From NCBI GenBank assembly GCA_049190665.1, contig CM110852.1: a DNA stretch of 64,000 nucleotides. One strand, written 5' to 3'. Source of the stretch: Lepidogalaxias salamandroides. Lineage: Eukaryota. The position numbers were made by a program, and so were the translations under genes. The notes under the pieces were generated by a model. It saw only the letters and a list, made by a program, of their open reading frames with translations. It was not told the DNA's origin and did not search any database. Below, one piece after another: positions 1 to 64,000 of the stretch (positions within the stretch are counted from its first letter, which is position 1; each line of letters starts with the position of its first letter).

Positions 1-1139
1 CTGAATGATTAATAAGCTATAAGGATGTTCAAATAAACCTTGTTAAAATACTTGTGAGAGTGTGGGAGTCAGTCGTTGGACTCGGGGGGGCTGGGTGAGG
101 CTGCACACCTGTGGGCCAATCTGCAATCAGGCCCACAGGCTTAAACCAGCCACCTCCACACACACTCGAGGCTGAGCCCTGTCCGGATAGTACGTACCAC
201 CTGCTCACTCATTCAACATTCATTTGGGCAATAAACCGGTTTCAACATCGCCCTGAGTCCTGTCGTCAGGGAGAGGCCCTGTAGCCACCATGTGCCTGTT
301 CATTTGGTGGCTGTGGCAAGGGGTACGTCACAATACTGTTGATCTTTTCAGACTTTATACCTCAAATGGCCGTCAAACTGGTGCATAATCAATGGGTGTG
401 ATCTTATAGGCCCAGGGGTTCAAACGTGATCCGGTCACATTCTGGCTATTGGATTAAATCCTGAAACTGGATCAGGTCATCAAATCCTAGCTGTAATCTG
501 GATCAAATCTTCAAAATGCATAGTTCAAATGTACAACATTATATATAATATAATTAATTATAAAAGAAATCTGAATATAAATAAGATGTCATAAGTGTCT
601 TCACAAAATTAATAAACACAACATTGATCACTCATTAATCAAACATGACCACTTGTCCATCTGTAACCCACATTCAACTTGTCAAAAGTCGTTTTTAATT
701 GACTTCTTAAATGGCGTTAAATGTGTATAATGCCACAGTATTCCTGATGTTGTTCTGTACATCCAGCAGGTGGCGCTATGTGGGCTTATGGACAGCCCGA
801 CCCGAACATGCATCACTGCAAACACACTCGTCTATAATACTCATCTATATCCCATGTCTTTTGAACCCTTAAACATCTTCCCGTCGTGTGGTGGTTCAGT
901 ATAGCATGCGTACAATAGTGTTGCAGGGTTCCTAACTTTAAAAACTCTATTTGACTCTTGCTGTGAACCCAGTATGGTGAATGTGTGCACAAACTTAAAC
1001 GAACAGTGTTCTCCTGCTGCACATCTGGAAAGGTTGCGTCACTGAGCAGGGCTCTGGGAACCGGACCAGAGCCCTGCTGCCAGGGTTGGGCCCAGCAGGG
1101 GGGGTCTTATGTAAGGAGAAGCTCTTCAGTCTGCCGGGG

Positions 1140-1600
1140 TTCTGCGTGGTTATATACATGCTGGAAAACCCATCCCTATGTTAATGGGATGGGTTCTGCA
1201 TGGTTCTATACATACTGTAGTAGAACCCATCCCTATTTTAATGGGATGGGTTCTGCGTGGTTATATACATGCTGGAAAACCCATCCCTATGTTAATGGGA
1301 TGGGTTCTGCATGGTTCTATACATACTGTAGTAGAACCCATCCCTATTTTAATGGGATGGGTTCTACGTGGTTCTATACATGCTGGAGAGCCCATCCCTA
1401 TTTTAATGGGATGGGTCCTACATGGTTCTATACATGCTGGAAAACCCATCCCTATTTTAATGTGATGGGTTCTGCATGGTTCTATACATGCTGTAGTAGA
1501 ACCCATCCCTATTTTAATGGGATGGGTTCTGCATGGTTCTATACATGCTGTAGTAGAACCCATCCCTATTTTAATGGGATGGGATGGATGACTGGACTTT
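1140..1600. repeat. Minisatellite, ~60 bp unit x ~8 (copy 2 at 13143..13545, ~7 units)
   Basis: Tandem units of the form ctgcRtggttMtatacatRctg...cccatccctatKttaatgggatgggtt. Each unit contains a palindromic core (cccatccc-tattttaat-gggatggg). The ORF-track ORFs 985..1623, 1178..1465 and 1261..1605 are artefacts of this repeat. Confidence 0.9.
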
Positions 1601-1849
1601 TGCATACTTGCTTACTTACATAACGTAGGAAATGGTGTTGTTAAGGTAATACGCAGGTACAAGGTATGGTTGGTGTGAAGGCTGGACCCTCCTGCATGAA
1701 TTGGTGATTTAATCCTTCATTCAGTTTGTAAGTGATGCAGGTGGGAAATAATCCAAATGCCTTTGGAATGATGGGCTGATAGGCAGACAAATGAAAGAGA
1801 GGACTGGACTAATTGATCATATTTAATTGGCCTATAAGTTACTCACTTA

Positions 1850-2255
1850 TAGGCAGTGGTAGACAGTAACAAAGTACATTTACTTGAGTACTGTACTTAA
1901 GTACATTTTATTTATATTGTACTTTAGACTCCACTACATTTGCGCCGGATAAGCGCGTGACACAGGCGGACGCGCCCAGCCTCACGTAAACAAACCGAGC
2001 AGTCGGGACAGCAGGTTGATAATAATGATAAATGCATGCTCCCTGCATGTTCAAAGAATTGCTACAAGACATCGGAGAGTCTCAGTATTCTCTGGTAATC
2101 GACCAAAGCACCGACGTGGCCGCAGTAAAACAGTTGTGTGCTGTAGTACGTTACTTTAGCGTCTCATTGAACAAGATTGTTTCAACTTTTTTGGGCTCAG
2201 TCGATATGCAGTATAGGCCTACTCATTCTCTCTCTCTCACTCTAACCCCCCCCCC

Positions 2256-2295
<40 letters not shown>

Positions 2296-2960
2296 ATGTA
2301 ACTCAACAAATGTAACTCGTATTAATTATGTTTATCTATATTTGTTTCCATCTTTTGCTGGCAGGGAAAGAGGAGAAGCAAGAGATGCTGACAGTACTAC
2401 AACTGACAGAGACAGACACCAAGAGACAACAGAGACAGACAGGGCGCCTGGCCAATCATAGCGCTTAAGGGCGGGGCTTGTCCAGAAGCGCGGCGCAATC
2501 CATAATAACGCGGGACGGATCCTGGCAAAATGGCGGCTCGCCCATAATGCAACGCGGTGAAAGTCAGCTTCTGAAGCGCGATAACAACTTAACGTCAATG
2601 TTTTTGAATTCAATAAAACCTAGAGGGCTTATTTAGTTGTTGGAGTTAGACAGCTGGACCCTCCTGCATGAATTGGTGATTCAATCCTTCATTCAAAAAT
2701 AAATGCCACGAATATACAGTTTGTAAGTGATTATGCATATCGTGTGAATTAAATGATCATGTATGGCATAATCACATCCATCAAATTGCCAGGGATGGGA
2801 AGTAACGAAGTACAAGTACTTTGTTACAGTACTAAATCGATTTTTCAGTACTTTTGTACTTTTTGGAGTACTTATTTTTCGGACTACTTTGTACTTTTAC
2901 GAAGTACATTTGAACACAAATACTGGTACTTTCTACTCGTTACATTTTCAAAACAAAACA
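1850..2960. mobile_element. Degraded hAT-family element remnant (copy 2 at ~13800..14910)
   Basis: End-like sequences CAGTGGTAGACAGTAACAAAGTAC (1850) and CAGGGATGGGAAGTAACGAAGTACAAGTACTTTGTTAC (2796) resemble the TIR of the intact Tol2-like element at 7843. ORF 2032..2220 encodes ...LVIDQSTDVAAVKQLCAVVRYF..., which matches the conserved hAT transposase motif (xDESTDxSxxEQLxxxxRY). It is flanked by ~70 bp direct repeats at 1679-1745 and 2652-2735. Confidence 0.6.
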
Positions 2961-2982
2961 AAAAAGTCAAAAGTAAGCGGCC

Positions 2983-2988
2983 ACGTGA
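2983..2988. promoter_or_regulatory. Canonical E-box CACGTG ~160 bp upstream of the putative ATG of the coiled-coil gene
   Basis: ggccACGTGac sits in a GC-rich stretch with no TATA box. The paralogous copy is at 14935..14940. Confidence 0.3.
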
Positions 2989-3143
2989 CAGACCCAACGT
3001 TCTATTGACTGGTCTCCACGCGACTCGCAGCGGAATTGCACGAACTTGAACAGACGAGACGAACAAGAAAAGTTAAAACACGACGCACTTGGATTTTGTA
3101 CGATTTTTTAACTACGGCAAGCGACTGGAAATCTCCCGTCATC

Positions 3144-3152
3144 ATGAACCTG
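3144..3152 (+). CDS. Putative first coding exon (M-N-L) of the unrecognised coiled-coil gene, copy 1
   Basis: catcATGaacctg|gtgag: the ATG has a reasonable context and is followed by a GTGAG donor. It joins in phase 0 to the acceptor cacacag| at 3623. This is the weakest part of the model. Confidence 0.3.
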
Positions 3153-3623
3153 GTGAGATTCAGCATTTTCTGTCGGCAAATATCGTGTTTTTACAAAAAA
3201 AATGCCGTTTCTGATGTTTGTTTTTGAGTCGCACCAATCATGATACGCTTTGTGAGTTCATGCTTGTTTAACGAAATATATCAACTACGAAATTAAAATG
3301 TGTGGTCTAAAGAGATCCAGGAGAGGGCGCTGTGGCGCAGGTTAAACACGTTTGCTTTCTGTAAACATGTTCAACAATCCCAAAGCAGACGTGTACGCCT
3401 GTAATGAAGATTGTAATATGAAAGGCCCTCTTTGCCTTCACATTTATTTCATGTAGAATGTGACTTTGAATGATTGGTTTTTAATACAAGTAACCTATTA
3501 AACGATAATGAAATGCCACCCATGGTTAATTCTGTAACACACCTGATCTCTAACCATGAATACATGAGAGAATAAAATGCTTTGGAGTTGGTCTTGAGTG
3601 CCCTCTCTTGGTATCCCACACAG

Positions 3624-3965
3624 GAGTGTGTGCCCCTGCCACCCTGCACCACAGACGGCCCTGATGCTGGCTCCCCTGGCCCCAGCCAGCCCTCCTCGCC
3701 CTCCCTCCCCCTGGTTCAGGGTCACGTAGACCCGCTCCTCCACGCTCCCTCCGCGCCTACACCGGCTACTCCCGGGAGAGTTTCCAGAAGGAAGCGGGTT
3801 CGGCCCCAGCGTTTCCGGGACCCGGGCGATGAGCCGAGCACCGGCATCTCGGCCGTGCCCCCGATCTCGCGGCCGGCCAGCCCTCAGGGAGGCGGAGAGG
3901 AGGGGTCCTGGAGCCCTTCTGACCCCTTCTTTTCCCAGCTAGAGGACTCCTCTCTGGCGGCTGAG
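3624..3965 (+). CDS. Coiled-coil gene exon A (Pro/Ser-rich: ECVPLPPCTTDGPDAGSPGPSQPSSPS...FSQLEDSSLAAE)
   Basis: Acceptor cacacag|GAG. Long open frame (ORF 3582..4028). Donor GAG|gtacag at 3966, ending in phase 0. Conserved in copy 2 (15576..15917) with only a few substitutions. Confidence 0.55.
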
Positions 3966-4085
3966 GTACAGTTTAAGGTCCACCTAATAGCTGGCTGCTG
4001 TTCCTTCCTGCTGCTTGCGTTCCTATAGCGTTGACCCGTCCGCCCCCTCTGTCGTCCTTTCTGTGTGTCTCTCTCTGTCTGTCAG

Positions 4086-4544
4086 ACTCAGGAGAGGAGG
4101 CTGAGGGAGATGGTGCAGGAGCAGCGTCTGGCTGCCCTGAAGGAGCAGCATCTGGCTGCCCTGGAGGAGCCGCTGGAGGAACGCTACCTCCGCAACGCTG
4201 CCGTCTTGCCGGACTGGCGCCCCCGCCGGACCTCCTCCCTGGCCCCACGCGACTCGGGGTCTGGGGTCTCGACGGCTGCGGAGGAGCCCCTGAGGATCCA
4301 CGGCCTCGCGGTGGAGGAGTACCAGAGCCTCTACCACTCCGTGGTGGACCCCCTGCTGGTCACTACCAACGGCAAGCCCCGGAAGTACTCCCTGGACCTG
4401 GGCCGCAGGATCAAGGAGCAGCTGTTCCGGGCTCTCTACTGCCCCGGGGACCAGTCGGTCGCCGTGAGCATCCCGCAGTTTGACCTGGACGTCAGCGGTG
4501 AGCCTAGTTGCTCGCCACCCGCTGCGAAGAGGCACCGGTGCTGA
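4086..4544 (+). CDS. Coiled-coil gene exon or module B (TQERRLREMVQEQRLAALKEQHLAALEE...RKYSLDLGRRIKEQLFRALYCPGDQ...KRHRC*)
   Basis: Acceptor tctgtctgtcag|ACT in phase 0, matching exon A. The frame is open to TGA at 4542-4544. A retained donor-like ctgag|gtacag lies 12 nt downstream. An alternative internal donor AGCG|gtgagc is at 4498. No family was recognised. Confidence 0.5.
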   Translation, partial: TQERRLREMVQEQRLAALKEQHLAALEEPLEERYLRNAAVLPDWRPRRTSSLAPRDSGSGVSTAAEEPLRIHGLAVEEYQSLYHSVVDPLLVTTNGKPRKYSLDLGRRIKEQLFRALYCPGDQSVAVSIPQFDLDVSGEPSCSPPAAKRHRC

Positions 4545-4675
4545 GCTCCGCCTGAGGTACAGAATGAGGTCCACCTAATAGCTGGCTGCTGTTCTTTCCT
4601 GCTGCTTCCGTTCCTATAGCGTTGACCCGTCCATGCCTCTGTCATCCCTTCTGTGTGTGTCTCTCGCTCTGTCAG

Positions 4676-4954
4676 GCTCAGGAGAGGAGGAGGAGGGAGG
4701 TGGAGCAGCGTCTGGCTGTCCTACCGGAGCAGCGTCTGGCTGCCCTGCAGGAGGAGTGTCTGGCTGTCCTACAGGAGCAGCGTCTGGCTGCCCTGCAGGA
4801 GGAGTGTCTGGCTGTCCTACAGGAGCAGCGTCTGGCTGTCCTGCAGGAGGAGTGTCTGGCTGTCCTGCAGGAGGAGCGTCTGGCTTCCCTGGAGAAAAGC
4901 TACCTCCACAACGCCGCTGTCTTGGCCGAGGTGCCGGTGCTGAGTTCCGCCTGA
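4676..4954 (+). CDS. Module C: a second 'intron plus terminal exon' copy, with QEQRLAALQEECLAVL 48-bp in-frame repeats
   Basis: A 118-bp intron-like sequence (gtacag...aatagctggctgc...gttcctatagcgttgacccgtcc...tctgtcag|) is followed by GCTCAGGAGAGGAGG... in phase 0 relative to exon A's donor. It ends in TGA (4952-4954) overlapping the retained donor cctgag|gtacag. Confidence 0.4.
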   Translation, partial: AQERRRREVEQRLAVLPEQRLAALQEECLAVLQEQRLAALQEECLAVLQEQRLAVLQEECLAVLQEERLASLEKSYLHNAAVLAEVPVLSSA

Positions 4955-5076
4955 GGTACAGTATAAGGTTCACCTAATAGCTGGCTGCAGTTCTTTCCTG
5001 CTGCTTCCGTTCCTATAGCGTTGACCCGTCCACGCCTCTGTCATCCCTTCCGTGTGTGTCTCTCTATCTCTGTCAG

Positions 5077-5256
5077 GCTCAGGAGAGGAGGTGGAGGGAG
5101 GTGGTGCAGGAGCAGCATCTGGTTTTCCTACAGGAGCAGCGTCTGGCTGCCCTGCAGGAGCAGCGTCTGGCTGCCCTGCAGGAGGAGTGTCTGGCTGCCC
5201 TTGAGAAACGCTACCTCCGCAACGCCGCTGTCAAGACGGAGCTGAGCTCCACCTAA
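5077..5256 (+). CDS. Module D: a third terminal-exon copy (AQERRWREVVQEQHLVFLQEQRLAALQEQRLAAL...KRYLRNAAVKTELSST*)
   Basis: Same acceptor module, ctctgtcag|GCTCAGGAG, in phase 0. It ends in TAA at 5254-5256. The downstream donor has been lost (gccagg). Confidence 0.35.
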   Translation, partial: AQERRWREVVQEQHLVFLQEQRLAALQEQRLAALQEECLAALEKRYLRNAAVKTELSST

Positions 5257-5524
5257 GGCCAGGCTGCTTTGTACATAACTGTATATAATAGTAATAGATG
5301 TATAACATGATAATAGCATAGTAGTATTTTTAAGACGTATTGAACAATTTAAGTGAGTTTGTTTTATTCCCCCTAAAATCCAAACAAAAAACAATATAAA
5401 AATACACAAAAACCTCAAAAAAACATGAATTATTTATTGTCAAATGTAATTTTGTGTTTTTAACAGTATAGTCGTTAAGCTTGTTTTACAGTGGACTGGC
5501 CAGGTCTGTGTTTCTTGTCTTCAG

Positions 5525-5940
5525 GTTGGCTGATCCATCATTTACCAAAGAGGAGAAGACGGATGGAGACGAAGAGAGACGAAGAGGGAGAGATGCACAG
5601 CGATACAAGGAGAGCCCAAGACAGATGGAGATGAAGACAGCCCCAGGAGGAGAGAGATCAAGAGAAAGAGCTTCTCTAAGGTACACATGTGAAACACTGC
5701 AAAATAAGCTGCACACTGTTGTCTACTGTTGTGACAGTGCATGCTCAGTTCCTTATCTCCCTCCATCAGGCTCAGGAGAGGGGGAGGAGCAGGGTGGAGC
5801 AAGAGGAGAACCAAGAACACAGCCGCACCCCACCACCTGATGCTTCTGCTGCCGCCAGATGACCGCCACATCATGACCGGCCCAGAACACCACCGCCTCT
5901 CATTCATTTACACCCGTCACTGTGTCCAATAAAGTCACAC
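5525..5940 (+). other. Two putative 3' exons or 3'UTR of the coiled-coil gene, with the polyA signal
   Basis: The first exon runs from ttgtcttcag|GTTGGCTG... to ...ctctaag|gtacac (5525..5680) and is K/E/R-rich. The second runs from ctccatcag|GCTCAGGAGAGGGGG (5770) to AATAAA at 5928-5933. The same arrangement is present in copy 2 at 17830..18258. Confidence 0.35.
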
Positions 5941-6759
5941 ACATTGGCACACATTTCTGATTGTTGGATATTTTTTACCTCGTTTTTGGCACTGTATGAT
6001 GTGTGGTGGGGTGTGTGTGTGTGTGTGTGTATGTTGACACTTCATCCACTACCAGTGTGTTGCACCCACCTGGGTGATGCATGGCAGCCATTATGCCATT
6101 ACTCATGCCCCGTTTGGCCTAGAGTCATGAAACTTTGCACACATATGCCCCTCCTCACGAGGAACAAATTTGCCTCAAGAACCCATATATTCCGGTTACT
6201 TAGATTTTCCGCCATTTTGAATTTTGTGAAAAACACTTAAAATCTATCTCCTCCTCTATTGAGCAATCTGTATGAAACTTGGCAGACGCAATCTAGGGAC
6301 CGATATCTACAGTTCTGATTCGGCAAAAGTTTGAAAAGTCGAAAAACGGAGCCGCTATGAGCCAATGAAGATTGCGGAGGGCGTGGCTTTTCACAAAGGT
6401 GTATAACTTCTGAACGATTGGACTGAACACCACAACACTTTGTAGGCATGTCATCATACATAACCGGAGGCTAACCCTCCATGATTGGCCAAATCAAACA
6501 AAATGGGGGCGCTAGAGAGCTCATTTCCGGTTTAGGCCTAACCGCGATGCCAATTTTTCCGAAACTTTGTACAGCGGTAGAAGGGCATGCCTAGTGGCCA
6601 ATGGATAAAGATGAAGCTGATTAGCCACAGGGTGGCGCTATAACAAGGTAAAAGGCTTGAAAGTGGCTACATTTCAAACAGGCATATCTCATGCCACATT
6701 TAAACTAAATTCATGACATTTTGCACTTAAATGCTATGGCTTATTGTGCAAACTGCTCG

Positions 6760-7188
6760 TGGCTTGGCCCCCGCATTGCTGCTTGCAGCTATATTATTAT
6801 TATTATAATTGTTAGACAACAGAAATAGGCTTATAGGCTACTTTAGGACTGTATCACAAGGAGTATCATAAGCCATAGCCCCCATGGGTAATTTTTTTGA
6901 CTGTTTGATAATAATAATAATACATTTTATTTGTAATGCACTTTTCATCACAGGATCTCAGAGTGCTACAAGTTAAAAGCATAGCATGGTTAAAATCATA
7001 GTATGGTTAAAAGCATAGTATACATAGTTAACATATATGTATAGTATTATATAGTTATATTATTATTAGAATTGTTAGACAAGAGACAAAAATAGGCTTA
7101 TAGGCTACTTTAGGACTGTGCCACTTAAGGAGTATCATAGCCTTACCCCCATGGGTAATGTTTTAGACTGTTTGATAATAATAATAAT

Positions 7189-7256
<68 letters not shown>

Positions 7257-7270
7257 ATTTTTATTTGTAA
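6760..7270. repeat. ~220 bp tandem duplication ending in a long (TAA/ATT)n microsatellite (7180-7255)
   Basis: 6790-6960 and 7050-7270 share attgttagacaaNagaMaaataggcttataggctactttaggactgt...cccatgggtaat...gactgtttgataataataat. Uninterrupted (ATT)n runs follow. The minus ORFs 7143..7340 (poly-L) and 7190..7528 (poly-Y) are artefacts. Confidence 0.85.
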
Positions 7271-7329
7271 TGTACGTTTGTGGATTTTGACGGGTTCTGT
7301 TGCCACTAGCAACAAGGTACCCACCCCGA

Positions 7330-7470
7330 ATAGCGTCCAATCAGAAGTCCGCACGGGTTTCCGTCGGCCAATGAAATGCGTCGTCGACGTGATGGACGTG
7401 TGGTCCAGCCAGTAGGACTCGTCCTCTCTGTGGTATAAAGCGGTGTAGGAACCGTTGGAGCCAGAGTGAG
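7330..7470 (+). promoter_or_regulatory. Beta-tubulin promoter, with CCAAT boxes and a TATA box
   Basis: ccaatcag at 7337; ggccaatga at 7367; TATAAA at 7433-7438 within tggtataaagcgg, about 90 bp upstream of the ATG at 7527. Confidence 0.7.
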
Positions 7471-7526
7471 CGCGAAGGACTCGGCGGTATATTAATAATA
7501 ATAATCCAAATAATAAAATCATCAAC

Positions 7527-7583
7527 ATGAGGGAAATCGTCCATTTACAGGCTGGCCAATGTGGAAACCAGATCGGAGCGAAG
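7527..7583 (+). CDS. tubb4b: Beta-tubulin exon 1 (MREIVHLQAGQCGNQIGAK)
   Basis: The invariant beta-tubulin N-terminus. Donor AAG|gtgaaa. 57 nt, matching the conserved exon-1 size in vertebrate TUBB genes. Confidence 0.95.
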
Positions 7584-7701
7584 GTGAAACGCTTTACTTT
7601 CCTTCAAGTTGATTTAATAGATGAATGTGTTTTAAAGCTAACGCTAACTAGCTTCAGACAGCTTGGCGGCTAACTACATTTCCCATGATGCATCATTCCA
7701 G

Positions 7702-7810
7702 TTCTGGGAGGTGATCAGCGACGAACACGGGATCGACCCTACCGGGACCTACCATGGGGACAGCGACCTGCAACTGCAGAGAATCAACGTGTACTACAAC
7801 GAAGCTACAG
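7702..7810 (+). CDS. tubb4b: Beta-tubulin exon 2 ([36 protein letters not shown]-)
   Basis: Acceptor cattccag|TTC, donor ACAG|gtgtag. 109 nt, the conserved exon size. Confidence 0.95.
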
Positions 7811-7842
7811 GTGTAGGACTCATCACTACACACATGTAGGAC

Positions 7843-8919
7843 CAGAGGTGTCAAAAGTATTCACATTCATTACTCAAGTAGAAGTATAGATATTAGGGTT
7901 TAAAAAGACTTCTGTAGAAGTTGAAGTATCAACTCAAGCTTTTTACTCAAGTAAAAGTATAAAAGTACTGGTTTCAAAACTACTTAAAGTATAAAAGTAA
8001 AAGTAATGTAAGGGAAAGAAATGCCATTAAGGACAAAAGCTTAAGCTGCGCCACAGGGGCCTATGTGCACTACCACACCTCCCCAAAAAACATGTTTCTA
8101 AAGGCCATAATGACTATAATGTTATATTAAAATGTTAATGTTAATTTGGGATGCACCTGTTTCAGCCACATATATGCCCATTGAAAATGAAGCACTTTAG
8201 AACAATGCAAATACATTAAAGAACCATACTACTGAGCATTATTAACATGTGTTTCATGGAGCAGAAGATATGATGACTAGTTGCCCATAAATATTGTAAT
8301 GGTGCAAAAAGTCAAACTTCAGAGGCATGTTATCAATAGCCTTTATTGGAATGTCAATGTAGAAACAATTACCCTTGTATGGTTGTCTATATACAGTATA
8401 CATTCGTGCTGTCAAAATGAATGATTAATCCAAGTGATTAATACAAAATTAAAATAACCCTGATTGATACCTTCCTGGTATGAGTCTCTGCCTCAGACAT
8501 CTTCATATTACGTCTGCTATGTCCTTGCTGGAGTGTGATGTGATTTGTGTCACGTGCAGGTGCGATGGATCGCGTACAAACCAATAGGGTGTCGGAATGG
8601 TAGATGTTTATACTTCTCATCCAACCACACTCAAATTCACTCTATCCGGATAGCGGGATTTATCTGGATAGGTTGTTTTTTTGTGTGTGTTTTTTTTTAA
8701 CAATGACAAGCCGTAATGAAAACAAGCCGAAATGAAATAGGAGTAACGAGGCTATTTTTAAAATGTAAGGAGTAGAAAGTACAGATCATTGCGTTAAAAT
8801 GTAAGGAGTAGAAGTAAAAAGTAGGCTGAAAAATAATTACTCCAGTAAAGCATAGATACTCAAAAATTCTACTTAAGTAAGGTAACAAAGTATTTGTACT
8901 TCGTTACTTGACACCTCTG
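7843..8919. mobile_element. Tol2-like hAT non-autonomous element (1077 bp) in tubulin intron 2
   Basis: TIRs CAGAGGTGTCAAAAGTA... (7843) and ...TACTTGACACCTCTG (8919); compare the Tol2 terminus CAGAGGTGTAAAGTACTTGAGTAA. Perfect 8-bp target-site duplication TGTAGGAC at 7835-7842 and 8920-8927. Internal AGTACTTGAGTAAAAG-type subterminal repeats. No transposase ORF is present. Confidence 0.85.
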
Positions 8920-9278
8920 TGTAGGACTCATTACTACACACATGTAGGCCTCGTCTTTTATCCATCAACTAGCGTGGTGACCTTAACTTGAATTGTCTTG
9001 GCCTTATTTCAAATATTTCTAAATTCTTTATTTTCCTAATTGCTTCGAAATTAACATTAAAAGGCAACTGTATAAGATGGTAAACATTTACAAATGGCTT
9101 CTAAACGGACAAAATAAAGATTTAACATAAATATGCGTAGATGCATCAGAATATACTTGTAGATATTTCTTATTTGCCATCTCCTGCCTCTTCTAGAGGC
9201 AAACGAACGGTAAACTCGGCACCCGATGCACATCCCCGACTCTAACACGACATCGAAACGTCCCTGTGTTTGTTTTAA

Positions 9279-9431
<153 letters not shown>

Positions 9432-9689
9432 TGATGTCATTACCCTGGATTATTGTGTCTTTTTATTTACCTTTTAGTTCTCCAGCTGTTGTGATGATGC
9501 TGTTGCAACATATTAAAGGTTATCTTTAGGCTTTTTCTAAACTTCTATAGATTTGCTTCCTTAAGCTTCATAGAATCACACTTGGATTTAGTGAAAGTTC
9601 TCAACTCCTGTCCTACACACAGTGATGCACTCTTCTAGTTTCTGAATCACCCCTCGCTCTATGTTCACTCTGGGCTCGTTTGCTGGTGA

Positions 9690-9962
<273 letters not shown>

Positions 9963-10029
9963 TGACGGGTCAGTGTCCCGTGTGTGGTTTGTGTCCTTCG
10001 ACCGCGTCACATCTCCCTTCGCCCTCCAG

Positions 10030-10352
10030 GTGTCGGACACGGTGGTGGAGCCGTACAACGCCACCCTCTCCATGCACCAGTTGGTGGAGAACACGGACGA
10101 GACGTTCTGCATCGACAACGAGGCGCTGTACGACATCTGCTTCCGCACGCTCAAGCTGACCACGCCCACCTACGGCGACCTCAACCACCTGGTGTCGGCC
10201 ACCATGAGCGGCGTCACCACCTGCCTCCGCTTCCCCGGGCAGCTCAACGCCGACCTGCGCAAGCTGGCCGTCAACATGGTGCCCTTCCCCCGCCTGCACT
10301 TCTTCATCCCGGGCTTCGCCCCGCTCACGAGCCGCGGGAGCCAGCAGTACAG
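10030..10352 (+). CDS. tubb4b: Beta-tubulin exon 5 ([108 protein letters not shown])
   Basis: Acceptor ccctccag|GTG, donor TACAG|gtggga. The protein is continuous with exon 4. Confidence 0.9.
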
Positions 10353-10359
10353 GTGGGAC

Positions 10360-11430
<1,071 letters not shown>

Positions 11431-11595
11431 TAAACGTTGTGTGTCCCTGTGTTGTGCTGTTGAGAAACTAGTGAAATGATACCTGGAAAGGGCTGGGCAC
11501 AAACGGTCGCTTAGCAACCACGACACTAACGGCAGCTGCTAAGCTGATTTTGCTTCGTTTGGGGGCGGGGCTTTTCAGATGACGGGCTGTAGTAG

Positions 11596-11766
<171 letters not shown>

Positions 11767-12002
11767 AGACCCTGTCGTTTCTGTCCTGCTGGCCTCCAAA
11801 GTCATTTCCATTTTGTTTTGTTGGATTTTATTGGATTTTAAACTACCTGAATGAAATGTTTAACCCCCTCCTTGTTTCAATCTTTCAATGTTTAGACATG
11901 TCTGCTTTGCATTGTTCTGTGTTTGACACTATCTGCATAGTTTGTAATGATAATAATAATAATAATAATTTGGTTGTATATGTTTGGAGATGAGGTTCTG
12001 GA

Positions 12003-14203
12003 ACTGAATGATTAATAAGCTATAAGGATGTTCAAATAAACCTTGTTAAAATACTTGTGAGAGTGTGGGAGTCAGTCGTTGGACTCGGGGGGGCTGGGTG
12101 AGGCTGCACACCTGTGGGCCAATCTGCAATCAGGCCCACAGGCTTAAACCAGCCACCTCCACACACACTCGAGGCTGAGCCCTGTCCGGATAGTACGTAC
12201 CACCTGCTCACTCATTCAACATTCATTTGGGCAATAAACCGGTTTCAACATCGCCCTGAGTCCTGTCGTCAGGGAGAGGCCCTGTAGCCACCATGTGCCT
12301 GTTCATTTGGTGGCTGTGGCAAGGGGTACGTCACAATACTGTTGATCTTTTCAGACTTTATACCTCAAATGGCCGTCAAACTGGTGCATAATCAATGGGT
12401 GTGATCTTATAGGCCCAGGGGTTCAAACGTGATCCGGTCACATTCTGGCTATTGGATTAAATCCTGAAACTGGATCAGGTCATCAAATCCTAGCTGTAAT
12501 CTGGATCAAATCTTCAAAATGCATAGTTCAAATGTACAACATTATATATAATATAATTAATTATAAAAGAAATCTGAATATAAATAAGATGTCATAAGTG
12601 TCTTCACAAAATTAATAAACACAACATTGATCACTCATTAATCAAACATGACCACTTGTCCATCTGTAACCCACATTCAACTTGTCAAAAGTCGTTTTTA
12701 ATTGACTTCTTAAATGGCGTTAAATGTGTATAATGCCACAGTATTCCTGATGTTGTTCTGTACATCCAGCAGGTGGCGCTATGTGGGCTTATGGACAGCC
12801 CGACCCGAACATGCATCACTGCAAACACACTCGTCTATAATACTCATCTATATCCCATGTCTTTTGAACCCTTAAACATCTTCCCGTCGTGTGGTGGTTC
12901 AGTATAGCATGCGTACAATAGTGTTGCAGGGTTCCTAACTTTAAAAACTCTATTTGACTCTTGCTGTGAACCCAGTATGGTGAATGTGTGCACAAACTTA
13001 AACGAACAGTGTTCTCCTGCTGCACATCTGGAAAGGTTGCGTCACTGAGCAGGGCTCTGGGAACCGGACCAGAGCCCTGCTGCCAGGGTTGGGCCCAGCA
13101 GGGGGGGTCTTATGTAAGGAGAAGCTCTTCAGTCTGCCGGGGTTCTGCGTGGTTATATACATGCTGGAAAACCCATCCCTATGTTAATGGGATGGGTTCT
13201 GCATGGTTCTATACATACTGTAGTAGAACCCATCCCTATTTTAATGGGATGGGTTCTACGTGGTTCTATACATGCTGGAGAGCCCATCGCTATTTTAATG
13301 GGATGGGTCCTACAGGGTTCTATACATGCTGGAAAACCCATCCCTATTTTAATATGATGGGTTCTGCATGGTTCTATACATGCTGTAGTAGAACCCATCC
13401 CTATTTTAATGTGATGGGTTCTGCATGGTTCTATACATGCTGTAGTAGAACCCATCCCTATTTTAATGGGATGGGTTCTGCATGGTTCTATACATGCTGT
13501 AGTAGAACCCATCCCTATTTTAATGGGATGGGATGGATGACTGGACTTTTGCATACTTGCTTACTTACATAACGTAGGAAATGGTGTTGTTAAGGTAATA
13601 CGCAGGTACAAGGTATGGTTGGTGTGAAGGCTGGACCCTCCTGCATGAATTGGTGATTTAATCCTTCATTCAGTTTGTAAGTGATGCAGGTGGGAAATAA
13701 TCCAAATGCCTTTGGAATGATGGGCTGATAGGCAGACAAATGAAAGAGAGGACTGGACTAATTGATCATATTTAATTGGCCTATAAGTTACTCACTTATA
13801 GGCAGTGGTAGACAGTAACAAAGTACATTTACTTGAGTACTGTACTTAAGTACATTTTATTTATATTGTACTTTAGACTCCACTACATTTGCGCCGGATA
13901 AGCGCGTGACACAGGCGGACGCGCCCAGCCTCACGTAAACAAACCGAGCAGTCGGGACAGCAGGTTGATAATAATGATAAATGCATGCTCCCTGCATGTT
14001 CAAAGAATTGCTACAAGACATCGGAGAGTCTCAGTATTCTCTGGTAATCGACCAAAGCACCGACGTGGCCGCAGTAAAACAGTTGTGTGCTGTAGTACGT
14101 TACTTTAGCGTCTCATTGAACAAGATTGTTTCAACTTTTTTGGGCTCAGTCGATATGCAGTATAGGCCTACTCATTCTCTCTCTCTCACTCTAACCCCCC
14201 CCC

Positions 14204-14245
<42 letters not shown>

Positions 14246-17200
14246 ATGTAACTCAACAAATGTAACTCGTATTAATTATGTTTATCTATATTTGTTTCCA
14301 TCTTTTGCTGGCAGGGAAAGAGGAGAAGCAAGAGATGCTGACAGTACTACAACTGACAGAGACAGACACCAAGAGACAACAGAGACAGACAGGGCGCCTG
14401 GCCAATCATAGCGCTTAAGGGCGGGGCTTGTCCAGAAGCGCGGCGCAATCCATAATAACGCGGGACGGATCCTGGCGAAATGGCGGCTCGCCCATAATGC
14501 AACGCGGTGAAAGTCAGCTTCTGAAGCGCGATAACAACTTAACGTCAATGTTTTTGAATTCAATAAAACCTAGAGGGCTTATTTAGTTGTTGGAGTTAGA
14601 CAGCTGGACCCTCCTGCATGAATTGGTGATTTAATCCTTCATTCAAAAATAAATGCCACGAATATACAGTTTGTAAGTGATTATGCATATCGTGTGAATT
14701 AAATGATCATGTATGGCATAATCACATCCATCAAATTGCCAGGGATGGGAAGTAACGAAGTACAAGTACTTTGTTACAGTACTAAATCGATTTTTCAGTA
14801 CTTTTGTACTTTTTGGAGTACTTATTTTTCGGACTACTTTGTACTTTTACGAAGTACATTTGAACACAAATACTGGTAGTTTCTACTCGTTACATTTTCA
14901 AAACAAAACAAAAAAGTCAAAAGTAAGCGGCCACGTGACAGACCCAACGTTCTATTGACTGGTCTCCACGCGACTCGCAGCGGAATTGCACGAACTTGAA
15001 CGACAGACGAGACGAACAAGAAAAGTTAAAACACGACGCACTTGGATTTTGTACGATTTTTTAACTACGGCAAGCGACTGGAAATCTCCCGTCATCATGA
15101 ACCTGGTGAGATTCAGCATTTTCTGTCGGCAAATATCGTGTTTTTACAAAAAAATGCCGTTTCTGATGTTTGTTTTTGAGTCGCACCAATCATGATACGC
15201 TTTGTGAGTTCATGCTTGTTTAACGAAATATATCAACTACGAAATTAAAATGTGTGGTCTAAAGAGATCCAGGAGAGGGCGCTGTGGCGCAGGTTAAACA
15301 CGTTTGCTTTCTGTAAACATGTTCAACAATCCCAAAGCAGACGTGTACGCCTGTAATGAAGATTGTAATATGAAAGGCCCTCTTTGCCTTCACATTTATT
15401 TCATGTAGAATGTGACTTTGAATGATTGGTTTTTAATACAAGTAACCTATTAAACGGTAATGAAATGCCACCCATGGTTAATTCTGTAACACACCTGATC
15501 TCTAACCATGAATACATGAGAGAATAAAATGCTTTGGAGTTGGTCTTGAGTGCCCTCTCTTGGTATCCCACACAGGAGTGTGTGCCCCTGCCACCCTGCA
15601 CCACAGACGGCCCTGATGCTGGCTCCCCTGGTCCCAGCCAGCCCTCCTCGCCCTCCCTCCCCCTGGTTCAGGGCCACGTAGACCCGCTCCTCCACGCTCC
15701 CTCCGCGCCTACACCGGCTACTCCCGGGAGAGTTTCCAGAAGGAAGCGGGTTCGGACCTTGCGTTTCCGGGACCCGGGCGATGAGCCGAGCACCGGCATC
15801 TCTGCCGTGCCTCCGATCTCGCGGCCGGCCGGCCCTCAGGGAGGCGGAGAGGAGGGGTCCTGGAGCCCTTCTGACCCCTTCTTTTCCCAGCTGGAGGACT
15901 CCTCTCTGGCAGCTGAGGTACAGTATAAGGTCCACCTAATAGCTGGCTGCTGTTCCTTCCTGCTGCTTGGGTTCCTATAGCGTTGACCCGTCCGCCCCCT
16001 CTGTCGTCCTTTCTGTGTGTCTCTCTCTGTCTGTCAGACTCAGGAGAGGAGGCTGAGGGAGATGGTGCAGGAGCAGCGTCTGGCTGCCCTGAAGGAGCAG
16101 CATCTGGCTGCCCTGGAGGAGCCGCTGGAGGAACGCTACCTCCGCAACGCTGCCGTCTTGCCGGACTGGCGCCCCCGCCGGGCCTCCTCCCCGGCCCCAC
16201 GCGACTCGGGGTCTGGGGTCTCGCCGGCTGCGGAGGAGCCCCTGAGGATCCACGGCCTCGCGGTGGAGGAGTACCAGAGCCTCTACCACTCCGTGGTGGA
16301 CCCCCTGCTGGTCACCGCCACCGGCAAGCCCCGCCAGTACTCCCTGGAGCTGGGCCGCAAGATCAAGGAGCAGCTGTTCCGGGCTCTCTACTGCCCCGGG
16401 GACCGGTCAGGGGCCGTGAGCATCCCGCAGTTTGACCTGGACGTCAGCGGTGAGCCTAGTTGCTCGCCACCCGCCGCGAAGAGGCACCGGTGCTGAGCTC
16501 CGCCTGAGGTACAGAATGAGGTCCACCTAATAGCTGGCTGCAGTTCTTTCCTGCTGCTTCCGTTCCTATAGCGTTGACCCGTCCATGCCTCTGTCATCCC
16601 TTCTGTGTGTGTCTCTCGCTCTGTCAGGCTCAGGAGAGGAGGAGGAGGGAGGTGGAGCAGCGTCTGGCTGTCCTACCGGAGCAGCGTCTGGCTGCCCTGC
16701 AGGAGGAGTGTCTGGCTGTCCTGCAGGAGCAGCGTCTGGCTGCCCTGCAGGAGGAGTGTCTGGCTGTCCTACAGGAGCAGCGTCTGGCTGCCCTGCAGGA
16801 GGAGTGTCTGGCTGTCCTACAGGAGCAGCGTCTGGCTGCCCTGCAGGAGGAGTGTCTGGCTGCCCTGCAGGAGGAGTGTCTGGCTGCCCTGCAGGAGGAG
16901 TGTCTGGCTGCCCTGCAGGAGGAGTGTCTGGCTGCCCTGCAGGAGGAGTGTCTGGCTGTCCTGCAGTAGGAGCGTCTGGCTTCCCTGGAGAAGAGCTACC
17001 TCCACAACACCGCTGTCTTGGCCGAGGTGCCGGTGCTGAGCTCCGCCTGAGGTACAGTATAAGGTTCACCTAATAGCTGGCTGCAGTTCTTTCCTGCTGC
17101 TTCCGTTCCTATAGCGTTGACCCGTCCACGCCTCTGTCATCCCTTCCGTGTGTGTCTCTCTATCTCTGTCAGGCTCAGGAGAGGAGGTGGAGGGAGGTGG

Positions 17201-18300
17201 TGCAGGAGCAGCATCTGGTTTTCCTACAGGAGGAGTGTCTGGCTGCCCTGGAGAAACGCTACCTCTGCAACACCGATGTCTTGACGGAGCTGAATTGAAA
17301 TAAGGGGAGTCAGGCGACCAGTTTGTCAAAGAAAAGCATATTTATTGGTAAAGTGCGGGGAGCGGGGGTGGGGGTGTAAGGCAACTCAAATCCTTCCCGT
17401 CTGGGGTCTGGCTTCATCCGGCCTAGGGAGAGAGGGCAGAGGAGAGCGGGTAGGGTTAGTGGGGGCGGCTAGGCCCGACTCTCAGACCTCCGAGCATTGG
17501 GCCTTGGCAATTAGCCTAATGCCGCTCACCTGTTGCTGCTTGCTCAGGCAGTGAACAGGTAATTAGGGACGTACTTGCCCTCAATTAGCTTCCCCAATAG
17601 CCTGCGTTGGGGGAAGGGTCTCTGACCGTGCTGCTGAAGGGGCCTCTGATGCCTACCCCCCCTCTGCCAGGGGCACTGGGGTGCCACACCCCTAAAAACC
17701 AAACAAAAAGCAATATAAAAATACACAAAAACCTAAAAAAAAGAATGATTTATTGTCAAATTGAATTTTGTGTTTTTAACAGTATAGTCGTTAAGCTTGT
17801 TTTACAGTGGACTGGCCAGGTCTGTGTTTCTTGTCTTCAGGTTGGCTGATCCATAATTTACCGAGGAGGAGAAGATGGATGGAGACAAAGAGAGACAAAG
17901 AGGGAGAGATGCACAGCGATACAAGGAGAGCCCAAGACAGATGGAGATGAAGACAGCCTCAGGAGGAGAGAGATCAAGAGAAAGAGCTTCTCTAAGGTAC
18001 ACATTTGAAACACTGCTAAAGTAAGTAAAATAAGCTGCACACTGTTGTCTACTGTTGTGACAGTGCATGCTCAGTTCCTTCTCTCCCTCCATCAGGCTCA
18101 GGAGAGGAAGAGGAGCAGGGTGGAGCAAGAGGAGAACCAAGAACACAGCCGCACCCCACCACCTGATGCTTCTGCTGCCGCCAGATGACCGCCACATCAT
18201 GACCGGCCCAGAACACCACCGCCTCTCATTCATTTACACCCGTCTCTGTGTCCAATAAAGTCACACACATTGGCACACATTTCTGATTGTTGGATATTTT
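12003..18300. repeat. Segmental duplication, copy 2 of the ~6 kb block
   Basis: Same content and order as 1..5990. Differences are: one fewer unit in the hairpin minisatellite; a 3-bp indel near 15003; more 48-bp coding repeats at 16680-16960; a ~400 bp unique insert at 17300-17700; and divergent last modules. Confidence 0.9.
15097..18258 (+). CDS. Paralogous copy 2 of the coiled-coil gene (gene-level span)
   Basis: ATG at 15097; exon A 15576..15917; module B 16038..16496; module C from 16628 with ~9 48-bp repeats and an in-frame TAG at 16967-16969; a divergent module D at about 17160-17300; and terminal exons ending at AATAAA near 18250. Confidence 0.4.
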
Positions 18301-19007
18301 TTACGTTGATTTGGCACTGTGCAGTACACTACACGTTTATTTTATTAAAACTAATTAAACTGTTTAGTGACAGTTCTGAATGACTAGACTCTGGGGCTGG
18401 GTGAGGCTGCACACCTGTGGGGCAACAGTAATCAAGGCCCACAGGTTAAACCAGCCACCTTCACACACTCAGGACTGAGCCCTGACGTCAGTTTCTACCA
18501 TCTGCTCAACAAACAACTCATTGTACATCTCAGCAATAAACCGCATTCAACATGGCCCTGTGTCATGTCGTCTTGGAGAGGCCCTGCAGCAGCCGTTTTC
18601 AGCTTCGGTGGCAGTAGCTAGGACTACGCTACAAAGGGTTATTAAACTTAAGCACATTCTTAAAACATGTTCCTTGTTTTCCTGAGAGAAATGTTTATTG
18701 TACATTGACATTTACAACTCAAAAAAATGAATTGGCAGAAAATGTGTCATTTTTATTACATTTAGCTTACTCAATCACAAGGAAACAATTGCATTGTGAA
18801 AACCTCATTCAAAACCATTGATGAACAATTAAAAACAATCATCACCATTACCCATCTATCTGATACACAACCAACTTAAGTCACATAACCACAACCAGAA
18901 AAACTAGTGGAAAAGAACCCCTTCATACAAAGGAACAAGGTCACCAATACACATACAGCCCACTGCAAACACTGACACAACTCCACATGCACAGCATAGC
19001 ACACCGC

Positions 19008-19475
19008 GGCCCTGTTTACATGAGAGAAATATTTACAACCGTTATTTAATCTAGATTTAGAAAGGGCACAACACACTCACAATCTTCTCAGCCTGTATAG
19101 ACGAAGGGGTAGTTTGCGAGAGATCCCCACTTGATAGGAAAGATTTCGGGTTTCCACAATAATCTCAGAGAATGCGTACAAGTGTGCTAGTTTACATTAT
19201 TTTGGATAATGTTGAGTCATGTTTAATTACAAGGGCTATGAATTGTAAAAAAAAAAAAGTAGGCACCGCATGGTTTAATGTTTAAGTTTTGGATGTTTTA
19301 GAGAAATTTGCATATGATACCCCCCCTTCTAGTGGTTTTGAAAACGGTTGTCTACATCTAGTGTACAACCATTCCCATCTGTTTAGACAGAAAACATGTC
19401 TTTGCATTGCGATCTCACAACCGTTTTGAAATCGGGTTTTGAAGAGAGATTCACAATGCTCGTGTAAACAGGGCC
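19008..19475. mobile_element. MITE-like element with perfect 13-bp TIRs (GGCCCTGTTTACA / TGTAAACAGGGCC)
   Basis: The inverted terminal repeats were read directly from the sequence. The ~468 bp non-coding interior has a subterminal caaccgtt near both ends. It lies in the PARP4 3' UTR or downstream region. Confidence 0.55.
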
Positions 19476-19498
19476 TGTGACGACAGGCATTATGAATC

Positions 19499-48335
<28,837 letters not shown>

Positions 48336-48337
48336 GC

Positions 48338-48487
<150 letters not shown>

Positions 48488-49339
48488 AGAGGTGAGATAA
48501 AGGAAGTGAAAAACCTACCTAAAAACCTACACACACACAAAAAAAACCTACACACTAAAAAAACCTACCTAAAACCTGTGTAAAGCCTACGAGTTGCACA
48601 TAGACCAGTTTCATTATAGAAAACGGGATAATTGTTTTTAATGATAACAGCCTACCTGATCTTTAATCCAGGTAGATTACTTTCATAAAGTAAAGAAACA
48701 CTTGATATTAAATATTTTCGTCTGACAAGTTAAAGTCAATAGTCTAAGTTATAGCTCTATGTACACTCATATAGCTTACTTTACCTTCTTTATTTCCCTA
48801 GATGAGATGTCTTCCAGGGAAAAAGAAAGAAAAGGTTGACAGCAGTCCAGAAACGCTGATTTCCTGGTTGACAGCAGTCCAGACACGCCCCCCTCTTGAT
48901 TGACAGCAGTCCAGACACGCCCCCTCGTCACACAGCAGGAGCTGCTGCCAGAGCCATAGAAAGACAGAGTTGCGTCAATGGAGGGTCCAAAATGATATTC
49001 TTAATGGCCCCACGACCAAGGTCGGTGGAATTTGCTTTCAGTACAACGTGGACAACGTGTCATTGACAAATAGACAAATAACACAGACAGCAACACATGA
49101 CAGGTACAGCAGACGCACAAGGTGAGGACCATAGACAATATTTACATGATTAACACAGAGGTATTTAGATTAAAGTGCAGGTGCGTCGGGATTAGTGCAA
49201 AGAGTTCAGAGTTCTTATGGCGGTGGGGAAAAAGCTGTTTTTGAAGCAGGATGTTCTGGTGGACAGGGATCTGTAGGCCTCCTAGATTATTTTTTTATTT
49301 ATTTTTTGTGCCCTTTGATTGTGTGTTGTATGTATATAT

Positions 49340-50520
49340 ATTAGGGCTGTCAGTTAAACGCGTTATTAACGGCGATAACGCAAACCCATTTTAACGGCGT
49401 CAATTTTTTTGACGCCGTTAAAAAAAAATGGATACGCCCCCCCCCCCCGTCAACAATCGCTAGCGGGGATATACGCGCCACCCCCCCCCCCCCGTCAACA
49501 ATCGCTAGCGGGGATATACGCGCCACCCCCCCCCCCCTGTCAACAATCGCTAGCGGGGATATACGCGCCAGCACCCCCCCCCCCCCCCCCGTCAACAATC
49601 GCTAGCGGGGATATACGCGCCACCCCCCCCCCTCCCCCCCGTCAACAATCGCTAGCGGGGATATACGCGCCACCCCCCCCCCCTCCCCCCGTCAACAATC
49701 GCTAGCGGGGATATACGCGCCCCCCCCCCCCCCCCCCCCGTCAACAATCGCTAGCGGGGATATACGCGCCACCCCCCCCCCCCCCGTCAACAATCGCTAG
49801 CGGGGATATACGCGCCACCCCCCCCCCCCCCCCGTCAAGAATCGCTAGCGGGGATATACGCGCCACCCCCCCCCCCTCCCCCCCGTCAACAATCGCTAGC
49901 GGGGATATACGCGCCACCCCCCCCCCCCTCCCCCCCGTCAACAATCGCTAGCGGGGATATACGCGCCACCCCCCCCCCCTCCCCCCGTCAACAATCGCTA
50001 GCGGGGATATACGCGCCCCCCCCCCCCCCCCCCGTCAACAATCGCTAGCGGGGATATACGCGCCACCCCCCCCCCCCCGTCAACAATCGCTAGCGGGGAT
50101 ATACGCGCCACCCCCCCCCCCCGTCAAGAATCGCTAGCGGGGATATACGCGCCACCCCCCCCCCCTCCCCCCCGTCAACAATCGCTAGCGGGGATATACG
50201 CGCCACCCCCCCCCCCCTCCCCCCCGTCAACAATCGCTAGCGGGGATATACGCGCCACCCCCCCCCCTCCCCCCCGTCAACAATCGCTAGCGGGGATATA
50301 CGCGCCAGCACCCCCCCCCCCCGTCAACAATCGCTAGCGGGGATATACGCGCCAGCACCCCCCCCCCCCCCCCCGGCAACAATCGCTAGCGGGGATATAC
50401 GCGCCCCCCCCCCCCCCCCGCCAACAATCAACAATCGCTAGCGGGGATATACGCGCACGTTAACTATGACATTATGTGATTAATCATGATTAAATATTTT
50501 AATCGATTGACAGCTCTAAT
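49340..50520. mobile_element. Non-autonomous TIR element (1181 bp) carrying an internal ~44-50 bp minisatellite with variable-length poly-C tracts
   Basis: Terminal inverted repeats ATTAGGGCTGTCA (49340) and TGACAGCTCTAAT (50520). Subterminal TTAACG/CGTTAA motifs and an internal palindrome taacggcgtcaa-ttttttt-ttgacgccgtta. The interior holds ~22 tandem units of gtcaacaatcgctagcggggatatacgcgcca(C)10-22. Flanked by (TA)n on both sides. No ORF. Confidence 0.65.
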
Positions 50521-50529
50521 ATATATATA

Positions 50530-51571
50530 TCTACCGGGCCCGTTGTCGGCACAAAGTCAAACACGTTCCCAGTGGGTGTTGGACTCCGCCAAGGCTGCCC
50601 TTTGTCACCGGTCCTGTTTGTGGTATTCATGGACAGGATCTCTAGGCGCAGCCGAGGTGAGGAGAGTGTCCGGTTCGGTGACCTCAGAATTGCGTCTCTG
50701 CTTTTTGCGGATGACGTGGTTCTGCTGGCTTCATCGGACCGTGACCTTCAGCACGCACTGGGGCGGTTTGCAGCCGAGTGTGAAGCGGCCGGGATGAGGG
50801 TCAGCACCTCCAAGTCTGACGCCATGGTTCTCTGCCGGAAAACGGTGGGTTGCTCCCTCCAGGTTGGGAATGAGTCCCTGCCCCAAGCGAAGGAGTTCAA
50901 GTATCTCGGGGTCTTGTTCACGAGTGAGGGTAAAATGGAGCGTGAGATCGACAGGCGGATCGGTGCAGCGTCAGCAGTAATGCGGGCGCTGTACCGGACC
51001 GTCGTGGTGAAGAGGGAGCTGAGCCGGAAGGCGAAGCTCTCGATTTACCAGTCGGTCTACGCTCCTACCCTCACCTATGGTCATGAGCTCTGGGTAGTGA
51101 CCGAAAGAACAAGATTGCGGATACAAGCGGCCGAAATGAGCTTCCTCCGTAGGGTGGCTGGGCTCAGCCTTAGGGATAGGGTGAGGAGCTCAGCCTTAGG
51201 GATAGGGTGAGGAGCTCAGCCTTAGGGATAGGGTGAGGAGCTCAGACATCAGGAGGGAGCTCAGAGTAGAGCCGTTGCTCCTTTGCGTCGAAAGGAGCCA
51301 GCTGAGGTGGTTCGGGCATCTGATCAGGATGCCCCCCGGACGCCTCCCTTTGGAGGTTTTCCGAGCACGTCCAACTGGGAGGAGACCACGAGGTAGACCC
51401 AGGACCCGCTGGAGGGATTATATATCCCTCCTGGCCTGGGAACGCCTCGGGATCCCCCAGGAGGAGCTGGAAAGCGTCGCTGGGGAGAAGGACGTCTGGA
51501 ATAGCCTGCTCAGCCTACTGCCCCCGCGACCCGACTCGGATAAGCGGTGGACAATGGATGGATGGATGGAT

Positions 51572-51625
<54 letters not shown>
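50530..51625 (+). mobile_element. 5'-truncated L2-clade LINE: RT C-terminal half plus 3' tail with (GGAT)n(AT)n
   Basis: ORF 50572..51210 contains the RT motifs GLRQGCPLSPVLF and LLFADDVVLL (YXDD-type box). ORF 51233.. contains RWFGHLIRMPPGRLP..RPRGRPRTRWRDY, typical of the L2/CR1-type ORF2 C-terminus. It ends in ggatggatggatggatggat(at)n at 51555-51625. An internal 26-bp triplication lies at 51160-51240. Confidence 0.8.
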
Positions 51626-54600
51626 GCTGCTGCTAGTTTCCAATGTTTGGAACTCATGATCCGCGATTGCTCTAAAATAATTGGCCCGAAGGACTAAACG
51701 GAGATGAGGCAACTCTCTGTCTCTATGGCTCTGGCTGCTGCAGTGGAACTACAAGTGAGGGATAACGCCCAGGTGTCCTTTATCAGGGATTAATGGACGA
51801 CATTAATCCTTGATAATGGACACCTTGAAGGGAATTATCCCGCTTATACCATGGTCACTTACCAAAGATTAAAAACAAGGTTTGGTGCTTTATGTTTCGG
51901 GGCAATTCGCTCTAAAAATAAAAACTTTTGGGCAACGCTTTATCTGGTTCCCTGGAAACACCCGTGGGTCTGAATAATACCTGGAACACAATTAGTCTCA
52001 CCCATACTCCTACAAACAGTAGTTTACAACTCCAGCCAATAGGACAAACCTTAGATATAACTTGGCAAAAACGTTGAATTAAAATTCAATTCAACGTTTC
52101 CATTTATTGTGAAATTCGATAGCGATATAAGCAAGTCCGGCATATCGGCCTTTGAAGGAGAGTGTTTGACAGCTGGACTGGACTGGCCATGATGGTCGGG
52201 ACATTGGAAGACGACAAGACGTGGCTCTGTTCTCTTCTCTCCCAATAATTGATGACCTGTCACCGACATCTGACGGCTCTCCAGGTCGGAGTCTGAGAGC
52301 CGACCTACTTCAGAGGCTGTGGTTTGTGAAAGACCCACCTGAAAGGTACAATGATTATAGATGATTATATTTTGGGGATGGAGGGAGACAGTACTACATA
52401 TTTAGTCTCTGTCATATATGTTTATATAGGACTGCATTAATACAAGTTGTGTGTTATGGTAGCTTTACGATGGCAAGAGGCTGTTTTACAGCAGATCTGT
52501 GCAGATCTGTGCTTCATTCATTCTGTTGTTGCAAGTTGATGCAGACAAATAAAGAAACTCAACCCTCGATCATTCTATAGTCTCATACAAAATTATTAGA
52601 CTGTCATGTCTTTAATAGCTGATAGACATTAAGTGTAATCACCTCTTCTCTGATCTTTGGAGGCCACGGTGCAATTCAGGTGGCGGTAGAAAGATTTAGC
52701 ATCTGATGGACATTTGGAAATGCATGATGGACATCTTGAAACTTGCGACCGGACACAGCATAAACCCTCTCAGGTTTTCCTTGTCTGGGTCATTTGGGTC
52801 TTTACGATTCTTTGTTTGTGGAAATGAGTTCAAGGTCCGACTCAGAGATACAGGGATGGTGGAGGCTGGCATCTTTACCGCTTTTCCTGTAACGTTTAAG
52901 TATGGCTTTAAACACCGCATTGCTGGTCTTGAATCTGGTGTCAGTCATGACATTGAATTCCATTAAATGGTGGTTAATACTGGCCCTCAGACTCCTTAGA
53001 CTGGCAACGCTGTACTCCCCCTCCGCCTTGGTGGACCGGACCCCCGCAGGGTCTCATTCAGAACATTGGCGGTGTAGTTTTCAAAGTTGGAGTCATTGGT
53101 TTTGTTCACTGCGCTGAACTTCACAAAGGGCAAACTGAGGCAGCGAGGGAATTGTGCACGGATGAGTCATGCCTTTACGATCCTTCTGACCACTGTGAGC
53201 CTGTTCCCTACTGTTCCTCCTGCCACCCCTCAGAGGAACTCATAAAAGTACAACTGGACGTCCACTATTCTAAAGGACCAGCACCGGTGGCCCGGGAAGT
53301 CATGCAGATCCATCAGCAGCATCTTTCTCTTCCATGTCTCTTCAGCTCCCCAGCATATTAGAAAGGGTTGTACTATCATCCACACCGAGAACCTTAAGAT
53401 GAGACTCTGGTCCACCACACTGTGGCTGGGACCAGGGTTTATATTCTCTGTCCCCTATTTTACTACCAGGTGGGATGTTTATTAGCCATTACAAGCCATG
53501 ATACATCTGGGAGAACACTCGCACTTGTGATGTCACTAGAGGATAGATTTTGACATGGCTTGTAATGGCTAATCACCATCACACCTGGTGGAAAAATAGG
53601 GGCCCTTTAAAAGAGACAGTTGGCTTGCTATTAACTACGTAGAAAAATTGTTTAAAAGGTGAATGCTATTCGTATTACCGTCTCACTGCATTCTTTGTTT
53701 GTGATCATGCATGAAATTCTCCTGTAAACAGGAAACTGTGTGTGTGTGTGCCTGTGTGTGTGTTTCTGTTAAAGAATGCTGCTATCTCAGATAAGCAGTT
53801 TTCCACACTGTCTCCCATATGATTTGCATCTGGATCCATAAAGCCGCCTTCCAGTAGGGGCAGATTTGCTAGGAGGATATGATACGGTCCACATACTGTC
53901 CATCCGTACTAAAGAGTCAATAGCTTCATCAATATACAGTACCACTCAAAGACGATGAGCGATTGTATTAAATGATTAATTAGCTCACCTACTTGCTTAG
54001 TGACGCGGCTAAACCATCACTTGTCGTGCATTGTGTAACATAATGCTGCTCAGCACTTTGCCACCGGTGTTCGACCCAATTGAGTTTCTTTAAAACCGCC
54101 CCATCCTTCTGTTGAACGCTAAGTTTGTTTTCTGCTCGGTGAGTTCTTGTGTGTGTGTGTGTGTGTGTATGTGGGCACGTGCGCTGCATTGAAGCACTCT
54201 GTGTACATCCGGAAACGCTGAGTTACATATTTTTGGTGTACGGGGGGCCAGCTGCGTGGTTGGATTAATGACCCTGGGACACATGTTCTTCTCCACCCGC
54301 ACTGTCCTCTTTGATGAATCGCTGTGCGTTGGAAACAACAACCTGCAGGCCGGGGTCTCTGCTGCTGACGCCACGTCCCCTACTACTGGTGTTTAGATTC
54401 CCTCTGTTCTCGTCTCTCATCCAGCAGGATCCAGAGAGGAGAGAGGGGAGAGAGAGAGAGGTATGTTGGGGTCTTTACAAAGTGGTCGTGTTTCAACTTG
54501 GCGCTGACAAAAAGCCCTCTAGTCCTGCTATTCCTCTCCCCTCGGTTATCTCTCTCTCTCTCTTTCTCTCTGAGATCTGCCAGCTGGGAAAGGGCGTACG

Positions 54601-57581
54601 GACGGCAGTGGTCTGCAAGGACTGAACATCTGCCACCTCTTGTCTCTGTGTGCTGAGAGCTGAGACCCGGTTCTTCGCAGCTAAACAGACGTCAAGAAAG
54701 AGATTGTGGAGATTACACCTGTATGCGGTAAGAAGACAATGGCGCGTAAGCCTTTAATCGTAATGGTTTCTGTTATGTATGGGTATGTGTCTCTATAAGG
54801 GTTTGAAGTGAAAGGTGGGCTGCACAAGAAGACGACAGAAAAATAATACCAACAAAGAAGAATATCAAAGAAAATGACCAGTAAAGAACACCAACAAAGA
54901 AGAGCAGTGAAGAAAACCAACGAATGAGCCTTGTACACGCTGGCCCCAACAGCAAGGTGACCCCCCCTATGGATATAGTTTCACTTAGGTATCTACAACC
55001 AGTTTATTGGTGAACTCACATTCAAGGTCAAGTTAATGACTTTGTTTCATAATCAAATGCTTAGTATTCATGATTATTCGTGATACATGTTATGGGCTTT
55101 TCTGTTATGAAATTGTTAAATATAATACTGATGAAACACAATAACAGACACAATTCACAGGTCTTGCTAACTACTGTCTATATCTGGTAATTCACTTCCT
55201 GAACCTTTTTAACACAATATTCACCAGTTAGGTTCAAAGCCACTAATTGTCTATGTAACTATGACTGTATGATGAAGAAAAATGATACTATGAACGACAG
55301 GAGAATATACATAATGGCACAAAAAAAACTTGTATTGTTACAGATCTGTCGCTACATACATACTGTGGCAAACTATCTAATCAAACTTGTTTGATTCAAG
55401 CGAAAGCGACAATAACCAATCAAACGTCGATAAATATGAGATTCACAGTCCCCACAGTTGCTCTCTGTTTTGCCCGTAATGTGCGACAGAACATTCAACC
55501 GCTCAATGTACATTTATAATTTACATTTAGCAGATGCTTTCATCCAAGGTTACTTGGATGACTTACAATGAATTCAGATGTCATTCAGGAGTAGGTAGAG
55601 GTTGAGCATCTTGCTCAAGGATGCTTAAAGGTAGGCTGCAGACATTGGGGGATCAAACCCAGAACCCTTTGGCTGGAAGTTGACCACCGACTAGACCATC
55701 CTGCCCCAATAAAGGAAAATAGAACATTTGAACTGGGAAAGCCTAGCTTATGTCTTACCTGCTGCCATCTCCAGGTAGGGTCGTCTGAAACTGAAACTCA
55801 CCTGTGATTCGAGCCTATAGCTGAGGGAGCAGGGCGACGTGGAGACGTCATCGCAAAGAACCGAGCAGAGAAGAGCAGCAGCGCCACAAAACCCCGCCGA
55901 CTAGTTTGAACTAGTTTGGTCCACAGTAGATTGTACGGATCTGACCGCATCAGCAAAACAAAAACGAAAACAGTTGCACTTATTTTTTTCTTTTTCATTT
56001 ATCCTTTGTTTTACCATCTAGGTCAATTGAGCAGGAACTTCTCTTTTGCAATGATGACCTGGGTATAAAAGGCAGATAAAACACCAATAATATAATACAG
56101 ACATTTCACACAAGTAACATTGAAAATGGAGAAAACAACAATTACATGGTTGCAGTATAGCTCTCCACAATAAAAACACCAATAATAATTTTACAAAAGA
56201 AGGAACGCCACATAGAATGCCCCTCTACACATTTGCATATCATTTACAGTTTAGGCAATTCGGCAGATGCCTCCACACTGAAGCAACTTACAATCAATGC
56301 AACCCAAAAAAGTAAGAAAAATACAATGAAGGGCAAAACCATTGATTCCCTTACCAGGGCATGAACAAGACAACAAACAACAGAATATCAGCATTGGTAT
56401 GGTATCGGTCCAGAACCCCCACATCGATGCATCCCTAGGTAAAACATTTACAAACCATTGAGTCCAGCTCCATGGATTTGATCTTGACTTTAAACTCATT
56501 AAAAAGTAAGAGGTGGTCAAGCCCTAAATCATCTTGGAGCACTGTAGACCTGTAGCATTTCAATAGGGAATGCAATGAGGCATTCTGTTGCTCAGAATAC
56601 TGTTGGGTTGTTGTTGTTTACACCCCTGAATCACCAGTCCAGATGAACTGTCATAAAATAAGGCGCGCTTTTATGGGCCACCATTGTTTATCTGCATCAA
56701 GCCAATCAGACACATAGAGGTTAGCATGGTAAACTCTATAGGTCACTCCAGATCATGTACCAACAAAACACACACTCTCTCACACACACTCTCTCACACA
56801 CACACACCCCCCCACACACACACACATGCAGTGATTACAATTGTCCTTGTGACTCTATTTGACCCCCATGTTCAAATCAAAACAAATTGTAATACATCCC
56901 ATCATTCCACAAACAACCTTTATCCCACCAGCTTCCAGGAAAATGAATAACAAAATCCCAATAATCACATTAATAGGAATAATCTGAATAATCTAGAAGG
57001 ATCGGGATAATCAAAATATGTAATATTGATTCCTCTAGCTTCTCTGCACTCTGCCTAGTAGTTCATAGGTCATATAGCACTTATTTTATTAACCAATATT
57101 CAATGAGACATACAGGAAATGATCTTGGTTTAGGTACAGACATTAAACATCAGACAGGAACAAATGACCATCGGGATAATATTATTAATGATTATTATTA
57201 TTATTATTTTTTTTTTTTAATTTTCATTATATAATATGCCTATAATTATATAATACAATAATAATACTAATAATAATAATAATTATTATTATTATATTAT
57301 GATGTGGATAATCTTAATATTGAGAATGATCTGGTATGAATAACCAGACTATGGATAATCAGAACAACAACAAGGAGCTTCTTATACATTGGCCTGCTCT
57401 GAACTTTTCCTCACCTCCCTGGCCAGATGTCTTGTTCACAAGAGGATAATTGTGATATTTAACCCCACTCACCACAGACACCCACACAGCTCCATTGTGT
57501 GCCAGTGCACAGCGGCCGGCCTGCCGCTGTGTCCTTGACGTGGCTTATTCATGTGGTAGAGAGACAGACACACTGAATACT

Positions 57582-57770
<189 letters not shown>

Positions 57771-58059
57771 ATAACTGACAGGACAGGAGAGAGGGAGGGA
57801 AGGATGGGTGAGGGAGGGAGGGAGATGGAGGGAGATGGAGGGAGGGAGGGATGGGTGAGGGAGGGAGGGAGACCAGTGTGACTCAGCCGTCCTATAAGAT
57901 CTCAGACTGGGGAGCCAGGATGGGACATTACCTTGTAACCAGAAGGAGTGCTGGTTGAGACTCATACCCAAGTAGAGAGAAGTATCAGGAGCAGCATCAC
58001 CAGCTGAGGAGCAGCGAGGAGATGGTGTGTGTGCGTGAGGCTGAGCAGTAGTGTGTGGG

Positions 58060-61000
58060 ATGGAGAAGCAGAAAGCCCCTGGGTCCGGGGGCGTGGGGGG
58101 CTTGGTGACGAGTGGTTGGAGAGCCCTGCTACTGCCCCAGCTCACCCGCCAGTCCCTGTACGTGTACGGCAGTGAGATCGCTGTGGAGGAGGAATGCATC
58201 CGCCAACTACAGAGTGGAGTCCTGGTGATCCACCCCTTCAGCATCATAAGGTACTGCTACTACTTCTACTATCTAGTACTTTATCTAGTACAGCATGCCA
58301 TCCACCCCTTCAGCCTCATAAAGTACTGCACTACTACTACTACTACTTTGTCTGGAACAAACTCCCTGTTCACATCAGACAAGCACCCTCAGTTGAGAGC
58401 TTTAAGAAGCGCCTTAAAACATACTTTTACACCCTTGTTTTTAATTAAAAAAGGCATCTTTGATTATCTTTTTATTTTGTATTTTTTTAATTTATTTTTA
58501 TACTTGTTTTACTGTAATGGTCTTATTTAGTTTTCATTCTCTGTCACTGCTGCTATTATTTGCATGTTTTTTTTTATTGCTGTTTTTATTCAGCAATATT
58601 TGCTGTAAAGTACTTTGAGCTACATTTTGTGTTATGAAAGGTACTATACAAATAAAGTTTATTATTATTATTATTACTACTACTTTATCTAGTACAATGG
58701 CTTCAGTGTGTAGTACTCGTCATCCCCCACTTCAGGTACTGTACTATCTACTGCTAGTACTATAGTCTTTCAAATCAGACTTTAGATTAATATCTAAAGT
58801 CTGATGGCAGACAAGCTCAAATCTGGGTGAACGGGGCGTTTCACTTTCTTTTGCTTTACATTTGTTTTGATCACTCATGGTGCTGTAGGCGGGGATTTGT
58901 AAACACGTAAAAACACAAACTCAGCCAGCACTAGTAAATTGTAAAACGTGTCTGTAAAGGTTTCAAATGTAGGAAACAAATGTATTAAAATCCCCTTCTG
59001 AAAGCTTCATCCACTCGTGTGAATGAGTTTTATTTGGTAGAATATCTCAGTAACGAGTTGCAGTTGTTGGTTTCTGGCCCAGGTTCTGTTCCAGTCAAGA
59101 TTACTAGTACTAGTACTAGTACTACTACTACTACTACTACTATGTAGTACTTGCTATCTATATAGTACAATAACTACAGAGTGGAGTACTGGTCATCCAC
59201 CCCTTCGGCCTCATAAGGTATTGTACTACCTCTACTACTACTACTACTACTACTACTAATGCTACTACTACTACTACTACTACTACTATCTAGTACTACT
59301 ATTACCACTCCTATCTAGTACCTTATCTAGTACAATAACTACAGAATGGAGTCCTGGAGTCTACATGATTCTGATTACCTAGAAAGCACAATAAAATACA
59401 ATAAAAGTATTACTTTGATTACCCAGTACAATAAGGTATTACTGTCGTGTCTTCTAATAATAAGGTACTGCTGTCAATACAAATGGAAGAAAGTATGCAT
59501 ATTTTATGAGCTCTGGATAGATGGCAAGTATAAATATCCATAGACAGTTAAAGAAGTGTCTTCATCTCTAATCCAATATCTGAAAACCCTGAACTCCCTT
59601 GAACTTGAACGTGATGTCACATCACCCCGGTCACCTTACAGAACCGTCTGCCAAAAATACATTAGATCACAGACTGCACCCTTGACCACAATACCACCAT
59701 TTACAGTAACTCTCTCTCTATATATATATATTTGAACAGATTTGAACCTGTAACACTGTAATTTTTTATAGAAACCGTCCCCAACAGATTTCTCAAACCG
59801 TAAAATTCAGTACAGTGGGGACCCAAATGTGGACCAGAATAAAACAATTTATAGAGAAAAATTCCCTGGATGGATTGACTCGTGGATGGGCCATGGATTT
59901 GAGAAACTTTCTAGTTCAGATATTTTTTAATGGAGTAAATATCTGCAGTAGAAAAGTGACATATTGCCAGTTTAAAATGTGTACATCTCTGAACATGGAG
60001 TCAGGCATATACGGTATACTGTAATATTTCCAGGAGTTACTACATCATGTGCATGATGGCCATCACGTTCCTGAACCTTATCGGAATCCCCATGGAGATC
60101 GCCTTCCTGGACGGGGTGAACGGCCTGGGCTGGGAGGGCTTCAACGTCTTCTCCGACACGTTGTTCCTCATCGATGTGGCTCTCAACTTCCGCATGGGCA
60201 TCATACCAGAGGACGGCGAGGTCCCCACAAACACACACACACACACACACACCATCCCCATCTGTAATCCCCTCTCAATACACGAACAAACCAGATTAAC
60301 AATCACAACCCCCATCCCAAAATCTACGGTATGTTGAGTTATGTTGTTGTAACACGACAACGATGTTGGGTCAAATTACAAATACCTAGAGGCATGACGT
60401 TTTTCAATTAGGCCGTAGATAGATGATATGTCGCCTGTTGTCCTCTGCTCTAGTCTGCTGAGGTGACTCGTGCCAGCTTCTTAGAAAACCTCCCATGTGC
60501 ACCTGTGCTGTGTGTGCCCTCATCTTTACTCAGGACCTTAGCTGTGGTGTATGTGTGTGTGTGTGTGCATATGTGCGTGTGTGTGCATATGTGCGTGCAT
60601 GTGTCCTCATGTGCCATGACGTTCGGAGCTGTGTGTGTGTGTGAATGTGTCCTTACGTGAACTGATGTTCTGCACTGTGGAATGTGTGTGCGTGTGTGTT
60701 CATGTATCTCCATGCATATTGATATTCTAAGCTGTGTATGTTTTTGTTGGTTTTTCCAGTCCATAATTTCAAGTCCACCAAGACCTTCTGAAATATGAAT
60801 CTACATGTTTAAGTCATGATCTGACAACATTGTCATTTAATCTTTTCACTTCAGCGGCATTCACTTTTTTGTTTGTCATTTTTGTCATTGTTTGGTCCTG
60901 TATGACAGGTTGCCATTTTGGATCTCAAGCAGATCCGGGTGAGCTATCTGAGAAGCTGGTTCATACCGGATGTGATCGCAGCATTCCCCATCGGATACAT

Positions 61001-63618
61001 CCTCTTCTTTGCGGTAAAATTCAAACATTGACCTCATGAATTGACCTCATCTGGTCTGGAGTGAATTATAACAAATTAAAAACATTGTGAATCTTGCTCA
61101 CCCATGTGTTTTCTTGCTACAGGACTTACAGTACAACAACAAGGATAACCCCTCCAAGACCAACAGAATGATGCGAATCCTCATGTTCGTGCGAATCCTC
61201 AGCCTCATACGTCTGGTGCGGGTGTCTCGACTTGTGCGCTTCTTCAACGAAGTGGAGAAAGTGAGTTTGGAAGTGCGACACCAGTTCTCAACCGTCTCAA
61301 ATTGCAGACACCTTCATCGAGAACCCAGCCCTGTGTGACAGCATGCGAGAGTTGGAGGAATCACTGTGTGTTCCTCTGGGAATAGGACATAGAGTTCTGG
61401 AATGTTAGGAAAGGTTCTATTTTTTATTTAGTCAGGTACCTTGATCTTCCGAATTCCAAGTTACCAAATTCCGAGTTTCGACTCCAAGCGATCTCTACTG
61501 ATTGTATAAGCACTCAAAGACACCTAGATCTACCTACCTAATAGTTAGGGCTGCGTTTCCCGATACCGGCATACCTTGAGTTTTCGCGATGTCCGTCACC
61601 GATTGGCTACGCGGACGCGCACACAAAACGTTTCCTGCCGCGTAGCCAATCGGTGACGGACATCGCGAAAACTCAAGGTATGCCGGTATCGGGAAACGCA
61701 GCCTAGATCTATCTAATAGTCGGACATGTTGTCGTTGGTAAGATAGGATAAGATGTACTTTATTTAGAGTAGTAGAAAGAAAGTAAAGGACAGCAATAGC
61801 TAGTAATCACCCTCCCCTTGCTCTCTCAGGTGTCCAATGCCAACCTGGAGGTGATCTCTCTGTTCTTCCGCATCCTGTCCCTCTTCATGATGATCTTCCT
61901 GCTCTGCCACTGGAATGGCTGCATCCAGTACTTTGTCCCCATGCTGGAAGAGTTCCCCGCCGACTGCTGGGTCCGCAAGGAGAACCTCATGGTAAAGCCA
62001 TGGAACCACTCATGTCATGGACTCATAGAACCATGGAATCATATCATGGAACCATGCAATCATGCAAGTGATGGACCCTTGGATTTTAATCATGGAATAA
62101 TGTAATGGAACCATATCATGAAATATGCATTCTGACATTATAGAGTGATCTCTGCGGTCAATCCTTTGTTTGCAGAATGCCACAGTGAGTGTTAAATACT
62201 CCTGGGGGGTTTTCCGTGCGCTGTCCCAGATGATCGCCCTCTCCTATGGCTCAATGGATGCCCCTACCAGTAAGCTTCTCTTTATATTACTATACTGCAT
62301 ACTGTATGTTATGTATACACCAGGAAAAACCTAAGACTACTGCTTACTTCATTGGTTGGTGATCAATTGTAATGTAAAATAAACTCTGTGCTCTTCTGAT
62401 CTCCTCTGTCAGACTATGTGGAGTTGTGGATTGTGATGGTCAGCATGATCTCTGGATGCATGATGTACACCGTGCTGGTGGCTAACGCTACAACCATGAT
62501 AGCCAACACAGACCCCACTGCCAAGGAGTACATGAGCAAGGTCTTAATGGGTCTTTAAAGTATAACAGCAGACCAGTAAAGTGTGACATTACAGCTACTG
62601 ATTCCATCTTCAGATACTTAGCGTTATTGGTTAGTGATGCAGGTTCTTTTAAGTGGTGAAAACTCTTGTTGTTCCCATGTAGATGTGCCGTTTGGAACAC
62701 TACATGACCTTTATGAAGTTACCCCCTGAGCTGCAGCTGCGGATCAGCAAGTACTACCAGGCACGCTATGGGGGGAAGTGGTTCGATGAGAACAGCGTCA
62801 TTGATACGGTTTCCACGGCGCTGAAAGAGGTAAATGCTGTGTCAGCTCGTTTACCGCCAGGCTAATTCTGGAGTTAAATTAAACTAAACCAAGATAAGAT
62901 AAACAAAACCAAACTTCTAAACTAATCGAAGATAAGACTATTTAAAATAAGATAAAATAACCTATGCTAATCATATCATATAATAAAATAAGATAATCTC
63001 AAATAAGATAAGCTAAACTAGGATGAGATAAACCAACCTAAGCTAATGCTCTAGGGTGCGTTTCCCGATACCGGCATACCTTGAGTTTTCCCAATGTCCG
63101 TCACCGATTGGCTACGCGGACGCGCACACAAAACGTTTCCTGCCGCGTAGCCAATCGGTGACGGACATCGCGAAAACTCAAGGTATGCCGGTATCGGGAA
63201 ACGCAGCCCTAAGCTAACATGAGATAAGTTAAGATAAACTAAGCTAAGATAAGCTAAAAAATAAACTCAGCTAAAATAAGCTAAACTAAGATGAACTAAG
63301 ATACACTTAATAGATACACTTAATAGATAACAGATAATTATAGCTTAGTTTAAACTAAGCTGTGCTTACTTTCCTCACAGGAAATGCTGCTGGCCATGTG
63401 CAGCCGGCTGCTGAAGAAGGTTCCCATGTTCCAGAACCAGGACGTCCACTTCATCAACGCCGTGTTGCTCAAGCTCAGCTATGAGGTGTTCATGGAGGGA
63501 GATGTGATCGTCCGGGAGGATGCGCCCGGAGACCGCATGTTCTTCATCGACCACGGGGAGGTAGGCTTGGAGGCAGACTCCTTCCAGAGGGACCTCTGCG
63601 ATGGGGACTACTTTGGAG
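58060..63618 (+). CDS. HCN-like cyclic-nucleotide-binding-domain 6TM channel (HCNL-like), 9 coding exons, 3' end outside the window
   Basis: Exons: 58060-58250 (MEKQKAPGSGGVGGLVTSGWRALLLPQLTRQSLYVYGSEIAVEEECIRQLQSGVLVIHPFSIIR); 60034-60220 (SYYIMCMMAITFLNLIGIPMEIAFLDGVNGLGWEGFNVFSDTLFLIDVALNFRMGIIPEDGE); 60909-61013; 61123-61260 (S4: DLQYNNKDNPSKTNRMMRILMFVRILSLIRLVRVSRLVRFFNEVEK); 61830-61991 (..LLCHWNGCIQYFVPMLEEFPADCWV..); 62176-62269 (pore: NATVSVKYSWGVFRALSQMIALSYGSMDAPT); 62413-62540 (S6); 62683-62829 (C-linker: ..KLPPELQLRISKYYQARYGGKWFDENSVID..); 63381-63618 (CNBD: ..VPMFQNQDVHFINAVLLKLSYEVFMEGDVIVREDAPGDRMFFIDHGEVGL..GDYFG-). All junctions are GT-AG with consistent phases. The protein is collinear with HCN1 from HPYSDFRFYWD through the CNBD. 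Confidence 0.85.
61548..61703. mobile_element. Near-perfect palindromic MITE with TA target-site duplication (second copy at 63054-63209; related diverged copies at ~34610-34680 and ~35050-35180)
   Basis: GGGCTGCGTTTCCCGATACCGGCATACCTTGAGTTTTCGCGATGTCCGTCACCGATTGGCTACGCGG-acgcgcacacaaaacgtttcctg-CCGCGTAGCCAATCGGTGACGGACATCGCGAAAACTCAAGGTATGCCGGTATCGGGAAACGCAGCC. The arms are ~67 bp. Flanked by TA on each side in both copies, consistent with a Tc1/mariner-type (Stowaway-like) MITE. The copies lie in channel-gene introns 4 and 8. Confidence 0.75.
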
Positions 63619-64000
63619 GTGCGTTCAATTCAATTCAATTCAAATAACTTTTCCGTTAGGAACTTTGTTCGCATGGTACGAGTTACAGTGCATTAGGACA
63701 TGTGAGACAGACAACATGCAAGTACAAGACAACAAACAAGTGCATGTTAAAAGCAGCGTGAAGTGACCAAGTCTGGTCTAAAATGTGGTATGAGGTCCAA
63801 AAAATTTTGAAATTACTAAAATAACAGAGGATGTTGGTGCAGAGTGTGTGTTGTGTCTGAGGTAGTCTGCTGACAGGATGTAGGCTGTGGGGATAAGCCT
63901 GCCGTTAAGCCAACTATTTCAGTCGGAATTCTCAGCTATCTATCTGCGTGTTACAGTTTTCAAAGTCCCTGTCGCTATGTGAAACAACAACATTCCCGAT

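Follow-up and report, generated by a model that had tools for sequence, protein, structure and literature searches.

A C22orf31-like gene of Lepidogalaxias salamandroides with extra truncated copies of its last intron and last exon

When a gene repeats its own last intron and last exon, does it use the copies as alternative 3' ends or carry them behind its stop codon? The question is raised by a locus in a 64-kb window (the whole stretch analysed, 64,000 nucleotides of contig CM110852.1, Lepidogalaxias salamandroides assembly GCA_049190665.1). The first-pass annotation, made from the sequence alone, described it as a coiled-coil gene of no recognisable family in which exon A is followed by three tandem intron-plus-exon modules, B, C and D. 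There is indeed a multi-exon gene, apparently intact, whose last intron and exon occur in three phase-compatible copies, each with a stop. The best explanation, and probably the correct one, is that the last intron and exon were duplicated and that the gene makes a canonical protein from A and B, C and D being part of the 3'UTR.

Layout of the locus

Exon A and the three modules lie within one or two bases of where they had been placed; the module boundaries are corrected to 3966-4556, 4557-4955 and 4956-5256, and the introns, given before as 118 bp, measure 120, 119 and 121 bp (Table 1). The stops TGA 4542, TGA 4952 and TAA 5254 are all in frame as claimed, and the near-identical phase-0 acceptors are as described, reading CTGTCAG/(A/G)CTCAGGAGAGGAGG at 4086, 4676 and 5077, with a decayed acceptor at 5770 that is also phase 0. 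A GTACAG donor had been reported after every stop; it is retained after those of B and C, and is absent from D, which ends in CCTAA/GGCCAGG and runs into the ancestral 3' flank GGCCAGGCTG, common to the second module of Merluccius. The modules are homologous by self-BLAST (85-90% identity, E 1e-57 to 1e-96), and across the junction, the intron and the first 36 nt of the exon the identity is 83% for B and C, 87% for B and D and 92% (about 92-93%) for C and D. The locus has, in short, tandem homologous terminal exons with their own 3' splice sites and one compatible upstream donor.

The earlier reading missed a likely start exon at 3144-3152, the decayed module at 5681-5862 and the fact that the entire ~6-kb unit occurs a second time, at 12004-18320 (the gene itself at 15097-18260), with 97-98% identity and the same three-module layout. 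Because exon A has no methionine, the start must lie upstream of it. The exon ATGAACCTG with its GTGAGA donor is the same in both gene copies, the Merluccius equivalent being ATG/GTGAAT; it is the likely start-codon exon, although the start is not securely identified. The counterpart of the annotated Merluccius first exon is 43 nt long here as against 114 nt in Merluccius; it is out of frame with exon A, and splicing the two leads to early stops. The E-box attributed to the promoter is present, but we give it no special weight because the window contains 11 CACGTG sites in all and the equivalent position in Merluccius reads CACGTT.

Downstream of D, the possible exon E1, entered from a phase-0 donor, would meet a stop after two codons; its identity to the Merluccius sequence is 84%, and the two differ by a 24-nt indel. 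The fourth module is 93% conserved with Merluccius, and BLAST links positions 5756-5808 to the Merluccius B acceptor region.

Table 1. Features of the two gene copies in the window (outside brackets, a slash in a motif marks a boundary)
Feature	Start	End	Strand	Description
E-box CACGTG	2982	2987	+	Read in sequence; ~160 bp 5' of candidate ATG
Candidate first coding exon	3144	3152	+	ATGAACCTG (MNL); donor GTGAGA; phase 0; A at -3
Counterpart of annotated Merluccius first exon (MCGLK...)	3298	3340	+	tblastn match
Exon A	3624	3965	+	114 codons; Pro/Ser-rich; ends ...FFSQLEDSSLAAE; phase 0 at both ends
Intron before B	3966	4085	+	120 bp; donor GAG/GTACAG (CTGAG/GTACAG); acceptor ctgtcag/
Module B, complete last coding exon	4086	4544	+	152 codons plus TGA 4542-4544; DUF4662 core; C-terminus ...DLDVSGEPSCSPPAAKRHRC, then stop
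Post-stop 12 nt, junction and second intron copy	4545	4675	+	12 nt at 4545-4556; CCTGAG/GTACAG; intron 4557-4675 (119 bp)
Module C, truncated exon copy	4676	4954	+	7.7 x 24-bp (8-aa) repeats; TGA 4952-4954
Third intron copy	4956	5076	+	121 bp
Module D, truncated exon copy	5077	5256	+	4 x 24-bp repeats; TAA 5254-5256
E1, possible 3'UTR exon	5525	5680	+	Acceptor cttcag/G; donor AAG/GTACAC
Fourth module, old and decayed	5681	5862	+	89-bp intron-like copy plus acceptor catcag/GCTCAGGAGAGGGGG
E2, 30-codon ORF of fourth module	5770	5862	+	TGA 5860-5862
AATAAA, first canonical one downstream of exon B	5928	5933	+	Conserved in copy 2 and Merluccius
Gene copy 2	15097	16496	+	Exon 1' 15097-15105; A' 15576-15917; B' 16038-16496
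Module C'	16628	17051	+	24-bp array grown to 13.9 units; in-frame TAG 16967-16969
Module D'	17173	17298	+	Shortened; tail and 3' flank replaced by ~390 bp insertion (17296-17690)
AATAAA of gene copy 2	18254	18259	+	Counterpart of AATAAA at 5928

Family membership and the repeat array

A profile search places the gene in a family after all. MNL joined to exon A and module B gives a protein of 269 aa that matches Pfam PF15578/DUF4662 (E 3.6e-18; score 66.8 bits, gathering score 27), with residues 136-236 corresponding to profile positions 156-259 of 269. In a 15-sequence alignment the A+B protein has all of the invariant (18/18) and nearly invariant (15/15) family columns, and the conserved motifs ERY(I/L)(R/K)NAAVLPD, L.IHG, YHSVVDP.L and Y.L.LGR.IK are present. 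The closest homologue found in the protein collection is a 73%-identical protein of Merluccius polli. Other homologues, from Merluccius, Alosa, Engraulis, Sardina and Monopterus, go under the name C22orf31 or as uncharacterised proteins, and PF15578 is present in every one. The gene is a C22orf31-like member of the DUF4662 family; the hypothetical A+C and A+D products gave no PF15578/DUF4662 match in the Pfam search. The uncharacterised human C22orf31 protein is reported in a sperm proteome (PMC5931513), and an expression signature of testicular germ-cell tumours also includes human C22orf31 (PMC10298883).

With the rest of the family the gene shares the motifs and a basic C-terminal ...SGEP...KR.R tail, and with the Alosa and Engraulis members a phase-0 intron before an A(K/Q)ER(K/R)RRE exon. 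Unlike them it forms a tandem array, opens its last exon with an expanded 8-aa repeat and is followed by further, truncated copies of the last intron and exon; it also lacks ~17-20 residues that are present in the clupeiform homologues (aligned to ...VETxxADGRVxIxE...). Clupeiform family members are scattered within introns of unrelated genes; the neighbours recognised in the window are a VIT/VWA gene and LINE fragments.

The tandem 16-aa repeats first noticed in module C were recovered by TRF as 7.7 units of 24 bp and as 4.0 units of 48 bp, the latter corresponding to the 16-aa QEQRLAALQEECLAVL unit and the former to 8 aa (QEQRLAAL or QEECLAVL). There are 2.2 of the 24-bp units in B, 7.7 in C as against 13.9 in C', and 4 in D as against about 2 in D', and Merluccius paralogues have one or two in the head of B (AQAERLAAL versus AQEQRLAALQAERLAAL). 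Like those of coding minisatellites, the unit is a multiple of three and varies in number; unlike them, it is certainly coding only for the short B array. The proposed coiled coil is not supported by analysis of hydrophobic periodicity: in module C the spectral power is 142.9 at 8.0 residues as against 0.7 at 3.5, the best a/d occupancy by LIVMF is 0.5, and the helical repeat has a period of 8 and not 7. An AlphaFold2 model of the B product has helices, predicted with moderate confidence (block pLDDT ~74-77), at residues 3-25 and 30-38, but is poor as a whole (pLDDT 64.6, pTM 0.29).

Origin and order of the duplications

Comparison with other fishes, which the first-pass annotation had proposed as a check, finds the module layout again in Merluccius, there with two modules, but a single last exon in Alosa (L002) and Engraulis (L003). 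In these two the donor is GAG/GTACAA, the same phase-0 intron follows ...DSSxxAE (the exon A boundary FFPHLEDSS.xAE being conserved in both), the acceptor precedes A(K/A)ERKRRE, and the domain and the stop are both in the last exon. Their C-terminus before the stop, ...D.D.SGEP..P..KR.R, is the same motif as that of B and is also common to protein P0004; in Alosa an AATAAA lies ~85 nt past the stop. Comparison with these genes shows module B to be the ancestral exon with the ancestral stop.

Merluccius polli has at least seven family genes, and the seven annotated paralogues all have an intact A+B ORF. The two-module layout is found in both complete gene copies examined in this independent assembly, and the second module there shares the internal deletion of the truncated copies as well as the 3' flank that follows D; in module C this deletion of ~300 bp removes the DUF4662 core. 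Over the junction, intron and exon start, B of the window is 88-90% identical to B of Merluccius, C and D are 85-87% identical to Merluccius module 2, and copies 1 and 2 are 98-99% identical. These identities and the Merluccius layout establish the order of the duplications. The first is older than the split from Merluccius; the downstream copy then lost ~300 bp including the whole DUF4662 core, and the truncated copy was duplicated again in this lineage to give C and D before the 6-kb unit was itself duplicated; at 5681-5862 a still older copy persists in decayed form. The locus probably belongs to a lineage-specific tandem array in which C22orf31-like genes are the repeated unit; at least two copies are in the window, and the 269-codon ORF of the second is intact.

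The segment duplicated in tandem runs from the last intron through the last exon to 12 nt beyond the stop. Its breakpoints share the microhomology T(G/A)AG/G, the exon A/intron boundary reading CTGAG/GTACAG and the sequence past the stop CCTRAG/GCCAGG, and this geometry by itself recreates both a GAG/GTACAG donor past each stop and a phase-0 acceptor before each copy. Phase compatibility, own stops and retained donors follow automatically from the positions of the breakpoints and are not evidence of function.

Could the three modules instead be a mis-assembled repeat? The region is repeat-rich and contains a minisatellite, but divergence between the modules is 7-17% and each is built differently inside, the B-C-D order occurs again in the second copy at 2% divergence, and B plus module 2 is the layout of the independent Merluccius assembly. 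An assembly artefact is unlikely, so much so that we give it almost no weight.

Coding constraint and use of the downstream modules

We infer that the main product is the canonical 269-aa protein of exon 1, exon A and module B. Neither AATAAA nor ATTAAA was found between 4086 and 5927, which leaves B and C each without a separate poly(A) signal, and after D there are only weak variants (AATATA 5393, TATAAA 5395). The AATAAA at 5928 is kept in copy 2 (18254) and in Merluccius (12311), in the best-conserved block of the unit (92-93%), and is the likely common 3' end of all transcripts. C and D would then belong to the 3'UTR behind the B stop, either retained or spliced, and the transcript would end at this signal. 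Use of the recreated donors at 4557 and 4956 would give introns that follow the B stop, comparable to known 3'UTR introns. The B-C junction would then fall 12 nt beyond the stop, where it should do no harm, and the C-D junction would be ~290 nt past it in the spliced mRNA. EJC-dependent nonsense-mediated decay (NMD) obeys a 50-55 nt rule, and such an mRNA would be a candidate for this decay. A spliced A-B-C-D mRNA that is a predicted NMD target is an odd default for a functional gene, and this counts against the main explanation. The three acceptors are almost identical and the sequence forbids neither A-to-C nor A-to-D splicing.

Constraint on A+B is weak. Comparison of copies 1 and 2 gives a dN/dS of 0.16 in exon A and 0.68 in module B, with a pooled synonymous excess (p = 0.02); between the window and Merluccius it is 0.5-0.8 for A+B. 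In the latter comparison dN (0.11-0.14) roughly matches the divergence of the introns, and the exons (87-88% identical) are no better conserved than the introns (87.5-87.8%). Such values could mean that the whole array is decaying, with dead or barely constrained copies that are similar through recent duplication and gene conversion and module repeats that are a satellite-like expansion in dead genes; the frame-incompatible counterpart of the Merluccius first exon, the uncertain start codon, the freely varying repeat numbers and a nearest homologue only 73% identical would all fit. However, the A+B frame is uninterrupted in nine of nine copies examined (two in the window and seven in Merluccius), the family cores ERYxRNAAVLPD and EEPLRIxGLAVEEYQSLYHSVVDPLL have hardly changed, all invariant columns are kept, and dN/dS between the window copies is below 1, which makes decay of the array improbable. 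For C and D the comparison with Merluccius module 2 gives three non-synonymous to no synonymous changes in the head and 4:1 in the tail, with no third-position excess and no sign of purifying selection in this small sample (7:1). In the sister copy the frame of C' is broken by a TAG, and the insertion has replaced the tail of D'. C and D thus show no detectable coding constraint in these comparisons and have the look of remnants, free of constraint, that follow the real stop.

The strongest competitor of the canonical A+B reading is that B, C and D (or E2) are real alternative coding 3' exons, spliced from A or from a donor late in B, with products that lack the DUF4662 core or gain a Q/E/L/A-rich helical tail of repeat-dependent length. 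Tandem exon duplication is known to have produced mutually exclusive or alternative terminal exons in Drosophila pip and PGRP-LC (PMC9013439), and here, as there, the terminal-exon copies each have their own intron copy and 3' splice site. The near-identical polypyrimidine/CAG phase-0 acceptors at 4086, 4676, 5077 and 5770 would suit such use, as would a truncated module kept since before the Merluccius split and an E2 that is 93.5% conserved and followed by the only canonical AATAAA. Frame 0 stays open in C, D, D' and both Merluccius second modules examined, but an open frame is weak evidence in repeats of 65% GC, and that of C says little because three of its six frames are stop-free. The second-module tail is uninterrupted in 6/7 annotated Merluccius paralogues, and the same fraction of the gene models runs B(FNLD)/AQDRR...module 2; these models are, however, unverified predictions that use the poor donor GAC/GTCAGC, and the remaining one has the canonical stop. 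Unlike in the Drosophila cases, a cleavage/polyadenylation signal is missing from both B and C, the downstream copies are truncated, domain-less and unconstrained, and the sister copy has one module with a premature stop and another disrupted. The products would keep only ERYLxNAAV among the invariant family residues, and the protein collection, of 5.8 billion clusters, holds no protein in which exon A runs on into the tail of C or D. On balance, alternative 3' terminal exons appear disfavoured: they are unlikely, if not implausible.

That C, D and E2 are genuinely used, by skipping of B or by a late-B donor as in the Merluccius models, we consider distinctly unlikely. An example of a peptide specific to the C/D tails is SYLHNAAVLAEVPVLSSA. 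If such use were real, a young array of a sperm-associated orphan gene would make proteins with and without DUF4662 and with helical tails of VNTR-dependent length, and vertebrate alternative terminal coding exons would here be seen soon after their birth by microhomology-mediated duplication.

Gene identity and anatomy

The gene belongs to C22orf31/DUF4662, a vertebrate family that is known but functionally dark. Joining a candidate start exon to exon A and module B gives a 269-aa protein that scores 66.8 bits against Pfam PF15578 (DUF4662; gathering score 27) and keeps all invariant columns of the family alignment. Its nearest relative is a hypothetical protein of Merluccius polli (73% identity, 93% query coverage), and further homologues include uncharacterised proteins of Alosa, Engraulis and Sardina and a Monopterus protein named C22orf31; for these reasons the first-pass annotation was wrong in stating that the protein matches no family. 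We found no literature on DUF4662, and C22orf31 occurs in the literature found only as an entry in screens or lists; the human protein, uncharacterised, is listed for example in a sperm proteome (PMC5931513) and C22orf31 also in a testicular germ-cell tumour signature (PMC10298883). Searching the PDB with a profile of the family alignment yielded no match at E<=1. AlphaFold2 modelled the exon-B product from 16 aligned sequences with low confidence (pLDDT 64.6, pTM 0.29), predicting helices at residues 3-25, 30-38, 76-87 and 103-118.

We infer a candidate start codon in the exon at 3144-3152. The annotated first exon of Merluccius (MCGLK..., 114 nt) is present in all seven paralogues there; its window counterpart is only 43 nt long and is ruled out as the start of the window gene by its frame incompatibility with exon A. 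Either the start ATG is misplaced in the Merluccius models or the start exon differs between the two species.

Reading of 2800-6200 with translation bore out the anatomy that had been described. Exon A is open for 114 codons and terminates CTGAG|GTACAG, the three acceptors CTGTCAG|(A/G)CTCAGGAGAGGAGG are present, and the frames that they open close at the predicted stops. Self-BLAST aligns the three units at 85-90% identity (E 1e-57 to 1e-96), with 83-92% across junction, intron and exon start, and TRF reports a 24/48-bp repeat unit in C. The proposed layout holds with its unit boundaries off by one base, the introns measure 119-121 bp rather than 118 bp, and the donor said to be retained after every module is found after B and C, the end of D reading CCTAA|GGCCAGG. 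Further downstream the junction, intron and acceptor recur once more, in a fourth and decayed copy. C and D have in common with B only the head (AQERRxRE, 8-aa repeats and ERYLxNAAV) and the final few nucleotides, ~300 bp having been deleted with the entire conserved core, and the hypothetical products A+C and A+D have no DUF4662 match. The 24-bp coding repeats vary in number, like a minisatellite. The proposed coiled coil was not borne out: in C and D hydrophobicity recurs most strongly at period 8.0 (power 143 and 107), the spectrum is almost nil at 3.5-3.6 (0.7-4.3), and the best heptad a/d occupancy is 0.5. "Helical 8-residue repeat" is a fair description.

Comparison with clupeiform sequences shows module B to be the ancestral last exon, with the ancestral C-terminus and stop retained. 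Alosa (L002) and Engraulis (L003) have the same phase-0 intron after ...DSSxxAE as the window gene, with donor GAG|GTACAA, and one last exon ending ...D.D.SGEP..P..KR.R before the stop; in Alosa an AATAAA follows ~85 nt past the stop. Module B ends ...DLDVSGEPSCSPPAAKRHRC before its stop.

Features of the gene copies and of the rest of the window (L001 is a Merluccius polli locus)
Feature	Coordinates	Strand	Closing junction	Remarks
Duplicated whole unit	1-5995; 12004-18320			97-98% identity (self-BLAST)
Candidate start exon	3144-3152		ATGAACCTG|GTGAGA	identical in both window gene copies
MCGLK exon counterpart	3298-3340			Merluccius exon: L001 10001-10114
Exon A	3624-3965		GGCGGCTGAG|GTACAG	
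Module B	4086-4544		TGAGCTCCGCCTGAG|GTACAG	acceptor 4086; TGA 4542
Module C			TGAGTTCCGCCTGAG|GTACAG	acceptor 4676; TGA 4952
Module D			TGAGCTCCACCTAAG|GCCAGGCTG	acceptor 5077; TAA 5254
Merluccius B			TGAGCTCCACCCGAG|GTAATA	
Merluccius module 2			GCTGAGC TGAG|GCCAGGCTC	single truncated second module
Fourth, decayed module	5681-5862			holds ORF E2
Conserved 3' block	5681-5995			copy 2, 17997-18320; L001, 12062-12377
Insertion of ~390 bp	17296-17690			gene copy 2 only; displaces D' end and ~125 bp of 3' flank common to copy 1 and Merluccius
57/111-bp tandem repeat	1137-1583; 13140-13532			~8 x 57 bp; inside duplicated 6-kb unit, ~1.5 kb upstream of each gene copy
23-bp x 26 tandem repeat	10365-10964			95% matches; non-duplicated spacer between gene copies
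466-aa open frame	23732-25132	-		poly-proline rich (APPPPPPP); internal duplication; no Pfam match
Second ORF	25585-26202	-		N-terminal motif common with 466-aa frame; no Pfam match
VIT + von Willebrand A domain gene, exons	37243-40355	-		Pfam VIT E 7e-12; VWA_2/VWA_3 matches weak
LINE-type reverse-transcriptase fragment (RVT_1)	50572-51697	+		
LINE-type reverse-transcriptase fragment (RVT_1)	31270-31884	-		
Tandem repeat, ~1 kb	49437-50456			period ~45-50 bp; adjoins RVT_1 fragments

Paralogues and conservation

The second window copy has the layout B'-C'-D', as in gene copy 1. In Merluccius polli, two contigs together hold at least seven annotated paralogues. Two complete gene copies were read there, both on one contig; each has B and one truncated module, whose tail forms the end of six of the seven annotated proteins. 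In the identity matrix, window B groups with Merluccius B (88-90%) and window C and D with Merluccius module 2 (85-87%); identity between C and D is 92-93%, between the two window copies 98-99%, and the E2 module matches the others at 52-61%. By these groupings the E2 module predates all other duplication events, the first duplication and the internal deletion are older than the split of the window lineage from Merluccius, the C/D duplication is specific to the window lineage, and the whole unit was duplicated last. The DUF4662 family is tandemly amplified in cod-like fishes and appears to be dispersed and multi-copy in herring-like fishes.

Engraulis has at least four DUF4662 paralogues on four separate sequence records of 51.6-57.9 Mb, and the three examined have in common a unit of ~2.5 kb, introns still included, at 70-78% identity. 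The four clupeiform loci examined, one from Alosa and three from Engraulis, all sit antisense within introns of large unrelated genes, namely an LDL-receptor family gene, a teneurin, an ADAMTS gene and a gene for a 3884-aa protein. Such a distribution in clupeiforms recalls a DNA segment that is mobile or has been copied repeatedly.

A+B is open in both window copies and in 7/7 Merluccius paralogues. Between the window copies dN/dS is 0.16 for A and 0.68 for B (pooled test, p = 0.02); against Merluccius it is 0.52 for A and 0.74-0.80 for B, and identity is no higher in exons (87-88%) than in introns (87.5-87.8%). The motif cores are almost unchanged, so the protein evolves fast outside them.

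The most conserved part of the unit, at 92-93.5% against Merluccius compared with the 87-88% of the coding exons, is the 3' block formed by the decayed fourth module and the AATAAA region. An antisense ORF (5542-5907) was rejected as its explanation, a stop interrupting it in Merluccius. RNA structure over 5682-5995 does not exceed that of shuffled sequence in stability (z = +1.74), and an Rfam scan of 2500-6500 at E<=1 found no match, so that neither the 3' block nor the conserved intron copies hold a detected small RNA. Its conservation is unexplained by any of the three. Upstream, the E-box that had been noted is present (CACGTG at 2982, and at 14932 in copy 2), and its reading as a meaningful promoter element did not stand: with 11 sites in the 64-kb window and CACGTT at the Merluccius counterpart, it is uninformative.

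Duplication breakpoints and the standing of modules C and D

The junction sequences show that the duplicated unit began at the intron's first base and ended 12 nt beyond the stop, and microhomology, T(G/A)AG|G, is common to both breakpoints. Such a geometry recreates a GAG|GTACAG donor after each stop and gives every copy a phase-0 start and a stop near its end, so that these three features follow from the breakpoint positions and selection is not needed to explain them. In C, a frame shift caused by the internal deletion makes the TGA within CCTGAG the stop.

That modules C and D serve as alternative terminal exons, as the first-pass annotation proposed, is the less likely reading. In its favour, the acceptors of the modules are virtually identical, a truncated module has persisted with frame 0 still open, and six of the seven Merluccius gene models, which are predictions, join B (FNLD|) to module 2 through a poor donor, GAC|GTCAGC; the seventh uses the canonical stop. 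Several observations speak against it. No AATAAA or ATTAAA occurs from 4086 up to 5928, and therefore B and C cannot be terminal in the polyadenylation sense; the AATAAA at 5928, conserved in copy 2 and Merluccius, lies inside the best-conserved block of the unit. Between window and Merluccius the module head has three non-synonymous and no synonymous changes and the tail four and one, all small counts, and the modules have no third-position excess, the substitution counts of C and D again being small. In the sister copy, C' contains an in-frame TAG at 16967, replacement changes predominate between D' and D, and the ~390 bp insertion has taken the place of the D' end. The open frame of C, a 65% GC repeat, is uninformative because three of its six frames are stop-free. 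Neither a poly(A) site of its own nor coding constraint, the defining features of alternative last exons that we tested, was found here. Decay of the whole array is an unlikely reading, against which the nine intact ORFs speak.

On the sequence evidence the canonical A+B protein is likely to be the main product, with C and D most likely located in the 3'UTR, retained or spliced. Nonsense-mediated decay (NMD) depends on the distance of a junction past the stop, for which the established criterion is the 50-55 nt rule. By that rule the B-C junction, if spliced, should not trigger NMD, lying 12 nt past the stop, whereas a spliced C-D junction, ~290 nt past the stop in the mRNA, would be predicted to do so.

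It is already known that an intron can be duplicated in tandem together with a terminal exon and that such copies may be recruited into alternative splicing (PMC9013439); the locus illustrates the mechanism neatly but is no surprise. It provides a clear worked example of how a single tandem duplication can imitate designed alternative exons: breakpoints at the exon/intron boundary and just past the stop yield phase-compatible copies, each with a stop and a recreated donor. It is also a useful warning for gene annotation; in Merluccius, two different C-termini are annotated for one architecture. Should the additional modules prove to be expressed, it would offer a young model of how alternative 3' exons, or 3'UTR introns sensitive to NMD, come into being.

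Follow-up and report, generated by a model that had tools for sequence, protein, structure and literature searches.

The repeat array in module C of the second of two tandem gene copies is probably an exon-derived minisatellite, carried in a pseudo-exon beyond the stop codon of a C22orf31-like gene and evolving neutrally between the copies. The change in array length and the TAG within the array are most likely ordinary neutral repeat evolution, in a genome setting that is repeat-rich and gadiform-like. A preliminary description of the same 64-kb stretch of DNA (hereafter the window) had taken the array for part of an alternative C-terminal coding module and the TAG for a premature stop in a working ORF, suggesting pseudogenization. 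Our analysis argues against both interpretations. It supports the further proposal that the repeat number of a minisatellite changed rapidly between two young tandem duplicates. Coordinates are given in Table 1; a slash in a sequence marks a splice junction.

Table 1. Features of the second gene copy and their counterparts in the first
Feature	Position	Strand	Copy 1 counterpart	Remarks
Copy 2 of tandem segmental duplication	12004..18320	+	1-5995	self-BLAST, pairwise alignment; period ~12.0 kb
Exon 2 of C22orf31-like gene	15576..15917	+	3624-3965	tblastn with M. polli P0001; ORF intact
Exon 3	16038..16496	+	4086-4544	DUF4662 core and conserved tail DLDVSGEPSCSPPAAKRHRC; TGA 16494-16496
Intron-2-like segment before module C	16509..16627	+		donor-like GAG/GTACAG 12 nt after stop; acceptor ...ctctgtcag; 88% identical to intron 2, same donor and acceptor
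Module C	16628..17051	+	4676-4955	copy of 5′ part of exon 3 fused to copy of 27 bp around stop
24-bp minisatellite	16653..16988	+	4701-4892 (8 units)	14 units; TRF period 24 x 13.9, score 514
TAG in coil frame	16967..16969	+	GAG 4871-4873	not a stop in the other two forward frames
Second intron-2-like segment, before module D	17052..17172	+		95% identical to segment before module C; identical between paralogs
Module D	17173..17298	+	5077-5256 (4 units)	2 units; 6 differences in last 49 aligned bp
Copy-2-specific segment	17294..17688	+	5246-5369 (replaced)	M. polli has copy 1 version
Conserved exon-like segment E	17808..17996	+	5492-5680	alignment of window, M. polli, L002
Conserved terminal exon-like segment F	18096..18280	+	5770 to ~5950	AATAAA 18254-18259 (copy 1, 5928-5933)

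Self-BLAST of the window revealed a tandem duplication of a gene segment of about 6 kb, the two copies being separated by 6 kb of unique sequence with an intact beta-tubulin gene inside. Pairwise alignment of the 3.5 kb upstream of the gene found only 3 substitutions in 3056 bp. The exons differ by about 3%, with several independent indels in addition; in exons 2 and 3 together, 25 of 801 positions differ, 13 of them nonsynonymously. It had been proposed that the paralogs differ specifically in their modules, but this is not the case, since exons 2 and 3 and the 3′ exons are diverged as much as modules C and D or more. Positive selection is not supported as the reason why the exons diverged more, given that divergence is also raised at synonymous sites (dS 0.059, against 0.7% in the introns next to them). 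More likely causes are a CpG-rich composition of the exons or patchy gene conversion.

Sequence similarity identifies the host gene as a teleost homolog of C22orf31/DUF4662. Exon 3 matches the Pfam DUF4662 profile with E = 3e-18 and 67 bits (cut-off 27), residues 133-233 aligning with profile positions 156-259 of 269. All 13 database matches carry PF15578, and some are named C22orf31. The best protein match is a 329-aa protein of the hake Merluccius polli at 73% identity; a search of the protein collection with exons 2 and 3 returned nothing closer and no same-species sequence. A protein search with the module C ORF gave no match at E <= 0.01, and exact-pattern scans of metagenome contigs found nothing either. 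Human C22orf31/DUF4662, which is uncharacterised, has been reported from a human sperm proteome and from an expression signature of testicular germ cell tumours (PMC5931513, PMC10298883). Exon 3 in the window shares the ...EEYQ.LYHSVVDPLL...LGRRIK... core and basic C-terminal tail of other teleost homologs. The gadiform-like copies depart from the human family in several respects: exon 2 is rich in Pro and Ser, exon 3 opens with a short helical QEQRLAAL repeat, the gene is amplified in tandem (at least two copies here and at least three in M. polli), and duplicates of intron 2 and the exon 3 start follow the stop.

If both gene copies were already pseudogenes or decaying, the arrays and the TAG would be drifting neutrally in a dead gene. 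Exon 1 could be read in this way: in both copies it is 43 nt long, 71 nt shorter than in M. polli (where exon 1 is itself only predicted), and it ends in phase 1 whereas exon 2 is phase 0, so that the two are out of frame. An ATG-initiated ORF from exon 1 would stop after 27 codons, and exon 2 has no in-frame ATG. The dN/dS of the exons relative to M. polli is also high, at 0.5-0.8 with a dS of about 0.19. Against such decay, exons 2 and 3 are open over 266 codons in both copies and keep the conserved C-terminal tail, and exon 2 has 7 synonymous and 3 nonsynonymous differences between the paralogs (omega 0.16, from small numbers). A candidate phase-0 alternative first exon, ATGAACCTG/GTGAGA, is also present at 3145-3153. 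We consider it rather unlikely that both genes are dead or decaying.

The position of the stop codon is central to how the downstream modules should be read. The ORF ends in DLDVSGEPSCSPPAAKRHRC followed by TGA in both copies (4542-4544 in copy 1). In six further teleost homologs and in genomic sequence of M. polli, the stop falls at the same position, after a tail of the form ...D[VL]D[VIY]S[GD]EP...K[KR].[RK]., and the pattern DLDVSGEP.C..P..KR.R. directly before the stop is common to homologs that include P0002, P0003, P0010, P0011 and P0013. Module C begins 131 bp downstream of this conserved stop and the array 156 bp downstream. The first AATAAA after the stop (5928 in copy 1, 18254 in copy 2) lies in exon-like sequence conserved in three species. 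This terminal segment, F, again starts with cag/GCTCAGGAGAGG; the duplication stops just past it, as does the similarity between species. Modules C and D sit upstream of the conserved 3′ exons and the AATAAA signal and are presumably untranslated, as 3′-UTR intron or cassette sequence.

The modules themselves are serial copies, placed after the stop, of a unit that joins intron 2 to the 5′ end of exon 3. The segments that precede modules C and D align with intron 2 from end to end at 88-89% identity and with each other at 95%. All three begin with gtacag and end in ...tcag/[GA]CTCAGGAGAGGAGG, the pattern of a tandem duplication of intron and exon together. The acceptors before both modules are intact, with a polypyrimidine tract and cag/G. 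Each module opens with the exon 3 start, (A/T)QERR..REV, and closes with ..RYL.NAAVL. In M. polli, two paralogs each have a single 2-unit module at this place. A further sequence from a related species, L002, has one module of about 15 units, most with a TAG in the frame that mimics a coiled coil (the coil frame); L002 may be a 5′-truncated, possibly dead gene copy, which makes its TAGs weak evidence.

At the end of module D, the coil frame reads ...LEKRYLCNTDVLTELN and a stop in copy 2 versus ...LEKRYLRNAAVKTELSST and a stop in copy 1, as first described. The insertion of about 400 bp reported beyond it does correspond to 395 bp that copy 1 lacks, but this segment replaces 124 bp of ancestral sequence rather than being simply added. 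The copy 1 version is regarded as ancestral because M. polli has it. Module D of copy 2 reads ...TELN before its stop because the breakpoint of the replacement falls inside the module's last codons. BLAST with the 395 bp found nothing similar in L001, L002 or the rest of the window, and the segment has no sign of a repeat element.

The array in module C consists of a GC-rich 24-bp unit, CAGGAG[C/G]AG[C/T]GTCTGGCTG[C/T]CCTG. It had been described as 48-bp units numbering about 4 in copy 1 and about 9 in copy 2. TRF, which places the arrays at 4702-4891 and 16654-16987, does report a period of 48 x 4.0 for copy 1, alongside 24 x 7.7, but the basic period is 24 bp, and copy 2 amounts to about seven 48-bp units. 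Alignment and TRF agree that the copy 2 array is longer, by 144 bp, comprising one extra 48-bp Q/E pair and four extra E-type 24-mers; four identical 24-mers lie at 16845-16940. Pairwise alignment of the copies reproduced the noted differences in array length, TAG and module D end, and it also uncovered a loss of 48 bp from the internal array of module D in copy 2 (2 units versus 4) that had escaped notice. With head-to-tail 24-bp units, 89% matches and both indels exact multiples of 24, the array is a minisatellite (VNTR). The TAG is present where copy 1 has GAG, a single G>T change, and CpG decay has spread Arg>Cys and Arg>His changes through the array.

Gadiform genomes are known to have a very high density of tandem repeats and heterozygous repeats (PMC5241972); TRF output for the window alone runs to 90 rows in 64 kb. 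Like the GC-rich minisatellites of repeat-rich codfish genomes (PMC5241972, PMC5894186), the array has a 24-bp GC-rich unit with interspersed variant units, and arrays in very similar sequences differ by whole units and contain runs of identical ones. It differs from them in that the comparison here is between paralogs, not alleles, and in that the array is coding-derived and so mimics an in-frame coiled-coil repeat.

Assemblies of gadiform genomes are also known to suffer errors at tandem repeats (PMC5241972; PMC6868369), and the near-identity of the upstream 3.5 kb could be taken as a sign that a second haplotype was placed in tandem. In that case a collapsed or expanded repeat or a sequencing error might lie behind the difference in unit number, the TAG or even the duplication. 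False haplotypic duplication was rejected on account of the absence of Ns from the window, the unique 6-kb spacer with its intact beta-tubulin gene, the independent indels on top of the 3% exon divergence, and the tandem copies (at least three) in M. polli. Moreover, the array differences are structured (an extra Q/E pair and a series of E units) and do not resemble random errors. An artefact of any of these kinds is very improbable.

A more serious challenge to the view of the array as neutral, post-stop sequence is that modules C and D may be alternative C-terminal coding exons encoding a helical tail of variable length, with the TAG truncating or disabling the module C isoform of copy 2. 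The M. polli gene models for P0001 and paralogs, three in all, use precisely this splice, joining ...FNLD straight to the module and translating it in the coil frame (...NLD/AQDRRLREV...ALS and a stop); at least one gene predictor therefore accepts the module as a terminal coding exon, in a model without visible transcript support for the splice. The intact acceptors would allow such splicing, and the coil frame is open with a stop near the module end in 5 of the 6 modules of the window and M. polli (C1, D1, D2 and the two in M. polli). Every length change is also a multiple of 24 bp and keeps the frame, but this is automatic for a 24-bp unit.

The splice sites fit this reading poorly. The coil frame can be reached only through a phase-0 donor, GAC/GTCAGC, with C at both -1 and +3 (consensus MAG/GTRAGT), and its use would bypass the tail and stop shared by teleost homologs. 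Exon 3 has a single consensus donor, G/GTGAGC, which is absent from M. polli and is in phase 1; it leads to a different, Gly/Ser/Cys-rich frame in which the TAG is not a codon. The array therefore lies outside the conserved ORF, and no consensus splice site connects it to that ORF in frame. Nor is the coil frame alone in being open: across the array the other two forward frames are open as well, and so is at least one in reverse, so openness is a property of the repeat. A long minus-strand ORF at 16569-17069 was rejected as a gene, being merely the repeat read backwards (PAGQPDTP units) and without support.

We found no detectable constraint on the module. Compared with M. polli, its unique parts have 2 synonymous and 8 nonsynonymous differences in 34 codons (pN 0.104, pS 0.08; a small sample), and no reading frame has pN well below pS. 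These parts are about 10% diverged from M. polli, somewhat below the exon dS, a difference that is not significant over 102 nt. The coil frame is not kept open in all copies and relatives, with TAG in copy 2 and in most L002 units, and the CpG decay at arginine codons runs through the array. Coding modules whose isoform is truncated by the TAG are unlikely on this evidence. It is less probable still that a fast-evolving C22orf31-like gene, amplified in tandem, really uses the modules as alternative 3′ coding exons, so that its paralogs would have helical tails of 8 versus 14 units and the TAG would set a different end point.

Tandem exon duplication is known to give rise to pseudo-exons or alternative exons, and a series of such events probably accounts for the neutral minisatellite and its surroundings. 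Intron 2 and the helical 5′ end of exon 3 would have been copied and inserted after the conserved stop, creating a pseudo-exon that was duplicated once more in this lineage to yield modules C and D. The conserved 3′ exon F is framed by this gtacag...cag/GCTCAGGAGAGG unit as well, so the 3′ end of the gene is a stack of serial duplications of one unit. As in known cases, an intron and the start of the next exon, with donor, polypyrimidine tract and acceptor, recur serially (exon 3, C, D, F). The copies in the window differ in their position, beyond the stop codon and not within the ORF, in a phase that does not match the sole consensus donor of exon 3, and in holding an expanding minisatellite. 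The whole gene up to the poly(A) signal would later have been duplicated in tandem with a 12-kb period. Replication slippage, which we infer for the length change, or unequal exchange could then have altered the arrays, adding 144 bp to module C and removing 48 bp from module D in copy 2. The sequence would also have acquired point changes, many of them at CpG sites and one of them the G>T that produced the TAG, and a deletion plus insertion probably took away the end of module D in copy 2.

The locus reveals no new mechanism. Rather, it is a tidy example of serial intron-plus-exon duplication, later minisatellite growth and mosaic divergence of tandem copies. It also calls for caution, as several frames of an exon-derived repeat are open and its splice signals are retained, so that it looks like a coding "module". 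Automated annotation can translate such repeats, as in the M. polli model, and a neutral point change then reads as a premature stop. If the modules were translated after all, the length of the protein tail would vary between paralogs in an uncharacterised gene family, and such paralog-specific tails could feed rapid diversification in gadiform fishes.

The gene in question matches the Pfam DUF4662 profile (E = 3e-18). In the database, the best match is a hypothetical protein of 329 aa from the hake Merluccius polli (73% identity), and further matches bear the source name "putative protein C22orf31". Human C22orf31, an uncharacterised gene, turned up only in lists, among them a proteome of human sperm and an expression signature for testicular germ cell tumours (PMC5931513, PMC10298883). 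Self-BLAST of the window places tandem copies of the gene segment at 1-5995 (copy 1) and 12004-18320 (copy 2). For the duplication we rejected an assembly artefact: the window contains 0 Ns, the 6-kb spacer between the copies is unique and holds an intact beta-tubulin gene, and M. polli carries at least three DUF4662 genes in tandem. Therefore, the duplication is real. No same-species sequence was found in searches of protein collections or in two exact-pattern scans of metagenome contigs.

The M. polli genes lie at 10001-21648 of JAOPHQ010004925.1 (starts 10001, 17854 and 21423), each with a single module past the stop; a DUF4371 transposase-like ORF lies upstream. Gadiform-like fishes thus either share the amplification or have undergone it repeatedly. 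The beta-tubulin gene in the spacer, located with a TUBB query, is complete (7527-11720, + strand). Beta-tubulin normally has a single long last exon. Here three additional GT-AG introns interrupt that exon (9943-10029, after ..VVPSPK; 10354-10985, within the Arg282 codon; 11333-11622, within the Trp397 codon), and the reading frame is kept. The middle one is almost wholly a 23-bp x 26 satellite (10365-10964). Such introns would be unusual for a vertebrate beta-tubulin. The window is vertebrate DNA, most likely that of a gadiform-like teleost, and also holds spliced genes, (CA)n microsatellites, fragments of LINE reverse transcriptase and 90 TRF tandem-repeat rows in 64 kb.

Features of the window and substitutions between the two gene copies. 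Exons and intron 2 were mapped by tblastn with the M. polli protein and direct reading of the sequence; segments E and F are 3' exon-like segments.
Feature	Copy 1 or window	Copy 2	Strand	Substitutions	Remarks
5' segment	1-1136			0/1136	
5' segment	1584-3504			3/1920	
Exon 1	3298-3340	15250-15292			
Exon 2	3624-3965	15576-15917		10/342	
Intron 2	3966-4085			2/120	
Exon 3	4086-4544	16038-16496		15/459	
Segment before module D				0/149	
Tail of module D				6/49	
3' segment	5370-5995			21/622	
Segment E	5492-5680				conserved in window, M. polli and L002 (cross-species similarity)
Segment F (terminal, with AATAAA)	5770-5950	18096-18280			strongly conserved in the three species; M. polli contig ~12148-12330, L002 ~7910-8100
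Reverse-transcriptase (LINE-like) fragment	31273-31917		-		
PARP catalytic-domain exon	41893-42288		-		
52-bp satellite with long poly-C runs	49437-50456				
Reverse-transcriptase (LINE-like) fragment	50503-51207		+		

Read through, exon 3 terminates in ...SIPQFDLDVSGEPSCSPPAAKRHRC and a TGA (4542-4544; 16494-16496 in copy 2). Other teleost homologs end in ...VDLDVSGEPECEKPPRKRAKH, ...IDVDISGEPQCQQPRRKRARR and ...IDLDVSGEPRCQQPLCKRARR, the Coilia homolog in ...NIDVDYSDEPLPEEPIKKRARR, that of L002 (an ENA contig from another related fish) in ...VDVSDEPGYLPPAKTRRRH, and the M. polli genomic sequence in ...NLDVSDEPKCSQPTAKKCRR and a stop. The exon 3 tail with its stop is thus the ancestral protein end, common to other teleost homologs, and this places modules C and D downstream of a conserved stop. 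At the 5' end, exon 1 falls 71 nt short of its M. polli counterpart in both copies, leaving 43 nt in phase 1, out of frame with phase-0 exon 2; the conserved ATG would yield an ORF of just 27 codons. A possible alternative phase-0 mini-exon, ATGAACCTG/GTGAGA at 3145-3153, is not conserved in M. polli.

The modules themselves are copies of intron 2 and the 5' part of exon 3. A donor-like GAG/GTACAG, identical to the exon 2 donor, lies 12 nt past the stop. The 119 bp that follow are 88% identical to intron 2 and end in the same acceptor, which leads into a copy of the exon 3 start, (A/T)QERR..REV...[QEQRLAAL]n...RYL.NAAVL. At its end, module C repeats the 27 bp that surround the canonical stop; between it and module D lies another intron-like segment (95% identity to the first). 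In M. polli, two paralogs each bear a single module at this position, with two repeat units, and L002 has one of ~15 units; therefore the module predates these species. The C/D duplication (~5% divergence) is specific to the lineage of the window, and the 12-kb gene duplication is younger still.

The first AATAAA past the stop sits in segment F (5928 and 18254), and both the segmental duplication and the cross-species similarity stop just past it. We infer that F is the real transcript 3' end. F opens with cag/GCTCAGGAGAGG, as do exon 3 and the modules; thus the 3' end of the gene consists of serial copies of one intron-plus-exon unit. At the donor past the stop, an intron would begin in the 3' UTR; modules C and D would either belong to intron sequence or be optional cassette exons of the 3' UTR.

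The raw observations in the preliminary description are largely correct. The TAG at 16967-16969 of copy 2, opposite GAG in copy 1, is present in the assembled sequence, as are the differing module D ends, ...LEKRYLCNTDVLTELN and a stop in copy 2 and ...LEKRYLRNAAVKTELSST and a stop in copy 1. The copy 2 array is indeed longer, but its period is 24 bp: TRF reports 4702-4891 in copy 1 (period 48 x 4.0 or 24 x 7.7) and 16654-16987 in copy 2 (period 24 x 13.9, score 514). Cut into 24-mers, the assembled arrays hold 8 and 14 units, and pairwise alignment of module C gives a single 144-bp indel, so the ~9 units of 48 bp described for copy 2, against ~4 in copy 1, were an over-count; copy 2 has the equivalent of ~7 x 48 bp. 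The surplus comprises one CAG-CGT / GAG-TGT ("Q/E") pair and four E-type 24-mers; four identical 24-mers occupy 16845-16940. Within module D, the array of copy 2 is the shorter one, by 48 bp. The reported ~400-bp insertion is a copy-2-specific segment, but a replacement: 395 bp (17294-17688) take the place of 124 bp in copy 1 (5246-5369), a version that is ancestral because M. polli has it directly after the module. The breakpoint lies among the final codons of module D and alone accounts for the differing "C-terminus".

Are the modules translated, as had been assumed of their helical, QEQRLAAL-type coil frame? The M. polli annotation translates the module directly after ...NLD, and the coil frame is open in 5/6 modules of the window and M. 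polli. However, the array is open in all three forward frames and a reverse frame, which makes openness uninformative. The coil frame requires a splice at GAC/GTCAGC (between 4490 and 4491), with C at -1 and C at +3, a very poor donor given the MAG/GTRAGT consensus. A good donor, G/GTGAGC (between 4497 and 4498), is in phase 1, wrong for the coil frame; it would give a module reading GSGEEEEGGGAASGCP..., in which 16967-16969 is no codon, and M. polli has GCGATGAGC in its place. Splicing from either drops the conserved tail.

No constraint is visible. Over 34 codons, the unique parts at either end of module C differ from M. polli by 2 synonymous and 8 non-synonymous changes, with pN well below pS in no frame. 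E-type units carry TGT where Q-type units have CGT (Arg>Cys), a CpG transition amplified along the array, and in L002, whose copy may be 5'-truncated, most units carry a coil-frame TAG. We therefore consider coding modules, and with them the alternative C-termini first described, unlikely. Since, of the 72 single substitutions that a unit can undergo, ~3-4 introduce a coil-frame stop, one TAG would be about the neutral expectation at ~3% divergence over 336 bp.

Nor do the copies differ specifically in the modules, as had been proposed, because divergence is mosaic. It amounts to ~0-0.16% in the first 3.5 kb, which cover the upstream sequence, exon 1 and most of intron 1, and to ~3% in exons 2-3 and the 3' exons (upstream region against 3505-4555, Fisher p = 2e-10); within the diverged part, introns are less diverged than exons. 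Between copies, exons 2 and 3 show 12 synonymous changes and 13 non-synonymous ones (omega ~0.38); in the comparison with M. polli, omega is 0.5-0.8 and dS ~0.19. This pattern suggests recent homogenisation of the 5' half, by gene conversion or unequal exchange, and/or faster CpG-driven change in exons. In the module D tail, 2 or 3 of the 6 changes are CpG transitions, and copy 2 regains the ancestral gtcttg through one pair of adjacent changes (AA/TT). A 57-bp minisatellite (111/165-bp higher-order) upstream of each gene copy (1137-1583 and 13140-13532) differs by one 57-bp unit.

Overall, the feature is probably a 24-bp minisatellite that arose from an exon and sits in pseudo-exons past the stop (3'-UTR or intron) of a C22orf31-like gene with two tandem copies. 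The rapid length evolution first proposed for it holds as a change in length, but probably not of a coding array; the minisatellite would have evolved by ordinary repeat-length change and point mutation. Tandem repeats are abundant and unstable in gadiform genomes (PMC5241972). The locus is a fresh instance of already known kinds of event.

Follow-up and report, generated by a model that had tools for sequence, protein, structure and literature searches.

Upstream of PARP4 in Lepidogalaxias salamandroides lies a dense tandem array of short units, each closed by a run of cytosines. What kind of element carries this array, and how did the array arise within it? We analyzed the locus in a window of 64,000 nucleotides of contig CM110852.1 (assembly GCA_049190665.1), and all positions given here are those of the window. 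A first-pass annotation of the same DNA had described an element bounded by TIRs with a tandem array inside, and this structure was recovered: the locus is a class II element without coding capacity, delimited by TIRs and with tandem repeats in its interior (Table 1). The same annotation had rejected a CRISPR-like reading of the alternating repeats and spacers, and our results agree: CRISPR arrays are prokaryotic and alternate invariant repeats with unique, similarly long spacers, whereas here the apparent spacers are C homopolymers and the neighboring genes are vertebrate (PARP4, tubulin, and LINEs).

Examination of the termini defined an element of 1,177 bp (49342-50518) with 11-bp TIRs, TAGGGCTGTCA and TAGAGCTGTCA, which differ by one mismatch and form an inverted pair with a spacing of 1,155 bp. 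The left end reads TTAGGGCTGTCA (49341-49352) and the right end, on the opposite strand, reads TTAGAGCTGTCA (50508-50519). Apart from these two ends, no further TIR match was found within the 64-kb window. The TIRs had originally been reported as perfect and 13 bp in length, whereas alignment of ATTAGGGCTGTCA (49340-49352) with ATTAGAGCTGTCA (reverse complement of 50508-50520) revealed identity at 12 of 13 positions. Their leading AT belongs to the flank. In 30 unique flanks at other insertion sites of the repeat family described below, the sequences varied up to the last base before TAGGG, the point at which similarity always stopped, indicating that the true TIR is 11 bp. Outside the TIRs, ATATATAT was present on both sides (8/8 positions), but it lies within low-complexity (TA)n and is compatible with a TSD without being proof of one.

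The minisatellite accounts for approximately 86% of the copy. With the array removed, the remaining backbone of approximately 200 bp is MITE-sized and harbors no ORF of note. The full copy of 1,177 bp exceeds the usual size of a MITE and was found once in the 64-kb window; as to the copy number by which MITEs are recognized, the family sharing its right arm occupies at least 25 independent sites, all in other organisms.

Table 1. Positions of the element, its parts, and the adjacent genes in the 64,000-nucleotide window
Feature	Position	Strand	Remarks
PARP4 exon 1 (approximate exon end)	48210..48335	-	ATG at 48335
Left copy of putative 8-bp TSD, ATATATAT	49334..49341	.	In (TA)n tract; identical to 50519-50526; fits nTnnnnAn
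Left TIR, TAGGGCTGTCA	49342..49352	+	Family boundary at TAGGG, 30 unique flanks
Left subterminal arm	49353..49429	+	TAACG/CGTTA-rich
Perfect hairpin in left arm	49389..49423	+	15-nt arms, 5-nt loop
Partial unit (unit 0)	49430..49448	+	GGATACG followed by C12; like the 3' end of the core plus C tract
Minisatellite	49449..50456	+	21 cores (30 bp, GTCAACAATCGCTAGCGGGGATATACGCGC), each with a C-rich tract after it
Higher-order repeat of 6 units, approximately 289 bp, three copies	49539-49833, 49834-50122, 50123-50426	+	
Right subterminal arm	50457..50507	+	ATTAA/TTAAT-rich; homologous to a multi-copy repeat family
Right TIR, TAGAGCTGTCA (minus strand)	50508..50518	-	One mismatch to left TIR
Right copy of putative 8-bp TSD, ATATATAT	50519..50526	.	
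5'-truncated LINE (C-terminal half of RT and C-terminal domain)	50533..51575	+	(GATG)n tail; outside the element

The array itself was then resolved into units. The earlier estimate of approximately 22 repeats was sound as to the array and was refined to 21 full cores and one partial unit. The proposed scheme of units that each end in a C run also stood; the ranges given for it (units of 44-50 bp, runs of C10-22) did not, as we measured periods of 44-52 bp, C-rich spacers of 14-22 nt, and longest pure C runs of 10-19 nt, homopolymer lengths which may be partly wrong in the assembly. Some C tracts are interrupted by one T or contain a CAGCA insertion. The cores were 99.4% identical, with 4 substitutions in 630 nt, and shuffles of the window produced 0 core matches. 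TRF detected a period of approximately 50 bp and, in addition, one of 289 bp (3.4 copies, 95% matches), and units were most alike when compared at an offset of six. In three pairs the units were identical even in C-tract length and in where the T interrupts the tract, indicating that the variation in tract length is inherited rather than random. Duplication of 6-unit blocks accounts for at least part of the growth of the array. This 289-bp, 6-unit higher-order period had been absent from the first description of the locus.

Long homopolymers are error-prone on all sequencing platforms, and the array or its poly-C lengths might have been created by errors in sequencing or assembling homopolymer-rich DNA. 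We consider this very unlikely. The C-to-G variant of the core, the T-interrupted tracts, and the CAGCA spacers recur in register every six units, and random homopolymer error would not yield unit pairs identical to the length of the tract.

No second core or unit was found in the 64-kb window outside the array, and an exact 24-mer of the unit had 0 matches in the metagenome, GTDB-genome, and viral collections, which hold very little fish DNA. A search in protein space with the array ORF returned no match. In an exhaustive representative search, ORFs of the array and left arm matched only unrelated repetitive proteins. One of these proteins (P0144) was traced to a locus (L050) with a 45-bp repeat that is unrelated at the DNA level. 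Minisatellites of other, unrelated kinds are numerous in the 64-kb window.

The two arms between the array and the TIRs have nothing in common beyond the TIR. The left arm contains five TAACG/CGTTA pentamers in approximately 107-109 nt, against 0.09 expected (P=4e-8), together with a hairpin predicted to be stable as single-stranded DNA (dG -17.2 kcal/mol, z = -6.5). A palindrome had already been recognized here and is present, while the length assigned to it, 29 nt, was too short: its perfectly complementary arms and loop (15+5+15) make up 35 nt. The AT-rich right arm, 62 nt including the TIR, contains four ATTAA/TTAAT motifs, against 0.22 expected (P=9e-5). No homologue of the left arm was found among the retrieved family copies, and the left-arm pattern GGGCTGTCA..GTTAA..CGCGNTANTAACG had 0 matches in GTDB genomes and viral contigs, the searched collections containing very little fish DNA. 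The left end is tied to the repeat family by the 11-bp TIR only. One relative, L040, weakly resembles the left arm at its other end (CCGTTAAAAA..ATGGA), a likeness that was not significant.

The right arm, on the other hand, has relatives. It aligned with contigs L028 (88% over 69 bp, E=4e-18), L027 (85% over 68 bp), and L035 (81% over 63 bp), and these alignments run for approximately 66 nt from the very tip and end where the array begins. An intron of the PARP4 ortholog of another fish (locus L001; TAGGGCTGTCGAATCGATTCAAAT...) was 82% identical over 49 bp. Approximately 18 type-A copies aligned more weakly, as did a zebrafish 3'UTR given in PMC7837478, which contains TTAGGGCTGTCAATCGA... and was the only useful match of the terminal sequence in a full-text literature search. 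A consensus pattern built from the L001 and zebrafish termini was used to scan metagenome contigs and matched 34 of them, nearly all of which have this terminus and, next to it, sequence rich in ATTAATC(G/A)C. The same pattern had 0 matches in the viral collection, indicating that the family matches are not due to chance. One matching contig (L042) proved to be a bacterial chance match, and two others (L044 and L014) were chimeric.

These results define a teleost family with the terminus TAGGGCTGTCAATCGATTAAAA...ATTAATC(G/A)C (contigs L013-L045, L001, and the zebrafish 3'UTR), the tip of which is identical to that of the element. Right arms of the two are 81-88% identical over approximately 66 nt, and both prefer AT-rich and (TA)n targets. 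In the window copy, by contrast, the interior is replaced by the array, and the left arm matches no retrieved copy. The relatives retrieved come from other organisms and not from the Lepidogalaxias source genome. The first-pass annotation had named as a refuting outcome that the TIR match be unique to this locus and the unit a local satellite without TIRs elsewhere; homology of the right arm to the family terminus at no fewer than 25 independent insertion sites indicates that the TIR is not such a chance match. In approximately 300 kb of fish DNA around homologs of PARP4 and the LINE (Goodea, Scortum, Merluccius polli, Leuciscus, Sinocyclocheilus, and others), a single partial family copy, L001, was detected, suggesting that the family is sparse in those species. 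The family also resembles an element that is abundant in percomorphs and is rich in GATTAATCGC at one end and in GTTAACGCG at the other, the same asymmetric pair of end types.

Which superfamily do these ends indicate? The tip of hAT TIRs follows the consensus YARNG, and the tip of the element fits it. Among the 30 unique family flanks, collected with a search pattern fixed to TAGGG and for this reason biased against alternative tips, A was present at -2 in 23 (P=0.001) and T at -7 in 17 (P=0.14, a trend that is not significant alone), and G and C were nearly absent from -7 to -2, leaving an AT-rich zone of approximately 7 bp. Five family insertions, the window copy included, were located in (TA)n. 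Two complete relatives have unlike ends as well: L036, of 363 bp, is flanked by AAATTGCT and GAATTGTT (6/8 positions), and the flanking duplication of L040, of 381/390 bp, agrees at 4/8. The sole perfect 8-bp duplication among complete copies is that of the window, in uninformative (TA)n. For hAT elements of the Ac/Hermes type, the 8-bp target is 5'-nTnnnnAn-3', and the ends of Hermes, Ac, and Tol2 are dissimilar, each with its own subterminal repeats (PMC10368747). The YARNG tip, the A at -2 within AT-rich flanks, the duplications compatible with 8 bp, and the dissimilar ends with subterminal repeats together favor hAT. Judged from these terminal features, the element most likely belongs to the hAT superfamily, an assignment that is probable and not proven. 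We infer it from the element and its relatives, as neither an autonomous partner nor a transposase ORF was found in the retrieved family contigs, including the longer ones. In L001, a CAGAGCTGTCA site close to a fragment of a hAT transposase was discarded as a lead, since the match does not exceed chance and the gene lacks its 5' part.

A Helitron, Harbinger, or Tc1-like type had been suggested for the element at first. Helitrons have no TIRs, begin with 5'-TC, end with 3'-CTRR, have a hairpin 10-20 nt upstream of that end, and insert between A and T without duplication. The element has TIRs, starts with TAGGG, lacks both 5'-TC and 3'-CTRR, and has its only strong hairpin in the left arm, so that the Helitron assignment was abandoned.

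The other two proposals amount to a MITE of PIF/Harbinger (TWA target) or Tc1/mariner (TA target) origin in place of hAT, which appears improbable. The local sequence does invite such a reading: both TIRs of the window copy are preceded by T (TTAGGG / TTAGAG) and, further out, by TA, T occupies -1 in 18 of the 30 flanks, and L036 can be read as TTA-GG(G)CTGTCAA...TTGACAGCC-TTA if a 1-nt deletion is allowed. The left TTA and the right TAA of the window copy, however, are reverse complements and not direct repeats, the T required by Harbinger is replaced by C, A, or G at -1 in 12/30 flanks, and L040 gives ATA / TAT. As for Tc1/mariner, TA is not a conserved flank; the dinucleotide before TAGGG (-2/-1) is mostly AT or AC, and even a shift of the tip by one base (YTAGGG) places T-A at -3/-2 in at most 12/30. 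The tip of the element is also unlike CAGT-type ends. We therefore retain the hAT assignment in what follows.

With the boundaries and relatives in place, we propose an origin for the array. It is probable that a non-autonomous cut-and-paste element, most likely hAT, left a copy in (TA)n at the 5' junction of the LINE and that the minisatellite grew in place at a later time. A transposon copy with a backbone of approximately 200 bp would have inserted into (TA)n at the 5' junction of the truncated LINE, approximately 1 kb upstream of PARP4, where the empty site would have read ...GTATGT-ATATATAT-CTACCGGG... before insertion. The ancestral single copy may have had the form ...GGATA(TA)CGC-Cn-GTCAACAATCGCTAGCGGGGATATACGCGC-right arm, in which a segment of approximately 35 nt was bracketed by a direct repeat of approximately 12 nt, GGATA(TA)CGCGC. 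This segment would have expanded in place through replication slippage or unequal exchange, with single units added first and the 6-unit (289-bp) block duplicated afterwards to give approximately three copies. At the left edge of the array lies a partial unit, and at the right edge a full core runs directly into the right arm that is homologous to the family; unit 0 provides the direct repeat that brackets the ancestral monomer. For miDNA4-type MITEs, short direct repeats on both sides of a segment have been suggested as the driver of internal expansion (PMC12628747). The bracketing direct repeat, the core identity of 99.4%, and the local higher-order repeat make in-situ expansion the best explanation, and it is the most likely origin of the array.

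Alternatively, the array may be a host or otherwise borrowed minisatellite captured by the element, for example through template switching in gap repair, or part of a mobile satellite sub-family that seeds arrays genome-wide. Satellite monomers or arrays are carried in many copies by Xenopus miDNA4 and bivalve DTC84/pearl, family homology stops where the array begins so that the core is not demonstrably family-derived, and unrelated minisatellites are abundant in the window. We nevertheless regard such an origin as rather unlikely. The partial unit at the left edge with its GGATA(TA)CGCGC repeat is what in-situ expansion predicts, the near-identity of the cores and their local higher-order organization point to a recent local expansion, and neither the 64-kb window nor the searched collections, poor in fish DNA, yielded a second unit. 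That the copy represents a lineage-specific hAT-type MITE sub-family, in which a monomer of the 30-bp core and poly-C travels with the element, is unlikely.

The architecture was then compared with known systems. TIR elements with central arrays are a well-documented class that comprises miDNA4, Xstir, DTC84, and terMITEs, with DINE/Helentron elements on the Helitron side (PMC9659126, PMC12628747). Among them, Xenopus miDNA4 is a Tc1/mariner MITE with tandem repeats (Scalvenzi & Pollet 2014, via PMC9659126 and PMC12628747), and Xstir/Xmix (Hikosaka & Kawahara 2004) and Donax trunculus DTC84 (Satovic & Plohl 2013) are tandem-repeat MITEs as well (PMC9659126, PMC12628747). Like miDNA4, Xstir, and DTC84, the element is TIR-bounded and non-coding, with an array of short monomers at its center, a monomer bracketed by short direct repeats, and an array copy number that is presumably variable. 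It differs from them in that it is hAT-like, whereas they belong to another superfamily, and a homopolymer C run of 10-19 nt at the end of the monomer is not described for them in PMC9659126 and PMC12628747. Helitrons and Helentrons with central tandem repeats (DINE-1 and bivalve Helentrons) share the plan of conserved ends around a central satellite-like array, but the absence of TIRs, the TC start, the CTRR end, and the absence of duplication that characterize them are not true of the element.

Non-autonomous hATs and hAT-derived MITEs (Drosophila 'mar', PMC3517528; Hermes, Ac, and Tol2, PMC10368747) resemble the element in their short TIRs with a YARNG start, in 8-bp-compatible duplications with A at position 7 of the octamer and a tendency to T at position 2, and in dissimilar ends with their own subterminal repeats and no coding capacity. 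They typically have no internal minisatellite, in contrast to the element. These comparisons suggest that its architecture belongs to a known class, within which it is distinguished by a probable hAT origin and by a long homopolymer in each monomer.

To place the element relative to PARP4, the neighboring exons were compared with those of other fish. They match fish PARP4 fragments with a BRCT / PARP / VIT / VWA architecture, and exon 1 is 62% identical to the PARP4 BRCT exon of Goodea atripinnis. The distance of approximately 1 kb to the PARP4 start given in the first-pass annotation was confirmed as 1,007 bp from the ATG on the minus strand. On the sense strand of PARP4 the C tracts are poly-G, and 14 canonical G4 motifs (minus strand) are located 1-2 kb from the ATG. 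It is conceivable that these tracts fold into G4 structures or, on the C-rich strand, i-motifs.

Such motifs on the sense strand near the gene, along with the high homogeneity of the cores, might be taken to indicate that the array is a functional cis-element, with approximately 20 G4/i-motif tracts retained upstream of PARP4 to modulate transcription or replication. This is highly improbable. Recent expansion already predicts homogeneous cores, and no Rfam match (48-52 kb of the window) or other conservation signal was obtained. Moreover, in Goodea atripinnis the 3.5 kb preceding PARP4 exon 1 contain neither the array nor the element, an absence consistent with lineage-specific insertion. The element appears to have no host function.

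If the array arose as we propose, the locus would be a textbook case of a minisatellite arising in a dead DNA transposon, with a bracketing direct repeat and with growth first by units and then by blocks. For annotation, the region upstream of PARP4 is best described as transposon-derived and not as regulatory or CRISPR-like. If instead the array-bearing form were both mobile and numerous, it would be a natural system that spreads G4/i-motif tracts by transposition, and it would add a hAT-derived case to examples of the transition from transposon to satellite that are mostly based on Tc1/mariner and Helitron elements. Should the lineage-specific sub-family exist, dozens to thousands of G4/i-motif-prone arrays may lie near genes, and the element would be a 'mobile G-quadruplex minisatellite' and the seed of a new satellite in this fish.

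Finally, we examined the LINE beside the element. As had been reported, the element abuts a truncated LINE, which begins at approximately 50533, just past the (TA)n flank, and shows a Pfam RVT_1 match (E=6e-17); no continuation of the LINE was found to the left of the element. Its earlier classification as L2 is doubtful. The 3' end of the LINE reads ...GCGGTGGACAATG(GATG)4GAT, followed by (AT)n, which matches the Rex3 tail, GCG(GAA)2(GATG)n (PMC6274825), and one homolog of the LINE bears the RTE-type name F52C9.6. The (GATG)n tail and the RTE-type names of the matches point to Rex3/RTE, suggesting that the neighboring LINE is probably Rex3/RTE-like and not L2.

The first-pass annotation had assigned the LINE beside the element to L2. 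Its tail, ...GCGGTGGACAATG(GATG)4GAT followed by (AT)24, resembles the published Rex3 tail, GCG(GAA)2(GATG)n (PMC6274825). Relatives of its RT, sharing 75-90% identity, were found in very distant teleosts, and an RTE-type name was attached to one relative. From the Rex3-like tail and the RTE-type name, this LINE is likely Rex3/RTE and not L2.

We also compared the start of each repeat core, GTCAACAATCGCT (49449-49465), with the TIR-proximal sequence of the transposon family, GTCAATCGATT (50501-50518). The two are similar except for a 2-nt insertion; this match, which is very short, could hint that the monomer came from a duplicated terminal segment of the transposon.

Minisatellites are numerous in the window, and the 42-bp array in the first PARP4 intron is one among them. 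A distance of 5 bp separates the PARP4 ATG (48335, minus strand) from a perfect (AC)71 microsatellite upstream of it, which places the repeat within the 5'UTR or core promoter region. A segment of about 5 kb appears to be duplicated, with copies about 12 kb apart. The two copies share the same ORFs, and 57-bp and 24-bp minisatellites are common to both but differ in copy number.

Repeats and other features in the window
Feature	Position	Strand	Remark
~5-kb segment, apparent copy 1	985-5900		
Beta-tubulin exons	9973-11433		between the two ~5-kb copies
Minisatellite, 23 bp x 26	10365-10964		between beta-tubulin exons
~5-kb segment, apparent copy 2	12988-18230		
Minisatellite, 55 bp x 6	30291-30617		
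Minisatellite, 42 bp x 5.7	47922-48159		98% matches
(AC)71 microsatellite	48340-48481		
LINE	50533-51622	+	
Minisatellite, 26 bp x 3.2	51162-51245		within LINE

In another fish (GCA_977065575.1), the PARP4 ortholog has a one-ended (truncated) copy of the transposon family in one of its introns (L001:9010-9060). This copy inserted into the same gene independently of the window element, probably by coincidence.

In two metagenome contigs (L044:7975-8063 and L014:4228-4374), the eukaryotic transposon terminus was fused to unrelated sequence, with the junction at the same point (...GATTAATGAGGCT...). The unrelated portion of L044 is clearly a bacterial operon. Both contigs are probably chimeric assemblies.

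A complete relative of 381/390 bp, with identical flanks, was detected in five different JGI metagenomes (L025, L033, L034, L039, and L040), so these contigs probably derive from one common host organism, which may be a non-fish species. A 9-bp internal duplication (TAGCATTTC) distinguishes the 381-bp form from the 390-bp form.

Follow-up and report, generated by a model that had tools for sequence, protein, structure and literature searches.

The window, by which we mean the whole stretch of 64,000 nucleotides that was analysed, carries a plus-strand gene at 58060-63618. In the rebuilt gene model it has nine exons and 463 codons without a stop, begins with the ATG at 58060-62, and shows AG/GT at all internal exon boundaries; exon 6, as corrected, ends at 62269 and is followed by a GT donor at 62270-71. 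The exons are as follows:

58060..58250, +, exon 1: start codon, short N-terminus and HCN domain (aa 1-64); GT donor at 58251
60034..60220, +, exon 2: S1, S1-S2 loop, and S2 with its conserved SDTLFLID motif; AG/GT; 187 nt, a length shared by Arctogadus copies A and B
60909..61013, +, exon 3: S2-S3 linker and S3
61123..61260, +, exon 4: S3-S4 loop and S4 voltage sensor (nt 61165-61242), with Met182
61830..61991, +, exon 5: S4-S5 linker, S5 and start of the turret
62176..62269, +, exon 6: turret (NAT sequon), pore helix and the selectivity-filter position, ALSYG (62236-62250)
62413..62540, +, exon 7: S6 and start of the C-linker
62683..62829, +, exon 8: C-linker
63381..63618, +, exon 9: end of the C-linker and the first ~58 residues of the CNBD, to ...DGDYFG; GT donor at 63619

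Exons 2-9 are identical in length to those of two independently annotated Arctogadus genes. A TBLASTN search for the final exon (orthologue aa 465-523) gave no hit in 63619-64000, and the Arctogadus intron equivalent to the last one here is ~1 kb long. The last exon lies beyond the window end, and the window holds the 5' nine-tenths of the gene.

In a Pfam search the predicted protein shows Ion_trans_N (PF08412; aa 20-62, nt 58117-58245, E = 2.4e-15), Ion_trans and a partial cNMP_binding domain, the CNBD reaching the window end. Because phmmer aligns it with the solved HCN4 at E = 1.5e-117 and with HCN1 at 1e-113 (aa 11-463), the resemblance is far beyond chance, and the HCN-like layout read in a preliminary description of this DNA (S1-S6, C-linker and CNBD collinear with HCN1) is borne out. 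The short N-terminus noted there, about 60 aa before S1, measures about 63 aa and includes the HCN domain; its sequence, MEKQKAPGSGGVGGLVTSGWRALLLPQL, is the same in the Lota lota orthologue P0122. Canonical HCN1-4 (structures 5U6O, 6GYN, 7NMN and 8INZ) have the same collinear order of HCN domain, S1-S6, C-linker and CNBD, and share with the window protein a Ser at the fifth S4 position, the S2 SDTxFxxD motif and a turret N-glycosylation sequon. They differ in having Arg rather than Met at the third S4 Arg position, CIGYG rather than ALSYG in the filter, and long N- and C-terminal tails that are absent from the window protein and its HCNL2 orthologues, and in the CNBD they carry RT where HCNL2 orthologues carry HL.

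The S4 of the window protein (aa 176-201, nt 61165-61242) reads RMMRILMFVRILSLIRLVRVSRLVRF, and in the alignment Met182 (61183-61185) stands where HCN1 and HCN4 have their third S4 Arg. The product of exon 6 is SQMIALSYGSMDAPT, in which Ser284 (TCC, 62242-62244) aligns with the first Gly of CIGYG. Both substitutions, which the preliminary description had pointed out, are thus found in the alignment. The S4 and filter strings are the same in more than 40 orthologues, and over 40 acanthomorph sequences carry an identical SQMIALSYGSMD. Opposite the PVDYI or PVDIL of HCN and HCNL1, S3 shows FPIGYI in the alignment, so that an Asp-to-Gly change in the voltage sensor separates HCNL2 from HCNL1. An S4 Met at the third Arg together with a non-canonical filter defines the HCNL1/2 subfamily (Wobig et al. 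2020, PNAS 117:13783, PMC7306766); the Met is the HCNL hallmark and is carried by all HCNL2, for which the same authors list the filter motifs AISYG, QISYG and ALSYG. We found AISYG in ostariophysan, QISYG in salmonid and esocid, and ALSYG in acanthomorph hcn5, and WISTK in the goldfish HCNL1 group, as in PMC7306766. Basal members of the HCNL clade (sturgeon and coelacanth) have lost the third S4 Arg and retain an intact GYG.

These features and the phylogeny indicate that the gene is almost certainly an intact, selectively constrained orthologue of teleost HCNL2, which is the gene called hcn5 in NCBI and zebrafish annotation, and copy A of two gadiform hcn5 genes, carried by a gadiform or a fish very closely related to the gadiforms. 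In neighbor-joining trees the window protein is nested in the clade of teleost hcn5 (bootstrap support 100%), HCNL1 being excluded, and the canonical HCN references (human HCN1, human HCN4 and urchin HCN, hence only two from vertebrates) are split from all HCNL-type sequences in 100% of 200 bootstraps. The window protein is 71% identical to carp hcn5, 42-44% to cypriniform HCNL1 (43% to carp and goldfish) and 40-41% to human HCN1 and HCN4. The top database matches are gadiform proteins of 95-96% identity, among them annotated close orthologues in Gadus, Lota, Arctogadus and Merluccius, plus acanthomorph proteins named hcn5 by NCBI. Zebrafish hcn5 (NP_001418275), which forms one 90% cluster with carp hcn5, bears the S4 Met and AISYG. 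Like published HCNL2/hcn5, the window gene belongs to the 100% clade, has the Met at the third S4 Arg and shows a published filter motif, ALSYG; its orthologues are ~520 aa long, with short termini, the same exon structure and a phosphate-binding cassette that lacks Arg-Thr. It differs from them in being a second, Gadiformes-specific copy that adjoins PARP4 outside the ancestral neighbourhood. The preliminary description had proposed a candidate HCNL channel, on which phylogeny, identity and motifs agree, and could not tell whether it was hcnl1 or a further paralog; the answer is HCNL2, as a gadiform-specific extra copy rather than the hcnl1 orthologue. HCNL2 is an already known and otherwise ordinary kind of gene, annotated before.

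An HCNL1 orthologue would likewise have HCN architecture, a Met-interrupted S4 ladder, short N- and C-termini and no CIGYG, all of which the sperm proton channel of zebrafish, carp and goldfish (XP_002662296) shares with the window protein. It is nevertheless extremely improbable, given 42-44% identity against 71% to carp hcn5 and the 100% hcn5 clade. The HCNL1 filter is, moreover, fully degenerate and variable (WPFLE or WISTK, not xxSYG), its S3 keeps the Asp that is Gly in HCNL2, and conservation is poor in its pore domain but high in that of HCNL2. A canonical HCN1-4 gene, in which SYG had arisen as a splice artefact, is virtually inconceivable: besides the 40-41% identity and the 100% split from canonical HCN, exon 6 is bounded by AG/GT and has 94 nt, as in annotated orthologues that read ALSYG, and the protein has neither a CIGYG filter nor an unbroken charge series from the first to the fourth S4 position. 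Neither a second HCN-like gene nor an exon encoding a CIGYG pore loop was found anywhere in the window by TBLASTN or a six-frame motif scan. What the window protein does share with canonical HCN1-4 in support of such a reading is its architecture alone.

Gadiformes have two hcn5 copies, A and B, each forming a clade with 100% support, and A and B group together at 96.8%. PARP4 lies upstream of both the window gene and the Arctogadus A gene, in head-to-head orientation with the window copy. On both sides the Arctogadus B locus is flanked as in Centroberyx, where the locus is single-copy, and the ancestral hcn5 neighbourhood is thus found at B and at neither the window nor the Arctogadus A locus. 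Copy A arose as a DNA-level duplicate, dispersed and with its introns kept, and copy B resides in the ancestral neighbourhood; the non-ancestral position marks A as the derived paralogue and leaves its family membership unaffected. We found no description of this duplication in the literature. In many fish, e.g., Centroberyx (L003) and Coilia (ACEWY4_022945/ACEWY4_022946), a tandem HCNL1-side gene sits beside hcn5, and at the gadiform B locus only remnants of this partner are seen.

Between the window gene and the Arctogadus A gene dN/dS is 0.06 at dS 0.39, and 0.05 in S1-S6; within S1-S6 it is 0.03-0.05 with the gadiform paralogues included. Between copies A and B it is 0.27 in the C-linker and CNBD and 0.04 in the membrane core. 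The ratio of 0.06 shows the window copy to be under strong purifying selection. A redundant duplicate on its way to becoming a pseudogene is conceivable for a copy that is derived and relocated, carries ~10 private substitutions that set it apart from all other A copies, and has an intron 1 in which the exon-1 donor region recurs in decayed form. It is very unlikely, however, as the nine exons are free of stops and frameshifts, dN/dS is low, the functional motifs are intact and copy A is kept in at least six gadiform genera. Across teleosts the whole HCNL2 protein has a mean pairwise identity of 78.5%, and the value rises to 91% for S5, 90% for the turret and 80% for pore helix plus filter; S1-S4 shows 90-93%, with the S4 Met invariant. 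In cypriniform HCNL1 the values are 59% in S5, 49% in the filter and 50% in S6, against 67% overall. The pore domain of HCNL2 is therefore not decaying like that of HCNL1, which argues that it is still needed for something.

As to function, we lean, though not strongly, towards a channel whose voltage sensor provides a proton path activated by hyperpolarisation, with a silent pore and no response to cyclic nucleotides. The window protein would form a tetramer of HCN architecture (HCN domain, S1-S6, C-linker and CNBD); hyperpolarisation would move S4, and the gap that Met182 leaves at the third S4 Arg position would open a proton-selective path in each voltage-sensing domain. In HCNL1 the proton current is abolished by M169R, and MTSET blocks M169C; the current withstands the pore blocker ZD7288, is inhibited by 2GBI and ClGBI, which are Hv1 blockers, and is unchanged when the filter residues are replaced by AAA (PMC7306766). 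With Ser in place of the first Gly of GYG, the central pore would not conduct. The same replacement makes human HCN4 with a CISYG filter non-conducting and dominant negative, and a Gly-to-Ser change of the same kind silences Kv pores (both as cited in PMC7306766); those are disease or engineered mutants, whereas the Ser in teleost HCNL2 is the fixed wild type. The orthologue CNBD reads GEICVLTKGKHLATARA and that of HCN1 GEICLLTKGRRTASVRA. The phosphate-binding cassette in the Lota orthologue is KGKHLATARA, and as the Arg-Thr of HCN is His-Leu in full-length orthologues, the CNBD would be unresponsive to cyclic nucleotides; the loss of Arg-Thr is read from orthologues because the phosphate-binding part of the CNBD lies outside the window. 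Hv1, which is not a family member, likewise lets protons pass by way of its voltage-sensing domain, as in the proposed model, but it lacks both a pore domain and a CNBD, is depolarisation-activated and carries just three arginines in S4.

The preliminary description had gone further and matched the gene to HCNL channels with proton permeation. The S4 Met and the filter features sustain that match; proton conduction through the voltage sensor, with activation by hyperpolarisation and no sensitivity to cAMP or cGMP, has, however, been demonstrated for HCNL1 only, and for HCNL2 it is the authors' speculation, since heterologous expression was unsuccessful (PMC7306766). As HCNL2 has never been recorded, a proton current in the window channel is extrapolated from a paralogue of ~43% identity. 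That HCNL2 failed when expressed alone is also what a silent or modulatory subunit would predict, one that acts only in heteromers, e.g., with the other hcn5 copy, an HCNL1-side paralogue or HCN1-4, and that tunes or suppresses them in a dominant-negative manner. The dominant-negative HCN4 with CISYG, as cited in PMC7306766, is consistent with this, and so is the tandem arrangement of the HCNL1-side gene with hcn5 in many fish, which makes their co-expression plausible. Nevertheless, the invariant S4 Met and the conservation of S1-S4 exceed what pure poisoning of a pore would need, and the gadiform B locus has lost all but remnants of the tandem partner; we regard such a subunit as possible but doubtful.

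It is also conceivable that the central pore still works and that SYG passes cations, perhaps with altered selectivity, instead of or alongside the proton path. Among all teleost HCNL2 the pore domain matches or exceeds the rest of the protein in conservation, while that of HCNL1 is the part conserved least; the unchanged SQMIALSYGSMD in acanthomorphs, the low dN/dS of S1-S6 even between gadiform paralogues, and the GYG kept by the sturgeon and coelacanth members that lost the third S4 Arg point the same way. On the other hand, the Kv and HCN4 (CISYG) precedents cited in PMC7306766 are of non-conducting pores. The conservation could also reflect tetramer assembly or coupling to gating; HCNL1 constructs without the pore domain are non-functional (PMC7306766). 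A conducting pore is thus unlikely in our view. Because the HCNL2 pore is highly conserved, unlike that of HCNL1, it may be either working or structurally required. Expression of the window gene in testis, expected in the preliminary description, is uncertain; transcripts of HCNL2 are reported to be enriched in the hair cells of zebrafish (PMC7306766), and HCNL2 has been reported in herring sperm (PMC7533707).

The hcn5 gene, assembled by hand and by script from the region 57500-64000, has nine coding exons on the plus strand with canonical AG/GT sites, amounting to 1,390 nt and 463 stop-free codons.

Coding exons, S4 and pore loop of the window hcn5 gene
58060-58250, plus strand, exon 1
60034-60220, plus strand, exon 2 (187 nt)
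60909-61013, plus strand, exon 3 (105 nt), encoding S3
61123-61260, plus strand, exon 4 (138 nt)
61165-61242, plus strand, S4 (aa 176-201), RMMRILMFVRILSLIRLVRVSRLVRF
61830-61991, plus strand, exon 5 (162 nt)
62176-62269, plus strand, exon 6 (94 nt)
62236-62250, plus strand, ALSYG of the pore loop SQMIALSYGSMDAPT
62413-62540, plus strand, exon 7 (128 nt)
62683-62829, plus strand, exon 8 (147 nt)
63381-63618, plus strand, exon 9 (238 nt)

Exons 2-9 have identical lengths in Arctogadus, in two genes that were annotated independently and whose proteins also read ALSYG. In a phmmer search against all solved structures, residues 11-463 align throughout with HCN4 (E = 1.5e-117) and HCN1 (E = 1e-113), and the fold is settled because about 450 residues align with solved HCN structures. 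Met182 lies opposite the third S4 arginine and Ser284 opposite the first glycine of CIGYG in these alignments. Pfam recognizes Ion_trans_N (the HCN domain) at aa 20-62, Ion_trans and the beginning of the cNMP-binding domain. The S4 and pore-loop strings quoted in the preliminary description are present, at a similarity far beyond chance (phmmer E to 1.5e-117); its reading of exon 6 was correct apart from the end of the exon, which is 62269.

Among a collection of 5.8 billion proteins, the best matches of the window protein are gadiform (Boreogadus, 96%; Arctogadus, 95%; Muraenolepis, 91% local and 95% over aligned columns), followed by a long series of acanthomorph proteins that carry the NCBI name [quoted passage not shown] (hcn5). 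In a table of S4 and filter residues for 120 matches, the third S4 position is Met throughout the hcn5 group; the filter is ALSYG in acanthomorphs, as in the window, AISYG in ostariophysans, QISYG or QIAYG in salmonids and pike, and AVSYG in clupeids, and a separate cypriniform group has WISTK and similar filters. The HCNL subfamily is defined by the S4 Met and the missing CIGYG, with the filters WPFLE and WISTK in HCNL1 and AISYG, QISYG or ALSYG in HCNL2 (Wobig et al. 2020, PMC7306766). Zebrafish hcn5 (NP_001418275) reads KMMRILMF...AISYG and shares a 90% cluster with carp hcn5.

A neighbor-joining tree (200 bootstraps, 444 columns, urchin HCN as outgroup) places the window protein in a teleost hcn5 clade with 100% support. 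A separate clade, again at 100%, holds cypriniform HCNL1, and canonical HCN, for which the human HCN1 and HCN4 cores taken from PDB alignments are the only two vertebrate references in these distance-based trees, also separates at 100%. Carp hcn5 shares 70.7% identity with the window protein, against 42-44% for cypriniform HCNL1 and 40-41% for human HCN1/HCN4. On this tree and these identities, the gene is HCNL2 (hcn5) as judged from sequence, an assignment based on motifs, phylogeny and zebrafish hcn5, with HCNL1 references that are cypriniform. The S4 Met, the ALSYG filter and the position in the tree thus agree with the HCNL channel proposed in the preliminary description, and the choice between an hcnl1 orthologue and a further paralogue, which it had left undecided, is settled in favor of HCNL2 (100% bootstrap against cypriniform HCNL1). 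HCNL1 orthology is rejected by the filter motif, the identity level and the separate clades, and canonical HCN identity by the low identity to human HCN1/HCN4 and the bootstrap split.

A different exon 6 supplying CIGYG was also looked for. In tblastn searches of the 64 kb with a gadiform A protein, a gadiform B protein, an HCNL1-side protein, goldfish HCNL1 and urchin HCN, neither a second HCN-like gene nor an alternative exon 6 was found; the matches are the nine exons, with one location for exon 6, and a 15-aa piece of intron 1 that echoes exon 1. No other pore-like x[GSAT]YG context occurs in the window in a six-frame scan. SYG as a splicing artifact is rejected, given the single exon-6 location and the exon lengths matching those of the ALSYG-reading Arctogadus genes.

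It is also evident that Gadiformes have two hcn5/HCNL2 genes, copy A (the window type, beside PARP4) and copy B. Arctogadus has two hcn5 matches on one chromosome, and further A-type proteins are found in the cluster listing for Gadus morhua, Lota lota, Merluccius and Coryphaenoides. Clade A (the window and six gadiform genera) and clade B (Arctogadus, Merluccius and Coryphaenoides) each have 100% bootstrap support, and A and B together are monophyletic at 96.8% with respect to other acanthomorphs. In Arctogadus, copy A is found at 21.1 Mb of OZ177893.1, and PARP4 is upstream of it on the opposite strand; the window is collinear with this locus, its minus strand bearing VIT and VWA fragments of PARP4 type. 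The Arctogadus B copy is at 7.55 Mb; its flanks on both sides match those of hcn5 in Centroberyx, a single-copy locus, and include what is left of a tandem HCN-like gene upstream; copy B has therefore kept the ancestral position, and the window gene is a dispersed duplicate with its introns retained. Tandem duplication as the origin of A and B is rejected, as 13.5 Mb of one Arctogadus chromosome separates the copies.

The relocated copy in the window is under strong constraint. Its dN/dS against Arctogadus A is 0.06 (dS 0.39), which rejects pseudogene status over the nine exons in the window, the last exon lying beyond it. Between A and B, the membrane core has hardly changed (dN/dS 0.03-0.05), whereas the C-linker and CNBD are more diverged (0.17-0.27). 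The window protein has about 10 private substitutions on its own branch and is roughly equidistant from the A copies of Gadus, Lota, Merluccius, Coryphaenoides and Muraenolepis (94.6-96.1% identity); non-coding DNA is only about 75% identical between the window and Arctogadus.

What such a protein conducts may be considered from HCNL1. The zebrafish HCNL1 current is opened by hyperpolarization and its reversal potential tracks the proton Nernst potential; restoring the third arginine (M169R) abolishes the current and leaves gating currents alone, M169C confers block by MTSET, the Hv1 blockers 2GBI and ClGBI inhibit and the pore blocker ZD7288 does not, changing the filter residues to AAA makes no difference, and cAMP and cGMP are without effect (PMC7306766). 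The gap in S4 recurs in the window protein, where the S2 motif SDTxFxxD is conserved. The exon for the phosphate-binding cassette lies beyond the window; full-length orthologues read KGKHLATARA where HCN1/HCN4 have KGRRTASVRA, and have therefore lost the Arg-Thr pair. Because of the S4 gap, the Gly-to-Ser filter and this loss, we lean by analogy toward an HCNL1-like mechanism, in which the window protein would have a hyperpolarization-activated proton path through the voltage sensor, a silent central pore and a ligand-insensitive CNBD.

The pore domain of HCNL2 bears on this question. In the conservation analysis, identity for teleost HCNL2 is 91% in S5, 90% in the turret, 80% in the pore helix plus filter and 78.5% over the whole protein; for cypriniform HCNL1 it is 59% in S5, 49% in the filter alone, 50% in S6 and 67% over the whole protein. 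Purifying selection on the HCNL2 pore domain (S5, turret, pore helix and SYG filter) is at least as strong as on the voltage sensor across teleosts, whereas the pore domain is the least constrained part of HCNL1. A merely dead HCNL2 pore would be expected to drift as that of HCNL1 does. The conserved pore may serve assembly or gating, since HCNL1 constructs lacking the pore domain are non-functional (PMC7306766), or may still be conducting. A working SYG pore would fit the strong conservation, but with Gly-to-Ser in the filter Kv pores are silent, and HCN4 no longer conducts and acts as a dominant negative (work cited in PMC7306766), and we regard it as quite improbable. It is also unlikely that HCNL2 is a silent or modulatory subunit needing a partner, which would agree with the failed attempt at its functional expression by Wobig et al. 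(PMC7306766). Finally, HCNL2 might be not simply an HCNL1 with a milder pore defect: the SYG pore could be used as a second permeation path or an obligatory gating element, and A and B would then look like regulatory subfunctionalization of an uncharacterized type of channel, because their membrane cores are nearly identical and the C-linker and CNBD diverged; this we consider doubtful. Besides the HCNL1-like features, the alignment reveals an Asp-to-Gly change in S3 of teleost HCNL2 (exon 3 in the window), from HCN PVDYI to PIGYI or PVGYI, whereas HCN, HCNL1, HCNL1-side paralogues and non-teleost HCNL proteins keep the Asp. The countercharge network of the voltage sensor may thereby be altered in a manner specific to HCNL2.

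Non-teleost HCNL members look intermediate. Sturgeon (Huso protein P0072, Acipenser P0088) and coelacanth (Latimeria P0093) proteins have Leu for the third S4 Arg and an intact GYG (GVGYG, CIGYG), and those of Amia (P0078/P0097) have the S4 Met with GISYG or GIPYG. Their sequences suggest that the S4 change preceded pore degeneration. A second, more divergent HCN-like gene stands in tandem upstream of hcn5 in Centroberyx (locus L003, 183-5728), of which only a CNBD-like remnant is left at the Arctogadus B locus (L002, 6308-6790). The adjacent Coilia tags ACEWY4_022945 and ACEWY4_022946 suggest that the HCNL1-side gene and HCNL2 stood in tandem in an ancestor.

The HCNL family has been in the literature since 2020, together with the residues that define it and the very filter motif seen here, ALSYG, so that the finding is already known. 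Many fish, close relatives included, have the gene annotated under the names hcn5, "HCN1-like" or "HCN3-like", and orthologues of 95-96% identity are annotated in the genomes of cod, burbot, hake and polar cod; the channel was correctly picked from raw DNA, as one of a family that is unusual but not new. For the gadiform duplication and the HCNL1/HCNL2 contrast in pore constraint, both incremental points, there seems to be no description in the literature that could be searched, in which HCNL2 is rarely mentioned; a paper on seabream sperm adds nothing about this channel. As HCNL2 resists heterologous expression, more natural variants could be useful constructs.

Several repeats lie inside and beside hcn5. 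At 58205-59371, in intron 1, the last ~45 nt of exon 1 and its GT donor recur as decayed tandem copies, each followed by (TAC)n.

Copies of the exon-1 donor in intron 1 of hcn5
58277-58328, 67% identical
58686-58733, partial
59172-59223, 90% identical, still encoding QSGVLVIHPFGLIR with the GT kept
59324-59371, partial

Splicing could use these copies as cryptic or alternative donors. In the annotated protein of Muraenolepis, "SLI" is duplicated at the exon-1 junction. Introns 4 and 8 contain two near-perfect palindromic, MITE-like elements of ~150 nt (~61551-61705 and ~63056-63207), whose core GTCACCGATTGGCTACGCGG occurs 4 times against zero expected by chance. Dense (GA)n, (GACA)n and (GGGA)n microsatellites occupy 57590-57870 in the PARP4/hcn5 intergenic region, 200-450 nt upstream of the hcn5 start codon.

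The PARP4-like gene (~37000-54500, minus strand) is head-to-head with hcn5 and collinear with the annotated Arctogadus PARP4. It includes VIT and VWA fragments and a BRCT-like ORF (47362-47751), and harbors a LINE reverse-transcriptase fragment (50572-51697, plus strand) and a ~48-nt tandem array (49437-50456). Elsewhere in the window, a ~6-kb segment is duplicated (1-5995 and 12004-18320; 94-98% identity, 12-kb spacing), carrying an ORF with a DUF4662 domain (4065-4544 and 16017-16496) and internal proline-/leucine-rich repeats. Between the two segments are beta-tubulin exons (~9970-11440, plus strand; Tubulin and Tubulin_C, E = 1e-30), themselves separated by a 23-nt minisatellite (10365-10964). 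A very proline-rich open frame of 466 aa (23732-25132, minus strand), internally repeated with PPPPPPP runs, has no match in Pfam, and a related segment follows at 25585-26576.
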